A DNA stretch of 42,322 bases from IMG/VR virus record IMGVR_UViG_2541047730_000004; one strand, 5' to 3'. This stretch comes from a virus (taxonomy: Duplodnaviria; Heunggongvirae; Uroviricota; Caudoviricetes). Of the stretch, positions 1 through 42,322 are shown piece by piece (within the stretch, counting starts at the first letter, position 1; each line of letters begins with the position of its first letter). A program made the position numbers and the translations under genes. The notes under the pieces are model-generated. The model saw only the letters and a list, made by a program, of their open reading frames with translations. It did not search any database and was not told the origin of the DNA.

Positions 1-516
1 ATGAAATTAAAAAAATGTCTTCTGCCTGTGGCAATGTTAGCGTCATTTACTCTGGCAGGATGCCAGTCAAATGCTGATGATCATGCCGCCGATGTTTATC
101 AAACCGATCAACTGAATACCAAACAAGAAACTAAAACCGTTAATATTATTTCCATTCTTCCCGCAAAAGTTGCCGTAGACAACGCCCAAAATAAACGGAA
201 CGCACAAGCCTTCGGCGCGCTTATTGGCGCTGTCGCTGGCGGTGTTATCGGCCACAACGTCGGGTCTGGCAGCAATTCCGGAACGACAGCAGGTGCAGTT
301 GGCGGCGGAGCTGTTGGCGCAGCAGCGGGTTCTATGGTGAATGATAAAACCTTAGTGGAAGGTGTTTCTTTAACATATAAGGAAGGCACCAAAGTGTATA
401 CCTCCACCCAGGTGGGTAAAGAGTGCCAGTTTACGACAGGTTTAGCCGTTGTTATTACCACGACGTATAACGAAACGCGTATTCAGCCAAATACCAAATG
501 TCCTGAAAAGAGCTAA
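1..516 (+). CDS. Lipoprotein with glycine-zipper segment (SlyB/Pcp-like architecture); host flank or terminal cargo
   Basis: Lipobox LAGC after a hydrophobic signal peptide; Gly/Ala-rich GxxxG stretch (GALIGAVAGGVIGHNVG). Followed by a tight operon partner and a strong terminator. Confidence 0.6.
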   Translation: MKLKKCLLPVAMLASFTLAGCQSNADDHAADVYQTDQLNTKQETKTVNIISILPAKVAVDNAQNKRNAQAFGALIGAVAGGVIGHNVGSGSNSGTTAGAVGGGAVGAAAGSMVNDKTLVEGVSLTYKEGTKVYTSTQVGKECQFTTGLAVVITTTYNETRIQPNTKCPEKS

Positions 517-531
517 TAATCAGGAGGAGTC

Positions 532-1072
532 ATGAAGAAAGTTTTTCTTTGCGCCATCTTAGCCTCCTTAAGCTATCCGGCTATCGCCTCATCATTGCAG
601 GATCAACTCTCGGCTGTCGCAGAAGCGGAACAGCAAGGTAAAAATGAAGAGCAAAGGCAGCATGACGAATGGGTCGCGGAGCGCAACAGGGAAATCCAGC
701 AAGAGAAGCAACGTCGCGCAAACGCCCAGGCCGCGGCTAATAAAAGAGCGGCAACGGCAGCAGCGAATAAGAAAGCTCGTCAGGATAAACTGGACGCCGA
801 AGCCACTGCGGACAAAAAAACGCGATCAAAGTTATGAAGATGAGCTACGTAGCTTAGAGATTCAGAAGCAAAAACTGGCGCTGGCGAAAGAAGAAGCCCG
901 CGTTAAGCGCGAAAACGAATTTATCGATCAGGAACTGAAGCACAAAGCTGCGCAAACCGATGTGGTGCAATCTGAAGCTGACGCAAACAGAAATATGACT
1001 GAAGGCGGTCGCGATCTGATGAAAAGCGTGGGTAAAGCAGAAGAGAACAAATCGGACAGCTGGTTTAACTAA
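532..1072 (+). pseudogene. Secreted coiled-coil protein, reading frame broken at an A7 homopolymer (814-820)
   Basis: Signal peptide then a charged Q/E/K/R-rich helix. The ORF starting at 532 stops at 837 and the coiled-coil sequence continues in the +1 frame (644..1072); the shift coincides with the A7 run. RBS AGGAGG precedes the ATG at 532. Confidence 0.45.
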
Positions 1073-1110
1073 GCGATGTCAGTAACTTCAAGCCTATGAT
1101 TCGTGAGTAT

Positions 1111-1143
1111 AAAAAACCCTCTGTAGTAACAGAGGGTTTTGTT
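1111..1143. terminator. Bidirectional rho-independent terminator
   Basis: AAAACCCTCTGT / ACAGAGGGTTTT stem (12 bp, loop AGTA) flanked by an A-run and a T-run. Confidence 0.7.
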
Positions 1144-1290
1144 CATTCATAGTACAGGGTTCAAATCATTCCCACTCAATTATTTACGACAATCATAACC
1201 AATTGAGTGATAACATTTTTCCAAAACTTCATTTTTCTAGTACCGTTTTATATACCGTCACCGGAAATCAGTACCATGAAAAATGCCATG

Positions 1291-1773
1291 CTATCTGGTC
1301 AGGGTGTCGTATTGTTTTTCGCAGACTCTTCCGGCTTCGGCTGCCCGGTCAGCATACTCTGCCAGTTGTCTGTTTCTCTCGAGAGATTTGCTGAGCACGT
1401 CGGCAAGCAAAACTCCGGTGTCTGCGGCTGACGTCCCAGCGCCGACAATGGCGTTATACTGCCTGAGCTGCTCACGGATGGCAAAGAGTTGTTGCTGCAA
1501 CCGGCCAGCGCGAACGGCAGCATCAAGAGCATCATTGCGCGCCTGGTCGATCCTCTGCTGCGCTTCACGTTCATTGATCGATTTCTCCTGTTCGTAGTGC
1601 TGACGAACTACCTCATCTTCAGCTTTGCGGTCTTCCTTCGCCTGCGCATACCCGGCATCGTACTGACGACTGCCGTGTGCATTCCAGGCTACAACTCCTG
1701 ATATGACCAGAACAGCAAGCATCGCCATGATAACCAACTGTTTCCAGTATGTTTTTGCGAATGCCCAGATCAT
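1291..1773 (-). CDS. Rz-like i-spanin (lysis)
   Basis: N-terminal transmembrane anchor then a charged coiled-coil; lies immediately after the endolysin with an overlapping stop/start; a lipoprotein ORF is embedded in another frame. Confidence 0.7.
1299..1535 (-). CDS. Rz1-like o-spanin lipoprotein embedded in the Rz gene
   Basis: Internal Met followed by lipobox ([13 protein letters not shown]) and a Pro/Ser-rich body, entirely inside the Rz reading frame in a different frame. Start chosen by eye. Confidence 0.45.
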   Translation of the reverse strand: MMLLMLPFALAGCSNNSLPSVSSSGSITPLSALGRQPQTPEFCLPTCSANLSRETDNWQSMLTGQPKPEESAKNNTTP

Positions 1774-2402
1774 ACCGCCAGCACCTTACTGGCAGTGATG
1801 TATCGCGCGCGCCGGTCATCAATGCCGTTCCGGCCACCATTGATAAGCAGAGTTACACGTGCAATATCTCCGGTATACTTCATGCAGCCTTTGCTGGAGA
1901 AGAACCACGCCGCGCTACGAGCCGCGTATTCGTCCTGCGCCAGCAGTTCAGGACTCTCCAGCAGGTCAACCTTAAGACCGTTTCCACAGTCACGATAGTT
2001 ATTCAAACCGGTAATCTGGATAAGTCCGCGCCCACGGTAGTTCCAGCCGTCACCAGGGGCATTGTTCCCCATGCGTTTGCTGTACACCAGATTGGCGATC
2101 GCTCGCTGGCGCTCGAGTGGCAATGGTGGCTCACCAGCACGTCGCCCCAGTGCATTAGCCTGCCCCTGAGTGAGACGCCCAGCCCGAACGAAGTTAGCCA
2201 GTCCGCTGACGCTGTAGTTGAAATTCTCCTGCAACCGGGTGAAGCCCACAGACTCATGCCCGACCTGAGCAATAAACATTGCCAGATCTTCTGGTTTGCT
2301 GATACCAAACTCTTTCATCGCAGAAGTTATATGCGAGAACCAGCGTGCGGCCAGCGCCTCGCTAATACCAGCAGCTCGCTGGAATTGTTTAATCTCCATG
2401 TT
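1770..2402 (-). CDS. Endolysin, glycoside hydrolase family 19 (chitinase-like lysozyme)
   Basis: Motifs VGHES, NY...G and [13 protein letters not shown] typical of GH19 phage endolysins. Start taken at MEIKQF; the longer ORF to 2564 is probably an N-terminal over-extension. Confidence 0.8.
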
Positions 2403-2697
2403 TAGACCTCGATATTTTGAAAATCTGAACAACGTTACCGCGTGTTTTAATAACCGCGGCAAGCATGACAGCGTTGATAATGACCTCAGATAAATCCACA
2501 GCCATTGGCGTGCGTAACCAGATTGCATAAGCGACACGAACTGGAATGCTGGCCGCAGCAACAATCAGGAAATAAGCAAGCCACCCACCCCATCGCCTGT
2601 GTTGAGAACCGTTTCTCCGAAATGTGGCAACTCGAACTGCTATACCGGCGCAAATAACCGCATTGGTGATAAGCAAAAAAAGCTCATGAGTTACCAT
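2389..2697 (-). CDS. Small multi-pass membrane protein in the lysis cassette (holin/antiholin-like)
   Basis: About 100 aa with three hydrophobic segments; overlaps the holin end and the endolysin start. Confidence 0.4.
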
Positions 2698-3097
2698 CGT
2701 CTTTTCTCCCCGGAATTAACTCGCGTGGATTATCGGAACGGTGATAGAGCCAGATCCCAATTCGCACAGCGACGATTGCTGACACAAATGCACCGGCAGA
2801 GAAAACAATCCCTTTCTCGAAAGAATCCTGTGTGATTGTAGGGATCAGGCTGGCTATGCCGATAAGAATTGATGCTGCTGGTTTGTAGAATAGAAGTCCG
2901 CAGAGAAAGCTAAGCATCGACAAGAGCACGCGACGACGAATGGGATACTCTACCGCAGAGGTAACAAAAATCACCGCCCCAGCCAAAGACCCCAAAGCAA
3001 CCTCAGGAGGAACTCCTGCTATCACTGCCGCCAAAGAACTCATGCTAAGCCACTGATTTAAAGTTTCACTGGTTAGTTGAGCTGACATGTTTTCCAC
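2684..3097 (-). CDS. Holin-like membrane protein
   Basis: About 135 aa with several transmembrane helices and a charged C-terminus; first gene of the lysis cassette. Alternative start at 3088. Confidence 0.5.
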   Translation of the reverse strand: MENMSAQLTSETLNQWLSMSSLAAVIAGVPPEVALGSLAGAVIFVTSAVEYPIRRRVLLSMLSFLCGLLFYKPAASILIGIASLIPTITQDSFEKGIVFSAGAFVSAIVAVRIGIWLYHRSDNPRELIPGRKDDGNS

Positions 3098-3455
3098 CGT
3101 TTATATGCATAACTACCTCCTGAACAGTAAAGCATTACGCATGATAAACCATTTATGGTTTTTTGTTACCCAATATTACCAATCCAATTCGCGATGGTCA
3201 AAACATATCCACAGCGGTAAGTTTGAGTGTTTTCATTTCCAAAACTTTATACAATAATATATGCAGTCTGTTATTTTTACGCACAATAAAAACACGATAC
3301 CAGCTATTTCGCCATAAATACAATTTCCTTTAATGCTGCCAACAGTGCCTGCAAAACATATAACAGAACACATAAATAACAGGCATAATATAGATTTAAT
3401 AATCTAAGTGCATATAAATATCATTTAAGAAGTTAAGAGCATTATTATAATAACA

Positions 3456-3483
3456 ATAACCCCGCTGTTTTATTCGGGGTTAT
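3456..3483 (-). terminator. Rho-independent terminator just after the tailspike
   Basis: ATAACCCCG / CGGGGTTAT stem followed by T-rich sequence on the minus strand, 12 bp past the tailspike stop. Confidence 0.6.
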
Positions 3484-3494
3484 TGCATTTATTA

Positions 3495-6470
3495 TTACAT
3501 TGACATTAATATAAACATGGCTAATTCGTCATAACGAATTCCGTAGCGTCCTCCTGCTTTTTTTACAAGAATCATATCTCCTGTTTTATATTGAGAATAA
3601 ATTTTCTCACCTGTATCAGGATCTGTGCTCTCTTCAGTTATCACCTCTTCATCCCATACGTCAGGCCATTCATCGTAACACCAAAAAGCATATTGCTCAG
3701 GGTTTAAACCATGCTTTCTAAGAATATCCCCTACGGTTTGAGCGCCAACGCCAAAATGATACCTGGACGACTCAATTCCTTTGTGATTAATTGAGTCATT
3801 AAATTTAAATTTATAGATGACTGACTTTATTTCAATAGCGGCATTACGCTCTGCATTAAGAATATCATATCTTGTTTTAAGAGTTTCATCTGACGTATTG
3901 ATTGACCCGGTTCCTGCATAGATAACAGAGCATCTGTTTGATGGCTGTCCAATAGCTTTAACATTATCATCAACAGGAGCTATTTTATTAGCATCTGCCA
4001 ACCACCAGTCTGTTCCATCAGCGTGACCGATTCTTACTCTTATCCCACTTCTAATATTTAAACTTCCAGTATTACTCTGTAAATTACAATCTCCTGAAGT
4101 TGGTCCAAGCAGTACAGTTTTACCAACACCACATACTACTCTGGCATTTCCTTTTTGTGATACGAGTCTTGACTCACCTCCTGACTGCTCAGGAAGAGAT
4201 TTATGGTCTATAAATGCATCGCGGGGGTTAAATACACCGTCTCCAGAATTATATCTTCCTCCTGTATAGTTGTTAAATACAGGACCCCAGTCAACGCCAT
4301 TGCCTTCAGAGCACCCGACCATTCTAAGCACTCGAGTATTCCCTGCTGCATATGGTAATGAGCTTGTTGATTGCCGGGAAGCTATCATACGTGCTCCATA
4401 ACCAATAGCATTACCACCATTTATAGTTACATATGCTGGCTGGCTTTCGAAATATGTACTGTAAAAGTTCATATTTCCACAGTCATGTAGATGAATAAGA
4501 ACATCATCCCATCCCTGAATGGTTCCTGCATGTACCTGTACACCGCGAACTGGTTCCCCTGAAACCTCCATACACTCTGATGGTCGGCTGAATGGTTGAG
4601 ACAGGTATTGCGATGTGGCAAGCAGATGTGTGTGGTGATACAGGCTGGTAATGTAGCAATCGAAAAATTGCGTTCCCGCCATACCAAAGTTATCTATGTC
4701 ATTTCGCCGTATAGTAGAACCTACTGTTGCCTCAGAAGCGTTAGACACTCCAGTAAATACTAACTTATCACCGGATACGGATAATCCTGAATAAGTGAAA
4801 TTCCTGCCTCCAGATCTTAAAACCCCGGACGTTTCGAAGGTGTGGCTTGCTGACCATGGGATTTCGATAGTGCTGGACGTTACCGCTGTAATTCGGAATA
4901 CATCATGGGCGCGGATCGAAACACCCTTGAATCCCTGGAATCTACAGTGATAATAGTTTTCATCCTCGCCCTGAGCGGCCAGCGTGCCAGATACAGGAAT
5001 GTTCGTTTTTAAAAGTGCCGTCTTGCGCCAGTATCCAACCACCTGCAAATTGCGGTATTCATTGCCAAAAGACGCACGTGACCAAATACCTACATCCCAC
5101 TCATCGCCAAGACCGGTATTTGCAATGTCTTTATAACCATCCAGCCCATTGAAATATGGAACAATACGAAAGTTCTCAAGGCGAACACATCCTGTCTCTG
5201 GCATCAATATTGCGGCAGAGAATGGTTTAAGCGTGGCTCTTGTAGCCCCATTAGCATCACCGTTAGTAAAATCCAATAAATCATATGATGACGCAGGTGC
5301 CGTTGTTGTATACGGGTCTTCGGAAGATGGATTAGAAACCACACCACCACTAACATCCATATTAGAAACACAATCTACAGTATATTTTTTATTTCCTACA
5401 CCGTACATCAGGAATGTGGTCCCTGTGGTAATATCAGGAGCAAATGTTGCAGTATATCCAGAGACCCATTTGCCCACACCAAGACCAATTATCCCACCAC
5501 CAGAAACAGGTGTTAACGTATCCGTTATTACATACGCATTATCAGTACCATAAATAACCTTTCCTGTGTTAATGGCAGCTTGCCACGCGGCCCAGTCTAT
5601 TGACTGAGATAATGAGTCAACAAAAGGATATAAGGATTTTGCTTCAGAAATTGAAGAAAACCTCTCAGATAATGGATGATATTTCCCATCCCCAATTGCT
5701 CCGAATTGTTTTACATTTAAGAAAAGAGCATTGTTTTCATGCTGAGTTATAGTTACAGCCCCGGCAAATGGCTGCCTTACACCAATTAATGCATCACCTT
5801 TTCCTTCTCCTGCGCTAGATAATTGCAGAAGAACATCTGCGGCACTGCCAGAAGGCACAGGTACACCTATAGGTTTACCATTGACGATACCAATGACAGT
5901 TTCTTCCAGTAAATGAACTGGAGGAAGTGGTTCAATAAAATTATCTGGAACCCGTAATGTCCTGTTAATATTCACATTAACAATATTATCAACATAATTC
6001 TTTGTAGCTGCATCTTGAGGCTTGGAAGGATCGCGCAAATTGCGGATGTAATTATTCAAAGCATCGTAATAGTTTGCCACAAATGATGGTTTGCGCAGCG
6101 CCAGGCTAAACCAACTGCGGACTTGCTGTATCAGCATCGTCAGCTTATCTAACGCGTCTTCATGCACCTCAGCGAAAAACTTTCCCTGATTTCGCAGATC
6201 AGTTTCCTGCGTAACCGGTAGCTCTCGTGATATAGAAATCTGATAACCGTTAGCTAACGCCTTCGACAGAATTACATTACCGCCATTATATCCACCAGCC
6301 CCAGTGACAGTGTAATCAGTATCAAGAGCCAGCACAGCGATATTTTCGTCAAGGTCAACCACCTGTACTGCCAGATCAGATTCCTTGAAAACCCTAAAAG
6401 TATACGGAAATGATGTCGTAACGCCGTTACCTGTGTATTCGTTGTGGTCAACTTCGGTTGAGACCGTCAT
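3495..6470 (-). CDS. Tailspike / tail fibre with conserved N-terminal head-binding domain and C-terminal intramolecular chaperone (peptidase S74-type) domain
   Basis: N-terminus MTVSTEVDHNEYTGNGVTTSFPYTFRVF is the conserved tail-fibre anchor; the C-terminal ~150 aa (DILNAERNAAIEIKSV...) resembles the endosialidase-type auto-cleaving chaperone; 991 aa; visibly lower GC than the core virion genes. Confidence 0.8.
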   Translation of the reverse strand: MTVSTEVDHNEYTGNGVTTSFPYTFRVFKESDLAVQVVDLDENIAVLALDTDYTVTGAGGYNGGNVILSKALANGYQISISRELPVTQETDLRNQGKFFAEVHEDALDKLTMLIQQVRSWFSLALRKPSFVANYYDALNNYIRNLRDPSKPQDAATKNYVDNIVNVNINRTLRVPDNFIEPLPPVHLLEETVIGIVNGKPIGVPVPSGSAADVLLQLSSAGEGKGDALIGVRQPFAGAVTITQHENNALFLNVKQFGAIGDGKYHPLSERFSSISEAKSLYPFVDSLSQSIDWAAWQAAINTGKVIYGTDNAYVITDTLTPVSGGGIIGLGVGKWVSGYTATFAPDITTGTTFLMYGVGNKKYTVDCVSNMDVSGGVVSNPSSEDPYTTTAPASSYDLLDFTNGDANGATRATLKPFSAAILMPETGCVRLENFRIVPYFNGLDGYKDIANTGLGDEWDVGIWSRASFGNEYRNLQVVGYWRKTALLKTNIPVSGTLAAQGEDENYYHCRFQGFKGVSIRAHDVFRITAVTSSTIEIPWSASHTFETSGVLRSGGRNFTYSGLSVSGDKLVFTGVSNASEATVGSTIRRNDIDNFGMAGTQFFDCYITSLYHHTHLLATSQYLSQPFSRPSECMEVSGEPVRGVQVHAGTIQGWDDVLIHLHDCGNMNFYSTYFESQPAYVTINGGNAIGYGARMIASRQSTSSLPYAAGNTRVLRMVGCSEGNGVDWGPVFNNYTGGRYNSGDGVFNPRDAFIDHKSLPEQSGGESRLVSQKGNARVVCGVGKTVLLGPTSGDCNLQSNTGSLNIRSGIRVRIGHADGTDWWLADANKIAPVDDNVKAIGQPSNRCSVIYAGTGSINTSDETLKTRYDILNAERNAAIEIKSVIYKFKFNDSINHKGIESSRYHFGVGAQTVGDILRKHGLNPEQYAFWCYDEWPDVWDEEVITEESTDPDTGEKIYSQYKTGDMILVKKAGGRYGIRYDELAMFILMSM

Positions 6471-6573
6471 GTTAAATCTCCAGATAGTCGCAGCACCTGT
6501 TGCGCCGCATATCCGGTTATTCTATTACCTGAAAAACCACATATGGATAGATAACCCATAAATACGAACAGAT

Positions 6574-6590
6574 ATTACCTTTCAGGTGAT
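6574..6590. promoter_or_regulatory. Operator-like palindrome ATTACCTTTCAGGTGAT (TTACC-N5-GGTRA family)
   Basis: Matches the motif repeated at 12 or more intergenic sites; an additional half-site lies at 6525-6529. Confidence 0.45.
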
Positions 6591-6626
6591 TCGCAAAACG
6601 TGCTGGATAGCAAACAAATTATTTGA

Positions 6627-6646
6627 TACTGTATAAATATACAGTT
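6627..6646. promoter_or_regulatory. LexA box (SOS box)
   Basis: ATACTGTATAAATATACAGTTA: CTGT-N8-ACAG with an AT-only spacer and consensus-like flanks, ending 6 bp before the ATG at 6652. Confidence 0.75.
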
Positions 6647-6651
6647 ATTGC

Positions 6652-6924
6652 ATGGAGAAGATTAAGATGCAGCAGTATCACTATCCACTGGAAGACGGAT
6701 TTACCGAAAGGATTCACACGCCGGGAGGCGTCAGGTCACTGGTGGAGGGATCGCACTTGATGAAATTACTCCGGGATCTCGATAAGGATGGATTTAATGT
6801 CGATGGCCCACTTGCCGAACTGACTGCACTGATTAACTACGTCACCAGCTCACAGATGTCTATGCGGGATCTGCAAACACATCTCGACTATTGTGCCGAA
6901 CAATTACGAAAACAAACCACATAA
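6652..6924 (+). CDS. Small stand-alone antirepressor-C-terminal-domain protein, candidate SOS-inducible antirepressor
   Basis: Shares a diverged domain (RSLV..S.LM.LL..L..DG..V.G..AELT....YV......M.DLQTH..Y) with the C-termini of both Ant-like proteins at 8074..8730 and 9513..10451. LexA box immediately upstream. Alternative start at 6667 has a well-spaced GGAG RBS. Confidence 0.55.
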   Translation: MEKIKMQQYHYPLEDGFTERIHTPGGVRSLVEGSHLMKLLRDLDKDGFNVDGPLAELTALINYVTSSQMSMRDLQTHLDYCAEQLRKQTT

Positions 6925-6928
6925 AGAA

Positions 6929-6950
6929 AAGGCCGCAAGAGCGGCCTATC
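6929..6950. terminator. Bidirectional terminator between convergent genes
   Basis: GGCCGC-AAGA-GCGGCC hairpin flanked by an A-rich and a T-rich tract. Confidence 0.6.
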
Positions 6951-7674
6951 GTTTCGCTTTGTGCTCGTCCCAGCACGTTTTGCACCATGCCATTAAGCCA
7001 TCCGCATTTTGATTATTAGGGTAAAAACTGGTTCGTTTTCTGCGGACATTACAAATTGGGCACCACTTCATATGGCGTGTATTCTTTGGGCCATCGAGAC
7101 ACCTTGCACACCACTTAGTCAATCCATCTGGATTTTTTGACGATTTCCTGAATTTTCCATATGGAAGGGTTATTCTGCATCGCAAACACTGCTTGCGGGC
7201 ACTTGAAACTTCGTTAGCTGATTCTTCTTTTGACGGCGATACAGAAGGTATTCTTGCTGGCTCTGATACTGCCTGAGGTGCTTTTTTAGGTGACTGAGAC
7301 GATGTGTCATCACCAGGGAATCTTCCATGATATGCCGGACGCGTTGACACTCCAGGTGGAAGCTCTGCTGTAAATGGCTTTGGCTGAATCAGTTGCCTCT
7401 CTTTTGCTAACTCCTGCTGTTTATAATATGTCTGGATTACCGCACTATCATAAGCAGGAGGTGCGGAAATATTAGGCGCATTACCTCCAGTTTTTTGAAA
7501 CTGAGTAGAGGTGTGTTCTATCACCTGTGTACGATTAATCGTTATCTCCCCATCTTCGGTCTTTATCGTTTTGTTATGATTAACGACCGTACGATCAGAG
7601 ATCTTAGTCTTGTTCTGGTTGATAACGTAAATAATCACCGCAACCACACCAACAACTATCCAGAAAACTTCCAT
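6946..7674 (-). CDS. Membrane-anchored protein with tandem Cys-rich (zinc-ribbon-like) repeats; function unknown
   Basis: N-terminal transmembrane helix (VFWIVVGVVAVIIYVI), Pro/Ser-rich linker, then four CxxC pairs in two internal repeats (NPDGLTKWCARC / NADGLMAWCKTC). Confidence 0.55.
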   Translation of the reverse strand: MEVFWIVVGVVAVIIYVINQNKTKISDRTVVNHNKTIKTEDGEITINRTQVIEHTSTQFQKTGGNAPNISAPPAYDSAVIQTYYKQQELAKERQLIQPKPFTAELPPGVSTRPAYHGRFPGDDTSSQSPKKAPQAVSEPARIPSVSPSKEESANEVSSARKQCLRCRITLPYGKFRKSSKNPDGLTKWCARCLDGPKNTRHMKWCPICNVRRKRTSFYPNNQNADGLMAWCKTCWDEHKAKR

Positions 7675-7692
7675 TGCTTTTCCTCACAATAA

Positions 7693-7711
7693 TATTACCT
7701 TAAAGGTAATA
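7693..7711. promoter_or_regulatory. Operator palindrome TATTACC-TTAAA-GGTAATA (perfect 7-5-7)
   Basis: Perfect inverted repeat in the divergent intergenic region between 6946..7674 (-) and 8074..8730 (+). Confidence 0.6.
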
Positions 7712-7742
7712 TCTTGCTTTCAGGTGATCAAGCGTTAAACGC

Positions 7743-7764
7743 AATCAACCAAATACGGTTGATT
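7743..7764. promoter_or_regulatory. Second, different palindrome AATCAACC-AAATAC-GGTTGATT
   Basis: 8-bp perfect inverted arms; distinct from the TTACC/GGTAA motif; same regulatory region. Confidence 0.35.
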
Positions 7765-7786
7765 TTTATATTTATCAGCGTTTATC

Positions 7787-7804
7787 ATTACCTTTGCGGT
7801 AAAT
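7787..7804. promoter_or_regulatory. Operator palindrome ATTACC-TTTGC-GGTAAAT
   Basis: TTACC-N5-GGTAA family. Confidence 0.5.
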
Positions 7805-7894
7805 TTACATCGCACTCCTCTTGTGCCATAGTAATCGGGCACTGGCAAAATCCAGTGCCGGGATTGGTCTCCCGGATTACTAAGTGGCGCATAC

Positions 7895-7917
7895 CACGCC
7901 AGACGTGGTTTTTTTAT
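7895..7917 (+). terminator. Intrinsic terminator-like hairpin inside the 400-bp leader upstream of the AntA-like gene
   Basis: CCACG-CCAGA-CGTGG followed by TTTTTTT; a longer stem-loop (GCACTGG...CCAGTGC) lies at about 7838-7862. Confidence 0.4.
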
Positions 7918-8073
7918 GCGTATAGCACAGTCATGCCAGAATTATGGTGGGCTGAATGGGGGTCCGAAAGGACGCCGGTACCACTTAGGCCGGTAAGACC
8001 AACTCCGTTCAGTTCACCACCATCTGATTGGTCTCAGCGGTGGTGATGTAATTCGCTAAGTGGAGACGCCATC

Positions 8074-8730
8074 ATGAACGCTCAACTCATCCCCGTATTC
8101 AACGGCACTATATCTAACGAAACAGCCCTACTTTGTAATGCCCGCGATCTGCACGCTTTTTTAGGTGTTAAAAAGGTGTTTGCAGCATGGATTACAAATC
8201 GCATATCAGAATACGAATTCATTGAAAATCAAGACTATATTTTGCTTTCCAATTTGGGAAAGCAAACATCTGGTAGAGGCGGCCACAACCGCAAAGAGTA
8301 CCACCTCACCCTTGATACAGCCAAAGAGCTGGCGATGGTCGAGCGTAACGAAAAAGGTCGCCAGGTGCGACGCTACTTCATTGAATGCGAGAAACGTTTA
8401 AGACAACAAGAAACAAAAGTGGAGAAGGTCTTGTCAGGCTTCATGCCCGCCATTATGGAGGCGATCAAGCTGGAAGACAAAAAAGAATACAGCGCCCCAC
8501 TGAAGCCCGGCTACCGTAGCCTGATTCATTCGCCGTCTGGTGTTCTCGGCCTGACGGAGAACTCACTGCTGATGAATTTGCTGAACCAGTTACAGGAAGA
8601 CGGGCATGACGTATCGGGCGCGGCGGCGGAACTGACCACCATGTTCTGCTACATCGTTGGTGTGAGTAAATGCCTGCGTGATATCCAGACGCACGCGGAG
8701 TACATCAACGACAAGGCAGGGTTCTTCTGA
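8074..8730 (+). CDS. Antirepressor, AntA/Bro-N-like N-terminal domain plus shared Ant C-terminal domain
   Basis: N-terminal region (DLHAFLGV...W...[12 protein letters not shown]...[14 protein letters not shown]...RRYFIECEK) is typical of phage antirepressor N-domains; the C-terminal ~75 aa are near-identical to the C-terminus of 9513..10451; RBS GGAGA upstream. Confidence 0.65.
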
Positions 8731-8752
8731 CGGGCGGCGGCACAGGGATGTG
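8498..8752. repeat. Left arm of ~255-bp inverted repeat (about 95% identical to 9489..9746)
   Basis: Direct comparison of the reverse complement: e.g. ggtggtcagttccgccgccgcgcccgatacgtcatgcccgtcttcctgtaactggttcag versus ggttgtcagctccgccgccgcgcccgatacatcatgcccgtcttcctgtaactggttcag. Confidence 0.85.
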
Positions 8753-8795
8753 CTTCTGACATAATCATTTGCGGTGTGATGTAGATTCACGTAAG

Positions 8796-8812
8796 ATTAC
8801 CTTAAAGGTAAA
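8796..8812. promoter_or_regulatory. Operator palindrome ATTACC-TTAAA-GGTAAA overlapping the RBS/start of 8815
   Basis: TTACC-N5-GGTAA family; ends 3 bp before the ATG. Confidence 0.5.
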
Positions 8813-8814
8813 CC

Positions 8815-9039
8815 ATGAGTTTACATGAGGGGGGAAGCATGGAACTGAACATCATCACATTAATGAAAGCGCTTATTGGCGGTGCAGGAAGTGGCTTTGC
8901 TCTTTCTGGCGGGCTGTCTATGATCATACCTACTTTCACAGTGACGACTGGCGTTGCCTACCTTTTTGCCATTACTGGCGGTCTGGCTATGGCAGGTACT
9001 TACATTTTAAAAAAAATGAGTTCCGGTAGTGCAGACTGA
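8815..9039 (+). CDS. Small glycine-zipper membrane protein (cargo; toxin/holin-like or bacteriocin-like)
   Basis: 74 aa, Gly/Ala-rich transmembrane segments (GGAGSGFALSGG, ITGGLAMAG). Lies in the segment bracketed by the inverted repeats. Alternative start at 8839. Confidence 0.45.
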   Translation: MSLHEGGSMELNIITLMKALIGGAGSGFALSGGLSMIIPTFTVTTGVAYLFAITGGLAMAGTYILKKMSSGSAD

Positions 9040-9376
9040 GATCGTACAAGAATCACATTGGTACAATCCACAGACCGCTCAGGAGCTGGCGATCTTTTAT
9101 TGTATCCTTTGCATTGTGTATATAGTAATCCACCTGATATGGGATTTTCTCTCAAAAGAGACTGGTAGGTTTTCTGTTGTTAACCTTCAGTACAAACTGA
9201 ATGAGGTATATTCATCAACCACATTCGCAACGAGTGGTTTTTTCCTCGTTATGTTATGCGACATGAATAACCCTCTTAGAACATCAGATGCGTTTATCAT
9301 ACCGCTTATCTTGGCAATGCTTACTGGATTCATGATATCAATATCCGCAATAGCGCCAAAAAAAGTTAACATTTAA
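9029..9376 (+). CDS. Small polytopic membrane protein (cargo; possible immunity/partner protein)
   Basis: 115 aa with about three hydrophobic helices; start overlaps the previous gene; intrinsic terminator directly downstream. Confidence 0.45.
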   Translation: MQTEIVQESHWYNPQTAQELAIFYCILCIVYIVIHLIWDFLSKETGRFSVVNLQYKLNEVYSSTTFATSGFFLVMLCDMNNPLRTSDAFIIPLILAMLTGFMISISAIAPKKVNI

Positions 9377-9398
9377 GCCCGCACTGCGGGCTTTTTTG
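9376..9398 (+). terminator. Rho-independent terminator
   Basis: GCCCGC-ACT-GCGGGC followed by TTTTTTG. Confidence 0.65.
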
Positions 9399-9433
9399 TG
9401 TCTGCGGATTCCCGCCCTGGCGGCGGTGGCATT

Positions 9434-9462
9434 CGTTAAAAACAAGGCCGCGAAAGCGGCCT
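9434..9462 (-). terminator. Rho-independent terminator downstream of ant
   Basis: GGCCGC-GAAA-GCGGCC hairpin followed on the minus strand by TTGTTTTTAAC; a perfect 12-bp palindrome GTGACATGTCAC (9463-9474) abuts it. Confidence 0.55.
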
Positions 9463-9488
9463 GTGACATGTCACGATAGTTCAGTTTT

Positions 9489-9746
9489 GCACATCCCTGT
9501 GCCGCCGTTCTGTCAGAAGAACCCTGCCTTGTCGTTGATGTACTCCGCGTGCGTCTGGATATCACGCAGGCATTTGCTCACACCAACGATGTAGCAGAAC
9601 ATGGTTGTCAGCTCCGCCGCCGCGCCCGATACATCATGCCCGTCTTCCTGTAACTGGTTCAGCAGATTCATCAGCAGTGAGTGCTCCGTCAGGCCGAGAA
9701 CACCAGACGGAGAATGAATCAGGCTGCGGTAGCCGGGCTTCAGCGG
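9489..9746. repeat. Right arm of ~255-bp inverted repeat (pairs with 8498..8752)
   Basis: See left arm; covers the 3' end of ant on the minus strand plus about 25 bp past its stop codon. Confidence 0.85.
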
Positions 9747-10451
9747 ATAACCATAACATTTTGTCTGTGTTTTAATTGCCTCACGAAGCGCATCTAACAT
9801 CTTGACTGCCACTTCATCATTCTCTGATGCAGATCCAGCAGGGAGATACTCCCCTTCAAGCGGAACCCGAGCAACAAGAGACAACGCTTCGGCGAATTGA
9901 TCTTCATCAATTTCTTTGTACGAACAGCCAAAATGAGATTTCAGTGACGACCACATGGTGATCATCGCCTTAGCCTGTTTTTCTTTTGGCAGAGACTGAC
10001 CGCGACTCATGACGAGTTGTTTAATGGCTTCCTGCTGTTCAGTGGTGATTTTACCCGGCAACGCCTTTTTAGCTTTGCGTGGGTTAACTACATGGCCTTT
10101 AGTCCAGTAATCGTAGAGCACATCGTCACACTCTTCCTGATACTGGATTACCTTGTCGCGGATTTCAGGGCGTACTTTGTTTGGACTGATGCTGTTCAAC
10201 CAAGCTGCCAATTTTCGTAAAGCCATACAAATCATGGCTTGCACCCCACCGGCAGAAGGTATGGTGATTTCCACCATACCCTTCGAGAAGCGTTGAGAAA
10301 TCTTCTTATGTTGAGATTTCCAGTCTAGCCCCATTCCCTCAACGATAGGTTTCATTGGGGTATACGGTTCACCGTTGTGATTGACAACATAAAGCTCTGC
10401 GCCGTGGAATGGCACGTTGATAGTAGATACCGCTGTTGCTATACTCGTCAT
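9513..10451 (-). CDS. Antirepressor (P22 Ant-like position and architecture)
   Basis: 312 aa directly downstream of an Arc-like RHH gene and divergent from a Mnt-like RHH gene (P22 immI layout); N-terminal domain differs from 8074..8730 but the C-terminal ~75 aa are shared. Confidence 0.65.
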   Translation of the reverse strand: MTSIATAVSTINVPFHGAELYVVNHNGEPYTPMKPIVEGMGLDWKSQHKKISQRFSKGMVEITIPSAGGVQAMICMALRKLAAWLNSISPNKVRPEIRDKVIQYQEECDDVLYDYWTKGHVVNPRKAKKALPGKITTEQQEAIKQLVMSRGQSLPKEKQAKAMITMWSSLKSHFGCSYKEIDEDQFAEALSLVARVPLEGEYLPAGSASENDEVAVKMLDALREAIKTQTKCYGYPLKPGYRSLIHSPSGVLGLTEHSLLMNLLNQLQEDGHDVSGAAAELTTMFCYIVGVSKCLRDIQTHAEYINDKAGFF

Positions 10452-10523
10452 GTCGTTAATTCCTATACGTAGTTTTACGATACTGAAGCCCTGACGGTCT
10501 GGCCACCGTTGGGCTTCGCTGTT

Positions 10524-10691
10524 TTATGCCACGCTATTCTTCTCACCAGTGAGTCCATACACTTTCCTCAGCTGATAGATAATCTCTGTATTGAACTTTC
10601 GGCATTCTTTTTCGCCATTTCTTTCAATAGCTAACTTCACATCGTCCGGAAAACGAACTCGTCGTTGACACATCTCTTTTGCTTTTTGCAT
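10524..10691 (-). CDS. Arc-like ribbon-helix-helix repressor
   Basis: MQKAKEMCQRRVRFPDDVKLAIERNGEKECRKFNTEIIYQLRKVY: beta-strand RVRFP followed by two helices, ~56 aa; AGGAGA RBS 6 nt before this ATG. The longer ORF to 10727 would run through the operator palindrome. Confidence 0.65.
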   Translation of the reverse strand: MQKAKEMCQRRVRFPDDVKLAIERNGEKECRKFNTEIIYQLRKVYGLTGEKNSVA

Positions 10692-10705
10692 TTCATATCT
10701 CCTTA

Positions 10706-10720
10706 GCCCCACGGTGGGGC
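10706..10720. promoter_or_regulatory. Operator palindrome GCCCCAC-G-GTGGGGC; first of three CAC(C/G)GTG elements
   Basis: Perfect 7-1-7 inverted repeat between divergent arc-like and mnt-like genes; related elements CACCGTG (10734-10740) and CACGGTG (10759-10765). Confidence 0.55.
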
Positions 10721-10811
10721 AAAACAATTGTCACACCGTGCGTCATTGATGTCAAGCACACGGTGAGGCATACTTCAATCATTGCAAGTAACTCAATATT
10801 TGGTGAAGAAC

Positions 10812-11243
10812 ATGAGCAGAGAAGATCCACAACTAAGGATCAGACTTCCCGTTGAAGTAAAAGAAAAAATAGAAATTTCTGCAAAAGCCAATAAGCGATC
10901 AATGAACGCTGAAATAGTACAACGTCTTGACACCAGCTTTCTGAAAGATATTCATGAAGATGACGTAATTTCTGCTTATGAAGCAAAAATTATTGCAAAC
11001 AATGCACGGCATGAAATATCAAATATTATTTTCAAAAGAACCTTTAATGAAATTAATAAGAAAATAACACTTGGACATACAAGTTTTTATATAAACCTTA
11101 ATGACCTTGAACTGGAATCACTTGCAGATAATGATTACCAGATCATCTTTGAAAAAACATTTAATAAGCTCAATGAACTAGGTTACATCATCTGTGAAAA
11201 CTCATGGGATGCAGATGGTTTTGGAATTGAAATACCTGAATAG
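10812..11243 (+). CDS. Mnt-like ribbon-helix-helix repressor with a long C-terminal extension
   Basis: PQLRIRLPVEVKEKIEISAKANKRSMNAEIVQRL is an Arc/Mnt-type RHH; divergent from arc-ant; the AT-rich C-terminal ~80 aa have no recognisable motif. Confidence 0.6.
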   Translation: MSREDPQLRIRLPVEVKEKIEISAKANKRSMNAEIVQRLDTSFLKDIHEDDVISAYEAKIIANNARHEISNIIFKRTFNEINKKITLGHTSFYINLNDLELESLADNDYQIIFEKTFNKLNELGYIICENSWDADGFGIEIPE

Positions 11244-11285
11244 GAAGAACAAAAGGCGTGTACATATTACACGTCTTTAATACAA

Positions 11286-11897
11286 TTGAAAAACGCCACA
11301 TTACTGATGTATGTTACAACAAGGAGCGATATTTTGAAAACCATATCTATATTAAAGGTTGCATTAGGCGTCGCTATTATTTTGACTCTCTCAATATTGT
11401 TTTATTTTTACCACAAAAAAAATGCTATTGCTCTTGATGGTCACGCGGCAAACTCATTTTTCTCAGAGTACATAGTGCCGCTATCAGGAAGCGGTATAAC
11501 AAATAAATATACTGACTATGACATCAAATATGGAATTGATGATGGGGAGACTATTGTATTACATGTAATCATTAAAAACCTAATGACAGTAAATAAAAAT
11601 ACAGACTTCAACGATAAAAATACAATACATCACAACAACAGCAAAACATTAATTTCTTATAGTAGCAACATCTATACGGATAAATACCTAAAATACATCT
11701 CAGAAGATACAATAAAAGCAACCAGCGAAAAGTTAAAAAACATATATTGTGCATCCGGCAGTTTTCACAAATTATCGCCGCAGGAGCGTTTATTCTACGA
11801 AGCAAGAAAACAACGTAAGTCAATAATATTACATTATTATGCTGATTCAGGGGAGTCACTCATATTTAATATTGGGGTTTCCCCTGAATCATGCTAA
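11286..11897 (+). CDS. AT-rich membrane-anchored protein at the P22 sieA-equivalent position (candidate superinfection-exclusion/defence cargo)
   Basis: Single N-terminal transmembrane helix (ILKVALGVAIILTLSILFYFY) then an Asn/Lys/Tyr-rich domain; strongly AT-rich; sits between the last internal-core gene and mnt, co-oriented with mnt. Start uncertain. Confidence 0.45.
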   Translation: MKNATLLMYVTTRSDILKTISILKVALGVAIILTLSILFYFYHKKNAIALDGHAANSFFSEYIVPLSGSGITNKYTDYDIKYGIDDGETIVLHVIIKNLMTVNKNTDFNDKNTIHHNNSKTLISYSSNIYTDKYLKYISEDTIKATSEKLKNIYCASGSFHKLSPQERLFYEARKQRKSIILHYYADSGESLIFNIGVSPESC

Positions 11898-11908
11898 AGG
11901 CGTTTAAC

Positions 11909-14900
11909 TCACCGCATCACCGGATCCACCTGGTTTATTAGTGGCGCAATCCAGAACAGGTTATTGCCTGGTATCAGAGTTCGGACATTATGCGCAATAC
12001 GATCACCGGCATCACCATTCAACACTCCTGCGGTCACATCAATGATGCTATCCGCAAGACCAAATGACGGTCCGAATAGAGATCCTACGAATCCACGACT
12101 GGCATACCTAGACTGTGTGCCAGTGCCAAATAAAGCCCCCAGCCCAACAGCACCACCAGTAGCCTTTTCAGCCATGTTGTTATATTCTATCAATGGCCCA
12201 AGAATACCGGATCTATCTATACCCTCAAGCACCAGCTTCTCTGGTGACCAGTCAACATTTTTCCCTTTCGATGCTTCTTTTAGCGCATAGACCAGTGAGC
12301 CAAGAGCAATCTGAAATGCAGTGCCATAATAAAATTGCGCAGTTCCTTCCTGTAACCCACCAAGTAGCGCACGGTTGTATGAAGCCGTTGTGAATGATTT
12401 AAACTGAAATATCGTTCGCCCCATTGGAGTACTCGCCCATAAAGGTGTGTCACCAATACCGGGGGTGATGATAGTGTTATTAACGTCTTTCAGAACCGCT
12501 GACTGGAATACTCCGGCAACGTACTGATCGTCCCATTTATCAAAGTTACCAATGTGCCATCCATCAATTACCTCACCATGTTTCTCGAACTCACTGCGAA
12601 TACGCGCAGCCATATTGTCGTTGATACCGAGTTTTGCCATGCGACGTGCAGAAAACGCACCGGACAAAATACCGTCTGACGTGAGCATTCCGTTCATGGA
12701 TTTGTTTATGTCATTAAATCGATCCATGAGTGTCAGCTTGCCGAAGGCATCAGTAATTCGCTCCATTCCTGCTTCGACTGCTGTTGTCCTGGAAGAACTG
12801 TCAACAAGATCACCAATTGCACGAGAACGTGAATGTAGTACAGCTTCCAATCCAATCCCCATCTTCAACATATCTTCTTTGCTGGCCTTAAATGCCGGTG
12901 ATTGGGATATCTGAGAAGCATAGCCTTTCATGGTGTTACGGAAACCATTAACCATAACCCCTCTGGCCAGATCTGGAATAGCTGATACTGTCATTCCACC
13001 GAGTTTGGTCGTGAAGTTCACATCCCGCAGAAAAGCGCCAGCACGAACAAAAAACGAAGACGGATCATCAGGCATCCCATATGTACCAACAAGACGATCG
13101 CGTAATGCTGTTATGTCTCTGAGATCATTTGCTCTTGATTTTGAAAGTCTGGACTGTTCTTTCCGTAATTCCTTTTCGTACTTTCGCATTAATGAATCGA
13201 GTTTACCCTGAGGAACAACTTCACCATTGCTCTCATAACGTGCTTTCAGATTTGCCACACTTTCGTCATATTTCGCCTTTATTTTTTCAGGCACTTCCCG
13301 TAACAGACTGTCATATTCGTCCTCAATTAATTGCAGACGCTCAGTCATAGTTCGTTTGCCAAATGTTCTCGTCAACTCAATTTCTGCTGCCGCTTCACGG
13401 ATATGACGTTGCAGCACGTAATTCACATCACTTTCAAGATAATCCCTGATAAGACTATCAGGAACATTTAATGTTCTTTCTTTCGTACTACCTGCGGCTT
13501 TTACAGAAAATACGCTGACAAAATCCTGTGGAACCTTAGCACCAGTAATTTTATTAATTACGATATCCGCTGCAATTTCAGCATCCTCAGGATCCAGTGT
13601 TTTATTTCCTCTCGACCACCAGTCAACCAAAATACGTCGAAATTTATCGCGTTCACTGATTATTTTTCCAACTTTATATATGCGTGGGAAATAGCTTGCC
13701 TGGCCTAATGCTTTCAGTTCTTCATCTGGCGGCAATAAACCAAGCTTTTGCATTTCAACTTTCACCCGATTTAATACAGTTCGCATCGCCTGCGCCGTTT
13801 CCTGAACAACAGGATTAGCATGCACATCACCGCTTCGCATAGCATTCCCAACCTGCTGACGAAATGAATCAAAACTCATGTCACCACCATCAGCTTTATA
13901 CTTTGCGTATGCCTGTTTATTTCCGACAACAACAGCAGCTTCTTCACGCTGCCATCCACGTGTACGGGTTTCTACAGCTACCGGTGTTTCAATCCCCCTT
14001 TCATTTCCTTTAAGGGTGAAATTATTTTCGGCTAACTCCAGCGTTGTTTTTCGCACCGTCTTGGACGGAGACTCCATTAACCTTGTCAAAGGAGTAAGAT
14101 AGCTCCCTGCTTTCCATGCAGCCTTTCCAACCCACCCACCGGAAACAGGGGTTAAATCATCCAGAGTCGCTGTATCAATTTTCATAGCACCAACACTACC
14201 ACCATCGGAAAGCGAAGCGGCAGCCCTGTCAGTCACTGATGTAATGCTCATATTATCAAGAGCATCAGCAACCTCACGTGTGGCTGCAGCCCGGACGGAT
14301 GGCGAAAGCGCAACACCAGCACTGGCAAACACGCCGCTCATCATCGCACCCGCTGCAACGTGAGCGGCACTTTCACCCCATGAGCGTGTTATTTGCTGAT
14401 TATTCAGTACAACCTCGCTTAATGCTGTACCGGCAGCACCAATCGCAATCTGTGAGCCAATACGCGCCAGTGCCCCTCCTTGAGCACCGGGAATAAACAT
14501 TGACGCAACAGTAACCGGATCCATTCCCGCAGCAATACTGGCAAGGGTTCCAACTACGCCAGCATCAGACAATAAACGTCTGTCTTCATTTTCATCATCT
14601 ATCTGCTGCTTAATCCACGCCGTTTCCTCTGGCGATCGGGAATCTGCAAATTTCGCCCCCCAGTATTCATAACCGTGCAACTCATTTTTATCAGCATATG
14701 GGTTATAACCCTCGACCGGTTCAAACTGTCTGGCTGGGCGGAAAAAACCAGACAGAATATTGTTCTGTCGCATTGCAGCCCCCCATACGGAAGGCTCAGG
14801 TGGCAATGGCTCAGGATTAGCCCCTTCCGGAAGGGCAACATCAAACCCAGTTTGTTCCGGCAAAACATTACCTGACGGGATCAGTCCGTTATTAAGATCT

Positions 14901-14923
14901 TCAGCTTGTGCATAAACTGGCAT
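11909..14923 (-). CDS. Internal virion (ejection/core) protein, T7 gp16-like position
   Basis: 1004 aa, last gene of the translationally coupled virion operon; start overlaps the upstream stop (TAATG). Confidence 0.6.
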   Translation of the reverse strand: MPVYAQAEDLNNGLIPSGNVLPEQTGFDVALPEGANPEPLPPEPSVWGAAMRQNNILSGFFRPARQFEPVEGYNPYADKNELHGYEYWGAKFADSRSPEETAWIKQQIDDENEDRRLLSDAGVVGTLASIAAGMDPVTVASMFIPGAQGGALARIGSQIAIGAAGTALSEVVLNNQQITRSWGESAAHVAAGAMMSGVFASAGVALSPSVRAAATREVADALDNMSITSVTDRAAASLSDGGSVGAMKIDTATLDDLTPVSGGWVGKAAWKAGSYLTPLTRLMESPSKTVRKTTLELAENNFTLKGNERGIETPVAVETRTRGWQREEAAVVVGNKQAYAKYKADGGDMSFDSFRQQVGNAMRSGDVHANPVVQETAQAMRTVLNRVKVEMQKLGLLPPDEELKALGQASYFPRIYKVGKIISERDKFRRILVDWWSRGNKTLDPEDAEIAADIVINKITGAKVPQDFVSVFSVKAAGSTKERTLNVPDSLIRDYLESDVNYVLQRHIREAAAEIELTRTFGKRTMTERLQLIEDEYDSLLREVPEKIKAKYDESVANLKARYESNGEVVPQGKLDSLMRKYEKELRKEQSRLSKSRANDLRDITALRDRLVGTYGMPDDPSSFFVRAGAFLRDVNFTTKLGGMTVSAIPDLARGVMVNGFRNTMKGYASQISQSPAFKASKEDMLKMGIGLEAVLHSRSRAIGDLVDSSSRTTAVEAGMERITDAFGKLTLMDRFNDINKSMNGMLTSDGILSGAFSARRMAKLGINDNMAARIRSEFEKHGEVIDGWHIGNFDKWDDQYVAGVFQSAVLKDVNNTIITPGIGDTPLWASTPMGRTIFQFKSFTTASYNRALLGGLQEGTAQFYYGTAFQIALGSLVYALKEASKGKNVDWSPEKLVLEGIDRSGILGPLIEYNNMAEKATGGAVGLGALFGTGTQSRYASRGFVGSLFGPSFGLADSIIDVTAGVLNGDAGDRIAHNVRTLIPGNNLFWIAPLINQVDPVMR

Positions 14924-17640
14924 TATTTAGATCCCCACGAAAAGTAATCTTTAAATTTGTCCATACGTTCGTTATGCAGGCGCTGATACTGCTCATCCAG
15001 AGCGCGATGCTTGTCTTTGAAGTTTCGTATAGCCTGTCCACGCATAATTTCTTCCTGCTCGTACTGCTCCCGTTCCTGCTGCATTTTCTTATAAGGTTCC
15101 CAATCTTCTAGTGATGGTTCCCAACGCATAGGACGCCCATGTTTGTTATAAAACGGCTGGACCCGATCGATGCCATTTTCATCCTTAGTTCTTACCATAA
15201 TGGCGTAATCACCATTACGGGGTGTTAACACGTCAGGGGTTATGAATAATTCTCCATTAATACGACTCTCAGGGGTTTTTGTCTCAACTACAGGAGCATT
15301 ACCTGACGTGATCCCAAGCAACGTCGGACTGGTTGTTATAATCTCTTTGCGCTCACCGTACATCAGCCGTTCTTTTTCAGCTTTCCACTGCGCCGCCTGC
15401 CAGCCTGACGGCCCATATTGATAAAGCGCCTCCGGTGCATATTTCATAAACTGCGCTTCTCCGTTAACCTCGCTGATACTCCAAGTGCGGGCTATCTGCT
15501 GGTTGGTCATTTGCTTCGCTACGTCAGCGTTACCACCAGCAACGCGGTAGTTAATGTCATACATCGTCTGATAGTCATTACGGAATCTAGCTGCTTCCGG
15601 CGTCTGGTCATCCGCAGACGGATCCCAACGGAACCACTGCGCCATATTGCTGACAGCAGAATTCATCGCCTTGCTGCGATCATTTTTGTACTCTTTTGAA
15701 CTCTGCGTTGATGCCAATTGAGCTTTAAGTGCATCGGTCTGGTTGTACGTAAGGTTCTGCGCCTGCTCGATAGCCGCATCAGCAGACATGCCAGAATCAG
15801 TTAGTTGCTTAACAGTCAGATAAAAACCCTGCATATCCTTCGGCATATTTCCAATAGATGCATTGTCTGTTTCATATAACCGACTAAACAGTTCCGCCGC
15901 ATTTTTAACCACTTCCTGATTGCTGGATCGGGATACTGCTGAAAGCTGCGTGATGACCTGCGAAGGCATTATGCCAGTCTGAGCCACAAGCCGAACAACC
16001 CCATCATGAGTGGAGACATCATTAATACGAAAGTTCTGCGCCATTTCTGTGTAATCAGCAGCTTTCTGCATTGACTTGTTGCTTGGGTCTAATTTTTCAC
16101 CTATTGTCAGCGCCTCATTGAATCTGCGTGAATCCCGTTGCGCCTGAATTGCTTCATTTGATCTCTGAAGCAATGCAGACAATTTTCCGTAAGCATCGAG
16201 TTTTAACGCATAGTGAGGATCGTTAACCTCAGGCTTCACTTTCTGCATTTCTTCTTGCTGCTGAGAAGGAGGCAAATACTGAATTGCCTGGAATATTCTC
16301 GCGTTATCAATCGCTATATCCAGTTGATTGATTATTTTATCTGCGTTTTTTCCATACCCCCTGATGATGGTCTCCTGAGCCGGTATATAATCTGGAACCT
16401 CACCGTTATATAGCTGGGCCATGGTGTTATTAATAGCTGGCTCAAGCTGTTCTAATATTAACTTCCTTTGCTTTTCTATCTGACTATTAGCAAGGTTATC
16501 TATTTGATAAATAGTCAGTGGATCCATTCCAGTTTTATTTTTTCTATATCGGGAAAGCCACCCTTGTGTTTCTGATGGAAGATTTCGGATAAATTCTTCT
16601 TCTGATATTTCACCTTTACGTGGATCACCGACTTTGGCGATCAGTTTATCCACGTTACCCATCCCCCAGTTATATGCTGCTCCGGTCAATATTTCTGAGC
16701 CGTACTTACCATACAGTTGATTTACATAGTCACTGGCAAGCATTTCATGCTGTTGTTCGTCCGTAGGGTTGTATTCAACGCCACGTTTGGCCGCCAGTTC
16801 TTTCCCTGTGCCCGGCATTAACTGGTATTTCCCCTGGGCCCTCTCTCCAGAAGATGTTTTCGGTCCTTCAAGAATACTACCATCAGGATTAAAATGACGA
16901 TCACCTGATTCAACAAGGCGTATGGCACGCATGTCCATGCCTCCAGAATCATTTTTCTGAAACTGACCATTTAACCATCCTTCCGGATTAGCAGCGGCAT
17001 AATTCTTCGCCCGCATTTCTGTGGCACTGCGATCATCACTTTCTATTTCTTCCAGAATGCGTTCTTGTGACCATCCCCTGGCTGCTCCATATCTGGCAAT
17101 GGCTACCATTCTGGAATTTCTGGCTAAAGTGGCAGTTTGCGGGTCATTCCAGGCATCCGCTTCATTTTGTATCCATAATTTTCTCGTTGCCTGATATTGC
17201 TCATCTTCATAGGCATTTGTCTGCCCTATCTCATGTCTGAGAACTCCAGTACTGAACTGAATTTTCTGTGTTCTGGCTTGTTGCAAAAACATATTTCTTG
17301 CTGCTTCATCAGTCAATGAAGCAGCTATTTCTTCCACATCCTGATCAAATCCAGATATGTACTCTTGCCCCTTACCAATCGCATTTTTGCCTTGTTGTGC
17401 ATAAAAACCGGTTTGAGGGTTATAAAGACGTTCATTGCTGCGCTGATTAAGCTGAAGGATGGCATCCTGAGACAATGCAACATTCGCTTTCTGCCTGGCT
17501 TCACCATATGCCACCGCATACTGATCTGCGACATTCGCCAGCACCTGACCTGCTTGAGGAACATCGAAGGTTTGAAAACCACCGGTTTGCACACCACGAC
17601 TTTGCACCTGGCGTCCGGATGTAGTAGGAACAACAGGCAT
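14923..17640 (-). CDS. Internal virion protein with lytic transglycosylase (SLT) domain
   Basis: Central segment AIRLVESGDRHFNPDGS...GKYQLMPGTGKEL...AYNWGMGNV matches the SLT catalytic-domain pattern (ES...Q.MP...Y.WG); 905 aa. Confidence 0.7.
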   Translation of the reverse strand: MPVVPTTSGRQVQSRGVQTGGFQTFDVPQAGQVLANVADQYAVAYGEARQKANVALSQDAILQLNQRSNERLYNPQTGFYAQQGKNAIGKGQEYISGFDQDVEEIAASLTDEAARNMFLQQARTQKIQFSTGVLRHEIGQTNAYEDEQYQATRKLWIQNEADAWNDPQTATLARNSRMVAIARYGAARGWSQERILEEIESDDRSATEMRAKNYAAANPEGWLNGQFQKNDSGGMDMRAIRLVESGDRHFNPDGSILEGPKTSSGERAQGKYQLMPGTGKELAAKRGVEYNPTDEQQHEMLASDYVNQLYGKYGSEILTGAAYNWGMGNVDKLIAKVGDPRKGEISEEEFIRNLPSETQGWLSRYRKNKTGMDPLTIYQIDNLANSQIEKQRKLILEQLEPAINNTMAQLYNGEVPDYIPAQETIIRGYGKNADKIINQLDIAIDNARIFQAIQYLPPSQQQEEMQKVKPEVNDPHYALKLDAYGKLSALLQRSNEAIQAQRDSRRFNEALTIGEKLDPSNKSMQKAADYTEMAQNFRINDVSTHDGVVRLVAQTGIMPSQVITQLSAVSRSSNQEVVKNAAELFSRLYETDNASIGNMPKDMQGFYLTVKQLTDSGMSADAAIEQAQNLTYNQTDALKAQLASTQSSKEYKNDRSKAMNSAVSNMAQWFRWDPSADDQTPEAARFRNDYQTMYDINYRVAGGNADVAKQMTNQQIARTWSISEVNGEAQFMKYAPEALYQYGPSGWQAAQWKAEKERLMYGERKEIITTSPTLLGITSGNAPVVETKTPESRINGELFITPDVLTPRNGDYAIMVRTKDENGIDRVQPFYNKHGRPMRWEPSLEDWEPYKKMQQEREQYEQEEIMRGQAIRNFKDKHRALDEQYQRLHNERMDKFKDYFSWGSK

Positions 17641-18218
17641 CAGTAACCTCCTATTTTGAATCGGGAGTCAGAATTCATAAAACCTGAGTTAGATAACATT
17701 GGCGTCCCACCACTAGATGTACTTCCTTTAGAGAACGGGCTCCACGTTCCGCCGCCCATCTGGTATGCACCGTATGCTTTTAGTGGTGCCGTTAACAAAG
17801 TGCTGGTCATCGATGATTTAGCAGCCGACTGAGCAGCAGCCCCCTGTGCCTGAGCATTCATTCCCTGAACCTGATACCCATATGCCTCACGCTGAGCATT
17901 ATTCACTGTCGTTAACGCATCAAGAGTGCCGAACTGAGCATTATCCGCAAAAACGTCAAGAGCTGTTCCGCTACTTAATTCCGCACCGGTAGCCCCCATA
18001 GTAGCCGCCGCAGTGCCTGAGCGTTGACGCATTTCACGACGACGCTGATCCGCTTCAATATTCCCACGATTGATTGAATCCTGTGCCTGAGCTTCAGCAA
18101 TTTCAGCATTCCGATCTGCTATGGCTGACTGGTATTTTGCCTGCTTGCTCTGGCTGTACATTGACGCTGCTGTGGATGCCACTGTGACGGCAACCAAAGC
18201 GATGGCTGGGTTACACAT
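17640..18218 (-). CDS. Internal virion protein (T7 gp14-like)
   Basis: N-terminus MCNPAIALVAVTVAS and Ala/Gln-rich composition resemble T7 gp14 as recalled; position after the tail-tube genes. Confidence 0.5.
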   Translation of the reverse strand: MCNPAIALVAVTVASTAASMYSQSKQAKYQSAIADRNAEIAEAQAQDSINRGNIEADQRRREMRQRSGTAAATMGATGAELSSGTALDVFADNAQFGTLDALTTVNNAQREAYGYQVQGMNAQAQGAAAQSAAKSSMTSTLLTAPLKAYGAYQMGGGTWSPFSKGSTSSGGTPMLSNSGFMNSDSRFKIGGY

Positions 18219-18682
18219 TATTTTCTCTCCATGTGAAATCTGTGGAAATTAAGACCAAGAGCACCATAAGGCGCGGCTTCTTCAAGCCTGAATCCAAGCC
18301 AGTGCAGCCATGCTTTGGCAACATGGTTTCGCTCGTCGACGTAGTTTTCCAGGCGCGGATAAACTGCCAGCATCTGCTGCAATACAGGTCGGCAGTGGCG
18401 AAGAAATGTCTTCTGATATTTTTCAATACGGCTGGTTCCGACCAGCCAGGGTGTACCATTGCCACCGATCATTGACGCCGGAGATACACCAAACATGGTT
18501 ACCAGTTCTCCGTTCGCGAACCCTGACCAGGCCATAGTCGCAGTGCGAAGACCAACACGCAGCGCATCTTCGGTAGTCATCAGCGATACCGCATACAGTT
18601 CGTCAATATCAGCCTGACGAACATCCGGCAAAATCATCTGAAGATGCTCTTCGGTGGCGGGAATAATTCGAACATCGATCAT
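18218..18682 (-). CDS. Virion-module protein (T7 gp13-equivalent position)
   Basis: 154 aa, translationally coupled between the tail tube B and gp14-like genes. Confidence 0.45.
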   Translation of the reverse strand: MIDVRIIPATEEHLQMILPDVRQADIDELYAVSLMTTEDALRVGLRTATMAWSGFANGELVTMFGVSPASMIGGNGTPWLVGTSRIEKYQKTFLRHCRPVLQQMLAVYPRLENYVDERNHVAKAWLHWLGFRLEEAAPYGALGLNFHRFHMERK

Positions 18683-21153
18683 CAGAATCCCCCAACAGTA
18701 AGACGAGGAATAACGGCAAGAACAGACAGCGGCAACGGGTCAAGCTGACGGATTCTTACACGTCCGTTTTTGCCCCAGTTACTGTCCAGTTTCACTTCTA
18801 CTTTTCCGGTAGCGTCATCAACAGGATCATCGTAGAACTCGAATTCACGCTGTGGATATTCGTACCATTTACCGCCGGGCGTAGTCGCCCAGATGCCACG
18901 ACTGGCATTCACAACCAGAGTAACGGACTGGATCACCTGTTTTTTGTCCAGCAGCGTTTCCTGTCCGTTAATGTTGATATCCAGTGTTTCGAATTCAGCA
19001 GTTATTGGCAGGCCGATGTGCACAACAGCCCCCGGTGATTCCAGCGTGACGGCACCTCCGGAAACCACTTTCTGTGGTTCCACGTTCGCATCAGAGAGAA
19101 TGTTTACGGTCTGGCCTTCAAGATGAGACAGGCCTCCAAATGTCCGGCGCGCCATCTGCCAGTTCGTGGTAGCCACATTCCTGAGGGATGGCGGGACGTT
19201 CCTGTTAGCACGAACCACTACAGCGGTATTGCTGGTTACAGAAATGATGTCGCAACGTAATTCTTTTGACACTTCATCGCCAGTATCAGGATCAGTTCCG
19301 GTATAAGGGAACTGTAGTTGCGCGCCGACATCACTACTGGTGAAGTACGCACCACCAGAAACACTGATTGTATATTCCGCACGGTAATCCCATTCACCAG
19401 AACCACCAGTGATGGTCATCGTTCTGTCAGACGTATTTCTTCCATCATAGCTAAGGCCAGAATCAACAAAGAAAGCATCTTCATCGCTGGTAAATAAACG
19501 GCTGGACAGTCGCTCTATGTATCTCACTGTTTGCCCGTTAACGGTTCGGTTAACGACGAAATACACCGCATCTTCATTGCCTTCGCTGATACTGCATGTG
19601 CTTTCATATTTTCCGGTACTGGATTGTGGTGCCCATGCAAAAACCTGCTGATCACGCAAATAGGTCATCACCAGTAATTTACCGTCATCACGAATGCAGA
19701 AGGCGCTGGAGTAAGGGACAATCGAGAAGCACCAGTCAACAATGCTGTGCTTCTGAAAAAGATGATTGGCAAGGATGGTCAGGTCGTTCCCCTGATAGCC
19801 GTCAACATCGAATGAGTAGGCCAGATCACGGACAACACTGCCTTTCTCCTGGACGAACAGAGCAATATTCGCCACGGCAATTGGTGGGACATTGCTCGAG
19901 CCATTTGATCCCTGAGAGCTGAATGCAAATGATGATGGGGTAAGCACTTTGTTCTGGTCGCCAGTGATGACGTACTCACCTCCGGAAGTCAGCGCCACCA
20001 GCGAACCAACATCAATCAGGTGACGGATCTCATTAACCTGACGCCCGGCATAGGTGTAGATAATTCTGTCGTCATCCTGCGTAGGATTGCTTTTGCCAAA
20101 ATCCTTATAATCCCCGGTACGGCTGGCCCAGATAGTCTGAGGGAACGCAGTCGATGCGGCGAAGTAAAGGCGTTGTTGATAATAAACAACAGTGCCAGGA
20201 TAACCGTTAATACTGTTCCAGGCATATTTAGCCCATTTATAGCTGGCATTATCCTCGCCAACTACCTGCGAAGGGATATAGGAAATCACCTCGGCAGTTG
20301 CAGTAGTTCCATTTGCAGCAGAGATACGGGCAATGCCAAAACCACTGTGCAGATACTCCCACTCAATGCCGGTATCATCATCACCGGATCCGCCCCAGCC
20401 ATCCCATGATGTGCCTTCTGTATGCGAAGGGCGCAAAGTGCCTGTTTTGCCTGCTGTAACGGCGCGATAGTAGTTACTGTCTGCACGGCGAATATCGCCA
20501 ATCGACGTACTCTTACTGGTTTCCCATACCGGCACAGAATCCACTGCAGGCTGTTCCAGATAGAACAATTTGCCTACCTGCTCCGCGCCAAAAATTGAGG
20601 CGCTTGCCGTTAACGTAATTGTCCCGGTGCTGGCGCTGGCATAAACCGTCACTGACTCGTCAATATTGATATCTTCAAATGGCCCGTTCTTCGTTACCAC
20701 ATCAACCAGTTGCCAGTTGTCATGCGCATAGCGGCGCAGCTCTTTCGGCGGGTATGCCGGGTGAACCAGCGTAAGCACGTCGGCGCTTTGCGTGAATTTA
20801 ATTCGGAACAGATCGGCTTCAGTATATGGCGTGGCAATTTCATAAATAACATTGCTGCTGTTCAGCACCAACGCACCATCTTTGATAACGCGCATGTACT
20901 GGTGTCCGAACTCCAGAGCATAGGTCTGAACCGTCGAGAACTGGAACGGGATCAGGCGGCATTTCCGATTTGGGTATTTGGCGGCACCGACAAAACGCGT
21001 ACCAGGTCGATTCTCAACGCCGCCATACTGCCGCACGATAAAGTTATCGCACTTGCGCAATGCCACCTGGTACTTCGCCATGTCGATACGACCGTACAAC
21101 GACGGTCCAATCTCACCACCGGCAAAGCTGGGCTGGATCCAACTGATAGCCAT
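18682..21153 (-). CDS. Tail tubular protein B-like (nozzle)
   Basis: 823 aa immediately after the gp11-like gene; size and position as in T7-like podoviruses. Confidence 0.6.
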   Translation of the reverse strand: MAISWIQPSFAGGEIGPSLYGRIDMAKYQVALRKCDNFIVRQYGGVENRPGTRFVGAAKYPNRKCRLIPFQFSTVQTYALEFGHQYMRVIKDGALVLNSSNVIYEIATPYTEADLFRIKFTQSADVLTLVHPAYPPKELRRYAHDNWQLVDVVTKNGPFEDINIDESVTVYASASTGTITLTASASIFGAEQVGKLFYLEQPAVDSVPVWETSKSTSIGDIRRADSNYYRAVTAGKTGTLRPSHTEGTSWDGWGGSGDDDTGIEWEYLHSGFGIARISAANGTTATAEVISYIPSQVVGEDNASYKWAKYAWNSINGYPGTVVYYQQRLYFAASTAFPQTIWASRTGDYKDFGKSNPTQDDDRIIYTYAGRQVNEIRHLIDVGSLVALTSGGEYVITGDQNKVLTPSSFAFSSQGSNGSSNVPPIAVANIALFVQEKGSVVRDLAYSFDVDGYQGNDLTILANHLFQKHSIVDWCFSIVPYSSAFCIRDDGKLLVMTYLRDQQVFAWAPQSSTGKYESTCSISEGNEDAVYFVVNRTVNGQTVRYIERLSSRLFTSDEDAFFVDSGLSYDGRNTSDRTMTITGGSGEWDYRAEYTISVSGGAYFTSSDVGAQLQFPYTGTDPDTGDEVSKELRCDIISVTSNTAVVVRANRNVPPSLRNVATTNWQMARRTFGGLSHLEGQTVNILSDANVEPQKVVSGGAVTLESPGAVVHIGLPITAEFETLDININGQETLLDKKQVIQSVTLVVNASRGIWATTPGGKWYEYPQREFEFYDDPVDDATGKVEVKLDSNWGKNGRVRIRQLDPLPLSVLAVIPRLTVGGF

Positions 21154-21761
21154 CAGGACAACCTCGCAATGGTAAACTCGTCAACCGGTGGCTGTGGTTC
21201 CTGTGATTCATTCTGGCTATGCGAGCCAGCACTAAGAATCACGCGATTGTACATATTGAGGGCAAACGTACCGAGGTCTGCATTCCCAGTCAGCGCCATG
21301 TTAATAGCTGCCGCAAGACGCCAGGCCAACGCCTCCATAAAAATGGCATCAAACATGTTCACATCTGAAACGCGAGAGACATACTTGAGCCATGCCTGCG
21401 GCTGGTCTGTGTAGATCAACTTTCCTGTTCCGTCGGTGTCTGCACCAACTTCGTACTGAACGCGCATTGCTGCTGTTGGATTGCGAACACCGGGAAGCAT
21501 GATTTCAGTGATGCGCAGGCAATCAGACGGGTACTGATACGCATACGCCCAGTCAGGCGGTGGATTGCTCGTATCTGCAAGCGCCACGCGTTTGGTAGCA
21601 AAGTTCCAGTCAAAATCAGAAAGCACAGCATCACGACAGGCATCGAAATGCAGGGAACACTCCCCCGCCTCTTTGCTGGCCTCAGTCAGGCTATTGATGC
21701 TGCGACTGTTGCCGATATTCGACAGCGCGCGGTTGCAGATCTCGACAACAGAAGCCATCAC
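21153..21761 (-). CDS. Tail tubular protein A-like (gp11-like adaptor)
   Basis: 202 aa; N-terminus (ICNRALSNIGNS...SLTE) resembles the gp11 N-terminus as recalled; gene order. Confidence 0.55.
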   Translation of the reverse strand: MMASVVEICNRALSNIGNSRSINSLTEASKEAGECSLHFDACRDAVLSDFDWNFATKRVALADTSNPPPDWAYAYQYPSDCLRITEIMLPGVRNPTAAMRVQYEVGADTDGTGKLIYTDQPQAWLKYVSRVSDVNMFDAIFMEALAWRLAAAINMALTGNADLGTFALNMYNRVILSAGSHSQNESQEPQPPVDEFTIARLS

Positions 21762-22087
21762 TCACCCCCGTTACCGTAAAGGGTTTCAGCAGCGGATTTA
21801 TCCGGCTCGCCGGTTGCAGGTGCGATCGCCATGTCGGTGATCTGCAGGTCTGCGCTACGGTTAACGCCGTCATCAGTTTCGCGGGCAGACAGTCCGCGAA
21901 TTACCGCCTTAGCAGTAATCATCACTTCGGTTCCTACACCCTGCGGTTGCGCCTTGAGCTTATTCAGCGTGTCATTGTTCAACGTGATGCAAAGCCCCCA
22001 TGGATATTCGTCGCGGTTTTTGGTTTCTCCGCTCTCGTCCTGGTAGCTGTCGGTGCCGGTTTTGAGGTTGACCAGTTCCATATACAC
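21758..22087 (-). CDS. Hypothetical virion-module protein
   Basis: ORF translationally coupled within the structural operon. Confidence 0.45.
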   Translation of the reverse strand: MYMELVNLKTGTDSYQDESGETKNRDEYPWGLCITLNNDTLNKLKAQPQGVGTEVMITAKAVIRGLSARETDDGVNRSADLQITDMAIAPATGEPDKSAAETLYGNGGE

Positions 22088-22131
22088 TCCTGCAATAAAG
22101 GGGCCGAAGCCCCTTGTCTGATACGCGAGGC

Positions 22132-22467
22132 TTACACGCCCAGTTCTTTGCGCTTATCTGCGATTTTCTCGCGAAGCGTTTCGGCTTTGGCGTTATGGTG
22201 CGGCTTCTCGTTAAAGAGCAGTTCATACTCTTCGCGGATCTTATCCAGATCGCCATCTTCGGCTGCATCGTTGATGGGTTTGGCACTGGTTACGGTTTCT
22301 GCTGCTTTACCTGTAACCTTTGCTTTCGCCGCCTTCGCTGCATCGTTGATGGGCTCCAGTGCACTACCTGGCTCGCCGTCGTATTCAATTTCAGAGCCCT
22401 CCGGCCACAGGTTATTGTGGATATGAGAGAGGCGCAGAACGCGGTACTTCGGTTTCTCACCTGACAT
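22132..22467 (-). CDS. Hypothetical virion-module protein
   Basis: ORF in the structural operon; charged, Ala/Lys-rich. Confidence 0.45.
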   Translation of the reverse strand: MSGEKPKYRVLRLSHIHNNLWPEGSEIEYDGEPGSALEPINDAAKAAKAKVTGKAAETVTSAKPINDAAEDGDLDKIREEYELLFNEKPHHNAKAETLREKIADKRKELGV

Positions 22468-22477
22468 CGATATCCCC

Positions 22478-22915
22478 TTAGCCGGTTACTTTGGAGCGGA
22501 TCGGATACGGCGTATTTGCATCAACATCTAGGTTAATGCCGGAAGTGAATTTGCCGGCCGTTAGTGGGCCAGTTGCGACGGAGTAGTTAACACGCAGATA
22601 TCGCTGAACACCGGCAGGCACCTTTGCAGAAACAACTCGTTTACCTGCTGTCAGGGTAGCCTTTGCCAGTGCGCCACTATCATAAATAGTGGACCATGAG
22701 CTGTTATTCTCACTCGTCTGCAACTGGATGTTTACAGTTGCCTCACCACTTGCCGTGGCGGCTTCGTTAACCAGCGCCCAAAACTCAAGCGGGTAACCCA
22801 CGCCGATATCGCGACGATTTCCATCAATTGGACCTAGATCGATTACGTCAGTAGAAGCCGCGGTATCAGTTACCGCCTGTGCTTCGGAGAACATCAACAG
22901 TTTGTCGGTGATCAT
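22478..22915 (-). CDS. Hypothetical structural protein (possible decoration/adaptor)
   Basis: 145 aa directly downstream of the major capsid gene. Confidence 0.45.
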   Translation of the reverse strand: MITDKLLMFSEAQAVTDTAASTDVIDLGPIDGNRRDIGVGYPLEFWALVNEAATASGEATVNIQLQTSENNSSWSTIYDSGALAKATLTAGKRVVSAKVPAGVQRYLRVNYSVATGPLTAGKFTSGINLDVDANTPYPIRSKVTG

Positions 22916-22966
22916 CTTCTTTCTCCATTAGTGGGTCTGTTACGACCCACTGGTTAATAACAGGCG

Positions 22967-23959
22967 TTACACCACACGGGCTTCTGTTTCCAGAAGCGCA
23001 TCAGTTTCACGGATTGGTACACCACGGAATGAAGTCCACCACTCGCCTTCTGTCTCTTTTACGCTGATCGCCAGAGATGTTTTCTCCAGAGATTGCAGAT
23101 CAAGAGCCTGGCCTACAGTGCGGTTCATGTAGAACACCGGGCGACCCATTCCACGGTTTGGAATGCGATGCAGTGCTTTAACCATCAACTTCGCAATATT
23201 TGCGGCAGAGGAAGGTTCTGAAAGATTGCTGACATCGATGTTTGCAATGCGAACAACATAACGCCAGTCACGCAGAGCAAGTCCGTTGTCCCATTTGTAA
23301 TGGGTGCGATAGCCTTCGTACTTGCCGCCATTAGCATCTTCCAGTGTCACCTGGCCTTTATCTTCCATCTGGATGCCAGCCTTCTGCCCTTTCGGGAAGA
23401 TGCCATGCACGGTGTTTTCGCCCCACACCACTAACCAGATTGAGGTGTTATCTGTACCCGTGCCACCAGCATCAATGATGTTCTGAGCATTACCCGCAGA
23501 CAGGCTGGAATAGCGGGAGGACAGTCCCATAAACTGCTGAGGGTTAACGCTGGAATCACCATAAAACAGTGTCTGCGCCATCTGCTGATTCATCGCTTCA
23601 ATAAATGCGCGGTCTTCAGACAGGCGGAATTCGGCGGTATTACCGTTCAGATCAGCCAGTGACTTATCGACTTCAGCATAGGTTTCCAGCATGCCAACGG
23701 AATCGGTGACCTGCACTGTGGTTGATTTGCTTGGCTGTACACCATAGTTCAGCAAACGCCAGGTAGCTGAAGGTAAACCAGAACGAATGGTGGTTCGGTG
23801 TCCGGTAGGAAGGTTCCCTTCGACAAAAGGCATATCCTGAAGGATCGGGTTAGTTTGACCGAGAAGCTCGATAATCTTATCGACTTTCCCGTTTGGATCG
23901 ACGCGCTTACCCCAGTCAGCCAGCGTTAGCGCAGTTAAGCCTTTAACAGCCATTGTCAT
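22967..23959 (-). CDS. Major capsid protein
   Basis: 330 aa directly after a scaffold-like gene and downstream of the portal; composition and size typical of HK97-fold podovirus capsid proteins. Confidence 0.75.
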   Translation of the reverse strand: MTMAVKGLTALTLADWGKRVDPNGKVDKIIELLGQTNPILQDMPFVEGNLPTGHRTTIRSGLPSATWRLLNYGVQPSKSTTVQVTDSVGMLETYAEVDKSLADLNGNTAEFRLSEDRAFIEAMNQQMAQTLFYGDSSVNPQQFMGLSSRYSSLSAGNAQNIIDAGGTGTDNTSIWLVVWGENTVHGIFPKGQKAGIQMEDKGQVTLEDANGGKYEGYRTHYKWDNGLALRDWRYVVRIANIDVSNLSEPSSAANIAKLMVKALHRIPNRGMGRPVFYMNRTVGQALDLQSLEKTSLAISVKETEGEWWTSFRGVPIRETDALLETEARVV

Positions 23960-23967
23960 TTCCTCTC

Positions 23968-24669
23968 TTATTTGCCATAGAGCACTTCGGCCGCACTACG
24001 CTGGCCTTCATTACCACCGGTGACCATGCCATCTTCAGACATCGCCTTTCCGATTTTCACGAACGTTTTGACCAGATCAGGGTGATTACCCAGCCCGGTG
24101 GTGTTCAGATATTCTTTGAGTTCAGGTGTCCCGAACTGGTCAAGCGCACGCTGTGCGGCGCTAAGGTTAGAAATCAACTTGTCGCCACCGATTTCTTTGT
24201 CAGCTTTTACATCCGCAGCCCACTGCTCGGTTGTTTTCTGCCAGGCTTCTACCTGGCGCTGCTGAACACCTGCCAGAATCTTCGGATAAGCATCAACCAG
24301 CTTTTGCGCTTGCTCGTTGGTCAGGTTTAGTTCTCGCGCCACCGGCTCGAATTCCTTCAACGCTTCTGTATCCAGCTCTACGCCTTCGGCAGCCTGAAAC
24401 TCGTACTTCTCAGGCGCACCCTCTGGTTTATCGCCGTCCTTTTTTTCATCCTGCTTATCGTTTTCAGGATTTTTGTCATCAGCAGGTTTATCGCCATCAG
24501 CAACAGGTTGTGACTTATCACCTTCCGGTTGTGATGGATCACCAACTGGAGCATGGTTATCACCTGCAGGCGCTGACGGTTCTGACGCAGCCGGAGCTGC
24601 TCCACCATCGACTGGTTGCTCATTGCAAAGACGGCGATACAGCAAACGCTCAAATAAATTCATGATCAC
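23968..24669 (-). CDS. Scaffolding protein
   Basis: Acidic, Pro/Asp/Lys-rich low-complexity N-terminus followed by helical segments; located between portal and capsid. Confidence 0.65.
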   Translation of the reverse strand: MIMNLFERLLYRRLCNEQPVDGGAAPAASEPSAPAGDNHAPVGDPSQPEGDKSQPVADGDKPADDKNPENDKQDEKKDGDKPEGAPEKYEFQAAEGVELDTEALKEFEPVARELNLTNEQAQKLVDAYPKILAGVQQRQVEAWQKTTEQWAADVKADKEIGGDKLISNLSAAQRALDQFGTPELKEYLNTTGLGNHPDLVKTFVKIGKAMSEDGMVTGGNEGQRSAAEVLYGK

Positions 24670-24962
24670 TCCTGTTCACTGGCCTCTTTGGCCATCTTCA
24701 AATACTGTTCAGGGCAATGCGCCATAACGCGCTGAAACAGTTCCAGCGCCAGATTGCGTTGCCCCTCATTAAATGCCATTGCCATAGCGTCCATCGGTGA
24801 GATAGCGGAAAACACACGGCCTTTCTCCAGCACCGACCAGACAACGCGACGCCCCTGTTCACTGCTCATGACAAAGCGAATGTCATCAATTTCACGCTGC
24901 GCCATGTCACGTTGCTTACGGGCGTTTTCTTCTTTCAGTTGATCGTCTTCGTAATCTGTCAT
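24666..24962 (-). CDS. Hypothetical small protein between portal and scaffold
   Basis: 98-aa ORF, translationally coupled. Confidence 0.45.
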   Translation of the reverse strand: MTDYEDDQLKEENARKQRDMAQREIDDIRFVMSSEQGRRVVWSVLEKGRVFSAISPMDAMAMAFNEGQRNLALELFQRVMAHCPEQYLKMAKEASEQE

Positions 24963-26638
24963 TGTGATTGCCCACCCTGACCACTAACTGCATTCGCCAT
25001 AGCTGACAACACACTCGGATCCGAAGTTTTAGCTTCGCTTAGCGTCTTGGCCCCCTGTGCCGCCGCCATCCCCATCGCCATCATTTGTTGCTGCTGTTGT
25101 TGCTGTGCCCGTTGCTGGCGAGCCTGCTCAACCTGTTCCTGCGGAACAATGACGGTTGGAGACACTCCGGACATATCAGCGAATGCATCGATCGCCTGAT
25201 CAACGTTGAGTTTGTCGAGAGCTTCTGGTTTCGCTTGCGCAAGTTGACCAATGAAGTTAACCGTGGACGCCAGACTGGACAGGCCGATAGACTTCTGCGC
25301 CTGAGCCATGACGGAAATGTATTCGACCTTCAGGGGCATGCCTTCCATCGCGTCAGGCGGTGGCGGCAGCATGTTTTTGCGCACCATCATCGAGAAAGCG
25401 CGGTCAATGAGAGGATTAAGACATTCGTCGTTCAGACGCTCCAGAACCGGCCCCAACATCAGAAGTTTTTCTTCTTTCATTTCGATCACCGCTTCAACAG
25501 GCATCGAGCGGGTATTGATGTTCTGCAACATCATGAACAGATCGACAAAGTAGGCGCTGTTAATGATTTGACGAGTGTCCTGAATGTCTGCCACCAAATC
25601 TGCTGTACTGGGGTTAACCAGATAAGCAGGCCTGAAGCCATCCTGACCAGTAATCTGATCGATATACGTGATGTCGCCAGGAAGAAGGGAGGCGCGCTGA
25701 TTCTTGAGGGAAGTCGGAGCAACCATCGGCGGATTGGTGGCTTTATCAATCAACTGCGACTTGCGCTTCTGGAGAAGCTGCAATGCCTTAACAGGTCCAA
25801 GCGCCAGCATACCCGGGCATGATGATCCATAAACATCTTCGCCGTTAACTTCCCAGCGCGGAGCCATAATTGGAAACTCATCGAATCCGGACTCACGCAA
25901 CAACTTGTCGTTATCTCCACCAACCTCGTAATAAACCGATTTGAATGGCTTGTTCTTGCTATCCAGCTTCGATGTATCGCGGTCAATGTTCGGGTAAACC
26001 GAATGCATCACTTCGATCCACTTCTCGTAGGTGCCGCTTTCCCACATGCTTTTTACGGATTCGCTGACGTTATTTAGCCCGAACTCCTGAACAAGCTGAC
26101 GAACAGTCATAGAGAACTTGCGAAAACAGGTGTCAACACTGCCACGAGGTGAGTTAGCCAGGTAGTAACTGCCTATCGGGAATGGCATTGTGCGAATGAT
26201 GTCCTCGTCATCCTCCAGCACTGCCATTGCACCAGTGCTGTATGTGCCGAGGCTTCCGTATAACTGCGGAAGAGACTGGTAGAGATTCGACTTATTGAAC
26301 ATATCGTTCATGCGGTTCTGAACTGCCTCAAGCCACAACTTAACAGGGCCATAATCCATCATTTCAGGATCTGGCGTAGCCAGGCGAAACCACGGACGCG
26401 CGGGGCTTGTGATGCCTGACATCATGCCGCTGGCGAGAGTGCGCGCCGCCATAGTCCCGGTCGAATCAATAATGCGTGTATTGCGCCGATCGTTACGGTT
26501 GGCCTCAGAAGTCAGAAAGCGGGAACCACGCGGGTTGATGTAATCACTCAACTCGCGCCAGTGCGGCTCGAACGACTGACGCTCGCTTTCAAGTTGTGCG
26601 AACTGTTTGTTCAATCGCTCTTTAGTTGTTTCCGCCAT
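24959..26638 (-). CDS. Portal (head-tail connector) protein, T7 gp8-like
   Basis: 559 aa; N-terminus MAETTKERL... and the Q/A/M-rich C-terminal tail (QQQQQQQMMAMGMAAAQGA) resemble T7-type connectors; first gene of the virion operon. Confidence 0.75.
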   Translation of the reverse strand: MAETTKERLNKQFAQLESERQSFEPHWRELSDYINPRGSRFLTSEANRNDRRNTRIIDSTGTMAARTLASGMMSGITSPARPWFRLATPDPEMMDYGPVKLWLEAVQNRMNDMFNKSNLYQSLPQLYGSLGTYSTGAMAVLEDDEDIIRTMPFPIGSYYLANSPRGSVDTCFRKFSMTVRQLVQEFGLNNVSESVKSMWESGTYEKWIEVMHSVYPNIDRDTSKLDSKNKPFKSVYYEVGGDNDKLLRESGFDEFPIMAPRWEVNGEDVYGSSCPGMLALGPVKALQLLQKRKSQLIDKATNPPMVAPTSLKNQRASLLPGDITYIDQITGQDGFRPAYLVNPSTADLVADIQDTRQIINSAYFVDLFMMLQNINTRSMPVEAVIEMKEEKLLMLGPVLERLNDECLNPLIDRAFSMMVRKNMLPPPPDAMEGMPLKVEYISVMAQAQKSIGLSSLASTVNFIGQLAQAKPEALDKLNVDQAIDAFADMSGVSPTVIVPQEQVEQARQQRAQQQQQQQMMAMGMAAAQGAKTLSEAKTSDPSVLSAMANAVSGQGGQSQ

Positions 26639-26652
26639 TTCAATGACTCCGG

Positions 26653-26859
26653 TTACTGACCAAGCAGCGTTTTACCGCTGGTATTAGCGGTTGATGTGTC
26701 GCCCTGAGAACCGGTAAGCAGCGTAGAACTACGACCAGCAGCAGCGCGACGGCGACGTGTTTCTTCGTCGCGGGCATCAACAACGGCAGCATCCTGCTCC
26801 TGTGGTGCTGCCTGAACTTCTGGTGTTGCAGGCACTGATGGTGAGCTACCCATGCACAT
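26653..26859 (-). CDS. Possible small ORF upstream of portal
   Basis: 68-aa Ala/Pro/Thr-rich ORF ending 15 bp before the portal start; no motif support. Confidence 0.25.
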   Translation of the reverse strand: MCMGSSPSVPATPEVQAAPQEQDAAVVDARDEETRRRRAAAGRSSTLLTGSQGDTSTANTSGKTLLGQ

Positions 26860-26946
26860 ATCAATGACTCCGTACGCAATTAAATTATCACCAATTTAAC
26901 CACATATGATTTATTTATCGTAGATAGTTGACATTTAACGCGCGAA

Positions 26947-26966
26947 TTATTACCTTTCAGGTAACT
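26947..26966. promoter_or_regulatory. Operator palindrome ATTATTACC-TTTCA-GGTAACT upstream of the virion operon
   Basis: TTACC-N5-GGTAA family; a TTGACA hexamer lies at 26928-26933 on the plus strand. Confidence 0.5.
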
Positions 26967-27286
26967 AAAGAGTTCATTCCGGTTACTAACCTGACTGGCT
27001 TGTCGTTAAATTGAACAGGTGGAGTGAGCTTTTATTTTGAGCAGTACGGCGTATGGCACATGCGACGATAGCGGTCTGGATACGTTTAAGGGGCACCCTC
27101 CCTTGCTCGGGCAAACGAACCAGGTAGCCGGAATGTGCAAGTCGAGCGGTTTTATTCCGCGCACGGGGATTCACCATCCCGGCGATTCGGTGTGACGCCT
27201 CGGAAGAGACGAGGGTACAACGATGAGAGCATTTATGGAGCCGCGACAAAGTGTGGTGCCTTAACAGGCTAAGTGCTCTCAGCGTT

Positions 27287-27363
27287 GTGGCATTAGCTCA
27301 GTTGGACAGAGCAACCGCCTTCTAAGCGGTTGGTCGCAGGTTCGAATCCTGCATGCCACGCCA
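27287..27363 (+). tRNA. tRNA-Arg (anticodon UCU, reads AGA)
   Basis: Cloverleaf by hand: acceptor GTGGCAT/ATGCCAC, D-arm GCTC..GAGC, anticodon stem ACCGC/GCGGT with loop CTTCTAA, T-arm GCAGG-TTCGAAT-CCTGC, discriminator G, encoded CCA. Confidence 0.85.
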
Positions 27364-27406
27364 GAATCACGCCTAAGGACCGTGATGCCAGAAGTTCCAG
27401 GGGCTT

Positions 27407-27449
27407 GGCGGTGATGGTTTCCCTTGAAGGACTATCACCGCCCTTTTTA
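27407..27449 (+). terminator. Terminator-like hairpin downstream of the tRNA
   Basis: GGCGGTGAT...ATCACCGCC stem (9 bp, long loop) followed by CTTTTT. Confidence 0.45.
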
Positions 27450-27526
27450 CAGCAGGACGCCATTGCGATGACTTCATGCTGTAAACCAGTACAGCCACGG
27501 AAGGCATAACTCATTGCTTCCAGTTC

Positions 27527-27550
27527 GCCCGGTTCGCCGGGCATTTTTTT
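27527..27550 (+). terminator. Rho-independent terminator
   Basis: GCCCGG-TTCG-CCGGGC followed by ATTTTTTT. Confidence 0.65.
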
Positions 27551-27565
27551 GCTTGATGACCGCAA

Positions 27566-27582
27566 ATTACCTTAAAGGTATA
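27566..27582. promoter_or_regulatory. Operator palindrome ATTACC-TTAAA-GGTATAA overlapping a consensus -10 (TATAAT 27578-27583)
   Basis: TTACC-N5-GGTAT; TATAAT hexamer; candidate -35 TTGATG at 27553-27558. Confidence 0.5.
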
Positions 27583-27585
27583 ATC

Positions 27586-28404
27586 ATGAAAAACTTCAAG
27601 GTAATTAGCATGTTTGAATCCTTCAAAGAGCTGTTTTTATCTACTGCCAATACTGCCGTGAATCGAGCCAAAAACCCTGTGCTTGGTGCTTTTGTTATGT
27701 CCTGGTGCGCCTTCAACTGGAAATCAATTCTTTATCTATTTTTTAGCAAATCAAACATAATAGATAAAATTTCATATATCTCAGATAACAGCACATGGAA
27801 AACTGTTATGTTTTATCCATGCTTATCTGTAATTGCTATCTGCTGCCTATTACCATGGGTAAACAATATCATTAACGTATGGCAAGCAAAGCCTCTTGAT
27901 AATAATGACTCAATCGATAATCACCTGAAGGCAAGAAAAATCCAGCGTGAAACCAGACTGCAGAGGTTATTGGCTAAAAAAGATGTTACATACGACAAAG
28001 TTAAGACTGGCGCGGAAAAAGACATCCAAGAGATGAAAGAAGAGATTATTCGATCAAAGAATAGTATGGGGGAATTGACTGCCGAGTTGAAAGCTAAAGA
28101 TGACGAATTGAGATCCGCCAGTGCTCAGTTAGCAGCTCTAAATCATTCATTAAAAGAGATATCGGAAACTCTGGGAAGAATGAATGAGGCATATAAGACC
28201 CTCCAAAATGATTTCGACGAATACAAACTCAAATACCCTGAAAAATCTCAAATAAAAAGTCTTGCACTTGGCAACGGCCAAACAATTAGCAACTTTTTGG
28301 AGCAACACAACTTATCCGGATTAAAATCTGGTAAGCCAGACGTTTTTAATAACTTTGGTGTTCTATCTGGATTATCAGGTTTCGAGGATAAAAATAAAGA
28401 CTAA
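27586..28404 (+). CDS. AT-rich cargo gene: membrane protein with two N-terminal transmembrane helices and a C-terminal coiled-coil (candidate abortive-infection/exclusion protein)
   Basis: Opposite strand to the flanking late genes, markedly AT-rich, own promoter and operator. Hydrophobic segments PVLGAFVMSWCAFNW and FYPCLSVIAICCLLPWV, then a heptad-rich K/E/L region. Alternative start at 27610 with an AAGG RBS. Confidence 0.55.
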   Translation: MKNFKVISMFESFKELFLSTANTAVNRAKNPVLGAFVMSWCAFNWKSILYLFFSKSNIIDKISYISDNSTWKTVMFYPCLSVIAICCLLPWVNNIINVWQAKPLDNNDSIDNHLKARKIQRETRLQRLLAKKDVTYDKVKTGAEKDIQEMKEEIIRSKNSMGELTAELKAKDDELRSASAQLAALNHSLKEISETLGRMNEAYKTLQNDFDEYKLKYPEKSQIKSLALGNGQTISNFLEQHNLSGLKSGKPDVFNNFGVLSGLSGFEDKNKD

Positions 28405-29876
28405 GCATATGGATCGTACTCGGTAAGCGCCTTGCCTTGCTGGTTCTGCTGCCCGGGAAGTCGCAGGCGCTTCGACACCGGGAAAGCAAACGTCAGCAGC
28501 AGCGCATCGCCTTTACCCGGCGAACGCCCAAGTCGCTCTTTGATATCTTCCTTCGGTTCGATAACGATTTTACCGTCCACTCGAACTTTGTACTCTGCCG
28601 CCGACAGGTCGTCTGCAGTTTCCTGGTCATCCAGCATGCCGCCCAGCCTCAGCCATGTCTTACATGAGTTGAACATCTCCCCACGCTTGTTGAGCATCTG
28701 CGGGTCAGTAGACGCGCCACCGAACGGAACAAGTTGCCATGTACGACCCCAGCCGTCACCGATTGACTTCAGACCAGTTCCGTAACCGAAGTCGATGAAC
28801 ACTGCGTCAGCCTGGTACTGGTCTTCAAAGTCAGCGATACGCTTCGCCATAATCAGATCGTCAGTGGTCTTGTTGCCAGTCCACAGCACCTTACTGTGCA
28901 GCCCCTGCCGCAGGTATATCACAGCGTCATCAACGCCTGAGTATGCCGGGTCAACGCCGATTATCACCGGAGCATGTGCAACCTGCGCAGCGGTGACCAC
29001 CCGTTTCATTGCCTCGTCAGTAAGTCCGGTAGGGATAAACTGCAATTCAGATGCATCCGGGAATATGCCGCGCACACGGATTTTAACGAAGTCGCTGTCT
29101 TCCCCGTAGTCATCAACCCATTTCTGCAACTGCTGTTTGTTAGTGCCTTCCACCGTCCGGCTGTCAATCTGCGCAGTTTTCCAGCGGTGTTTATATTTGC
29201 GGAAACATTCGCGGAAACGCCCGGTGTTACGTGTAGGGTTTCCGAACGCCACCCAGATAATCTCAGTGTCTTCGTCCGTAAGCGCACCCTCAGCAACTTC
29301 CCACACCAGATCCGCAATGTTCGACGCTTCATCGAATACCACGATGATGCGTTTGCGCTCGTTGTGTAGTCCGGCGAATGCCTCAGTGTTGTGCTCAGAC
29401 CAGGGGATTGCGTCAGCTCGCCACCGCTTGTCGTGCCCAGGATCATTGCTGTACATCGCGGTAGCGGTACAGGTAAACCAGTCTTTCGTGATAGCAAGGT
29501 TCGACCACTTGATAATTTCCGGCCAGGTCTTCGTTCGTAGCTGGTTGTCGGTGTTGGCGGTCACCACGACCTTACAATCCTCGCAAGTGGACATGCCCCA
29601 GTTGATCAGCATTGAGATGAATGCGGATTTACCAATACCGTGACCAGAAGCGCGTGCCAGCATAAGCGGCTGATAGCGCGTCGCTGGATTCTGCAGGTGA
29701 TCACGTATCTCTCGGAACGCATCAGCCTGCCACTGACGTGGGCCGGTAGCATGTGCCAGTTCAGTCCCTTCTTCCCCCCACGGGAACGCATAGAGGGCAT
29801 AGCCAAGCGGATCGTGAGTGAACCCTGCAATATCCTCGATCAACTGCTCTTCAGGAGATAACGCTGTATCTGTCAC
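28401..29876 (-). CDS. Terminase large subunit
   Basis: 491 aa; ATPase P-loop-like GHGIGKS and Walker B-like IVVFDEASN in the N-terminal half, acidic nuclease-type C-terminal half; follows the small subunit with overlapping stop/start. Confidence 0.85.
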   Translation of the reverse strand: MTDTALSPEEQLIEDIAGFTHDPLGYALYAFPWGEEGTELAHATGPRQWQADAFREIRDHLQNPATRYQPLMLARASGHGIGKSAFISMLINWGMSTCEDCKVVVTANTDNQLRTKTWPEIIKWSNLAITKDWFTCTATAMYSNDPGHDKRWRADAIPWSEHNTEAFAGLHNERKRIIVVFDEASNIADLVWEVAEGALTDEDTEIIWVAFGNPTRNTGRFRECFRKYKHRWKTAQIDSRTVEGTNKQQLQKWVDDYGEDSDFVKIRVRGIFPDASELQFIPTGLTDEAMKRVVTAAQVAHAPVIIGVDPAYSGVDDAVIYLRQGLHSKVLWTGNKTTDDLIMAKRIADFEDQYQADAVFIDFGYGTGLKSIGDGWGRTWQLVPFGGASTDPQMLNKRGEMFNSCKTWLRLGGMLDDQETADDLSAAEYKVRVDGKIVIEPKEDIKERLGRSPGKGDALLLTFAFPVSKRLRLPGQQNQQGKALTEYDPYA

Positions 29877-30469
29877 TGATTGCCATCCTGACGTTCTTTC
29901 AGTCTCTTCCTGGCTGCCGCTATGCGATCAGCAATTGTCACATTCACATTAACATCCAGGCGTTCTTTGAACGCGTTGACATCAACATGCTTACCAATCA
30001 GCTCAAGGTTCTTCACCTTGTCAGGCCATTTAATTTTTTTGAGGATTGTCTCTATCGAATCCTCGTTCATGTTCATGATGGTCGATGACAGATCAAAGCC
30101 GCTAAGCGTAGTGCGCCAGATTTTCGGCCACTCACGGATTGGTTTAAGGCTCCCATCGTCGTTGAGGATGTCGATCACGTCCATCTGGTCGATCTCCACC
30201 AGGCGCATGAGAACGTAATCAGCACTGACGCGCATTCGTTTGTTGCGCTCCTCCATCAACTCGGCAATCCGTTTTTGAATGCGTTCATCGCGCATCATGA
30301 CACTGGCTTTAACTGCCGCTGTATTTGGGGAGAATCCTGCGTTAATCGCTGCCTGAGTCTGGTTTTCAGGCGTTTTGATGTATGACTGGCAATAAGCCTC
30401 CTGCATTGCTGTTAGTGGCTTAAATTGCGTTGATTTGCGTTTATAGGTTTTAGGTTCAGCAGGCATCAT
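29873..30469 (-). CDS. Terminase small subunit (Terminase_2/P27-like HTH)
   Basis: Motif YCQSYIKTPENQTQAAINAGFSPNTAAVKAS matches the small-terminase HTH signature (N.TQAAI.AG(F/Y)S..TA). Start taken at MMPAEP because the longer ORF to 30547 runs through a terminator hairpin. Confidence 0.75.
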   Translation of the reverse strand: MMPAEPKTYKRKSTQFKPLTAMQEAYCQSYIKTPENQTQAAINAGFSPNTAAVKASVMMRDERIQKRIAELMEERNKRMRVSADYVLMRLVEIDQMDVIDILNDDGSLKPIREWPKIWRTTLSGFDLSSTIMNMNEDSIETILKKIKWPDKVKNLELIGKHVDVNAFKERLDVNVNVTIADRIAAARKRLKERQDGNQ

Positions 30470-30510
30470 AACCACCGTGGTAATAGTTACCGTTGTGGTA
30501 ATAGTACCAT

Positions 30511-30540
30511 GCAAAATAAAGCCGCCATAGTTGGCGGCAG
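30511..30540 (-). terminator. Rho-independent terminator immediately upstream of the terminase genes
   Basis: GCCGCCA-TAGT-TGGCGGC hairpin followed on the minus strand by TTTATTTTGC. Confidence 0.55.
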
Positions 30541-30587
30541 TATTCAAAACCCGTCAAATTCATCATGCATAATCTACTCGTGACATG

Positions 30588-30929
30588 TCACACTATTAAT
30601 TTCGTTTCATGCCAGCCTTTAGTCACCCAGCATTGTGAGTCACCATTACACGGACATGAATTAACTGGAACTCTCTCGCCGCACTTACCGCAACGTGTTC
30701 TGCTGATCGATTTTATACGCCCGTGCACGCGTGCATCATCCTGGCGGATCAGTAACGCTATATACTCACCAAATTCGTAAGGCGCACGCCCGGGGCGACG
30801 CGTGGCACAGTTACGCTCCAGAATTTCAATTTCCTGAGCATCAAGCACAATCTCCAGCTTACGCACACCAGATGCAGCTTGTCTGGCTCTCTGAGCGGCT
30901 TTGCGCTCTGCTGCTGATTTAGCCATCAA
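30588..30929 (-). CDS. Small Cys-rich protein upstream of terminase (possible late regulator)
   Basis: 113 aa; basic N-terminus and C-terminal cluster CGKCGERVPVNSCPCNGDSQC; no His residues for an HNH call. Confidence 0.45.
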   Translation of the reverse strand: MMAKSAAERKAAQRARQAASGVRKLEIVLDAQEIEILERNCATRRPGRAPYEFGEYIALLIRQDDARVHGRIKSISRTRCGKCGERVPVNSCPCNGDSQCWVTKGWHETKLIV

Positions 30930-30953
30930 TATTTACCTTTATCGCGAACATAC

Positions 30954-31175
30954 TTAGCTGTGTGTTGCCGATGTGCGGAGATTCTCTTCTATCAATTCCA
31001 CGCATTCTGACCGACGAACAAATAATTCGTCTCCGTTATGAATTACGACATAGCCGTAAGCGGTTTTACGCATCACATCGAACTCATCCCATACGGAAAT
31101 ACCGCACTCTGCTAACGAGCAATCCAAATAATCTTCCGGATGCTTGTCGGTGTTATTAATGATGCGAATCCTCAA
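30954..31175 (-). CDS. Hypothetical protein
   Basis: 73-aa ORF in the minus-strand early/nin-like block. Confidence 0.35.
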   Translation of the reverse strand: MRIRIINNTDKHPEDYLDCSLAECGISVWDEFDVMRKTAYGYVVIHNGDELFVRRSECVELIEENLRTSATHS

Positions 31176-31205
31176 ATCTTTTCACCTTTAAGGATAAGTT
31201 GCATG

Positions 31206-32063
31206 TTAGCCACGGTTAACCTCCTTCGGCGGTTCTGGTAGAGGCATCCAGAACAAGGCGTTCCCTAACCAGGATAAAGTGCCGTCGCTCAACTCCACGT
31301 ATTCCCCTTGCACCTGTCCTGCCATATACTCACCGTGCTTTGAATAAATTAAAATCCAATCATCTTGAGCGGGCATTTGCTCACTACAGCTTATCCAACC
31401 ATCCGGAGTTACCGGATAGTTGCCCGATAGCGCGTTCTGCAGTCGCTCCAGTTTCACGTATTCCTGAACCCTGTTTCCGTCGCATGCCCGAAGCCATTGC
31501 GCAGCCTTTTGCGCATCAGTATGAAAGGCACAAGTGCGTCCGTCATCAAATTGCATTTCGTAAAGGTCAGCAACCTGTTCAAAGTGCGTTTGTGGCAAGT
31601 TGTAAGTTTGGCTTACAGGTTTGGCACCATGAAGCATGGTGGCGCTCCGCTCTATGCCATCCAGCGCGATTCGCAGTGCCTGAATTGTGGTAGGGCTATC
31701 GTTTGGGGCTATTCCATATCGCTCGAATACAGCTAAATGGTTGCGCATAATCTCAGGCGTAAGCTCTTTGTAAGCATACGCAAGAGGCTCTGATGCATTA
31801 TCCGGCACAACCGGCGCAGGTGAGTCAGCATAAACAGGAATAACGTCCGGTTGCTCTTTATTGCTTTCATCCGTTAAAGCCCAGAATAATTTCCCGGCCG
31901 GATGTTTGAAAATATAAGCAACTGGTTCTGCTTCCAGTGATGCCAGCGCAATTTTGTATACTTCCAGATCCATTTGTGCAGTTACTAAATCAGGATAACG
32001 ATCCATAACCGTTATATTGCGCTTAATTATCTCTATTAATTGTTCTTTAGTAAAAGTGGTCAT
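31206..32063 (-). CDS. DUF551-like protein (Ead/Ea22 neighbourhood)
   Basis: C-terminal WMPLPEPP signature. Confidence 0.55.
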   Translation of the reverse strand: MTTFTKEQLIEIIKRNITVMDRYPDLVTAQMDLEVYKIALASLEAEPVAYIFKHPAGKLFWALTDESNKEQPDVIPVYADSPAPVVPDNASEPLAYAYKELTPEIMRNHLAVFERYGIAPNDSPTTIQALRIALDGIERSATMLHGAKPVSQTYNLPQTHFEQVADLYEMQFDDGRTCAFHTDAQKAAQWLRACDGNRVQEYVKLERLQNALSGNYPVTPDGWISCSEQMPAQDDWILIYSKHGEYMAGQVQGEYVELSDGTLSWLGNALFWMPLPEPPKEVNRG

Positions 32064-32073
32064 TCGTTATGCC

Positions 32074-32313
32074 TCAATACACAAAATCTGTTTTAAATTC
32101 ATGGTTACATTCTGGGCAGCATGTTTCGTAACCTTTTATTTCTTCACATGCCTGTTTTGCTCCAGAAAATTCCCAGAAATCAGCATCGCAAAGCAGATCG
32201 AAATTGTGGCCGCATTTGGGACATTCGGTATCAAGTGAAAGACTCCAGTAAGCAGTGGTGTTTTTATCCATATCACTCTCCTTTACCCGCTGCTTTCGCC
32301 TGCTCTTTAGCAA
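32074..32313 (-). CDS. Small zinc-ribbon protein
   Basis: Two CxxC pairs (CPKCGHNF ... CCPECNHEF) in 79 aa. Confidence 0.45.
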   Translation of the reverse strand: MLKSRRKQRVKESDMDKNTTAYWSLSLDTECPKCGHNFDLLCDADFWEFSGAKQACEEIKGYETCCPECNHEFKTDFVY

Positions 32314-32536
32314 GTCGATCCGCTTCTCTGAAATCCCAATCCACTCGATGTGCTATATCAATTGCAGAACGCACGGTCCGTTCAATTAGCGTGTCCAGAT
32401 TATCAATTGTCATTGCCATATCTGGATTGCGAGATAAAATCTCCGCCCTCTGAATCTGCCAGTTGTTGCAGGTTTCAAGTAATGAGTTAGCCATATCACT
32501 CTCCTTTGATACGAATGCCAGCGGCGCGGATTGCAT
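32273..32536 (-). CDS. Hypothetical small protein
   Basis: 87-aa ORF overlapping neighbours in the operon. Confidence 0.35.
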   Translation of the reverse strand: MQSAPLAFVSKESDMANSLLETCNNWQIQRAEILSRNPDMAMTIDNLDTLIERTVRSAIDIAHRVDWDFREADRLAKEQAKAAGKGE

Positions 32537-33245
32537 CGATGACTTCAGAAACTTTGTATGCCATTACCGTTTGGTAATCATCGTGAAAATCTGTTCGATG
32601 AAGCATGCTGCTACGTTCCGGGAGCGATATTTCCCGAGCATCCAGTTCCTTAACGCGTTCCTCCAGTTCGTAGACCCTGCATTGTTCTCTATCATCAATC
32701 AGATATAACCCAAGACATTCGCTTTCTACCCAACCACCAAAATCATGATCGTAACGCTCACATGAAAACTCACCGTCACCGTCCTTTGTTGGAATGGTGT
32801 AACTATCTAATGGGCCACCATACGTCGGCACATTTCCCAATGTTGGATGCTCAATCCACATGAAAAATGCACGTCCGGTTATTGGGCAAATATCTGGCCG
32901 CCATTGGTTACGAACAGCCTTGGTTTCAGATAATTCTTCAGCGTGTTGTTTTACTTCCTCAAGCTCAACTCTCAGCTTCCCAACCGTAAGAGCAATATCC
33001 TCGTTCTCCTGGTCGCGGCGTTTGATGTATTGCTGGTTTCTTTCCCGTTCATCCAGTAGTGCCAGCACGGTTTCTGATCCGGCCAGAAATTTGAAGGCGT
33101 TGAGCGCATCAATATCCACACCGTAATCCTTAAGTTCCTGTTCAGTTAACAAATCATCATCAACTGGCAACATTAACAGGCGTTCCATTGCCGGAATTGC
33201 ACGCTCTGCCGCCTCACGCAGTGCCTGATAATCAATCTTGCTCAC
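32496..33245 (-). CDS. Ead/Ea22-like protein
   Basis: Acidic coiled-coil N-terminus and composition typical of lambdoid Ea22-like early proteins; position. Confidence 0.5.
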   Translation of the reverse strand: MSKIDYQALREAAERAIPAMERLLMLPVDDDLLTEQELKDYGVDIDALNAFKFLAGSETVLALLDERERNQQYIKRRDQENEDIALTVGKLRVELEEVKQHAEELSETKAVRNQWRPDICPITGRAFFMWIEHPTLGNVPTYGGPLDSYTIPTKDGDGEFSCERYDHDFGGWVESECLGLYLIDDREQCRVYELEERVKELDAREISLPERSSMLHRTDFHDDYQTVMAYKVSEVIDAIRAAGIRIKGE

Positions 33246-33766
33246 TGGTTGCCTCCTTTGCGAAGCTGTTCAGCAATACTTACGCATATCTCTGCGCCTC
33301 TAATCAGCCCCGGAACGTTCTTGTTTGGCCCAACTTCACCATCGACAAAATCAATCATCGCGTTACGAGCCATATCCACACCCTGCGCCCGCACTTCAGC
33401 AAGGGAGGCGTCGGTGGCTGGGGTTTCTGGCATACAGTCAGCAGCGTCGAAATACTCTTCACTTTTGTCATCCCAAATCCAGCAATCATCTTTGATGAAC
33501 TTGTTCAGCCCCGCATTCTCCGCCGCCAGCGCCGAAAACTTCTCGTGTGCCAACTTAACAGCCGAATCAGCCTGCTTAATTGACTCAATCGCTCTCTGGT
33601 GGTCTTCGGCCAGCGCATTAGCACGCACCAGTTGCACTTCCAGTTGCGCTGCCAAATCGCTGATCAGCTTTGCCACACTGCGCATATCAACGGCACCACA
33701 TTCTGCTTTCAGTTCCGAAGCCATCTCATGCCCGGCGGCAACTAACCCTTTGATATTACTTTCCAT
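33242..33766 (-). CDS. Hypothetical early protein
   Basis: 174-aa ORF coupled to the downstream gene. Confidence 0.45.
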   Translation of the reverse strand: MESNIKGLVAAGHEMASELKAECGAVDMRSVAKLISDLAAQLEVQLVRANALAEDHQRAIESIKQADSAVKLAHEKFSALAAENAGLNKFIKDDCWIWDDKSEEYFDAADCMPETPATDASLAEVRAQGVDMARNAMIDFVDGEVGPNKNVPGLIRGAEICVSIAEQLRKGGNQ

Positions 33767-33827
33767 CTTTACCCTCGCTTATCCACATAACTTATTGATT
33801 ACATTGATAACTAAAAAGATCGTCTAT

Positions 33828-34172
33828 TCAGAACTCTTCGATGTTCCAGCCACCACCTGCTTTCTTTGGCTTAACCGTTACCCCGATGATTCGGAACGGA
33901 TACTGATCTGCGGCGACTTTGGTTTTCACCCTGGCGTCGTCGGTCCAGAAACCTTTCACTTCGTGCAGTTCCATCTCGCCGGTGGCGAGCATCACAGCAA
34001 AATCGGGCGTATAGAACGTGTTGTCAGCTAACCGCAACTTGATACCCTCGAATCGATACCAGGCGATTTCCCCTGCACGTTTACGCTGCTCAAGGTGCTG
34101 GCAATACGCAGATTCTGTTTTGTTCATCTGGCCTGTTTTGAGTCGACCAAGAGCCTGTATCTGTTTTCTCAT
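33828..34172 (-). CDS. Small putative nuclease-like protein (nin region)
   Basis: 114 aa with ...TPDF...E.HEVKG... resembling small PD-(D/E)xK-type phage nucleases; first gene after the replication module. Confidence 0.4.
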   Translation of the reverse strand: MRKQIQALGRLKTGQMNKTESAYCQHLEQRKRAGEIAWYRFEGIKLRLADNTFYTPDFAVMLATGEMELHEVKGFWTDDARVKTKVAADQYPFRIIGVTVKPKKAGGGWNIEEF

Positions 34173-34235
34173 GATTTACCCCTGAGGTAATTAAAAACCA
34201 CATAAGACACGAAATCAATAGATCTTAGAACATTT

Positions 34236-34254
34236 TATTACCTAGCAGGTAATA
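34236..34254. promoter_or_regulatory. Operator palindrome TATTACC-TAGCA-GGTAATA (perfect 7-5-7)
   Basis: Between the P-like gene end and the nin-like block. Confidence 0.55.
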
Positions 34255-34289
34255 ATCAAAACGTAAAAAAATGCGCTATCGCGCTGGTA

Positions 34290-35090
34290 TTACTTGATAA
34301 ATCCTGCCGCCTTTCCCCGCCTGTATTCCTCCATCAGCCACTGCGCCGGTGTTATTCCCCCCAGGGTAGCGGCGTTAGGCATACACCCGAAACTTCGCCC
34401 TGGTGGATGGTAAACGTCTCTCCCTGTGTCCGGAGGCGTACTCATGGGTTCTGGCTTTGCCTGTATGCTGATCACCGGATCGGGTATCTGCTGTCCGGAA
34501 GCCACCTTTTTCGCCCAATCATCAAGCAGCCTGCGCGCGTGTTTCTCAACCTCAATCTCGCTAAGCTGGCGCTGATACATTGCACGGCGGGTATCACATA
34601 CGACCCAGTACATAACCGGATGCCGCCACGGGAATCTTTCGGGACCACCAGGATATAAACTTTTTTCCTTGCTATACCGGTGAAACTCCGCCATCACATC
34701 GTCAATGGTGACGCCAAGAACCATCTTGCTGTCTTTACACCACTTGATAAATTGCCCTGGCGACGGCCAGAACGGAGATTCACTGGCGCGGGCGTGGCGC
34801 ATACCAGCAGAAACCTGTTCACGGGTTCGGATCCCCCCTTCGGCAAACGCAGCAATCCACTGCTGTTTTGCAGCAACTTCCTGCTCTGGCGTCTTCAGGT
34901 TGGTTACCACTGCCGCCGGAAACAGTTGTTTCAACTGTTTGAAAAGGGCATCAACAAGCCTCTCTGCTGACATGTTCACTACGTTGTCATTGTTGGTGTA
35001 CTGATGCTCATAACCTGACATGCGAGAAAGGGCTTCTCCGTCACGGTTTTGTATCGCGGTAAAAACGTTGTTCACAAGAAATCCTCCCAT
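34290..35090 (-). CDS. Replication protein P-like (DnaB helicase loader)
   Basis: QQWIAAFAEGGIRTREQVSAGMRHARASESPFWPSPGQFIKWC aligns with lambda P (RRQWVLAFRENGITTMEQVNAGMRVARRQNRPFLPSPGQFVAWC). True start may be the internal Met at about 35021. Confidence 0.8.
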   Translation of the reverse strand: MGGFLVNNVFTAIQNRDGEALSRMSGYEHQYTNNDNVVNMSAERLVDALFKQLKQLFPAAVVTNLKTPEQEVAAKQQWIAAFAEGGIRTREQVSAGMRHARASESPFWPSPGQFIKWCKDSKMVLGVTIDDVMAEFHRYSKEKSLYPGGPERFPWRHPVMYWVVCDTRRAMYQRQLSEIEVEKHARRLLDDWAKKVASGQQIPDPVISIQAKPEPMSTPPDTGRDVYHPPGRSFGCMPNAATLGGITPAQWLMEEYRRGKAAGFIK

Positions 35091-35887
35091 GCTTCAGGGC
35101 TGTTCCAGTGCGGAACGTTGTTATCAGGTAATGTTGATTGCTTCTGTCTGCTAATCTGCAGCCGCCTTGCCAGCTTCTGCTCCCACTGTGCCTGATGGTA
35201 TGCCTTACCCTCAGCCATCCAGTAAATTCTGAACTCTGCAAGTTCCTGTGCCGTTGGCAGACTGTCTAGGTAGATCCCCTGCAATGAGCTTTTCCGAAGA
35301 AAGTCATCTGATGGTTGCCATTGTTCATGCATGACAAATTTGCCTAATTGCCCTGGCCCACCAGGAGGAACAAAGTTATTCATCACGGCGTTGTTTGCGC
35401 CGGGGTCATGAGGCACAGAATCCCCGCTTTTTGTCCTGCTCTCCCTCTCTTGGTTAAATGACTGGTTATATGACTGGTTCTGGATCCCGTTTTTGGGATC
35501 ATTCAACATCCCGTTTTTGGGATCATTCAACATCCCGTTTTTGGGTATATTCCCGTTTTCGGTAACATTACCGCTTTCGGGTTCATTACCCCCTTCCCGG
35601 TTGCCTTTAATGTTCCCGTTTTTGGTTATATTAAGAGAGAAAACCCGCACTCTTTTCGTCGCTCCCTTTCTCTCTCCGGTATCTGAAATAAGCCCCATTT
35701 TCATGAGCGATATAAGCCCGGCCTGCACGGTTTTTTTATTCAGGCAAGTGTCTTTAACGAGGCGTTCTATGCTGGGGTAGCAGAGGTTATATTCATCGGC
35801 TCTGTCAGCCATCGAGAGCAGTATGAGCTTTAATGACGAGCTACCTGGATCTGTCTCCCAGGCCCAATCTGTTGCATGTCTGCTCAT
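35072..35887 (-). CDS. Replication initiator (O-like, winged-helix N-terminus) containing the origin iterons
   Basis: Position directly upstream of the P homologue; HTH-like N-terminus; internal peptide repeat NDPKNGMLNDPKNGMLNDPKNG encoded by the DNA iterons. Confidence 0.7.
   Translation of the reverse strand: MSRHATDWAWETDPGSSSLKLILLSMADRADEYNLCYPSIERLVKDTCLNKKTVQAGLISLMKMGLISDTGERKGATKRVRVFSLNITKNGNIKGNREGGNEPESGNVTENGNIPKNGMLNDPKNGMLNDPKNGIQNQSYNQSFNQERESRTKSGDSVPHDPGANNAVMNNFVPPGGPGQLGKFVMHEQWQPSDDFLRKSSLQGIYLDSLPTAQELAEFRIYWMAEGKAYHQAQWEQKLARRLQISRQKQSTLPDNNVPHWNSPEAWEDFL
35484..35627. repeat. Origin iterons: about 7 copies of (T/A)YCCCGTTTT(T/C)GG
   Basis: Three perfect 24-bp tandem units ATCCCGTTTTTGGGATCATTCAAC followed by degenerate copies, inside the O-like gene. 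Confidence 0.75.
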
Positions 35888-35902
35888 GATTAATCTCCGC
35901 TA

Positions 35903-36103
35903 TCAGCTTGAATGTTGTGGGGAGGAATTAATCATGATCTGCTTAATCTCTGCCCTGATACGACGGTTTGATTCCATGGTGCACTCAACACAGTGTCCAT
36001 TGTAAACCCAGCGTTCACTGTCATGTCCGTGCTTACATGTTTTTCCGGTGTAGTAGCGTTTAAGTCCGCGCTTTGCGGCATCAATACGTGTAATGATTTC
36101 CAT
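35903..36103 (-). CDS. Small zinc-finger protein at the cII-equivalent position
   Basis: Between the cro-like and O-like genes; Cys/His cluster CKHGHDSERWVYNGHCVEC; start taken at MEIITR. Confidence 0.4.
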   Translation of the reverse strand: MEIITRIDAAKRGLKRYYTGKTCKHGHDSERWVYNGHCVECTMESNRRIRAEIKQIMINSSPQHSS

Positions 36104-36182
36104 GGTAAGCCCTGTTATTAGTATTGGGATTACGGTTATTTTGTGCTGACACAAAAAAAAGATCAACCATATTTGGTTTTTT

Positions 36183-36199
36183 ATTACCTTTAAGGTGCG
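36183..36199. promoter_or_regulatory. Operator-like site ATTACC-TTTAA-GGTGCGA
   Basis: TTACC-N5-GGTG; between the cro-like gene and the cII-position gene. Confidence 0.4.
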
Positions 36200-36253
36200 A
36201 ATAGATATGAAAAGACCGCCGGGTGGCGGTCTACAGAGGGGTGTAGCTGGATA

Positions 36254-36484
36254 TCATGAGTAGAAGAAGTATGCCAGTTCTGCTTTTGAGCGCAACCATT
36301 GTCTTGTTTTACAGGCTTTAAAAAGCCCATTCATCAATACTTTACCTGGCATTTTGCGCTTACCTGTTAAGTGAGTCTGGATATAGTGACTCGTCGTTCC
36401 GGCTTCCTGTGCGAAGGCTTCACGCTCATCCGGAGTAAGTGCAAGCCAGTGCTTTTTGAAATCGAAATGTTCGTTATCGCTCAT
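36254..36484 (-). CDS. Cro-like small HTH regulator
   Basis: 76 aa, divergent from the CI-like gene across an operator-containing 154-bp region; HTH-like segment AGTTSHYIQTHLTGKR. Confidence 0.5.
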   Translation of the reverse strand: MSDNEHFDFKKHWLALTPDEREAFAQEAGTTSHYIQTHLTGKRKMPGKVLMNGLFKACKTRQWLRSKAELAYFFYS

Positions 36485-36496
36485 AGCTATTGCCTG

Positions 36497-36520
36497 ATAT
36501 TTATTTCAGATAATAAATAT
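36497..36520. promoter_or_regulatory. AT-rich 9-6-9 palindrome ATATTTATT-TCAGAT-AATAAATAT in the switch region
   Basis: Perfect inverted arms; may be a promoter element or a second operator type. Confidence 0.35.
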
Positions 36521-36550
36521 TCACCCATAAGGTAACAAAAATCAAGGATA

Positions 36551-36585
36551 GTTACCTATGAGGTGCATTTACCTGTTGGGTAATA
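36551..36585. promoter_or_regulatory. OR-equivalent: two adjacent operator sites
   Basis: AGTTACC-TATGA-GGTGCAT and TTTACC-TGTTG-GGTAATA between the cro-like and CI-like genes. Confidence 0.6.
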
Positions 36586-36638
36586 TTGCTTTAAATTGAA
36601 TCATCTACTGATTCATATATGAGGCGATTTTCCAGAAA

Positions 36639-37223
36639 ATGAAAAGTATCCAGGACGTCCGCAGGCAAAATCTCAACGACTTGATCGACCGTGAATTCAA
36701 TGGTGTTCAGACGCGGATGGCAGAAAAACTTGGAACTCAGGCAAATCTGGTAAACCGCTGGGCTCTTGGCAAGAAGGTTATCGGCGACCAGGTTGCGCGA
36801 AAAATTGAAGCTGCCGCCAATAAACCACGTAACTGGCTTGATATCGATCGCTCGCTTTCTCAGGAAGGTTTTCAGCCTGTCGGCCCAAGCGACATTGGTC
36901 AGCTGGCGGCTCACAACCTGGAACGCTGGATGAGCGAAAGCCGCGACCTTTCAACACAGGGAAAACTTCACCGCGCATCCGGCGTCGCCCAGGTGACAAT
37001 CAGCCGCCTGTTAAACAATGAGGTCAGCGTTTCCATTTCCACCCTGGAGAATGTTGCATCCGCATTCGGGCGTCACGGCTATGAATTACTGATTCACCCG
37101 CACGACCCTGCGACCATCAACTATGACCGCTCGCGCTACGCATTGTTACCCGAAACCGAGAAAGCAAAGATCGAAAGTTATATTGAATTTGTCATCAACC
37201 AGAACGAAAAAAACAAACAATAA
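36639..37223 (+). CDS. CI-like repressor with two HTH (XRE-type) segments and no LexA-like peptidase domain
   Basis: HTH-like RMAEKLGTQANLVNRWALGKK and ASGVAQVTISRLLNNEVSVSISTLENVASAFG. No Ala-Gly / GDSM / Lys autocleavage signature. Divergent from cro; terminator and OL-like sites downstream. Confidence 0.65.
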   Translation: MKSIQDVRRQNLNDLIDREFNGVQTRMAEKLGTQANLVNRWALGKKVIGDQVARKIEAAANKPRNWLDIDRSLSQEGFQPVGPSDIGQLAAHNLERWMSESRDLSTQGKLHRASGVAQVTISRLLNNEVSVSISTLENVASAFGRHGYELLIHPHDPATINYDRSRYALLPETEKAKIESYIEFVINQNEKNKQ

Positions 37224-37243
37224 AATCATACTTTTCAGTAAGT

Positions 37244-37268
37244 AAGCCGCCTTCTGGCGGCTTTTTTA
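37244..37268 (+). terminator. Rho-independent terminator after the repressor gene
   Basis: GCCGCC-TTCT-GGCGGC followed by TTTTTTATT. Confidence 0.75.
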
Positions 37269-37278
37269 TTGCCTATAC

Positions 37279-37297
37279 TATTACCTAATAGGTAATT
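37279..37297. promoter_or_regulatory. OL-equivalent operator 1: TATTACC-TAATA-GGTAATT
   Basis: Near-perfect palindrome upstream of the plus-strand early operon. Confidence 0.6.
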
Positions 37298-37340
37298 TTT
37301 TTAACTCATATCTATTGACATCAAACCAAATACGCATAAT

Positions 37341-37359
37341 TATTACCTCAACGGTAACA
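37341..37359. promoter_or_regulatory. OL-equivalent operator 2: TATTACC-TCAAC-GGTAACA, with TTGACA (37315-37320) upstream
   Basis: TTACC-N5-GGTAA; followed by the direct repeat GGTAACAGACCGAGGTAAC. Confidence 0.55.
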
Positions 37360-37376
37360 GACCGAGGTAACAAGTT

Positions 37377-37529
37377 ATGCAGTGGAAAATCATCAACGGT
37401 TGGTACTGCGTTACTGCATGCGGATTCATGAGCTGGAAGTTCCGCACCTTACAGGAAGGCATTAAGTGGGCTTTCGTCAGCAAAGAAGCTCGCGATGTGG
37501 CCAACGATAACGAGATATGGGAGGGCTGA
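37377..37529 (+). CDS. Small ORF, first gene of the early-left operon
   Basis: 50-aa ORF starting 18 bp after the operator (below the ORF-track cutoff); stop overlaps the next start. Confidence 0.3.
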   Translation: MQWKIINGWYCVTACGFMSWKFRTLQEGIKWAFVSKEARDVANDNEIWEG

Positions 37530-37531
37530 TA

Positions 37532-37831
37532 ATGAACGTTAATCAGCAGAAAAATCTTCAAAAAATCATGCTGGCATTCGACAAGGACTACCGCCTGTCA
37601 GAACAGCTATATGACCGACAAGTTGAACTGATCGAGAGCATCCGGCTTCATCAACTGGCCTCAACTTTTGACGCTGTAACAGGCAAAGGAGTTCGCCAGG
37701 AAGTGCTGGAGGCAGCTAAAGACAGCCCTGAGTTCGAAGAACTTATGGATGCCTACCGGCGCGAGGCAATGGCAATTATCGCCCGCTGGGATCTGGCGGA
37801 TCGGATTGATGGGCAGAGGGAAGCGGCATGA
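37532..37831 (+). CDS. Hypothetical early protein
   Basis: 99 aa, helical/charged; start ATG directly after the previous stop. Confidence 0.45.
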   Translation: MNVNQQKNLQKIMLAFDKDYRLSEQLYDRQVELIESIRLHQLASTFDAVTGKGVRQEVLEAAKDSPEFEELMDAYRREAMAIIARWDLADRIDGQREAA

Positions 37832-38649
37832 AACCGGGAATTTATTTCGACATCAGCAACGAAGACTACCACGCCGGTGACGGCGTGAGTAAGTCGCAAC
37901 TGGACATGGTTGCCAAGAATCCGGCGCTTCTTAAATGGGTTCAGGCAGCACCAGAAGACGAAGAGAAAAAGTCTGCACTGGATATGGGAACCGCATTGCA
38001 CTGTCTGCTTCTGGAGCCTGGAGAATTCGACAAACGCTTCATTGTTTCACCGAAGTTCGATCGTCGGACAAAACAAGGTAAAGCTGACGAAGAAGCATTT
38101 CTTCGTGATGTGGCGGATATGGGTATTACGGTACTTGATGTCGAGCAGTGGCGAAAACTGGAGCTGATGCGTGATAGCGCAATGGCTCATCCGGCGGCAC
38201 GCTGGATGCTGGAAGCACCTGGTTACTGCGAAGCATCAATGTACTGGAACGATGAAGAGACGGGTGAGTTGTGCCGAATTCGTCCAGACAAATGGCTGAA
38301 CGAGCACAACGTGATCGTCGACGTGAAAAAGGTTGCAGATATGGACCGTTTTGCACGCCACATCGAGGAATTCCGCTACCACGTGCAGGACGCAATGTAC
38401 CGCGAAGGCGCAATGAGGGTTACTGGTCAGCCGCATGGTTTTTTCTTTCTTGCCGTGAGCGAAAGCATTGATTGTGGTCGGTATCCGGTACGCGTGTTCG
38501 AGCTGGATGCGCCAGATGTCGATGCCGGGCACGCTCTGTTCCGCCGGGATCTGAATACCTATCACGAATGCCGCATCAACGATGAATGGGGCGGAGTGGA
38601 AATTATTAAACGCCCTGACTGGGCACGTAAACAGGATATGTACGTATGA
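37828..38649 (+). CDS. RecE-like exonuclease (PD-(D/E)xK, exodeoxyribonuclease VIII-type domain)
   Basis: N-terminal GIYFDISNEDYHAGDGVSKSQL and a central D...E.K-type core; immediately upstream of recT. Confidence 0.7.
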   Translation: MKPGIYFDISNEDYHAGDGVSKSQLDMVAKNPALLKWVQAAPEDEEKKSALDMGTALHCLLLEPGEFDKRFIVSPKFDRRTKQGKADEEAFLRDVADMGITVLDVEQWRKLELMRDSAMAHPAARWMLEAPGYCEASMYWNDEETGELCRIRPDKWLNEHNVIVDVKKVADMDRFARHIEEFRYHVQDAMYREGAMRVTGQPHGFFFLAVSESIDCGRYPVRVFELDAPDVDAGHALFRRDLNTYHECRINDEWGGVEIIKRPDWARKQDMYV

Positions 38650-39527
38650 GCAATGATATCGCAATCACATCACAACCAGGCGCAACTGTAGGCACTGCTG
38701 CGGCAATCTTCAGCCCCGAGGGCATGAATCAACTGGTGCGTTTCGCTGAGTTGATGTCACAAAGCAAAGCGACTGTACCGAAACATCTTGAAGGCAAACC
38801 TGCCGATTGCCTGGCGGTGACCATGCAGGCGGCACAGTGGGGAATGAACCCTTTCGCCGTGGCGCAGAAAACGCATGTGGTAAACGGAACGTTAGGCTAC
38901 GAAGCACAGTTGGTAAACGCGGTCGTATCCTCTTCCAGCCTGCTAGCGACACGCCTGAATTATCGCTGGAGCGGTGACTGGTCGAATGTTAACGGCAAAA
39001 CAGATAAATCACCGAATCTGACGGTAACTGTGTCAGCAGTCCTTAAAGGAGAAGCAGAACCACGTGAGCTTACCATCAGTATGGCGCAAGCCGGAGTGCG
39101 TAACTCTCCATTGTGGGAACAGGATCCGCGCCAGCAACTTGCCTATCTTTGCACGAAACGATGGGCTCGCCTGCACGCTCCTGATGTACTTCTTGGTGTT
39201 TACACCCCTGACGAATTACAGGAAACGGCACCGCGCGTTGAGCGAGACATTACTCCGCAAACAACTACTGCTGCGGGAATGAACAGTCTGATCAACGCTA
39301 AACCAGTGAAAAAGCCTGATGAGCAAACGCGTAAAGCGGATAGCCGTGATCCAGAAGAAATGCTGATGGCCTTTACCAGCGCAGCGATGAATTACAGCAC
39401 TGTCTCCGAACTGGATAAGGCTTACAAATACATTGCACAAAAACTTTCAGATGATGACGAACTGCTGGCAAAAGCCACCGACGTTTACAGCGTTCGTCGG
39501 GAAGAATTAAACGAAACATCTATGTAA
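38646..39527 (+). CDS. recT: RecT single-strand annealing recombinase
   Basis: 293 aa with RecT-family features; coupled to the exonuclease gene. Confidence 0.8.
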   Translation: MSNDIAITSQPGATVGTAAAIFSPEGMNQLVRFAELMSQSKATVPKHLEGKPADCLAVTMQAAQWGMNPFAVAQKTHVVNGTLGYEAQLVNAVVSSSSLLATRLNYRWSGDWSNVNGKTDKSPNLTVTVSAVLKGEAEPRELTISMAQAGVRNSPLWEQDPRQQLAYLCTKRWARLHAPDVLLGVYTPDELQETAPRVERDITPQTTTAAGMNSLINAKPVKKPDEQTRKADSRDPEEMLMAFTSAAMNYSTVSELDKAYKYIAQKLSDDDELLAKATDVYSVRREELNETSM

Positions 39528-39576
39528 CCACCACCGCGGCGCCACACGCGCCGCACTGCAACCAAGAGAGGTATTT

Positions 39577-39825
39577 ATGAAAGGTGCATTAGGTAAGAAG
39601 GAACTCCTGGCGGTGGTGCCACTGTCATGGAGCACTATCGACCGTATGGAGCGCGCAGGGGAATTTCCTAAACGCTGGTATATCACTGACAAACGCTGCG
39701 CATGGAACCGTGACGAAGTTGAGCGTTGGCTTGATGAACGTCAGGCAGCAAGCCCGGCAGAGTTCCAGGGTAAAAAACCTCCTGTTCAGCAACGTGTATA
39801 TCGTCCCGTGAGCAACGCTGCATGA
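39577..39825 (+). CDS. AlpA-family HTH protein (excisionase-like)
   Basis: ELLAVVPLSWSTIDRMERAGEFPKRWYITDKRCAWNRDEVERWL matches the AlpA/Xis pattern. Confidence 0.65.
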   Translation: MKGALGKKELLAVVPLSWSTIDRMERAGEFPKRWYITDKRCAWNRDEVERWLDERQAASPAEFQGKKPPVQQRVYRPVSNAA

Positions 39826-39934
39826 GTGCGCTGCTAAGGCACTGGATCAAATGGTCAGGATGGTACTTATTCCTGGCCTCTGTTTCAGCATGGCTTTATC
39901 TGCTGGCATTAATTTTCAGAGAGGGTTGGATTAA

Positions 39935-40234
39935 GTGAGAAAGTTAAGCCGACTTGAAAAATATCACATGAATAAGGTTTCAATGCGCAGTCCGTCAAAG
40001 ATTGTCGCCGTTACTCCTGCGGCGATAGAGATCGAAAAACGCGCGATTGAAAGAGAGAAAAAAGGGCAGTTCCGCATTGCCGCCCACCTTTGGCTTCAGT
40101 GTATGGATGTTGCTTCTGGTGATGTTGAACGTGCAAGGATCGCGATTCGCAGGGACCAATGTATCACAAAAGGTAACGGACTTCGCCGTGGCGACTATAG
40201 CGGCATAGGATGTTGTGGGGTGGTTTATGACTAA
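39935..40234 (+). CDS. PerC/ANR-family small regulator
   Basis: EREKKGQFRIAAHLWLQCMDVA fits the ANR/PerC signature (G.WR.AA.LWLQ). Start uncertain (39935 or 39968). Confidence 0.5.
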   Translation: MRKLSRLEKYHMNKVSMRSPSKIVAVTPAAIEIEKRAIEREKKGQFRIAAHLWLQCMDVASGDVERARIAIRRDQCITKGNGLRRGDYSGIGCCGVVYD

Positions 40235-40877
40235 GAAATACACACTAATCTATGCAGATCCACCCTGGGCATACCGGGACAAAGCCACAGATGGTAATCG
40301 CGGTGCCGGTTTTAAATATCCGGTTATGAGTGTGCTGGATATCTGCCGCCTTCCTGTGTGGGATTTGGCCGGTGAAAACTGTCTGTTGGCCATGTGGTGG
40401 GTGCCAACACAACCACTCGAAGCACTAAAAGTTGTTGAAGCCTGGGGATTCCGTCTGATGACCATGAAGGGCTTCACGTGGATAAAATGTGGTAGTCGAC
40501 AACCAGATAAACTGGTTATGGGTATGGGACACATGACTCGCGCCAATAGTGAAGATTGCCTGTTTGCGGTAAAGGGAAAACTACCTCCGCGCATTAATGC
40601 AGGTATCGTTCAGTCATTTACCGCACCGCGGCTTGAGCATTCAAGAAAACCAGATGTCGTTCGTGAAAAACTTGTGCAATTATTAGGCGATGTTTCTCGC
40701 ATTGAACTGTTCGCCCGCCAGACGTCTCATGGCTTCGATGTTTGGGGTAATCAGTGCGAAGACCCGGCAGTGCAACTACACCCTGGATACGCGTTGGATA
40801 TTGGCGGATTAACAAATGCATTCAGCAATGCTCCGCTGTCACCAACAGACAACCAGGGGCGGGAGCGTGCTGCATGA
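40227..40877 (+). CDS. DNA N6-adenine methyltransferase, MT-A70 family
   Basis: Catalytic DPPW motif (YADPPWAY) near the N-terminus; about 216 aa; orphan (no restriction enzyme gene seen). Confidence 0.8.
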   Translation: MTKKYTLIYADPPWAYRDKATDGNRGAGFKYPVMSVLDICRLPVWDLAGENCLLAMWWVPTQPLEALKVVEAWGFRLMTMKGFTWIKCGSRQPDKLVMGMGHMTRANSEDCLFAVKGKLPPRINAGIVQSFTAPRLEHSRKPDVVREKLVQLLGDVSRIELFARQTSHGFDVWGNQCEDPAVQLHPGYALDIGGLTNAFSNAPLSPTDNQGRERAA

Positions 40878-41068
40878 ACAGGGCATCACCAGCAGATTTA
40901 AGAAAATGCCTTGAAACTGCAAACATGCTTGCACACAGCGGGATCAGGTTTGTTCCAATTCCCGCTGTCACTGATGCTGAATTTGCAACACTGTCAGCAA
41001 TATTCGAAAACAAAATTGAATCACTGGCAGCAGAAGCAGAGATGGAAGAAAATCAGCAGAACTATTAA
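40874..41068 (+). CDS. Hypothetical small protein
   Basis: 65-aa ORF; ATG overlaps the methyltransferase stop. Confidence 0.35.
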   Translation: MNRASPADLRKCLETANMLAHSGIRFVPIPAVTDAEFATLSAIFENKIESLAAEAEMEENQQNY

Positions 41069-41071
41069 ACG

Positions 41072-42322
41072 TTATTCCCCCGCCATCCACTTCTCAAACT
41101 TCGACGGGGAGAACGGAATAAGATCCGTATGCTCCCCGTTAATCCAGGAATCAATCATATCGGCCCACTGCTGCAACATGTAGGCGCGCTGTCTGGCGTA
41201 TTCCGCTTTGTTATATACGGCGCGCACACCTTTCTGCTCATGTGCCAGAGCCTTTTCAATCCAGTCTGAAGGATAACCAGCCTCATGCAACAACGTACTT
41301 GCTGTACGGCGCATATCGTGTACGGTGAAGTCCTGAATATGCTCACCATCTTCATTTATTATTTTCACCGTTCTGTCGATCAGAGAGTTCAGCGCGGCAT
41401 TAGATAATGGCTTCCGGAAATTGTAACGACCAGGAACCAGATATTCACTTCCACCAGCGCACATCTGCAACCCGACCAATATATCCTGTGCCTGTTTAGG
41501 CAGGTAAATAACGTGCGCCCGGCTTCCCTTCATGCGGTCTGGAGGAATTGTCCATGTCCATTTTTTAAAATCTATTTCATCCCACGTTGCATTGGTGAAT
41601 TCGCCCTTACGAACCATAGTGATAAGCACCAGTTTTAAAGCCATTTTCATAGTGCCCATAGCACCAATGGCATCCAGCGTGCGGAAGAACAGGCCAATTT
41701 CTTCTGGTGTCAGTGTTCGCTCTCGTGGTTTAAATATGGCGATAGACGAAGGTTTAATGTCAGCCGCAGGATTAAACAAACCATGACCACGGTCATTGGC
41801 GTGACGGTATACGCTACTGATGATCTCCCTGGCCTGCACTGCTGTTGCCCGACCACCGCGTTCGACAATCCGGTCACATAAATCACGAACCATCGATGTG
41901 GTAATTTCAGCCATCATTTTGTTGCCAAGAACCGGAAGTATGTCACGGTCGATCACCGCCTGCTTCATTGCGCGGGTACTGTCAGCCAGGATGACGTGTT
42001 TCATATAACTGTCGGTATGTACCGCAAACGTCTCGGCACCACGAATCTTTTTGATACCGTCACGTTTAGCCGCAGCCGGCGACTGGCCTGCTTTAAGCAG
42101 CTTCTTTGCAGCAATCAGTTCTTCTCGCGCTTCTGCCAGGCTGATACCGTCACGCCCATACTGCCCGATTACCAGTGTTTCGCGGCGACCGTTGATACGG
42201 TAGTCATAGCGAAACGAGACCGTGCCTGACGTAAGCACAGCTACATACAGCCCGTCACGATCGGAGACCTTGTACAGTTTGTCCTGCGGCTTGAGGTTTT
42301 TTAATTTTGTATCGGTAAGCAC
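41072..42322 (-). CDS. int: Tyrosine integrase (P4-like), N-terminus truncated by the window edge
   Basis: C-terminal catalytic signature (HDMRRT...LAH...Y); N-terminal arm-binding-type region LTDTKLKNLKPQDKLYKVSDRDGLYV; the ORF runs off the right end of the window. Confidence 0.85.
   Translation of the reverse strand: MLTDTKLKNLKPQDKLYKVSDRDGLYVAVLTSGTVSFRYDYRINGRRETLVIGQYGRDGISLAEAREELIAAKKLLKAGQSPAAAKRDGIKKIRGAETFAVHTDSYMKHVILADSTRAMKQAVIDRDILPVLGNKMMAEITTSMVRDLCDRIVERGGRATAVQAREIISSVYRHANDRGHGLFNPAADIKPSSIAIFKPRERTLTPEEIGLFFRTLDAIGAMGTMKMALKLVLITMVRKGEFTNATWDEIDFKKWTWTIPPDRMKGSRAHVIYLPKQAQDILVGLQMCAGGSEYLVPGRYNFRKPLSNAALNSLIDRTVKIINEDGEHIQDFTVHDMRRTASTLLHEAGYPSDWIEKALAHEQKGVRAVYNKAEYARQRAYMLQQWADMIDSWINGEHTDLIPFSPSKFEKWMAGE

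Follow-up and report, generated by a model that had tools for sequence, protein, structure and literature searches.

Thirteen minus-strand genes very probably forming the virion operon of an epsilon15-like Escherichia coli prophage

The window, meaning the whole 42,322 nt stretch of DNA analysed here, contains between positions 11,909 and 26,638 thirteen contiguous minus-strand ORFs that leave no space over. None of them is truncated, their packing is so tight that stop and start codons overlap, and 12 of the 13 products could be assigned to Pfam, PHROG or NCBIfam families (Table 1). Terminase genes lie upstream of this block, while an immI-like region, a tailspike gene, a tyrosine integrase gene and one copy of an attachment core are found elsewhere in the window.

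Table 1. Features of the window, with family matches and amino acid identities to epsilon15 proteins
Feature	Position (strand)	Length	Family match or other characteristic	Identity to epsilon15
Left copy of attachment core, AATCATTCCCACTCAAT	1164-1180 (+)	17 bp	Prophage boundary	
Tailspike (outside 11909-26638)	3495-6470 (-)	991 aa	phrog_1171 'tail spike protein'	70% to gp20 anchor domain (N-terminal 230 aa)
immI-like block	9513-11243			
ant	9513-10451 (-)			
Arc-like ORF	10524-10727 (-)			
Mnt-like gene	10782-11243 (+)			
T7 gp16-family internal virion protein D	11909-14923 (-)	1004 aa	phrog_342, E 3e-209; without SLT domain	
Large internal protein at gp15 position	14923-17640 (-)	905 aa	Lytic transglycosylase domain about 224-354, catalytic Glu244	42% to gp15 (N-terminal 252 aa)
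T7 gp14-family core/ejection protein	17640-18218 (-)	192 aa	PF24072 T7_gp14, E 1.5e-8	
T7 gp13-like internal virion protein A	18218-18682 (-)	154 aa	phrog_308, E 2e-62	62% to gp13
Nozzle ('tail tubular protein B')	18682-21153 (-)	823 aa		88%
Adaptor ('tail tubular protein A' position)	21153-21761 (-)	202 aa	phrog_394 'tail protein', E 2e-87	86% to gp11
gp10-like capsid staple/decoration protein	21758-22087 (-)	109 aa	PF21628, E 2e-49	41% to gp10
gp9-like protein	22132-22467 (-)	111 aa	phrog_590, E 6e-57	39% to gp9
Bbp16-family capsid cement protein	22478-22915 (-)	145 aa	PF21190, E 1e-47	36% to gp8
Major capsid protein, epsilon15 gp7/BPP-1 Bbp17 type	22967-23959 (-)	330 aa	PF20911, E 2e-149	43% to gp7
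Probable scaffolding protein	23968-24669 (-)	233 aa	Position between portal and capsid genes	
Bbp19-like small protein	24666-24962 (-)	98 aa	PF25181, E 3e-17	66% to gp5
Portal protein, T7 gp8 family	24959-26638 (-)	559 aa	PF12236, E 9e-188; phrog_332, E 2e-253	80.5% to gp4
Terminase, both subunits	28401-30547 (-)		phrog_2; PF03592 Terminase_2, E 1e-29	
Terminase large subunit	28401-29876 (-)			95% to gp2
Terminase small subunit	29873-30547 (-)			77% to gp1
Tyrosine integrase	41072-42322 (-)		Arm-DNA-bind_3 (PF13356), Phage_int_M (PF22022), Phage_integrase (PF00589)	

T7 gp8 reciprocally matches the Pfam family and both PHROGs of the portal protein (PF12236; phrog_332/449), and comparison of families with hhalign gave a probability of 96.6% (E 5e-10) against T7 gp8 and 0.2% against P22 gp1; the solved portal of the phage Carin-1 (PDB 8ck0) is also a match (E 2e-179). 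By contrast, the major capsid protein matches the epsilon15 gp7 equivalog NF045672 (E 9e-124) and is unrelated by hhalign to the families of T7 gp10 (PF21703) and P22 gp5. The neighbouring decoration genes likewise have epsilon15 counterparts, although identity across the capsid gene block is just 36-43%; in BPP-1 the jellyroll cement protein is Bbp16 (PMC3863775), and the gp10-like product is named 'capsid staple protein' by PGAP. Four small head genes were missing from the gene list of the original prediction.

The 233 aa protein is publicly annotated as 'peptidase/protease', and the PHROG that it matches, phrog_458, is labelled 'protease', a description originating in the annotation of epsilon15 gp6 as 'similar to LT2 putative endoprotease'. 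However, 40 diverse members of the protein's family matched no protease family, no Ser, His or Cys is conserved, and the AF2 model consists of a disordered acidic N-terminus (residues 1-81) and an all-helical C-terminal domain with no strands, albeit with only moderate confidence (mean pLDDT 59, about 78 in the helical domain, from a shallow alignment). Foldseek found no match to this model in the PDB, and no homology to T7 was detected. The capsid protein of BPP-1 is uncleaved (PMC3863775). The product probably represents a helical scaffold, and the 'peptidase' label is probably wrong.

The tail proteins are similarly related to those of T7 at a distance. The predicted structure of the nozzle (pLDDT 92.5) was matched along its full length by T7 gp12 in Foldseek (E about 1e-23, TM 0.50-0.54), an E-value 15 orders of magnitude better than that for P22 gp10 (E 3e-8, TMq 0.31), and aligned over 535-550 residues with T7-type nozzles, as against 404 with Sf6 gp8; the P22-type hub has the same beta-propeller core. 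Comparison with the gp12 family by hhalign gave 84%. The nozzle is predicted to adopt the fold of T7 gp12 along its whole length, and the solved nozzles nearest to it are those of Carin-1, a phage of the marine bacterium Cobetia marina (PDB 8CK0/8CK1; 44-46% identity), and the Legionella phage LME-1 (PDB 9EFK; 16-22%), which have unrelated hosts and differ from the window in capsid decoration and fibres. The portal, connector and nozzle solved for Carin-1 are all sequence relatives of window proteins. The adaptor, which also matches phrog_9239 'tail tubular protein' (E 3e-17), is related to the Carin-1 connector (8ck1_E, E 6e-27) and to LME-1 orf17 (E 6e-6), which we take to be the adaptor of that phage. 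Direct comparison of the adaptor with the T7 gp11 family was at noise level (hhalign 2.6%), and the link to gp11 is drawn instead from the HHpred match to T7 gp11 (3j4b) reported in the RefSeq note on epsilon15 gp11, from the homology to Carin-1 and LME-1, and from the close resemblance of the LME-1 and Carin-1 tails to that of T7 (PMC12407071).

Four internal-protein genes follow the nozzle gene, rather than the three originally counted, and one does encode the transglycosylase domain foreseen. T7 gp13 falls into the same PHROG as the 154 aa protein (E 1e-42), which gave 97.0% (E 1e-10) in hhalign against the T7 gp13 family and 0.1% against P22 gp14. The match of the 192 aa protein to PF24072, a family also matched by T7 gp14, exceeds the curated cut-off; hhalign returned 53.7% (E 1e-4) against T7 gp14 and 0.5% against P22 gp7, and PGAP names the protein 'virion core protein, T7 gp14 family'. 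The 905 aa protein contains an SLT domain (PF01464, residues 260-342, E 1e-7) that aligns with the N-terminus of T7 gp16 (hhalign 93.8%, E 2e-7). The catalytic motif is intact: E244, within an 'ES' motif, is aligned with T7 gp16 E37, and both GxxQ and AYNxG are retained. Beyond the 252 residues held in common with epsilon15 gp15, the protein is unrelated to gp15, and hhalign detected no homology to T7 gp15 or P22 gp20; it is gp15-like by position and size only. The 1004 aa protein covers positions 203-1225 of the 1235 in the phrog_342 profile, whereas T7 gp16, with an SLT domain at residues 15-127, covers 4-1227. Its C-terminal 250 aa match gp16 homologues of Autographiviridae (Ralstonia phages RSB1 and RsoP1IDN; tblastn E 1e-7 to 2e-8), although hhalign against the T7 gp16 family was weak (6.8%, E 5e-3), and BLASTP gave no matches to epsilon15 gp16 or gp17. 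Large internal proteins number three in epsilon15 (gp15, which bears the SLT domain, gp16 and gp17) and two here.

Outside the block, several original descriptions needed revision. A tailspike had been placed within the interval, but it lies past the immI-like block, bearing C-terminal End_tail_spike and Peptidase_S74 chaperone domains; were the 1004 aa ORF the spike intended, its product is instead gp16-like. The terminase, thought to be lambda-type, matches no lambda terminase family and is of the Terminase_2/phrog_2 type. Replication is lambda-like only in its P homologue (PF06992), the initiator being of the DnaT/HTH_36 type and not lambda O. The P22-type immI region is borne out: the Mnt-like gene (30% identity to the P22 mnt region) diverges from the Arc-like ORF, followed by ant, whose product (P22_AR_N, E 3e-45) is 40% identical to P22 Ant, and the block separates the last ejection gene from the spike, an arrangement also seen in P22. 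TL-2011b gp41 is annotated as an 'Arc-like repressor'; epsilon15 lacks an mnt/arc/ant block. The integrase fits the P4-type description in its three-domain architecture. In E. coli AHB29 it adjoins guaA, beside which, 191 bp past the window end, lies the second copy of the attachment core, present once in the window. Matches to free-phage genomes begin at position 1164, and positions 1-1163 are host DNA.

The closest relatives are a prophage in E. coli AHB29 (NZ_OZ547246), 99.8% identical over 100% of the interval, and phage TL-2011b (NC_019445/JQ011317), 97.5% identical over 96%. Both have the gene order of the whole window, insertion by guaA, and the 905 aa SLT and 1004 aa gp16-like proteins (the latter at 99.3% amino acid identity); the AHB29 prophage is flanked by yfgI and guaA with the 17 bp att repeat. 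They differ in the receptor-binding part of the tailspike and in several accessory genes, in the portal-terminase slot and on the immI side, with only 67-69% of the flanks covered, at 94-97% identity; the gp14-like protein is 181 aa long in TL-2011b. From the portal gene to the gp13-like gene, phiV10 (96.5%), PAS61 and ZX5 are 96-97% identical to the interval, and the remainder of the window is collinear with these three and TL-2011b too. Epsilon15 itself, a Salmonella phage placed with Escherichia phage phiV10 in the genus Uetakevirus, has patchy megablast similarity (21% of the interval at 78% identity), yet its gp1-gp15 and gp20 have gene-for-gene counterparts in the window; collinearity with both epsilon15 and phiV10 runs from the terminase as far as the gp14-like gene and includes the tailspike anchor domain. 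TL-2011b has been labelled a Uetakevirus (PMC11522302), but is an unclassified member of Caudoviricetes in the NCBI taxonomy. Taken together, these sequence comparisons make it very probable that the interval holds the entire late (virion) operon of a temperate, epsilon15-like podovirus of the TL-2011b lineage, which is integrated in E. coli between yfgI and guaA; no evidence against the epsilon15-like identification was found. Of the 5426 complete E. coli genomes, 564 gave a match, and the virion block, correctly outlined originally, is an ordinary example of a common, already described (Uetakevirus) prophage type.

The block might alternatively belong to a decaying, non-functional prophage remnant, since it sits integrated in a chromosome and TL-2011b-type ejection genes occur in only 45 of the 564 matching genomes. 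This appears improbable given the condition of the 13 ORFs, the AHB29 copy having no pseudogene flags in the block, and the presence of an integrase, lysis cassette, terminase, tailspike and both attachment cores; furthermore, the close relatives ZX5 and PAS61 are described as isolates, and phiV10 was deposited as a phage genome.

Less probable still is the reading of the genome as a noteworthy chimera of recent origin, its lambdoid/P22-like temperate backbone having received a T7-type virion cassette. The gene order from portal to gp16 does follow that of T7 gp8-gp17, as first proposed (portal, scaffold, capsid, adaptor, nozzle, gp13, gp14, gp15 position, gp16); four families are common to both (PF12236 with phrog_332/449, phrog_308, PF24072 and phrog_342), the nozzle has a gp12-type fold, and the backbone carries a lambda P-like gene, RecET, a CI-type repressor and P22-like Ant, Mnt, EaA and Ead. 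The 'T7-type' description applies only to portal, tail and ejection proteins, and not to the epsilon15/BPP-1-type capsid with its two extra decoration-type genes, the scaffold or the 905 aa protein. The window also differs from T7 in being temperate, without a phage RNA polymerase, in its terminase being upstream of the portal, in having tailspikes rather than gp17 fibres, and in having two further small genes. No T7 match was found by tblastn at E<1e-4 and pairwise scores were at noise level, so the kinship is ancient rather than the result of a recent graft; the nozzle family alone comprises 18,321 clusters at 50% identity. The T7 relationship has been published since 2016, the distant kinship of the tail and injection proteins being already documented. 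A T7-related virion does stand beside P22-like immunity genes, but the same pairing of backbone and virion persists in epsilon15, phiV10, TL-2011b and prophages of E. coli in their hundreds. The genus is already known from publications to have this layout as its norm, so it is not a new mosaic; the label 'strongly mosaic', with its suggestion of something unusual, is not supported, and the recent-chimera reading is largely refuted already. A P22-type virion module (gp1/gp5/gp4/gp10/gp26, gp7/gp20/gp16), which would suit the P22-like site of the immI block and the inclusion of P22 by Hardies et al. in the same deep homology group ('transient tail'), has next to no likelihood and is already refuted at the family level: no window protein matches the PHROG or Pfam families of P22 gp1/8/5/4/10/26/14/7/20/16, every P22 counterpart scored at most 0.5% in hhalign, the portal is PF12236 rather than PF16510, and there is no gp26-type needle gene. 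P22 and this phage are alike in being temperate podoviruses of enterobacteria, with Ant, EaA and Ead homologues.

By analogy with work on T7 and epsilon15, the terminase of this epsilon15-like phage would package DNA via the portal into an HK97-fold shell, assembled on the putative helical scaffold and reinforced by the gp10-type staple, possibly together with the Bbp16-type cement protein. The portal would be closed by a dodecameric adaptor and a hexameric nozzle, which would bear six O-antigen-specific tailspikes, encoded apart. Within the head, the gp14-like, gp15-position and gp16-like proteins may form a portal-bound core, with the gp13-like protein as an assembly factor; epsilon15 has a T7-like core stack implicated in ejection-tube formation (PMC8954989). 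On adsorption the core proteins would be ejected by way of the nozzle, peptidoglycan would be cut by the SLT domain of the 905 aa protein, and the ejected proteins would form a transient envelope-spanning channel for DNA. T7 likewise has an SLT domain among its ejected proteins. The lineage of this phage carries a swapped pair of ejection proteins, in which the transglycosylase belongs to the protein at the gp15 position and not to gp16.

The phage in the window is identified by its sequence as an epsilon15-like temperate podovirus of the Uetakevirus/TL-2011b lineage. The sequence is a near-identical copy of the published Escherichia phage TL-2011b (NC_019445), which belongs to a well-known phage type: in megablast comparisons, TL-2011b matched the virion gene interval (11909-26638) at 97.5% identity over 96% of its length, and phiV10, PAS61, ZX5 and phiv142-3 matched at 96-97% identity from the portal gene through the gp13-like gene, the matches to the first three comprising 57% of the interval. 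The flanks of the window are likewise collinear with TL-2011b, phiV10 and their kin, at 94-98% identity over 67-79%. One-to-one BLASTP matches, in conserved order, were found to epsilon15 gp1, gp2, gp4-gp15 and the anchor domain of gp20; the capsid protein scored 413 bits against the NF045672 equivalog (cut-off 75), and the scores of the capsid protein against PF20911 and of the staple protein against PF21628 were far above the cut-offs. Epsilon15, phiV10 and PAS61 are Uetakevirus species in the taxonomy and ZX5 has been described as a Uetakevirus; TL-2011b has been labelled Uetakevirus (PMC11522302) and is unclassified in the NCBI taxonomy.

Temperate features comprise integrase domains, an HTH_3 repressor-like gene and chromosomal integration. 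Among 5426 complete E. coli genomes, 564 contained a match, the best being strain AHB29 (NZ_OZ547246), which is 99.8% identical across 100% of the interval and in which the element is a prophage with yfgI on one side and guaA on the other. A 17 bp direct repeat, AATCATTCCCACTCAAT, forms the left att core in the window, with a second copy by guaA just past the window end. As free-phage genomes match only from position 1164, positions 1-1163 are host DNA. The host genes at the window start are yfgH and yfgI, which the TL-2011b RefSeq record labels as phage gp54 and gp55 ('DUF5384 family protein' and 'DNA methyltransferase').

The interval is filled by 13 close-packed ORFs on the minus strand, with stop and start codons overlapping in many, and from the sequence we read these as a real gene block, with chance ruled out. 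Searches of Pfam, PHROG and NCBIfam connected all of them except the 233 aa protein to a role or a named epsilon15/BPP-1 protein, the NCBIfam scan of the virion proteins supplying names for the capsid protein alone.

Features of the window, with hhalign results for virion protein families against their T7 counterparts
Feature	Coordinates	Strand	Length	T7 counterpart	hhalign result
Portal	26638-24959	-	559 aa	gp8	96.6%, E 5e-10
Bbp19-like	24962-24666	-	98 aa		
Scaffold position	24669-23968	-	233 aa	gp9	nothing
Major capsid protein	23959-22967	-	330 aa	gp10A	nothing
Bbp16-like cement	22915-22478	-	145 aa		
Epsilon15 gp9-like	22467-22132	-	111 aa		
gp10-like staple	22087-21758	-	109 aa		
Adaptor	21761-21153	-	202 aa	gp11	2.6%, noise level
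Nozzle	21153-18682	-	823 aa	gp12	83.8%, E 8e-6
gp13-like	18682-18218	-	154 aa	gp13	97.0%, E 1e-10
gp14-like	18218-17640	-	192 aa	gp14	53.7%, E 1e-4
gp15 position, with SLT domain	17640-14923	-	905 aa	gp15	nothing
gp16-like	14923-11909	-	1004 aa	gp16	6.8%, E 5e-3
yfgH (host)	1-516				
yfgI (host)	~532-1072				
Left att core	1164-1180		17 bp		
Tailspike	3495-6470	-			
ORF	6946-7674		242 aa		
AntA/B antirepressor	8074-8730				
ORF	11286-11897		203 aa		
tRNA-Arg (anticodon TCT)	27287-27363				
Coiled-coil ORF	27514-28404		296 aa		
HTH_3 repressor-like gene	36639-37223				

The original prediction was of a T7-type virion module within a lambdoid/P22-like temperate genome, and the T7 and P22 genomes were used as references for pairwise, family and profile comparison. 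When all virion proteins of the window were compared pairwise with T7 and P22 proteins by BLASTP and phmmer, no match was significant, so that profiles and structures were needed. Using tblastn, no window ORF matched the T7 late region, and matches to P22 were confined to ant, the mnt region, eaA and eaD, together with antisense shadow ORFs over eaA/ant. A recent graft from T7 is rejected, pairwise and tblastn similarity to T7 being absent.

By contrast with the pairwise searches, several families link the module to T7: PF12236 is common to T7 gp8 and the window portal, which also have reciprocal PHROG matches (phrog_332/449), phrog_308 is common to T7 gp13 and the 154 aa protein, PF24072 to T7 gp14 and the 192 aa protein, and phrog_342 to T7 gp16 and the 1004 aa protein. 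None of the window proteins matched the Pfam or PHROG families of ten P22 virion proteins, including the P22-type portal family PF16510, and none had such a family in common with the P22-type gp4/gp10/gp26 tail or gp7/gp20/gp16 ejection proteins. Family alignments for hhalign were drawn from 80 IMG/VR relatives of the module, 19 T7-like loci and 80 P22-like loci. Since the family matches are all on the T7 side, and each of the seven P22 counterpart pairs reached at most 0.5% in hhalign, a P22-type virion module is rejected. The tail and ejectosome are T7-like, not P22-like. The outcome is a tested map, on which the description 'T7-type' holds in family or fold for the portal, nozzle, gp13, gp14 and gp16 proteins and fails for the capsid, decoration proteins, scaffold and terminase. 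T7-like phages (Autographiviridae) also encode a single-subunit RNA polymerase and are strictly lytic, whereas the window phage has an integrase and a repressor-like gene; no phage RNA polymerase was matched in Pfam or PHROGs by any window ORF of at least 250 aa.

The nozzle ('tail tubular protein B') was also compared by structure. As the relatives from the homologue search were all close (at least 82% identity), its alignment was built from 50%-cluster representatives; the AlphaFold2 model, based on 54 diverse family members, had a mean pLDDT of 92.5. In Foldseek searches of the PDB, the model matched the nozzles of Carin-1 (TM 0.91) and LME-1 (TM 0.66), T7-type nozzles including T7 gp12 (E 1e-23 to 1e-25, TM 0.50-0.54 under both normalisations) and P22 gp10 (E 3e-8, TMq 0.31). 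The modelled protein is thereby assigned to the full-length T7 gp12 type. The T7-type nozzle and the shorter P22-type hub have a propeller core in common, so these 'types' are branches of one superfamily. A strong match between epsilon15 gp12 and T7 gp12 has been reported, with P22 in the same deep group as epsilon15 and T7 (Hardies et al. 2016, PMC4819975), and the LME-1 and Carin-1 tails have been called T7-like (PMC12407071). Searching the PDB with a profile of the nozzle family led to Carin-1, LME-1, the cyanophage A4 'tail tubular protein B' and a 'nozzle gp13', and not directly to T7 gp12 or P22 gp10. A search of 1.84 billion representative proteins (E<=0.001) placed 18,321 clusters at 50% identity in the family; many of its members exceed the window nozzle by 100-300 aa and carry insertions after approximately residue 100-300 of that protein. 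A 2025 paper on epsilon15 packaging contains nothing on the scaffold, adaptor or nozzle.

The head is of a different kind. The capsid protein is of the epsilon15 gp7/BPP-1 Bbp17 type, for which a variant topology of the HK97 fold has been described (PMC3863775), and reached 0.4% in hhalign against the T7 gp10A family. The window phage has genes for a Bbp16-type cement protein and a gp10-type staple protein, both lacking in T7, and the T7 capsid and scaffold families, PF21703 (gp10-type) and PF05396 (gp9), are not those of the window proteins. Within the capsid sub-block (21758-23959, minus strand), the capsid, Bbp16-like, gp9-like and gp10-like proteins are only 36-43% identical to those of epsilon15, compared with 80-88% for the portal, adaptor and nozzle on either side. 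A cement protein of the BPP-1 type and a staple protein of the epsilon15 type are encoded in this one operon.

The 233 aa protein is publicly labelled 'protease', 'peptidase' or 'endoprotease', a label originating with epsilon15 gp6, 'similar to S. typhimurium LT2 putative endoprotease'. A prohead protease encoded between the portal and capsid genes is rejected: no Pfam or NCBIfam protease family was matched by this protein or by 40 diverse relatives, the family has no conserved Ser, His or Cys, its sole invariant residue being a proline, and the structural model, made on a shallow alignment as the homologue search gave only relatives of 70-97% identity, consists of an acidic, disordered N terminus and an all-helical C-terminal domain without strands, with no structural match in the PDB. 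The capsid proteins of BPP-1 are uncleaved (PMC3863775). With moderate confidence, it is probably a scaffolding protein, as originally predicted, and this is the better label. A hint comes from the T7 scaffold family PF05396, which three of the 40 relatives touch below threshold (best E 0.006); the hhalign value against the T7 gp9 family was 0.1%, T7 gp9 and P22 gp8 family HMMs gave only noise against the scaffold family, and a PDB sequence search with its profile returned nothing. Showing the widespread 'peptidase/protease' label on this gene, located between those for portal and capsid, to be unsupported is one practical yield of the analysis, alongside the map of T7-like parts and the cassette exchange of the ejection proteins; if the scaffold assignment is true, a 'peptidase' family annotated in thousands of enterobacterial genomes is a scaffolding protein.

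The ejection proteins are where the window departs from phiV10- and epsilon15-type phages, the megablast matches to the phiV10 type ending at the gp13/gp14 boundary (window ~18214). By BLASTP, the 905 aa protein has only its first 252 aa in common with epsilon15 gp15, and the 1004 aa protein does not match epsilon15 gp16 or gp17; epsilon15 has three large internal proteins, whereas the TL-2011b lineage has two, the equivalents of gp16 and gp17 being replaced by the 1004 aa protein. The lytic transglycosylase (SLT) domain of the 905 aa protein, the relatives of which are visibly modular, can be aligned to the SLT domain at the N terminus of T7 gp16 (hhalign 93.8%) and retains Glu244 (equivalent to T7 Glu37) and the GxxQ and AYNxG motifs. 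Conversely, the 1004 aa protein spans phrog_342 positions 203-1225, corresponding to T7 gp16 minus its SLT domain. This boundary, along with an SLT domain on the 905 aa protein and its absence from the 1004 aa protein, points to a swapped ejectosome cassette in which the opposite partner bears the muralytic domain. On balance, then, the TL-2011b lineage seems to have undergone an exchange at the gp13/gp14 boundary that replaced the large ejection proteins of an otherwise conserved epsilon15-type virion operon with another set of two. Coverage of at least 80% of the interval was found in only 45 of the 564 matching E. coli genomes.

After TL-2011b, the nearest cultured relatives of the 1004 aa protein are in a Klebsiella prophage (36%) and ~32 kb marine Vibrio podophages (32%), and tblastn weakly connects its C terminus to gp16 proteins of Autographiviridae. 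The 905 aa protein lies in the position of gp15; in hhalign, segments from its N and C termini scored at most 1.6% against the T7 gp15 family and gave only noise against T7 gp15/gp16 and P22 gp20/gp16. PDB sequence searches found generic SLT matches alone for the 905 aa protein and none for the 1004 aa protein. An earlier study was likewise unable to confirm a gp15 (IVP-C) homologue in the epsilon15 family, and in epsilon15 it identified counterparts of the T7 internal virion proteins A, B and D (Hardies et al. 2016, PMC4819975). If the cassette works with an unchanged portal, nozzle and gp13-like protein, ejectosomes would be interchangeable cassettes docked by a short, conserved domain at the N terminus, and nothing would tie the muralytic domain to either the gp15 or the gp16 type of protein; such exchange could help host-range engineering or the study of ejectosome docking to the portal.

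The family memberships come from the present comparisons, and the following steps of assembly and ejection are proposed by homology with T7 and epsilon15. The capsid protein would assemble on the scaffold around a dodecameric portal, the terminase would fill the head, and staple or cement proteins would reinforce the shell. The adaptor and a hexameric nozzle would seal the portal and hold six tailspikes, with the gp14-like, 905 aa and gp16-like proteins forming a core on the portal. After adsorption, these core proteins would be ejected, cutting peptidoglycan and forming a trans-envelope conduit. The discovery value is small: roughly one in ten complete E. coli genomes has prophages of this kind, and the affinities of this phage type to T7 are known from the literature and in part from annotation. 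A deep T7-like ancestry for tail and internal proteins of the epsilon15 group was described in 2016 (PMC4819975), and current annotation includes, for instance, 'virion core protein, T7 gp14 family'.

Overall, the observation behind the original prediction was essentially right, with corrections, and its interpretation partly right. The terminase, called lambda-type, is of the Terminase_2/phrog_2 type (a PDB sequence search with the large subunit found nothing), and the distal tailspike gene lies outside the virion interval that was said to include it. By contrast, the proposed P22-type immI region is present, separating the spike gene from the last of the ejection genes; in it a Mnt-like gene is divergent from an Arc-like ORF, which is followed by ant, in the position and orientation seen in P22; Ant matches P22_AR_N (E 3e-45) and is 40% identical to P22 Ant, and the Mnt-like protein is 30% identical to its P22 counterpart. 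Replication genes comprise a lambda P homologue and a DnaT/HTH_36 initiator, and the integrase has the Arm-DNA-bind_3 architecture.

The tailspike is chimeric, joining an epsilon15-type anchor (first 230 aa, 70% identical to gp20) to a different receptor-binding body, carries a C-terminal endosialidase-type intramolecular chaperone domain (Peptidase_S74, residues 860-922) and is encoded in a region of low G+C (0.40-0.43). Between the portal and terminase genes, where TL-2011b and epsilon15 have other small genes, are a tRNA-Arg gene and, on the opposite strand, a 296 aa coiled-coil ORF; when ten accessory ORFs were run through PADLOC, the only matches were weak coiled-coil ones to this ORF (DndD, LmuB), leaving a defence function unsupported. 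Beyond mnt, arc and ant, positions 6600-11900 contain a second antirepressor, AntA/B, and several uncharacterised ORFs, those of 203 aa and 242 aa among them. G+C falls to 0.39-0.40 over ~10-13 kb, which suggests acquired accessory genes.

Follow-up and report, generated by a model that had tools for sequence, protein, structure and literature searches.

Accessory slots in prophages are an established place to find anti-phage genes. SieB (PF14163), a small membrane protein encoded by lambda and P22, acts by aborting infection by rival phages, and sieB is expressed in lysogens. The Imm and Sp proteins of phage T4 are small inner-membrane exclusion proteins that are made early in lytic growth and keep competitors out of the infected cell. 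Phage P1 provides a regulatory parallel: its accessory genes belong to the C1 regulon, in which one repressor serves many scattered operators.

Here we describe an accessory gene, referred to below as the cargo gene, that lies on the plus strand between the minus-strand portal and large terminase (TerL) genes of a phiV10/epsilon15-like (Uetakevirus) E. coli prophage. The whole stretch of DNA analyzed, 42,322 nt in length, is termed the window. The anatomy of the locus resembles that of sieB, in that both are single opposite-strand accessory genes with their own promoter, and both run at their 3′ ends up to the stop of an essential gene on the other strand (N or gene 24 for sieB, TerL for the cargo gene). 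However, the cargo promoter carries a predicted repressor operator, and SieB has no long coiled coil. Identity with SieB was rejected, as there was no Pfam match at E ≤ 10 and hhalign comparison of the family profile with lambda and P22 SieB gave a probability of 0.7%; for P22 SieA the hhalign probability was 0.4%. The likeness to T4 Imm and Sp lies in the logic proposed below; T4 is a virulent phage, and its two proteins have neither a coiled-coil stalk nor a hypervariable end. As in P1, the accessory gene appears to be wired into the regulon of the master repressor, with 17 operator-like sites in the window, which also contains a P1-like C4/isrK antisense RNA region (Rfam search). In contrast to P1, the window repressor is of the SPC32H Rep type rather than C1, and the window operators are palindromic.

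Results

A shared backbone and a single-gene swappable module

The elements that lie between and beside the flanking genes are as follows, in window coordinates.

24959-26638, minus strand: portal (head-tail connector) gene, an ORF of 559 aa that flanks the slot and lies outside it
27287-27363, plus strand: tRNA-Arg(UCU) with encoded CCA (ARAGORN, anticodon TCT; Rfam tRNA, 73.3 bits)
27407-27442, with tail to 27452, plus strand: terminator-like hairpin 1, a 14-bp stem followed by CTTTTT
27527-27542, with tail to 27550, plus strand: terminator-like hairpin 2, GCCCGG-TTCG-CCGGGC followed by ATTTTTTT
27610-28404, plus strand: cargo coding sequence, 264 aa, a PHROG 4780 member (ORF and homologue alignment), with a Shine-Dalgarno sequence AAGG(T) ~7 nt upstream
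28401-29876, minus strand: TerL, the large terminase gene and slot flank (ORF; syntenic with phiV10 and epsilon15)
29873-30547, minus strand: TerS (ORF; syntenic with phiV10 and epsilon15)

The portal gene is syntenic with PhiV10p07 and epsilon15 gp4, and portal homologues contain PF12236. A first-pass annotation of this DNA, made from the sequence alone, had described minus-strand TerL and portal genes separated by plus-strand elements, and ORF, tRNA, hairpin and promoter scans recovered every element that it listed. It had also treated the stretch from the tRNA to the cargo gene as one insert. The stretch is instead composite, with the tRNA and both hairpins forming part of a shared backbone that extends to 27550. 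Indeed, megablast similarity to phiV10 and TL-2011b stops at exactly this position (query position 951). The tRNA and hairpins are not cargo, because they recur in phiV10, TL-2011b and phiv142-3, whose slots contain something else or nothing. The tRNA belongs to the phiV10-type backbone, being identical in these three phages, and is missing from epsilon15 and from a Salmonella prophage. Hairpin 1 is likewise kept in all three, which identifies it as a backbone element, and hairpin 2 is the last element of the shared backbone; in both, a T run follows the stem. The swappable module thus comprises 27551-28401 and a single gene, whose stop codon shares 4 nt with that of TerL. This division into backbone (tRNA, hairpins and the leader RNA described below) and cargo matters for any cloning or deletion of the region.

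The slot is polymorphic and its occupant recurs across genera

The content of the slot differs among close relatives. In phiV10 and epsilon15 it holds a gene of the Gp49/Sf6 gene 66 family (PF13876), in TL-2011b an unrelated gene of 116 aa, and in phiv142-3 nothing. The Gp49 family, the commonest alternative occupant, takes the same position and strand as the cargo gene, between hairpin 2 and the TerL stop. However, Gp49 is a soluble protein of 123 aa, its gene lacks a promoter of its own and has its ribosome-binding site directly after the hairpin, and a bidirectional terminator follows it. Comparison of related prophages for differing cargo, as had been suggested, revealed at least six slot states, distinguished by slot length, among 25 sampled E. 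coli genomes that contain both flanks. The N-terminal region of the cargo family was present in ~62 genomes, compared with ~502 for the backbone.

These data show that the cargo gene is dispensable, exchangeable accessory cargo, as first proposed: phiV10, epsilon15, TL-2011b and phiv142-3 are viable with other content or none, and a gene that relatives replace with one of the Gp49 family or with a different small gene, or do without, is non-essential. It is absent from viable close relatives and its base composition is unlike that of its surroundings, both marks of an accessory module. The gene was annotated as strongly AT-rich, and its GC content is indeed 37%, compared with 47.6% for the window and ~0.53-0.55 (as a fraction) for the flanks. 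Nor does it behave as a conserved virion component, since it is absent from viable relatives, and no structural homologue was found.

Nor is the gene a one-off acquisition: across several genera, Uetakevirus-like phages frequently carry it in this slot, where it has long been resident. Family members occupy the same slot in Salmonella, E. coli, Klebsiella and Pantoea, and 65 of 69 IMG/VR family loci adjoin TerL and/or portal homologues; the 69 loci were gathered with an alignment of the closer homologues. Lambdoid phages also carry family members, at accessory positions, and in a Pantoea lambdoid prophage the gene is co-directional within the early-left operon.

The cargo protein: a conserved membrane module and a variable coiled-coil stalk

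The coding sequence had been assigned a start at 27586, yielding ~270 aa. The start is placed here at ATG 27610, as all homologues begin M-[LFI]-x-S. PHROG 4780 aligns only from residue 9 of the 27586 reading, and 27586 lies upstream of the predicted transcription start. The encoded protein is divided into three regions C terminal to an amphipathic N-helix.

27676-27882, plus strand: membrane hairpin (hydropathy, flank charges and AF2 helices)
27883-28233, plus strand: long stalk helix, residues 92-208, which runs on from TM2 (AF2)
28234-28401, plus strand: C-terminal tail, ending KNKD (AF2 pLDDT <50; alignment)

In the membrane hairpin, hydrophobic helix 1 (residues 23-45, with a kink at the invariant N36-W37-K38) is joined by a short acidic loop to helix 2 (residues 63-91). 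Of the two N-terminal transmembrane helices originally reported, the second is strongly hydrophobic, while the first is weakly so, with a Kyte-Doolittle peak of 1.2 in this allele against a family average of 1.55. The family-wide flank charges (+1.6 for the N terminus, −0.8 for the loop and +1.8 after TM2) favor a topology in which both termini are cytoplasmic (N-in, C-in) and the protein resides in the inner membrane; given the weak hydrophobicity of helix 1 here, this topology is no more than predicted. These charges would place the coiled coil in the cytoplasm, and an Rz-like spanin was set aside on that basis.

AF2 gave a poor model (pLDDT 65.6) when supplied with 36 close homologues and a good one (pLDDT 84) with 85 diverse sequences. 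In the latter, deep-alignment model a single helix spans residues 63-208, ~145 residues, with pLDDT values of 90-98, which suggests a coiled-coil stalk that would project ~17 nm. The C-terminal tail, which differs in both sequence and length among alleles, is probably disordered. Another E. coli allele, P0110, encodes 246 aa.

Conservation along the protein is uneven. The first 160 residues, which include the amphipathic N-helix and membrane hairpin, contain 56 positions that are invariant over 36 homologues from several genera. The proximal stalk is conserved to about residue 160 and the distal stalk is hypervariable, such that a conserved N-terminal module is joined to unrelated C termini, with a sharp junction near residues 154-160. 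Consistent with this, blastn similarity to other E. coli alleles ends at gene nt 461.

Database searches show that the family is large, phage-borne and uncharacterized. The first-pass annotation could match the protein to no family that it could name. This holds with respect to annotated families and structural homologues, of which none was found, but the protein is a member of PHROG 4780, which it matches over its full length (E 4.2e-137; residues 9-272 of the 27586 reading against profile positions 1-267 of 275). PHROGs 13369 and 35327 are N-terminal relatives, and all three PHROGs are annotated "unknown function." No Pfam, NCBIfam, PADLOC, PDB or BFVD match to the cargo protein rose above coiled-coil noise, Pfam searches with 85 diverse family members yielded no domain in common, and a profile search against PDB sequences returned coiled coils only. 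In PADLOC-DB 2.0 the best matches were DndD (3e-5), PbeC, LmuB and JetC, all confined to residues ~95-260; as they align to the coiled-coil arms of SMC-like proteins, we regard them as coiled-coil noise. At E ≤ 1e-3 the family comprises 1393 representative clusters (50% identity), with the domain N-terminal in every one. The family found in this slot therefore numbers more than a thousand sequence clusters and has neither annotation nor a structural relative. A literature search found no paper on the cargo gene family or on exclusion in Uetakevirus.

The cargo promoter is overlapped by a predicted repressor operator

Three regulatory features bear on expression of the cargo gene and its backbone.

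26928-26964, both strands: backbone control region (operator and inferred promoters)
27556-27584, plus strand: cargo sigma-70 promoter, with -35 ATGACC at 27556, a 17-nt spacer and -10 TATAAT at 27579-27584
27567-27581, unstranded: operator palindrome TTACCTTAAAGGTAT, which overlaps the spacer and first bases of the -10

The promoter matches 10 of 12 consensus positions, and the palindrome lies over its spacer and -10 element, in agreement with the earlier description of a consensus TATAAT overlapped by an operator motif. The cargo operator has one mismatch to the palindromic TTACC-N5-GGTAA. The motif TTACCTnnnAGGTAA occurs at 17 sites in the window, compared with 0.87 expected, a count reached in 0 of 100 shuffles, and these operator-like sites are scattered across lytic, late and accessory units. 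A GGTA(A) that runs into a TAAnAn-type -10 is a design common to the sites at 6575, 7695, 26950, 34238, 36569 and 37343. The repressor encoded in the window (36639-37223) is a homologue of SPC32H Rep, with a match to structure 5D50 at E 4e-42. In the backbone control region the operator TTACCTTTCAGGTAA at 26950-26964 is an exact motif match, and its epsilon15 counterpart is annotated "protein_bind: repressor, lysogeny" in the GenBank record. From this annotation, the motif statistics, the Rep homologue and the shared promoter design, we infer that the palindrome is a predicted site for the SPC32H-type Rep repressor. The control region may also contain a plus-strand promoter, with -35 TTGACA at 26928-26933, a 17-nt spacer and TACCTT, which was absent from the output of the consensus promoter scan; on the minus strand, a putative -10 TAATAA would be directed at the portal operon.

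Family members in Salmonella, E. coli and Klebsiella phages are preceded by the same promoter layout, and in Uetakevirus contexts promoter and operator are kept together with the gene across genera. Regulation of the cargo gene had been described as self-contained. Its promoter instead shares its design with the repressor-controlled promoters elsewhere in the phage. This favors repression in the lysogen, where the gene is thus probably silent or almost silent, over the expression expected of a classic moron. However, the repressor's own promoter also bears such operators, so that an operator alone is no proof of silence in lysogeny. In addition, KO-TP1 and a Pantoea prophage, two lambdoid contexts that are independent of each other, show decay of the right half-site of the operator. 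In lambdoid KO-TP1 the promoter of the family member looks constitutive, and expression in the lysogen may thus be tolerated or useful. At its 3′ end the cargo gene runs into the TerL stop, and a hairpin scan detected no plus-strand terminator downstream of its stop codon. The gene may also be traversed in the antisense direction by late transcription from the minus strand.

Possible functions of the cargo protein

Our preferred reading, which is speculative and to which we assign a probability of roughly 35%, is that the cargo protein is a putative membrane exclusion factor against rival phages, expressed on derepression. Rep would hold the cargo promoter off in the lysogen, and infection or induction would turn the gene on along with the lytic genes. 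The protein would work on the inner side of the membrane, with the conserved membrane module serving as both anchor and effector and the variable distal part determining specificity, and the cell protected from rival phages would be the phage-producing cell rather than the lysogen. The combination of a conserved N-terminal module, unrelated C termini and a sharp junction can be read as the signature of an arms race, but a coiled coil can diverge fast without one, and no homology links the protein to exclusion or defence (Pfam, NCBIfam, PADLOC and hhalign against SieA and SieB). A fuller version, distinctly unlikely as a whole, would make the cargo protein the first member to be examined of a very large family of phage-borne inner-membrane proteins, and would have the conserved two-helix module carry a diversifying cytoplasmic coiled-coil "antenna" that recognizes components of competing phages, as part of a repressor-wired exclusion in the phage-producing cell. 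To our knowledge, this mode has not been described for temperate phages. An exclusion factor would add a new family; were the repressor-wired mode correct, it would mean that temperate phages devote resources to the defence of the lytic, phage-producing cell as well, and screens confined to lysogens would miss such a function.

Several other explanations account for parts of these data. A classic lysogen-expressed moron, an abortive-infection or superinfection-exclusion protein that guards the host, is how the first-pass annotation read the gene and is possible if doubtful. It would fit the make-up of the module, which is AT-rich, lies on the opposite strand and consists of one gene with its own promoter, as well as the polymorphism of the slot, the sieB-like abutment on a convergent gene, the operator-decayed KO-TP1 promoter, which suggests that lysogen expression is possible, and a variable C terminus typical of sensor domains. 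It is at odds with a -10 overlapped by the operator of lytic promoters, in a layout conserved across genera, with the lack of similarity to SieA or SieB, and with the searches of PADLOC, Pfam and NCBIfam, in which coiled-coil noise was all that matched among defence families. The repressor-controlled promoter would equally suit an early host-takeover protein, a membrane coiled coil that disturbs division or membrane integrity in lytic growth, and the toxicity of such a protein would explain tight repression. The repressor-controlled division inhibitors lambda kil and P1 icd are of this kind. The co-directional placement in the early-left operon of the Pantoea lambdoid prophage and the TM plus coiled-coil layout, like that of division proteins, point the same way, as do DivIC matches in two family members. 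However, these matches are weak (E ~1e-3) and fit composition alone, a conserved host target leaves the hypervariable distal part unexplained, and the constitutive-looking KO-TP1 promoter argues against strong toxicity; we consider host takeover unlikely.

To a helper of the phage's own development, which would tether replication, packaging or lysis timing to the membrane, we give little credence. Phi29 p16.7, a membrane-anchored coiled-coil early protein, offers a comparison, and co-regulation with lytic genes, the terminase neighbor and long-term slot residence across genera would be expected of such a helper. Yet close relatives that lack the gene are fully viable, the gene moves into lambdoid phages with unrelated packaging and replication machinery, and the distal part of its product is hypervariable. 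That the ORF is decaying or spurious and has no function is effectively refuted by conservation. The one observation in its favor is a 163-aa truncated variant (P0027) in some E. coli, against which stand the invariant positions described above, full-length alleles in 37-56 complete E. coli genomes and a confident AF2 model built on family covariation.

A structured leader RNA candidate upstream of the tRNA

The backbone contains one further element, located between the control region and the tRNA.

27047-27290, plus strand: structured leader RNA candidate, 245 nt, backbone, covariation-supported

Its core combines a long-range helix with two hairpins, CACC...GGUG and the boxB-like CCUCG-GAAGAGA-CGAGG. 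The 3′ module contains a boxA-like UGCUCUC and ends in GUUGUGG, abutting the tRNA. RNAalifold revealed compensatory changes at 10 of 27 pairs, and pairing was 98.3%, compared with 91.2% in shuffles, a level reached in 0 of 500. The single-sequence fold z-score, −1.3, is unimpressive. There was no Rfam match at E ≤ 5, and a search with the conserved words gave no match in the literature.

In HK022, the put elements putL and putR are RNAs of ~70 nt with two stem-loops, located just downstream of an early promoter (PMC9378689). The leader occupies an analogous position, but no sign of identity with put was detected: the leader is ~245 nt long, and its conserved blocks are absent from both strands of the HK022 genome between 23500 and 30500, a stretch in which cI, PL and PR are unannotated. 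The leader may act as an RNA antiterminator that allows read-through of the slot backbone. Copies ~84% identical occur in hundreds of E. coli records, all without annotation, and the leader is also found in 83 GenBank phages and at least 120 IMG/VR contigs. If confirmed, it would represent a new, widespread regulatory RNA of enterobacterial temperate phages. The leader RNA is also present in P1 and in Stx-converting phages.

An Exchangeable Module between the Terminase and Portal Genes

By sequence comparison the window is an E. coli prophage of the phiV10/epsilon15-like (Uetakevirus) type, listed in IMG/VR as contig UViG_2778261642_000007. Its gene order agrees with the phiV10 and epsilon15 annotations, and across 26600-28500 the identity to phiV10, the O157 typing phages 9 and 10, phiv142-3 and TL-2011b is 98-99%, in the outer parts of the interval only. 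The first-pass annotation described a plus-strand unit between the minus-strand terminase and portal genes, and all of its components are present:

24959-26638, minus strand: portal ORF
26653-26859, minus strand: small gp3-like ORF
27287-27363, plus strand: tRNA-Arg(TCT), between TerL and portal
27407-27442, plus strand: hairpin 1, then a T run
27527-27542, plus strand: hairpin 2, then a T run
27556 to 27584, plus strand: promoter-like site (-35 ATGACC at 27556, 17-nt spacer, TATAAT at 27579-27584)
27567-27581: palindrome TTACCTTAAAGGTAT
27610-28404, plus strand: AT-rich cargo ORF, 37% GC (47.6% for the window)
28401-29876, minus strand: TerL ORF
29873-30547, minus strand: TerS ORF

The cargo ORF had been given a start at 27586. 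The ORF stands, but its true start is the ATG at 27610 (264 aa), which is the shared start of all 35 aligned homologues; the PHROG 4780 alignment begins at residue 9 of the longer reading, and the transcript predicted from the TATAAT would start after 27586. The stop codons overlap, with the cargo TAA at 28402-28404 and the TerL TAG at 28401-28403 on the minus strand. In phiV10 the TerL stop is TAA and a bidirectional terminator lies between the two genes. No terminator was found between the convergent cargo and TerL genes in the window, so their transcripts should collide.

The sequence from the portal gene through the tRNA and both hairpins to 27550 is common to the window, phiV10, TL-2011b and phiv142-3; the three relatives diverge from the window after 27550, and similarity resumes only from the TerL stop codon. 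Thus, the exchangeable module is 27551-28401. The tRNA and hairpins, originally counted as part of the insert, lie outside it and are shared with relatives that carry other cargo or none. In phiV10 and epsilon15 the slot holds a 123-aa protein of the Gp49/Sf6-gene-66 family (PF13876, E 6e-35), whose gene lacks a dedicated promoter; the slot of TL-2011b contains an unrelated gene of 116 aa, and that of phiv142-3 only a remnant. When E. coli complete genomes were searched with both slot flanks joined, 502 contained both. In an evenly spaced sample of 25 such records, slots of ~480 bp encode Gp49 where the annotation gives a name, those of 854-855 bp are the window's allele, and the others measure 524-546, 944, 972, 678, 293 and 133 bp. 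The N-terminal coding region of the family is detectable in 62 of 5,426 E. coli genomes. The presence of other genes or a remnant at the same position, together with the many slot lengths, shows that the cargo gene is dispensable. These comparisons bear out the proposal that it is accessory cargo and show that it is not a conserved virion component. In two E. coli prophages (L011 and L012), a remnant of the phiV10 Gp49-gene terminator precedes the promoter of a 246-aa allele, which suggests that slot modules are stacked or replaced stepwise.

The family is phage-borne. Members occupy the same TerL-portal slot in a Salmonella prophage, a Pantoea prophage, Klebsiella phage BUCT711, E. coli phage EC.W1-9 and, as the different, 246-aa allele, E. 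coli prophages, and among 69 IMG/VR loci with genes for close relatives, 65 have TerL and/or portal homologues within 4 kb. Family genes outside the slot are evidence of mobility: the copy in the lambdoid Klebsiella phage KO-TP1 is encoded on the opposite strand, with replication genes on one side and nin genes on the other, and in a lambdoid Pantoea prophage it is co-directional within the early-left region. The cargo gene is an accessory gene typical of the lineage and polymorphic for presence or absence, rather than a one-off acquisition.

AGA accounts for 4 of the 8 arginine codons of the cargo gene (15 per 1,000 codons). The tailspike gene and two large genes for virion or injection proteins reach 10-14 per 1,000; TerL, portal, the major capsid gene and the repressor have none (0 per 1,000). 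Since AGA is as frequent in the tailspike and large virion genes as in the cargo gene, the tRNA is of general use to the phage rather than a partner of the cargo. Such bimodal use fits a mosaic origin and a requirement for the phage's tRNA-Arg(UCU).

A Conserved Membrane Module Joined to a Variable Coiled Coil

Searches of Pfam, NCBIfam and PADLOC returned nothing meaningful for the cargo protein, and weak library matches all fall on residues ~95-260, to coiled-coil arms of SMC-like proteins; no clear structural homologue was found. The earlier view that it belongs to no nameable family holds for these three collections but not for PHROGs, where it is a full-length member of PHROG 4780, a group annotated "unknown function." Its close homologues are uniformly labelled "hypothetical" and come from Escherichia, Salmonella, Klebsiella, Enterobacter, Citrobacter, Cronobacter and others.

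The homologue alignment shows strong conservation over residues 1-~160, with 56 invariant positions, including R19, N22-P23, G26, F28, A34-F35-N36-W37-K38, P70, P82-W83, Q92, P95, D97-N98, D100-S101 and the motif TRLQRL..AK.DV.Y..VKTGAEK.IQ.M.E. Beyond ~160 the alleles cannot be aligned to each other, and nucleotide similarity among the E. coli alleles ends at nt 461 of the gene. Residues 1-162, used in an exhaustive search, gave 1,393 representative clusters at E ≤ 1e-3; in every match the domain is N-terminal, and the proteins span 200-514 aa, their coiled coils differing in length.

AlphaFold with a deep alignment (pLDDT 84) modelled helices at residues 2-19, 23-45 (kinked) and 50-60, a continuous helix at 63-208 and a disordered tail. 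Of the two N-terminal transmembrane helices first proposed, residues 65-90 form a clear segment by hydropathy, and residues 23-45 are weaker in the window's allele (1.2 vs. a family mean of 1.55). Net flank charges across 84 family members (+1.6 at the N terminus, -0.8 in the loop, +1.8 after TM2) fit a predicted topology with both termini cytoplasmic. The stalk probably oligomerises.

The Cargo Promoter Overlaps a Probable Repressor Operator

The palindrome at 27567-27581 is beyond chance: TTACCTnnnAGGTAA with ≤2 mismatches occurs 17 times in the window (0.87 expected). The same palindromes carry the label "repressor, lysogeny" in the GenBank record of epsilon15, where they lie upstream of the terminase, portal operon and tailspike and around the repressor gene. 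The window encodes a counterpart of that repressor at 36639-37223, which matches the solved SPC32H Rep (E 4e-42). Operator sites adjoin its gene as a cluster at 36184-36583 and at 37281 and 37343. The layout is, as in P1, one repressor with many operators, the repressor here being an SPC32H-type Rep. The 17 candidate operators (TTACC-N5-GGTAA) spread over 2950-37357 (e.g., 6575, 7695, 8797, 26950, 30487, 34238, 36521-36583, 37281 and 37343) and sit on nearly every transcription unit, including terminase, portal and tailspike.

In a design that recurs across these sites, the right half-site GGTAA merges directly into a TAAnAn-type -10; the cargo promoter has exactly this design, and T in place of the final A makes its -10 a perfect TATAAT. 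In Uetakevirus settings of E. coli, Salmonella and Klebsiella, the -35, operator and -10 move as a block together with the gene; in a Uetakevirus-like prophage of Pantoea, an operator variant of its own closely precedes the family gene. In both lambdoid contexts the right half-site is degenerate. The gene is probably wired into the regulon of the phage repressor, which leaves the earlier idea of self-contained regulation unsupported. We infer from these sites, with a probability of roughly two in three, that Rep controls the cargo gene as part of its regulon and keeps it repressed in the lysogen.

Rfam matches at gathering score at 7839-8024 and 10453-10520 (plus strand; isrK 67.7, C4 antisense RNA 61.2 and sar RNA 45.2 bits) suggest a P1/P22-style antisense-controlled antirepressor region, which two perfect operators, at 7695 and 8797, flank.

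Possible Functions of the Cargo Protein

A role of the cargo protein in defence is a moderately likely guess. Speculatively, rival phages would be excluded at the membrane's inner face while the phage develops lytically, with the membrane module acting as anchor and effector and the variable end as specificity determinant. An alternative is an Abi/Sie moron expressed in the lysogen: the operator over the -10 points to repression there, but the repressor's own promoter carries operators too. The protein might also be a toxic early product for host takeover, or a helper of the phage's own development. Exclusion of rivals during lytic growth is the reading we propose.

A Structured RNA Candidate Upstream of the tRNA

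Positions 27047-27290 (plus strand; ~245 nt) recur at ~84% identity in hundreds of E. coli records; the copies inspected have no RNA annotation, and a few overlap "hypothetical protein" calls. In lambdoid phages (mEp460, cdtI, Stx2c phages) the copies closely follow the cI-like repressor gene; others lie between trnI and ban in P1, P7 and D6 or occur in Klebsiella and Stenotrophomonas phages. A conserved 19-mer is found in at least 120 IMG/VR contigs. At every locus whose annotation was read the element is co-oriented with neighbouring downstream genes, and in several contigs it begins within ~15 nt of a putative promoter. The element had no match in Rfam 15, and it showed no detectable correspondence to HK022 put over HK022 genome positions 23500-30500 (both strands).

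For 47 diverse copies RNAalifold predicted one long-range helix and two hairpins, CACC...GGUG and the boxB-like CCUCG-GAAGAGA-CGAGG, both of which have covariation support; compensatory changes affect 10 of the 27 pairs. Pairing is 98.3%, vs. 91.2% in shuffles and ≤42% with partners slid, and double-change cells number 79 vs. 18 expected; this covariation comes mainly from helices 5 and 6, since copies were gathered by exact match to the 19-mer inside helices 1-3, where invariance is built in. The 3′ module ends A-GUGCUCUY...GUUGUGG, and its TGCTCTYW (84 of 128 copies; 2.4 expected) makes it similar to a boxA followed by a GU-rich box.

The element may be an early-operon antitermination or processing leader. 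In an antitermination role, it would carry polymerase that starts at the putative operator-controlled promoter near 26928 past both hairpins and into the slot gene, which would explain expression of the promoter-less Gp49-family gene of phiV10; against this, read-through would run on antisense into the terminase genes. The leader RNA merits separate study.

Of 128 distinct copies of the element, 33 have a tRNA next to them in the same orientation, as in the window (27287-27363) and the compared loci L006, L029, L100, L115 and L023. This tRNA is mostly Arg-UCU, immediately 3′ and beginning at the element's terminal GUGG; in three P1-like copies a CAU-anticodon tRNA (annotated tRNA-Ile on a P1-like plasmid) lies 5′ of it. 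A Salmonella prophage (L008) has the element without a tRNA, and epsilon15 has only its first ~45 nt, as if the stretch from the equivalent of 27088 to that of 27414 had been deleted.

Follow-up and report, generated by a model that had tools for sequence, protein, structure and literature searches.

Temperate coliphages are known to carry tRNA genes, such as ileZ-argN-argO in Stx phages, Asn/Thr tRNAs in SfI, Sf6 and P22-like phages, and trnA, trnT and trnI in P1. The accepted role of these tRNAs is codon compensation, in which they match codons that are over-used by the phage (PMC3636060). In lambdoid phages (SfI, Sf6, P22-like phages and others), the tRNA genes lie downstream of Q and belong to late transcripts. 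The tRNA-Arg gene that we describe here, found in a 42,322-nt stretch of DNA that was analyzed in full (hereafter the window), is unlike these lambdoid ones in that it has a candidate promoter of its own bearing a repressor operator and lies on the strand opposite to the late genes. The tRNAs of P1 likewise sit in a repressor-controlled operon, and among them trnI adjoins the same structured RNA as the one that we find next to the window tRNA. The argO gene of Stx2 phages, also a tRNA-Arg gene, matches the T-arm region of the window tRNA.

The gene as such is already known and annotated in a well-known group of E. coli prophages. It is annotated as tRNA-Arg in the phage records KP869107, KP869108, MN187550, SPN9TCW and SPC32H, as well as in every RefSeq E. 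coli genome among the matches listed, and the paper describing vB_EcoP_ZX5 counts "one tRNA" and says no more on that gene (PMC9782041). The same tRNA, at the same position between portal and terminase genes, is found in phages of the phiV10 group (E. coli O157 typing phages 9 and 10, phiv142-3, vB_EcoP_ZX5, and the Salmonella phages SPN9TCW and SPC32H) and in guaA prophages of RefSeq E. coli genomes. Among the E. coli phages of the phiV10 group, the tRNA block is 98-99% identical. What sets the window apart from these relatives is not the tRNA but the cargo ORF downstream of it, with homology stopping at about 27550.

An intact tRNA-Arg(UCU) gene between late genes

The window starts with the host genes yfgH and yfgI and ends with the integrase gene of the prophage, which lies beside guaA in the closest genome (NZ_OZ547246.1, 99.7% identical). 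Judged from its sequence, the prophage is of the phiV10/epsilon15 type (genus Uetakevirus) and is integrated beside guaA. The features discussed below are collected in Table 1.

Table 1. Coordinates of the features of the tRNA locus, its surroundings and related loci (window positions unless stated otherwise)
Feature	Position	Strand	Basis or remark
att core ATTGAGTGGGAATGATT	1164-1180		prophage start; core sequence from PMC9782041
Palindrome TTACCTnnnAGGTAA, matches	6575, 7695, 7788, 8797, 26950, 27567, 34176, 34238, 36521-36583, 37281, 37343		at most two mismatches
isrK	7839-7915	+	Rfam
C4 antisense RNA	7940-8024	+	Rfam
sar RNA	10453-10520	+	Rfam
Portal gene	24959-26638	-	neighbor of tRNA
Small ORF	26653-26859	-	neighbor of tRNA
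Candidate sigma-70 promoter of RNA unit: TTGACA (26928-26933), 17-nt spacer, TACCTT (26951-26956)	26928-26956	+	sequence reading; inferred
Repressor operator palindrome TTACCTTTCAGGTAA over the -10, perfect copy	26950-26964	.	pattern scan, epsilon15 annotation
Conserved structured RNA (upstream element), ~240 nt	27046-27286	+	covariation, covariance model
5' core: P1, P2, P4, P5, two candidate pseudoknots	27046-27217	+	
3' stem domain	27218-27286	+	encloses variable insert, ends at tRNA G1
tRNA-Arg(UCU), 77 nt	27287-27363	+	ARAGORN, Rfam RF00005, argU comparison
Anticodon UCU	27321-27323	+	ARAGORN
Encoded 3' CCA	27361-27363	+	sequence reading
Conserved trailer hairpin AUCACG-CCUAAGGAC-CGUGAU	27366-27386	+	sequence reading; directly after CCA
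Intrinsic terminator T1: 14-bp hairpin (27407-27442), then CUUUUU	27407-27449	+	-22.8 kcal/mol, z = -3.6 vs shuffles
Intrinsic terminator T2: GCCCGG-UUCG-CCGGGC (27527-27542), then AU7	27527-27550	+	z = -2.8 vs shuffles
Separate cargo ORF promoter ATGACC-17-TATAAT	27556-27584	+	promoter scan, 10/12 matches
Second operator copy over cargo promoter	27567-27581		1 mismatch to palindrome
Cargo ORF WP_000787772.1, predicted coiled-coil protein, phrog_4780	27586-28404	+	PGAP CDS
Large terminase gene	28401-29876	-	neighbor of tRNA
cI-like repressor gene	36639-37223		
P1 RNA core, unannotated	L009:2502-2680 (P1 NC_005856 71023-71191)		between trnI and ban
tRNA-like modules	L006:4241-4369 (PhiR63_1); also L008, L018, L075, L104, L140, L142, L148		

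ARAGORN called a single tRNA in the whole window, a tRNA-Arg with anticodon tct, and the same nucleotides scored 73.3 bits against Rfam RF00005 (gathering score 29, E = 2.6e-14), in a match that covers the full model (positions 1-71) with the four arms intact and zero non-canonical pairs flagged. The cloverleaf has stems of 7, 4, 5 and 5 bp and a T-loop reading UUCGAAU, its anticodon occupies positions 34-36 in a 7-nt loop with U33 and A37, and its folding stability exceeds that of shuffled sequences (z = -2.9). A preliminary description of this DNA, made from the letters alone, had proposed a canonical cloverleaf with anticodon UCU, arginine isotype and encoded CCA, lying on the opposite strand between late genes, and our results bear this out throughout. 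The small ORF and the portal gene on one side and the large terminase gene on the other are all on the minus strand, and the plus strand is shared by the tRNA and one AT-rich ORF. The identity elements of E. coli ArgRS are A20, C35 and U36; in the phage tRNA, A20 is kept in the D-loop AGUUGGACA, followed by a C at 20a, and C35 and U36 are both present.

The tRNA-Arg(UCU) of the host, argU (dnaY), is identical to the phage tRNA at 64 of 77 positions. The two are alike in length, D-arm, T-arm, discriminator and encoded CCA, and the anticodon loop of the phage tRNA (CUUCUAA, 27319-27325) is exactly that of argU. Ten of the differences from K-12 argU fall in stems, where they amount to five compensated pairs: acceptor-stem pairs 2-71, 4-69 and 6-67 are other Watson-Crick pairs than in argU, while two pairs of the anticodon stem are swapped and still Watson-Crick. 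The remaining three changes are in the D-loop and the variable loop. In contrast to argU, which is a single chromosomal gene, the phage tRNA is phage-borne and appears to be under repressor control.

Public viral contigs yielded eight distinct variants of the phage tRNA, ~97-100% identical, in which the anticodon stem-loop is invariant and changes are confined to the D-loop, the variable loop, the discriminator and acceptor positions that tolerate G-U pairs. Similarly, all the ARAGORN calls that abut the 3' end of the structured RNA described below have anticodon tct. As far as sequences can tell, this pattern of variation is that of a working decoder, not that of a relic.

AGA and AGG codons are enriched in the prophage

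The preliminary description had ascribed to the tRNA a role in compensating for rare AGA/AGG codons. We therefore compared codon usage in 51 prophage ORFs (12,360 codons) and in a host set of 36 genes annotated in the closest genome (16,417 codons). As anticipated, both codons are enriched in the prophage, AGA at 7.36 per 1000 (91/12360) vs 0.85 in host genes (14/16417; Fisher p = 1.6e-20) and AGG at 4.53 vs 0.67 per 1000 (Fisher p = 9e-12). The host genes in this sample are core genes and the genome-wide AGA frequency of K-12 is nearer 2 per 1000, so the true AGA enrichment is roughly 3.5- to 9-fold.

The 91 AGA codons are unevenly spread. The tailspike (13), two large injection proteins (10 and 13) and a tail protein (5) together hold 41 of them, others being found in a DnaT-like early protein (6), Rz (4) and the adjacent cargo ORF (4), and there are none in the major capsid protein, the protease, the cement proteins, the portal and the terminase. 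The preliminary description had singled out the adjacent AT-rich cargo as the likely beneficiary. The adjacent ORF is indeed AT-rich (36.8% GC), and AGA and AGG account for five of its eight Arg codons (four and one, respectively). However, the idea is too narrow, since the main users of AGA are the tailspike, tail/injection and some early genes.

The split runs through a single late operon: AGA/AGG codons are abundant in the tailspike and injection genes (3495-6470 and 11909-17640) and essentially absent from the head and portal genes (21153-26638) and the terminase gene. This suggests that the two halves of the operon differ in evolutionary origin or in expression constraints.

A natural comparison is offered by epsilon15, in which the tRNA has been deleted and its flanks have been kept. 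In this one pair, which is anecdotal and involves another host, AGA is less frequent in epsilon15 than in the window prophage (4.38 per 1000, p = 0.0026), while AGG does not differ (4.06 per 1000). A drop specific to AGA in the phage that lacks the tRNA fits codon supply, because the UCU anticodon reads AGA best. On the other hand, the deletion in epsilon15 marks the tRNA as accessory. In E. coli, DNA acquired by horizontal transfer is typically rich in AGA/AGG; since epsilon15 also manages without the tRNA at 4.4 AGA per 1000, the benefit of the tRNA may be small. We nevertheless think that the gene probably encodes a functional argU-type tRNA-Arg(UCU) of a phiV10/epsilon15-type podophage, with an operator-overlapped promoter, that supplements AGA decoding.

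A repressor operator overlaps the candidate promoter

The candidate promoter upstream of the tRNA has a weak -10 (TACCTT) and was missed by a consensus scan, but its TTGACA-17-TACCTT arrangement recurs at the equivalent place in epsilon15. Its -10 is covered by a perfect operator palindrome, ~80 nt upstream of the structured RNA. Altogether, the 15-bp palindrome TTACCTnnnAGGTAA has 17 matches in the window with at most two mismatches, vs 0.87 expected. Three of these lie in the gap that separates the cro-like gene from the divergently oriented cI-like gene, two come shortly after cI, and others precede plus-strand units. The epsilon15 record contains the same palindrome at the equivalent position, annotated as protein_bind "repressor; lysogeny," and annotates similar repressor sites at the immunity region. 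We also looked for an experimentally defined operator in the ZX5 paper, which gives none (PMC9782041).

Seen along the window, the palindrome accompanies the cI/cro region and almost all starts of plus-strand units, and the repressor thus appears to control many scattered promoters directly. Since its operator overlaps the upstream promoter, we infer that the tRNA and the cargo ORF would be repressed in the lysogen and turned on at induction, which would make the tRNA an early lytic product. The gene does lie in a prophage, as stated in the preliminary description, but "prophage-borne" should not be taken to mean expressed in the lysogen, in view of the operator on its promoter.

Downstream of the encoded CCA, the conserved trailer hairpin recurs after tRNA-like modules of other phages (e.g., L075, L126, L008 and L137). 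The tRNA had been credited with a terminator of its own; a terminator is present, but two follow the tRNA, not one. Terminators homologous to T1 follow the RNA unit in other phages, and T2, at which homology to phiV10 ends, is conserved in epsilon15.

The cargo ORF beyond T2 varies between relatives and has a separate promoter, itself covered by the second operator copy. It matches phrog_4780 with E = 4e-137, in an alignment that starts at residue 9. Its true start is probably the ATG at 27610, because the ATG at 27586 is only 1 nt past the -10 and the phrog alignment begins at 27610. In Pfam and PADLOC, the protein has only weak matches of coiled-coil type. We rejected the possibility of a defense gene, as the matches to DndD, LmuB and JetC are to coiled-coil segments only, with E values of 1e-5 or weaker.

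Elsewhere in the window, three Rfam families match above gathering score, namely isrK (67.7 bits), C4 antisense RNA (61.2 bits) and sar RNA (45.2 bits). They precede or flank antirepressor genes (Ant, 8074-8730; antirepressor, 9513-10415), and the ensemble resembles, in a podophage, an immI control region with antisense RNA in the style of P1/P22.

A conserved element directly upstream of the tRNA

The preliminary description dealt with the tRNA alone, and while it was right about the tRNA, it missed its fusion to a conserved structured RNA that abuts the first base of the tRNA. This upstream element bears no annotation in the records that we checked and contains no credible ORF. In a set of 42 sequences below 96% identity, we examined covariation in four helices and two pseudoknots and found 96.8% of cells to be paired, vs 26-46% in slid-partner controls. 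Twelve pairs display changes on both sides (96 cells), which was matched by none of 500 shuffles. For the pseudoknot CACC/GGUG, five sequences have AACC/GGUU instead, a compensated variant, while the candidate pseudoknot GCACAU/AUGUGC is invariant and hence gives no covariation signal. The plus strand is the RNA strand, because the invariant G-U pairs fit only this strand. As MAFFT left two registers unaligned for column-wise covariation, the 3' stem was tested by comparing the energies of cognate and non-cognate duplexes. Cognate duplexes (-18.1 kcal/mol) are 4.4 kcal/mol more stable than non-cognate ones (-13.8), a result attained in 0/2000 permutations. The covariance model that we built, R1, gives 138.5 bits for the element in the window and 34 bits for the remnant in epsilon15. 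We are highly confident that the upstream RNA is real and structured.

The element has no match in Rfam 15 at gathering score, and none that is relevant at E <= 10 in positions 26600-27700 of the window or 3900-4600 of PhiR63_1 (L006). No description of the RNA was found in the literature that we searched, and we use "undescribed" provisionally. A small protein gene in its place was considered and rejected: opposite-strand ORFs are annotated there in three phages, but at 19-25% identity they do not align with each other, and the invariant G-U pairs fit only a plus-strand RNA.

We also considered a put-type antiterminator, because the element sits in pL leaders and the first hairpin of HK639 is similar. 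The put RNA of HK022 is ~70 nt long and has two stems (PMC9378689). The position of the lambdoid copies of the element, in the leader of a pL-type, operator-controlled transcript, is indeed putL-like, and the putL-like RNA annotated in the GenBank record of HK639 has a similar ACGGCG...GCGUCG first hairpin. However, R1 has no match in HK639 or HK022, where only negative-bit fragments are reported with filters off, and pairwise alignment of the element with put RNA is poor. Moreover, the unit in the window is ill-suited to an antiterminator, because two strong terminators close it and the next gene has a promoter of its own. It was the covariance-model search that led us to reject the put family. 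The Pas sRNAs of E. coli prophages were rejected as well, as they belong to another locus, the Q-lysis region. GOLLD and ROOL, which are structured RNAs of phages and prophages and often adjoin tRNA genes, provide an analogy only: they are several hundred nt long and belong to other bacterial groups, and the element has no Rfam match.

The element in other phages

Matches to the element were obtained in 103 phage records and in 1840 of 5426 complete E. coli genomes; none of the 40 E. coli matches listed overlaps an annotated feature. It is found in Uetakeviruses, in the Punaviruses P1, P7 and D6, in lambdoid phages, in phages of Klebsiella and Salmonella, and also in a Stenotrophomonas siphophage, next to a cI-like gene. 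An exact 19-mer of the element occurs in more than 120 viral contigs and in species of about a dozen Enterobacterales genera.

The contexts are varied. P1 carries the element within the ban operon, which is controlled by C1; it starts 15 nt past the 3' end of trnI and precedes ban. There, the RNA core is followed by a 14-codon ORF, the stop of which overlaps the ban start (TAATG), and is preceded by a motif, AUUUGGUUGUAAC, that is common to P1 and the lambdoid copies. The latter (cdtI, mEp460, Stx2c phages and PhiR63_1) are found by cI, ~40 nt downstream of an operator-flanked pL-type promoter. In lambdoid copies (L006:4225-4265 and equivalents), the last stem has a 3' strand (UGCUCUCA or UGCUCUUU) that resembles boxA. 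Some 14 nt further on is a hairpin whose stem covaries and whose loop, GGCUGA, is constant; the layout recalls the boxA-boxB of nut sites. In epsilon15 (L157:1963-2042; AY150271.2, about 2650-2730), only the first ~65 nt of the RNA are kept, after which the sequence jumps to the homologue of 27450-27550. The tRNA, T1 and most of the RNA have been cleanly deleted. The epsilon15 record also has a predicted RNase III site just upstream.

We found 108 distinct copies of the element, of which ~22 have a tRNA-Arg(UCU) directly 3', ~14 have a tRNA(CAT) 5', and no tRNA accompanies the other 72. Many of the copies without a tRNA carry, in the tRNA slot, a module of 62-203 nt. It opens with GUGGUG(A) and closes with CACCAC; in between are, in this order, a hairpin whose loop is always GGCUGA, a variable insert and a hairpin resembling a T-arm (its loop being the canonical UUCGACU in one case). 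The module is then followed by the same trailer hairpin as in the window (AUCACGCCUUAGGACCGUGAU; 27366-27386) and by a homologous terminator. The D-like and T-like hairpins covary (six pairs, 0/500 shuffles), while the minimum free energy cloverleaf of the module has z = -0.6. The acceptor-like long-range stem is invariant and was part of the filter by which the modules were selected; a strict filter recovered only genuine tRNAs, and the relaxed filter that found the modules selects for the pairing that is reported. The tRNA-like architecture of these modules is thus no more than suggestive. If this reading holds, the slot may serve, in general, to bring RNase P to the transcript and thereby liberate the upstream RNA. 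Since its anticodon and identity elements are preserved, the phiV10-type tRNA would, in addition, decode.

As two-thirds of the copies of the upstream RNA have no tRNA, the position of the tRNA may owe something to RNA processing, beyond codon usage. Taken to its full extent, this would make the tRNA mainly a processing handle that recruits RNase P and thereby fixes the 3' terminus of the upstream RNA. The latter would then be the true functional product, and decoding a secondary matter. The geometry is compatible with such a role, the 3' stem of the upstream RNA ending at G1 of the tRNA, the P1 RNA beginning 15 nt after trnI and a tRNA abutting the element in 36 of 108 distinct copies, and so are the many tRNA-less copies in which a module with tRNA-like arms precedes the same trailer hairpin and terminator. 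However, the architecture of these modules is only suggestive, with an acceptor stem that is invariant and part of the selection filter. Furthermore, a handle needs neither a UCU anticodon, nor A20, nor a loop identical to that of argU, nor an encoded CCA, yet these are kept in all copies, and AGA usage tracks the presence of the tRNA in the single comparison available. We therefore consider it unlikely that processing is the main role of the tRNA.

Discussion

We favor supplementation of AGA decoding as the role of the tRNA and envision the following scenario. The tRNA would be transcribed from its own promoter, the -10 of which is overlapped by the operator of the prophage repressor, and would accordingly be off or barely expressed in the lysogen, its synthesis starting early once the prophage is induced or a cell is infected. 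The primary transcript would consist of a leader, the ~240-nt structured RNA, the tRNA and the trailer hairpin, and would end at the two terminators. A cut by RNase P at 27286/27287 would both mature the tRNA and free the upstream RNA, and the encoded CCA together with A20, C35 and U36 would allow charging with arginine. The phage tRNA would then top up the scarce host tRNA-Arg(UCU), which is expected to speed up the decoding of AGA and, less so, of AGG, codons that are 7-9 times commoner in the phage genes than in the host genes sampled and concentrated in the tailspike, tail, injection and several early genes. Being made early, the tRNA would be ready before the AGA-rich tail genes are translated.

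A different benefit might be counter-defense, the phage tRNA replacing a host tRNA-Arg that has been cleaved or depleted by an anticodon nuclease, of colicin D type or other. Phage tRNAs that escape tRNA-targeting defenses provide a general precedent by analogy, and early, repressor-controlled expression would suit such a role. However, the CUUCUAA loop is that of host argU, with no escape variant seen where such nucleases recognize the tRNA, no tRNA-repair or nuclease-inhibitor genes are adjacent, and the cargo ORF yields only coiled-coil noise against defense models, which makes this role quite improbable. Lastly, phages often carry tRNA fragments at att sites (e.g., the matched HP1 attP), but we give almost no credence to the notion that the gene is a non-functional relic, whether belonging to a former attachment site or derived from a captured host tRNA now in decay, since it is full length, scores 73.3 bits with all stems compensated, has its own candidate promoter, operator and terminators, lies far from the att core at the 3' end of guaA where integration occurs, and is ~97-100% identical across eight variants that differ at tolerant positions only. 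We thus retain a functional tRNA that supplements AGA decoding as the preferred reading.

A broader reading concerns the unit as a whole. The tRNA might be the 3' module of an ancient, mobile, repressor-controlled RNA unit, the 5' module of which (27046-27286) would represent a new class of pseudoknotted RNA, expressed early in the lytic cycle, released by RNase P via the tRNA or a tRNA-like module, and acting on a conserved component of the host or the phage. We put this forward tentatively, as a possibility that falls somewhat short of an even chance when the statement is taken as a whole, that is, a new RNA class together with functional coupling to the tRNA slot. Under this reading, roughly one in three complete E. 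coli genomes would contain a member of the class, as would Uetakeviruses, plasmid prophages of the P1/P7 type, many lambdoid phages and one Stenotrophomonas phage.

By itself, the tRNA adds little to what is known, being one more annotated temperate-phage tRNA for the rarest codon of E. coli, and it is useful mainly as a clean case, with a natural deletion relative, epsilon15, in which AGA use is lower. Its context outweighs it, through repressor control and, above all, through the fused structured RNA. Direct control by the repressor would make the tRNA a gene of the lytic cycle rather than one of lysogenic conversion. As for the RNA, it covaries strongly and is present, without annotation, in the model phage P1 as well as in sequenced E. 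coli genomes by the thousands. Should it prove to be a new functional class, its genetics could be taken up at once in P1 and phiV10.

What the first reader, a model, noticed from the sequence alone, without database searches (positions are those of the whole stretch)
35072..35887. Replication origin iterons embedded in the initiator gene
Three perfect 24-bp tandem repeats plus about four degenerate copies (35484-35627) lie inside the O-like ORF and encode a repeated NDPKNGML peptide. This is the lambda-type ori-within-O arrangement, and pins down the origin.
Basis: partly seen in the sequence, partly recalled or inferred. Interest (0 to 1): 0.4.

Follow-up and report, generated by a model that had tools for sequence, protein, structure and literature searches.

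The report
Phage replication origin inside initiator gene
The repeats are real and are almost certainly the binding sites of this E. coli prophage's replication starter protein, sitting inside that protein's own gene as in phage lambda; this is an ordinary arrangement, but here it belongs to a widespread protein family whose origin I could not find described.

Summary
There are 2.6 perfect 24-nt units at 35484-35545, giving three exact 12-nt cores CCCAAAAACGGG. Three recognisable degenerate copies and one doubtful copy follow, up to 35628.

The ORF at 35072-35887 (-) has an HTH_36 winged-helix N-domain and a DnaT-type C-domain. A lambda-P homologue follows it through a GTGA stop/start overlap. 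The window is a phiV10-like (Uetakevirus) prophage.

The origin reading is supported by comparison:
- 76 of 82 diverse loci that share only the N-domain carry the same architecture: a dyad-symmetric iteron array, then CRGAAYC repeats.
- In 65 of 72 intact ORFs the motif is read in two or three frames, so selection acts on the DNA, not on the peptide.
- The module is joined to P, DnaC-like, DnaB or primase-helicase partners.
- In Edwardsiella phage GF-2 it is fused to the lambda O C-terminus, with its iterons and post-iteron repeats exactly where lambda's iterons and AT-rich tract lie.

It is not a lambda O family member: there is no PF04492 match and no high-AT tract. Nothing here is experimentally shown. 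I rate it a new member of a known kind, of modest interest.

The parts
35072..35887 (-). Initiator gene (271 aa): N-terminal HTH_36 winged helix, repeat-encoded linker, C-terminal DnaT-type domain.
   Evidence: ORF. Pfam HTH_36 1.8e-10 and DnaT 1.2e-15. PHROG 1032 'replication initiation protein' 4.8e-108.
35627..35887 (-). Coding region for the N-terminal DNA-binding domain (about aa 1-87). This is the part shared by all iteron-bearing homologues.
   Evidence: Alignments A2 and A3. Loci retrieved with this domain alone carry the iterons.
35484..35628 (-). Iteron array, all copies in one orientation. Twelve-nt cores lie at 35615-35626, 35570-35581, 35552-35563, 35534-35545, 35510-35521 and 35486-35497. 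A doubtful degenerate copy lies at about 35588-35605. Spacing towards the 3' end of the gene is 45 (via the doubtful copy), 18, 18, 24, 24 nt. Each core is a hyphenated dyad, ATCCC-AAAAAC-GGGAT.
   Evidence: Family consensus and dyad covariation. Gene nt 344-426 is invariant in 42 alleles.
35444..35482 (-). Post-iteron element CAGAACCAGTCATATAACCAGTCATTTAACCAAGAGAGG: three AACCA/GAAYC-type units at 12-nt period. Candidate DNA-unwinding region, occupying the position of lambda's AT-rich tract.
   Evidence: TRF 35451-35479. Conserved at a fixed distance after the last iteron in 76 of 82 loci, and in more than one reading frame. Positional equivalence to lambda's AT-rich tract through the GF-2 chimera. 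Only mildly unstable, dG -37 against a window mean of -41.8.
35093..35350 (-). Coding region for the DnaT-type C-terminal domain (aa 180-265). Presumed contact with ssDNA and/or with P.
   Evidence: PDB DnaT chains 9zbt, 6aep and 4ou6, E about 1e-20. Pfam PF17948.
34290..35075 (-). Lambda-P-family helicase loader gene. Its GTG start overlaps the initiator stop codon (GTGA). An alternative in-frame ATG lies at 35090.
   Evidence: PF06992 1.5e-56. PHROG 109. Sequence read. The phiV10 and PGAP annotations use the 4-nt overlap.
36213..36538 (-). Upstream transcription context: PR-like promoter (36510-36538), cro-like gene (36254-36484) and a tR1-like terminator (36213-36232). Transcription from here runs through the origin.
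   Evidence: Consensus scans only. PHROG 35 for the cro-like ORF. phiV10 annotates a terminator at the same place.

Best explanation
The repeats are the origin of vegetative replication of this phiV10-like prophage. The origin lies inside the gene of its own initiator.

Proposed mechanism:
1. Dimers of the initiator's N-terminal winged-helix (HTH_36) domain bind the five to seven dyad-symmetric iterons (ATCCC-AAAAAC-GGGAT). The iterons point in one direction and each contains an A5 tract, and binding builds an 'O-some'-like nucleoprotein complex.
2. The three exact 24-nt-spaced sites nearest the 3' side are the essential ones.
3. The stress of this complex opens the adjacent 12-nt-repeat element (35444-35482). 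This element takes the place of lambda's AT-rich tract.
4. The DnaT-type C-terminal domain engages the exposed single strand and/or the lambda-P-type loader encoded just downstream.
5. P delivers host DnaB.
6. Transcription from the PR-like promoter passes through the site.

What is shown: the repeats, their symmetry, the domain content, the gene order, and conservation of the DNA elements across the family independent of reading frame.

What is inferred: binding of the iterons by the N-domain, the site of unwinding, the role of the C-domain, and replication itself.
For: 1. Protein identity. The ORF has HTH_36 plus a DnaT domain and matches the PHROG 'replication initiation protein'. A lambda P homologue follows with a stop/start overlap.

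2. Family-wide conservation. Eighty-two loci were retrieved with the N-domain alone, at 40-87% identity, from Vibrio, Acinetobacter, Pseudoalteromonas, Edwardsiella, Providencia, Desulfovibrio and others. They carry up to 11 copies (typically 4-7) of a CC-(A/T-rich N6)-GG motif 260-550 nt after the start codon. The count in each 5-kb locus is about equal to the count in that stretch.

3. Selection on DNA. Spacings of 17, 22 and 25 nt put the same motif in 2-3 reading frames in 65 of 72 intact ORFs, read as PKNG, PQKR or PKTD.

4. Dimer-site symmetry. The consensus is cAGTCCCAAAAACGGGACt. The flanking positions covary so as to stay complementary, beyond all 1000 shuffles.

5. Modularity. The N-domain plus iterons is paired with P, DnaC/IstB-like, DnaB or Toprim-DnaB_C partners. 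Relatives with the same P or the same DnaT C-domain but another N-domain (TL-2011b, SPN1S) lack the iterons.

6. The natural chimera GF-2. Its C-terminal half is 62% identical to lambda O 156-299. Its iterons align over lambda ITN1-4, and its post-iteron repeats lie over lambda's high-AT region.

7. Conservation of the proximal iterons. They are exact, and gene nt 344-426 is invariant in 42 alleles. This parallels lambda, where the two iterons next to the AT tract suffice in vitro (PMC7466680).

8. No competing repeat cluster. These are the only clustered repeats in the 42-kb window.

9. A possible natural mini-replicon. The 8.46-kb circular plasmid pZ1323HEC0067-2 consists of repressor/cro/ydaT/O-like/P-like genes plus cargo. 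It has no typed replicon and the same iteron core. It resembles a lambda-dv, in a subfamily with 38% identity to the window's protein.
Against: - There is no experiment of any kind.
- There is no strongly AT-rich tract. The candidate unwinding element is 58-61% A+T and only about 1.3 sd less stable than the window mean. The least stable DNA of the region is intergenic, at 36080-36220 and 36494-36524.
- Homology of the N-domain to lambda O is not demonstrable (hhalign probability 4%), so binding is inferred from co-occurrence only.
- No covariation between protein sequence and iteron flanks could be seen beyond phylogeny.
- In this particular phage all copies are in one frame, so the frame argument rests on relatives.
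- The small plasmid could be an assembly artefact of a single-cell data set.
- The structure model failed (pLDDT 38).
Confidence: 0.8

Rival explanations
1. The sites bind the initiator, but they act in control rather than as the start site. Possibilities are autoregulation or a roadblock on O/P expression, titration, or handcuffing of copies. Unwinding would then occur elsewhere, for example in the AT-rich intergenic DNA upstream.
For: - Iteron plasmids use the same sites for copy control (general knowledge; PMC4980987 and PMC5397158 are listed).
- The least stable DNA near the gene is intergenic, at 36080-36220 with GC 0.32-0.35, and not next to the iterons.
- Iteron copy number is hypervariable among near-identical phages, which suits a tuning role.
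Against: - The conserved post-iteron element keeps a fixed distance to the last iteron in 76 of 82 loci, whereas the upstream intergenic DNA is not part of the conserved module.
- In GF-2 the module replaces exactly the lambda iterons plus AT tract, which are the experimentally defined ori-lambda.
- A control role does not exclude an origin role.
Confidence: 0.1
2. The repeats have no function as DNA. They are a slippage-prone minisatellite that merely encodes a flexible, length-tolerant linker (N/G/P/K-rich) between two protein domains.
For: - In the window all copies are in frame and encode PKNG-type peptides.
- Linker length varies from 174 to 270 nt among 79 near-identical relatives, always in multiples of 6, 18 or 24 nt.
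- The post-iteron element is in the same frame in 60 of 76 loci.
Against: - The same DNA motif is read in 2-3 frames within 65 of 72 intact homologous ORFs.
- The sites show dyad symmetry with covarying flanks.
- The nucleotide core, including codon third positions, is conserved between proteins only 40-50% identical.
- The proximal iterons are invariant, while the doubtful copy drifts.
Confidence: 0.05
3. The sites are recognised by a different protein, such as a host factor, the phage repressor or a recombinase, or they act as structured DNA or RNA, for a purpose unrelated to replication.
For: - Neighbouring dyads can pair as hairpins, and these were picked up as terminator-like on the + strand.
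- Three GATC sites lie within 42 nt.
Against: - The sites travel strictly with the HTH_36 N-domain and not with the repressor, P or host.
- GATC is absent from the Acinetobacter and Vibrio versions.
- The terminator-like hits are on the antisense strand.
Confidence: 0.05

Closest known systems
Bacteriophage lambda ori-lambda with O and P (also the Stx phages 933W and P27, which have six iterons)
   Same: - The origin lies in the middle of the initiator gene, between the DNA-binding N-domain and the partner-binding C-domain.
- It has four or more direct repeats, each a hyphenated inverted repeat with an A-tract centre. Lambda has ATCCCTCAAAACGAGGGAT; here it is ATCCCAAAAACGGGAT.
- Iteron spacing is 20-24 nt.
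- The iterons encode a flexible linker, and extra iterons add residues.
- A P-family loader gene follows with a stop/start overlap.
- The site lies in the PR operon.
(PMC7466680; PMC6022878)
   Different: - The N-domain is Pfam HTH_36, not Phage_rep_O, and no significant profile match was found.
- The C-domain is DnaT-type, not the lambda O C-terminus.
- The half-sites are 3 bp closer together.
- Extra 18-nt-spaced degenerate sites are present.
- Three 12-nt repeats of moderate A+T content stand in place of the 39-bp high-AT tract.
Edwardsiella phage GF-2 'putative replication protein O' (AP014629)
   Same: - The same N-domain (57% identity over the first 90 aa).
- The same iteron plan: 17, 18, 24, 24 nt spacing, with three exact 24-nt units AATGATCCCAAAATTGGGATTTTG.
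- The same CAGAAYCAGTCAT post-iteron element.
- P follows downstream.

   Different: Its C-terminal half is lambda O (62% identity to residues 156-299), not DnaT-type. No origin is annotated in the record.
Iteron-controlled plasmid origins (pSC101, RK2, R6K, P1 and F; Rep_3-type winged-helix initiators)
   Same: A winged-helix initiator binds directly repeated sites of 17-24 bp next to an unwinding element that itself contains short repeats (13-mers). Copy number of the sites matters. (General knowledge; PMC4980987 and PMC10602881 are listed.)
   Different: In these plasmids the iterons lie outside the rep gene. Here there is no Rep_3 match, no DnaA box nearby (the nearest is at 33779), and helicase recruitment is through lambda P.
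E. coli DnaT (primosomal protein I), the name public annotation gives this gene
   Same: The C-terminal 85 residues match the DnaT ssDNA-binding domain (PDB 4ou6, 6aep, 9zbt; E about 1e-20).
   Different: The match covers that domain only. The NCBIfam DnaT equivalog scores 85 bits against a cut-off of 201. The N-terminal two thirds are unrelated. The context is a phage initiator-loader module, not replication restart.
Lambda-dv plasmids
   Same: pZ1323HEC0067-2 is 8,461 bp and circular. It carries repressor, cro-like, ydaT, O-like (with the same iteron core) and P-like genes, and has no other typed replicon.
   Different: It belongs to the PPompW/Qin-type subfamily (38% identity to the window protein). 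It is a natural record that has not been verified experimentally, and it carries unrelated cargo genes.

Membership tests
Lambda O / ori-lambda family | N-terminal Phage_rep_O domain (Pfam PF04492). | tested here: not met
   The window protein hits only HTH_36 and DnaT at E<=0.01. Lambda O hits PF04492 at 5.7e-36 in the same library. hhalign of the N-domain profile against lambda O gives probability 4%.
Lambda O / ori-lambda family | Origin located inside the initiator gene, in the stretch that encodes the inter-domain linker. | tested here: met
   The repeats lie at gene nt 260-444, between HTH_36 (aa 18-67) and the DnaT domain (aa 180-265). Their function as an origin is inferred, not shown.
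Lambda O / ori-lambda family | Four or more direct iterons, each an 18-19-bp hyphenated inverted repeat. | tested here: met
   Six recognisable cores with the ATCCC-N6-GGGAT dyad. Family-wide covariation of the flanks. The dyad is 16 bp here rather than 18-19 bp.
Lambda O / ori-lambda family | An adjacent high-AT tract of about 40 bp (around 80% A+T) as the unwinding element. | tested here: not met
   The 31-nt windows after the last iteron are 58-61% A+T, with dG -37 to -38 against a window mean of -41.8 (sd 3.6). Many relatives do have TCTAAAAATAAAAA after the repeats.
Lambda O / ori-lambda family | A lambda P (PF06992) loader gene immediately downstream, translationally coupled. | tested here: met
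   PF06992 at 1.5e-56. GTGA overlap read.
Lambda O / ori-lambda family | O- and P-dependent replication of a fragment carrying the site. | not testable with these tools
   There are only indirect hints: an 8.46-kb circular plasmid of a related subfamily, and the whole phage recorded as a 41-kb circular plasmid.
   Alignments A2 and A3. Identity of 46-57% to four phage homologues and up to 87% to genome loci.
Distal sites are spaced 17-18 nt and proximal sites 22-24 nt. | tested here: met
   The window has spacings of 18, 18, 24, 24. The same plan is seen in L005, L006, L091, L094, L107, L130 and others.
   The window has GGGATC-CAGAACCAGTCATATAACCAGTCATTTAACCA. This junction is present in 76 of 82 loci.
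DnaT (primosomal protein I), the public annotation | A full-length match to the DnaT equivalog, including the N-terminal PriB-binding part. | tested here: not met
   NCBIfam NF002770 scores 85 bits against a cut-off of 201, and the match covers aa 181-264 only.
Rep_3-type iteron plasmid initiators | A Rep_3 (WH1-WH2) domain, with iterons outside the gene. | tested here: not met
   No Rep_3 hit in Pfam. The iterons are intragenic.

The most novel reading that the evidence does not exclude
The window exemplifies a large, portable origin module that I could not find described. It consists of an HTH_36 initiator N-domain, a two-tier iteron array, and a conserved triplet of GAAYC-containing 11-12-nt repeats.

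The module occurs in temperate phages of Gamma- and Betaproteobacteria, Desulfovibrio and Sphingomonadales. In this reading the unwinding element is defined by sequence, being recognised as single or double strand by the initiator or by a host factor, rather than simply by A+T richness.

The module plugs into at least four different helicase-recruitment systems. The rapidly varying iteron number (1-5 exact units among near-identical E. coli prophages) would tune replication or incompatibility between co-resident prophages.
Probability: 0.3. Interest if true: 0.5.

Novelty: new member of a known kind. Interest (0 to 1): 0.33.

Why it matters
- The gene is present in about 8% of complete E. coli genomes (424 of 5426). 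Public annotation calls it 'DnaT-like ssDNA-binding domain-containing protein' or 'primosomal protein I', which hides its likely role as the phage initiator that carries the origin.
- Locating the origin gives a defined fragment for building phiV10-based vectors and reporter phages, and for predicting replication incompatibility between prophages.
- It also gives a comparative data set of about 300 natural iteron variants, with four types of downstream partner. That set can be used to ask how an initiator module is re-wired to different helicase loaders, and whether unwinding elements need to be AT-rich.
- Conceptually it repeats the lambda paradigm.

Tried and rejected
1. AlphaFold2 on the single sequence gave mean pLDDT 37.9, which is unusable. 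No fold search was run. The homologue search returned only near-identical E. coli proteins in its top 120, so no deep alignment was available for the permitted inputs.

2. The PDB search with the N-domain profile returned only marginal winged-helix hits (E>=0.085).

3. The profile comparison with lambda O was not significant. The resemblance of the iteron sequences (ATCCC..AAAAC..GGGAT in both) therefore remains an unexplained similarity, not evidence of homology.

4. A search for covariation between recognition-helix residues and iteron flanks showed nothing beyond phylogenetic grouping.

5. A DnaA-box scan found none near the repeats. The nearest perfect box is at 33779, and the total count is at chance level.

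6. GATC clustering: three sites lie within 42 nt inside the iterons, but a comparable triple exists elsewhere (14879-14933) and the overall count is at chance. I made no claim from it.

7. A first per-site variability count was invalid because one equal-length allele was shifted. It was redone after filtering.

8. Literature searches for the motif strings, for phiV10/epsilon15 plus 'origin of replication', for Acinetobacter prophage iterons and for oriJ found nothing on this origin. The library lacks most subscription journals, including the original phiV10 and epsilon15 genome papers.

9. IHF-site and DnaG CTG readings of the 12-nt repeats were considered by eye only. I rejected them because they are not conserved in the Acinetobacter and Edwardsiella versions.
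Full report
**1. What is in the sequence**

The finding's coordinates, 35072-35887, are exactly a 271-codon ORF on the minus strand.

Tandem Repeats Finder reports a period-24 array of 2.6 copies with 100% matches at 35484-35545 (score 124). It also reports an overlapping period-18 array at 35529-35580 and a separate period-12 array of 2.4 copies at 35451-35479.

Read on the gene strand, the unit is AATGAT-CCCAAAAACGGG-ATGTTG. The 12-nt core occurs three times exactly, at 35534, 35510 and 35486. It occurs with 1-2 mismatches at 35615 and 35552, and a further degenerate core, CCCGAAAGCGGT, lies at 35570. One more 'copy', around 35588-35605, is hardly recognisable.

'About four degenerate copies' is fair.

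The array is not a chance event. Five of the six matches within 2 mismatches in 42 kb fall in 141 nt. These are also the only local direct repeats with three or more copies in the whole window.

**2. What the gene is**

- The protein has a Pfam HTH_36 winged-helix domain (aa 18-67).
- It has a DnaT DNA-binding domain (aa 184-252), and it matches PHROG 1032 'replication initiation protein' end to end.
- The C-terminal 85 residues match solved E. coli DnaT chains at E about 1e-20. The whole protein fails the NCBIfam DnaT equivalog cut-off (85 against 201 bits). The public names 'primosomal protein I' and 'DnaT' therefore describe one domain only.
- The next gene (34290-35075) is a lambda P family loader (PF06992, 1.5e-56). 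Its GTG start overlaps the initiator's TGA stop as GTGA.
- Upstream lie a small zinc-ribbon ORF, a terminator-like hairpin, a cro-like gene with a PR-like promoter, and a divergent two-HTH repressor.
- The region is 97-99% identical to Escherichia phage phiV10 and other Uetakevirus genomes. No origin is annotated in phiV10.
- The gene occurs in 424 of 5426 complete E. coli genomes.

**3. Anatomy of one repeat**

Each core is a hyphenated dyad, ATCCC-AAAAAC-GGGAT. All copies point the same way.

Lambda's four iterons, as annotated in NC_001416 and read, are ATCCCTCAAAACGAGGGAT-type dyads at O nt 349-433, with 20, 24 and 23 nt spacing. A 39-bp high-AT region follows them (PMC6022878; PMC7466680).

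The resemblance in plan is close, and even extends to the outer arms and the A-tract. The half-sites here are 3 bp closer together.

**4. The decisive comparison**

Homologues that share only the N-terminal roughly 90 residues were collected from four phage records, and 80 genome loci were retrieved with a profile of that domain alone. They come from PPompW-type E. coli prophages, Vibrio phage H20, Edwardsiella phage GF-2 and Acinetobacter phage SPB.

- Almost all carry several copies (up to 11, typically 4-7) of a CC-(A/T-rich N6)-GG motif beginning 260-300 nt after the start codon. The motif is essentially confined to that stretch of each 5-kb locus.
- From 305 distinct sites the consensus is cAGTCCCAAAAACGGGACt. 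The mirrored flank positions stay complementary more often than in any of 1000 column shuffles. This is what a site for a dimer looks like. The test does not correct for relatedness.
- Spacings of 17, 22 and 25 nt are common. As a result, in 65 of 72 intact ORFs the same DNA motif is read in two or three reading frames, as PKNG, PQKR or PKTD. Selection on the peptide cannot produce this, so the conserved object is the DNA.
- The window's own copies are all in one frame. This argument therefore rests on the relatives.

**5. A second conserved element**

In 76 of 82 loci the last iteron is followed, after 3-5 nt, by CRGAAYC and by two or three repeats at 11-12-nt period. An A-rich run (TCTAAAAATAAAAA) often comes next.

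The element is in frame 0 in 60 loci, frame 1 in 13 and frame 2 in 3.

**6. Modularity**

The N-domain plus iterons is found upstream of four kinds of partner:
- lambda-P homologues (window, PPompW, GF-2, Providencia, Edwardsiella);
- DnaC/IstB-type ATPases (Vibrio salinus, Wohlfahrtiimonas);
- a DnaB helicase (Acinetobacter phage SPB);
- a Toprim-DnaB_C primase-helicase (Phaseolibacter).

Conversely, phage TL-2011b has a 97% identical P and a DnaT-type C-domain but a different N-domain, and it has no such repeats. The epsilon15-like SPN1S also lacks them.

The most telling case is GF-2. Its residues 137-280 are 62% identical to lambda O 156-299 (E 2e-67). In a DNA alignment its iterons lie over lambda ITN1-4, and its post-iteron repeats lie over lambda's high-AT tract. 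Both are followed by the shared sequence CGTCnGAGAATTCTGnCGAATCCTCnGAC.

Nature has thus swapped this module for the experimentally defined core of ori-lambda.

**7. Variation among close relatives**

Among 79 IMG/VR contigs whose N-domain is at least 99% identical, there are 41 different linker sequences of 174-270 nt. They carry 1-5 exact 24-nt units, variable numbers of 18-nt units, and 1-3 of the 12-nt units. Database proteins range from 263 to 311 aa.

Among 42 alleles of equal length, gene nt 344-426 has no variable site. This stretch holds the three proximal iterons and the start of the 12-mers. Elsewhere in the gene about 10% of sites vary, and the doubtful copy varies at 5 of 18 sites.

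This matches lambda, where the iterons next to the AT tract are the ones required in vitro (PMC7466680). Concerted evolution of the repeats could contribute to the invariance.

**8. Hints of autonomous replication**

Two E. coli records hold the whole phiV10-like genome as a 41,027-bp circular 'plasmid'.

An 8,461-bp circular E. coli plasmid, pZ1323HEC0067-2, consists of repressor, cro-like, ydaT, O-like and P-like genes plus cargo. It has no typed replicon and three exact CCCAAAAACGG in its O-like gene, against 0.14 expected.

It looks like a natural lambda-dv of the related PPompW subfamily. It comes from a single-cell data set and is unverified.

**9. What does not fit lambda**

- The window protein has no Phage_rep_O match, whereas lambda O does in the same library. 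The profile comparison is non-significant.
- There is no high-AT tract. The 12-mer region is 58-61% A+T and only about 1.3 sd less stable than average, and the least stable DNA nearby is intergenic.
- No DnaA box is near.

The mechanism proposed in the best explanation therefore carries over from lambda by analogy of architecture, not by family membership.

**10. Verdict**

The reading as an origin embedded in the initiator gene is well supported by comparative evidence but remains untested experimentally.

It is a new member of a well-known kind of system. The added value is the delimitation of a large HTH_36-initiator origin module with a conserved post-iteron repeat element. I found no description of it in the searchable literature, but that library omits most subscription journals.

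Noticed in passing
L006 (Edwardsiella phage GF-2, AP014629) 1501-2343: The initiator is a natural chimera. It joins the HTH_36 N-domain, the iterons and the GAAYC repeats to the lambda O C-terminal half (62% identity). The junction lies exactly at the end of the position of lambda's AT-rich tract.
   Followed up: yes
L172 (pZ1323HEC0067-2, NZ_CP148379.1), whole 8,461-bp record: A circular, non-mobilizable E. coli plasmid made of dicA-like, cro-like, ydaT, O-like (same iteron core) and P-like genes, plus hokD, rem, an HNH endonuclease and an ATPase. No replicon type is assigned. It is a possible natural lambda-dv-like mini-replicon, or an assembly artefact.
   Followed up: partly
L173 (pHL15EC-2, NZ_CP079771.1) and NZ_CP079768.1: A complete phiV10-like genome (41,027 bp) is recorded as a circular plasmid in two duck E. 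coli isolates. This could be an induced prophage, a carrier state, or plasmid-like maintenance.
   Followed up: no
L010-L089; window 35444-35628: Repeat number is hypervariable. There are 41 distinct linker DNAs among 79 contigs with a near-identical N-domain, with 1-5 exact 24-nt units. Phage BP9 lacks one unit, and phiV10 has one extra 12-nt unit.
   Followed up: yes
window 35483-35524: Three GATC (Dam) sites lie within 42 nt, one in each exact iteron arm (TGATCCC / GGGATC). Enterobacterial relatives share this, but the Acinetobacter and Vibrio versions do not. This could be a link to Dam/SeqA control, or it could be incidental.
   Followed up: partly
window 35494-35537 (+ strand): Arms of neighbouring iterons pair as hairpins followed by TTTTT, and were scored as terminator-like sites on the antisense strand. 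This is probably a by-product of the dyads.
   Followed up: no
window 35903-36103 (-): A small ORF between the terminator and the initiator gene has two CxxC pairs (KTCKHGH...HCVEC). It matches PHROG 1081 (unknown function) and is conserved in phiV10 (p42) and epsilon15 (p40). It could be a zinc-ribbon partner of the replication module.
   Followed up: no
L009 (phage TL-2011b) 2249-3073 and L008 (SPN1S) 1030-1845: These initiators have the same DnaT-type C-domain, and TL-2011b has a 97% identical P. They have a different N-domain and no recognisable iteron array, so their origins are unlocated.
   Followed up: partly
L002 (Escherichia phage BP9, PP488543.1) 134124-137010; also PH444 (PP350014.1): A 138-kb record classified as Vequintavirus, and a 115-kb unannotated record, contain this temperate phiV10-type repressor, O and P region near one end. 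This looks like a chimeric assembly or contamination.
   Followed up: no
window 33779-33787: A single perfect DnaA box, TTATCCACA, lies 1.7 kb downstream of the repeats, between the DUF1064 gene and the next ORF. The window-wide count is at chance level.
   Followed up: no
window 35486-35545 compared with L170 735-819: The iteron arms and centre (ATCCC..AAAAC..GGGAT) are the same as in lambda, although the two N-domains show no detectable sequence similarity. It is unresolved whether this is convergence on a bendable A-tract dyad or very deep common ancestry.
   Followed up: partly
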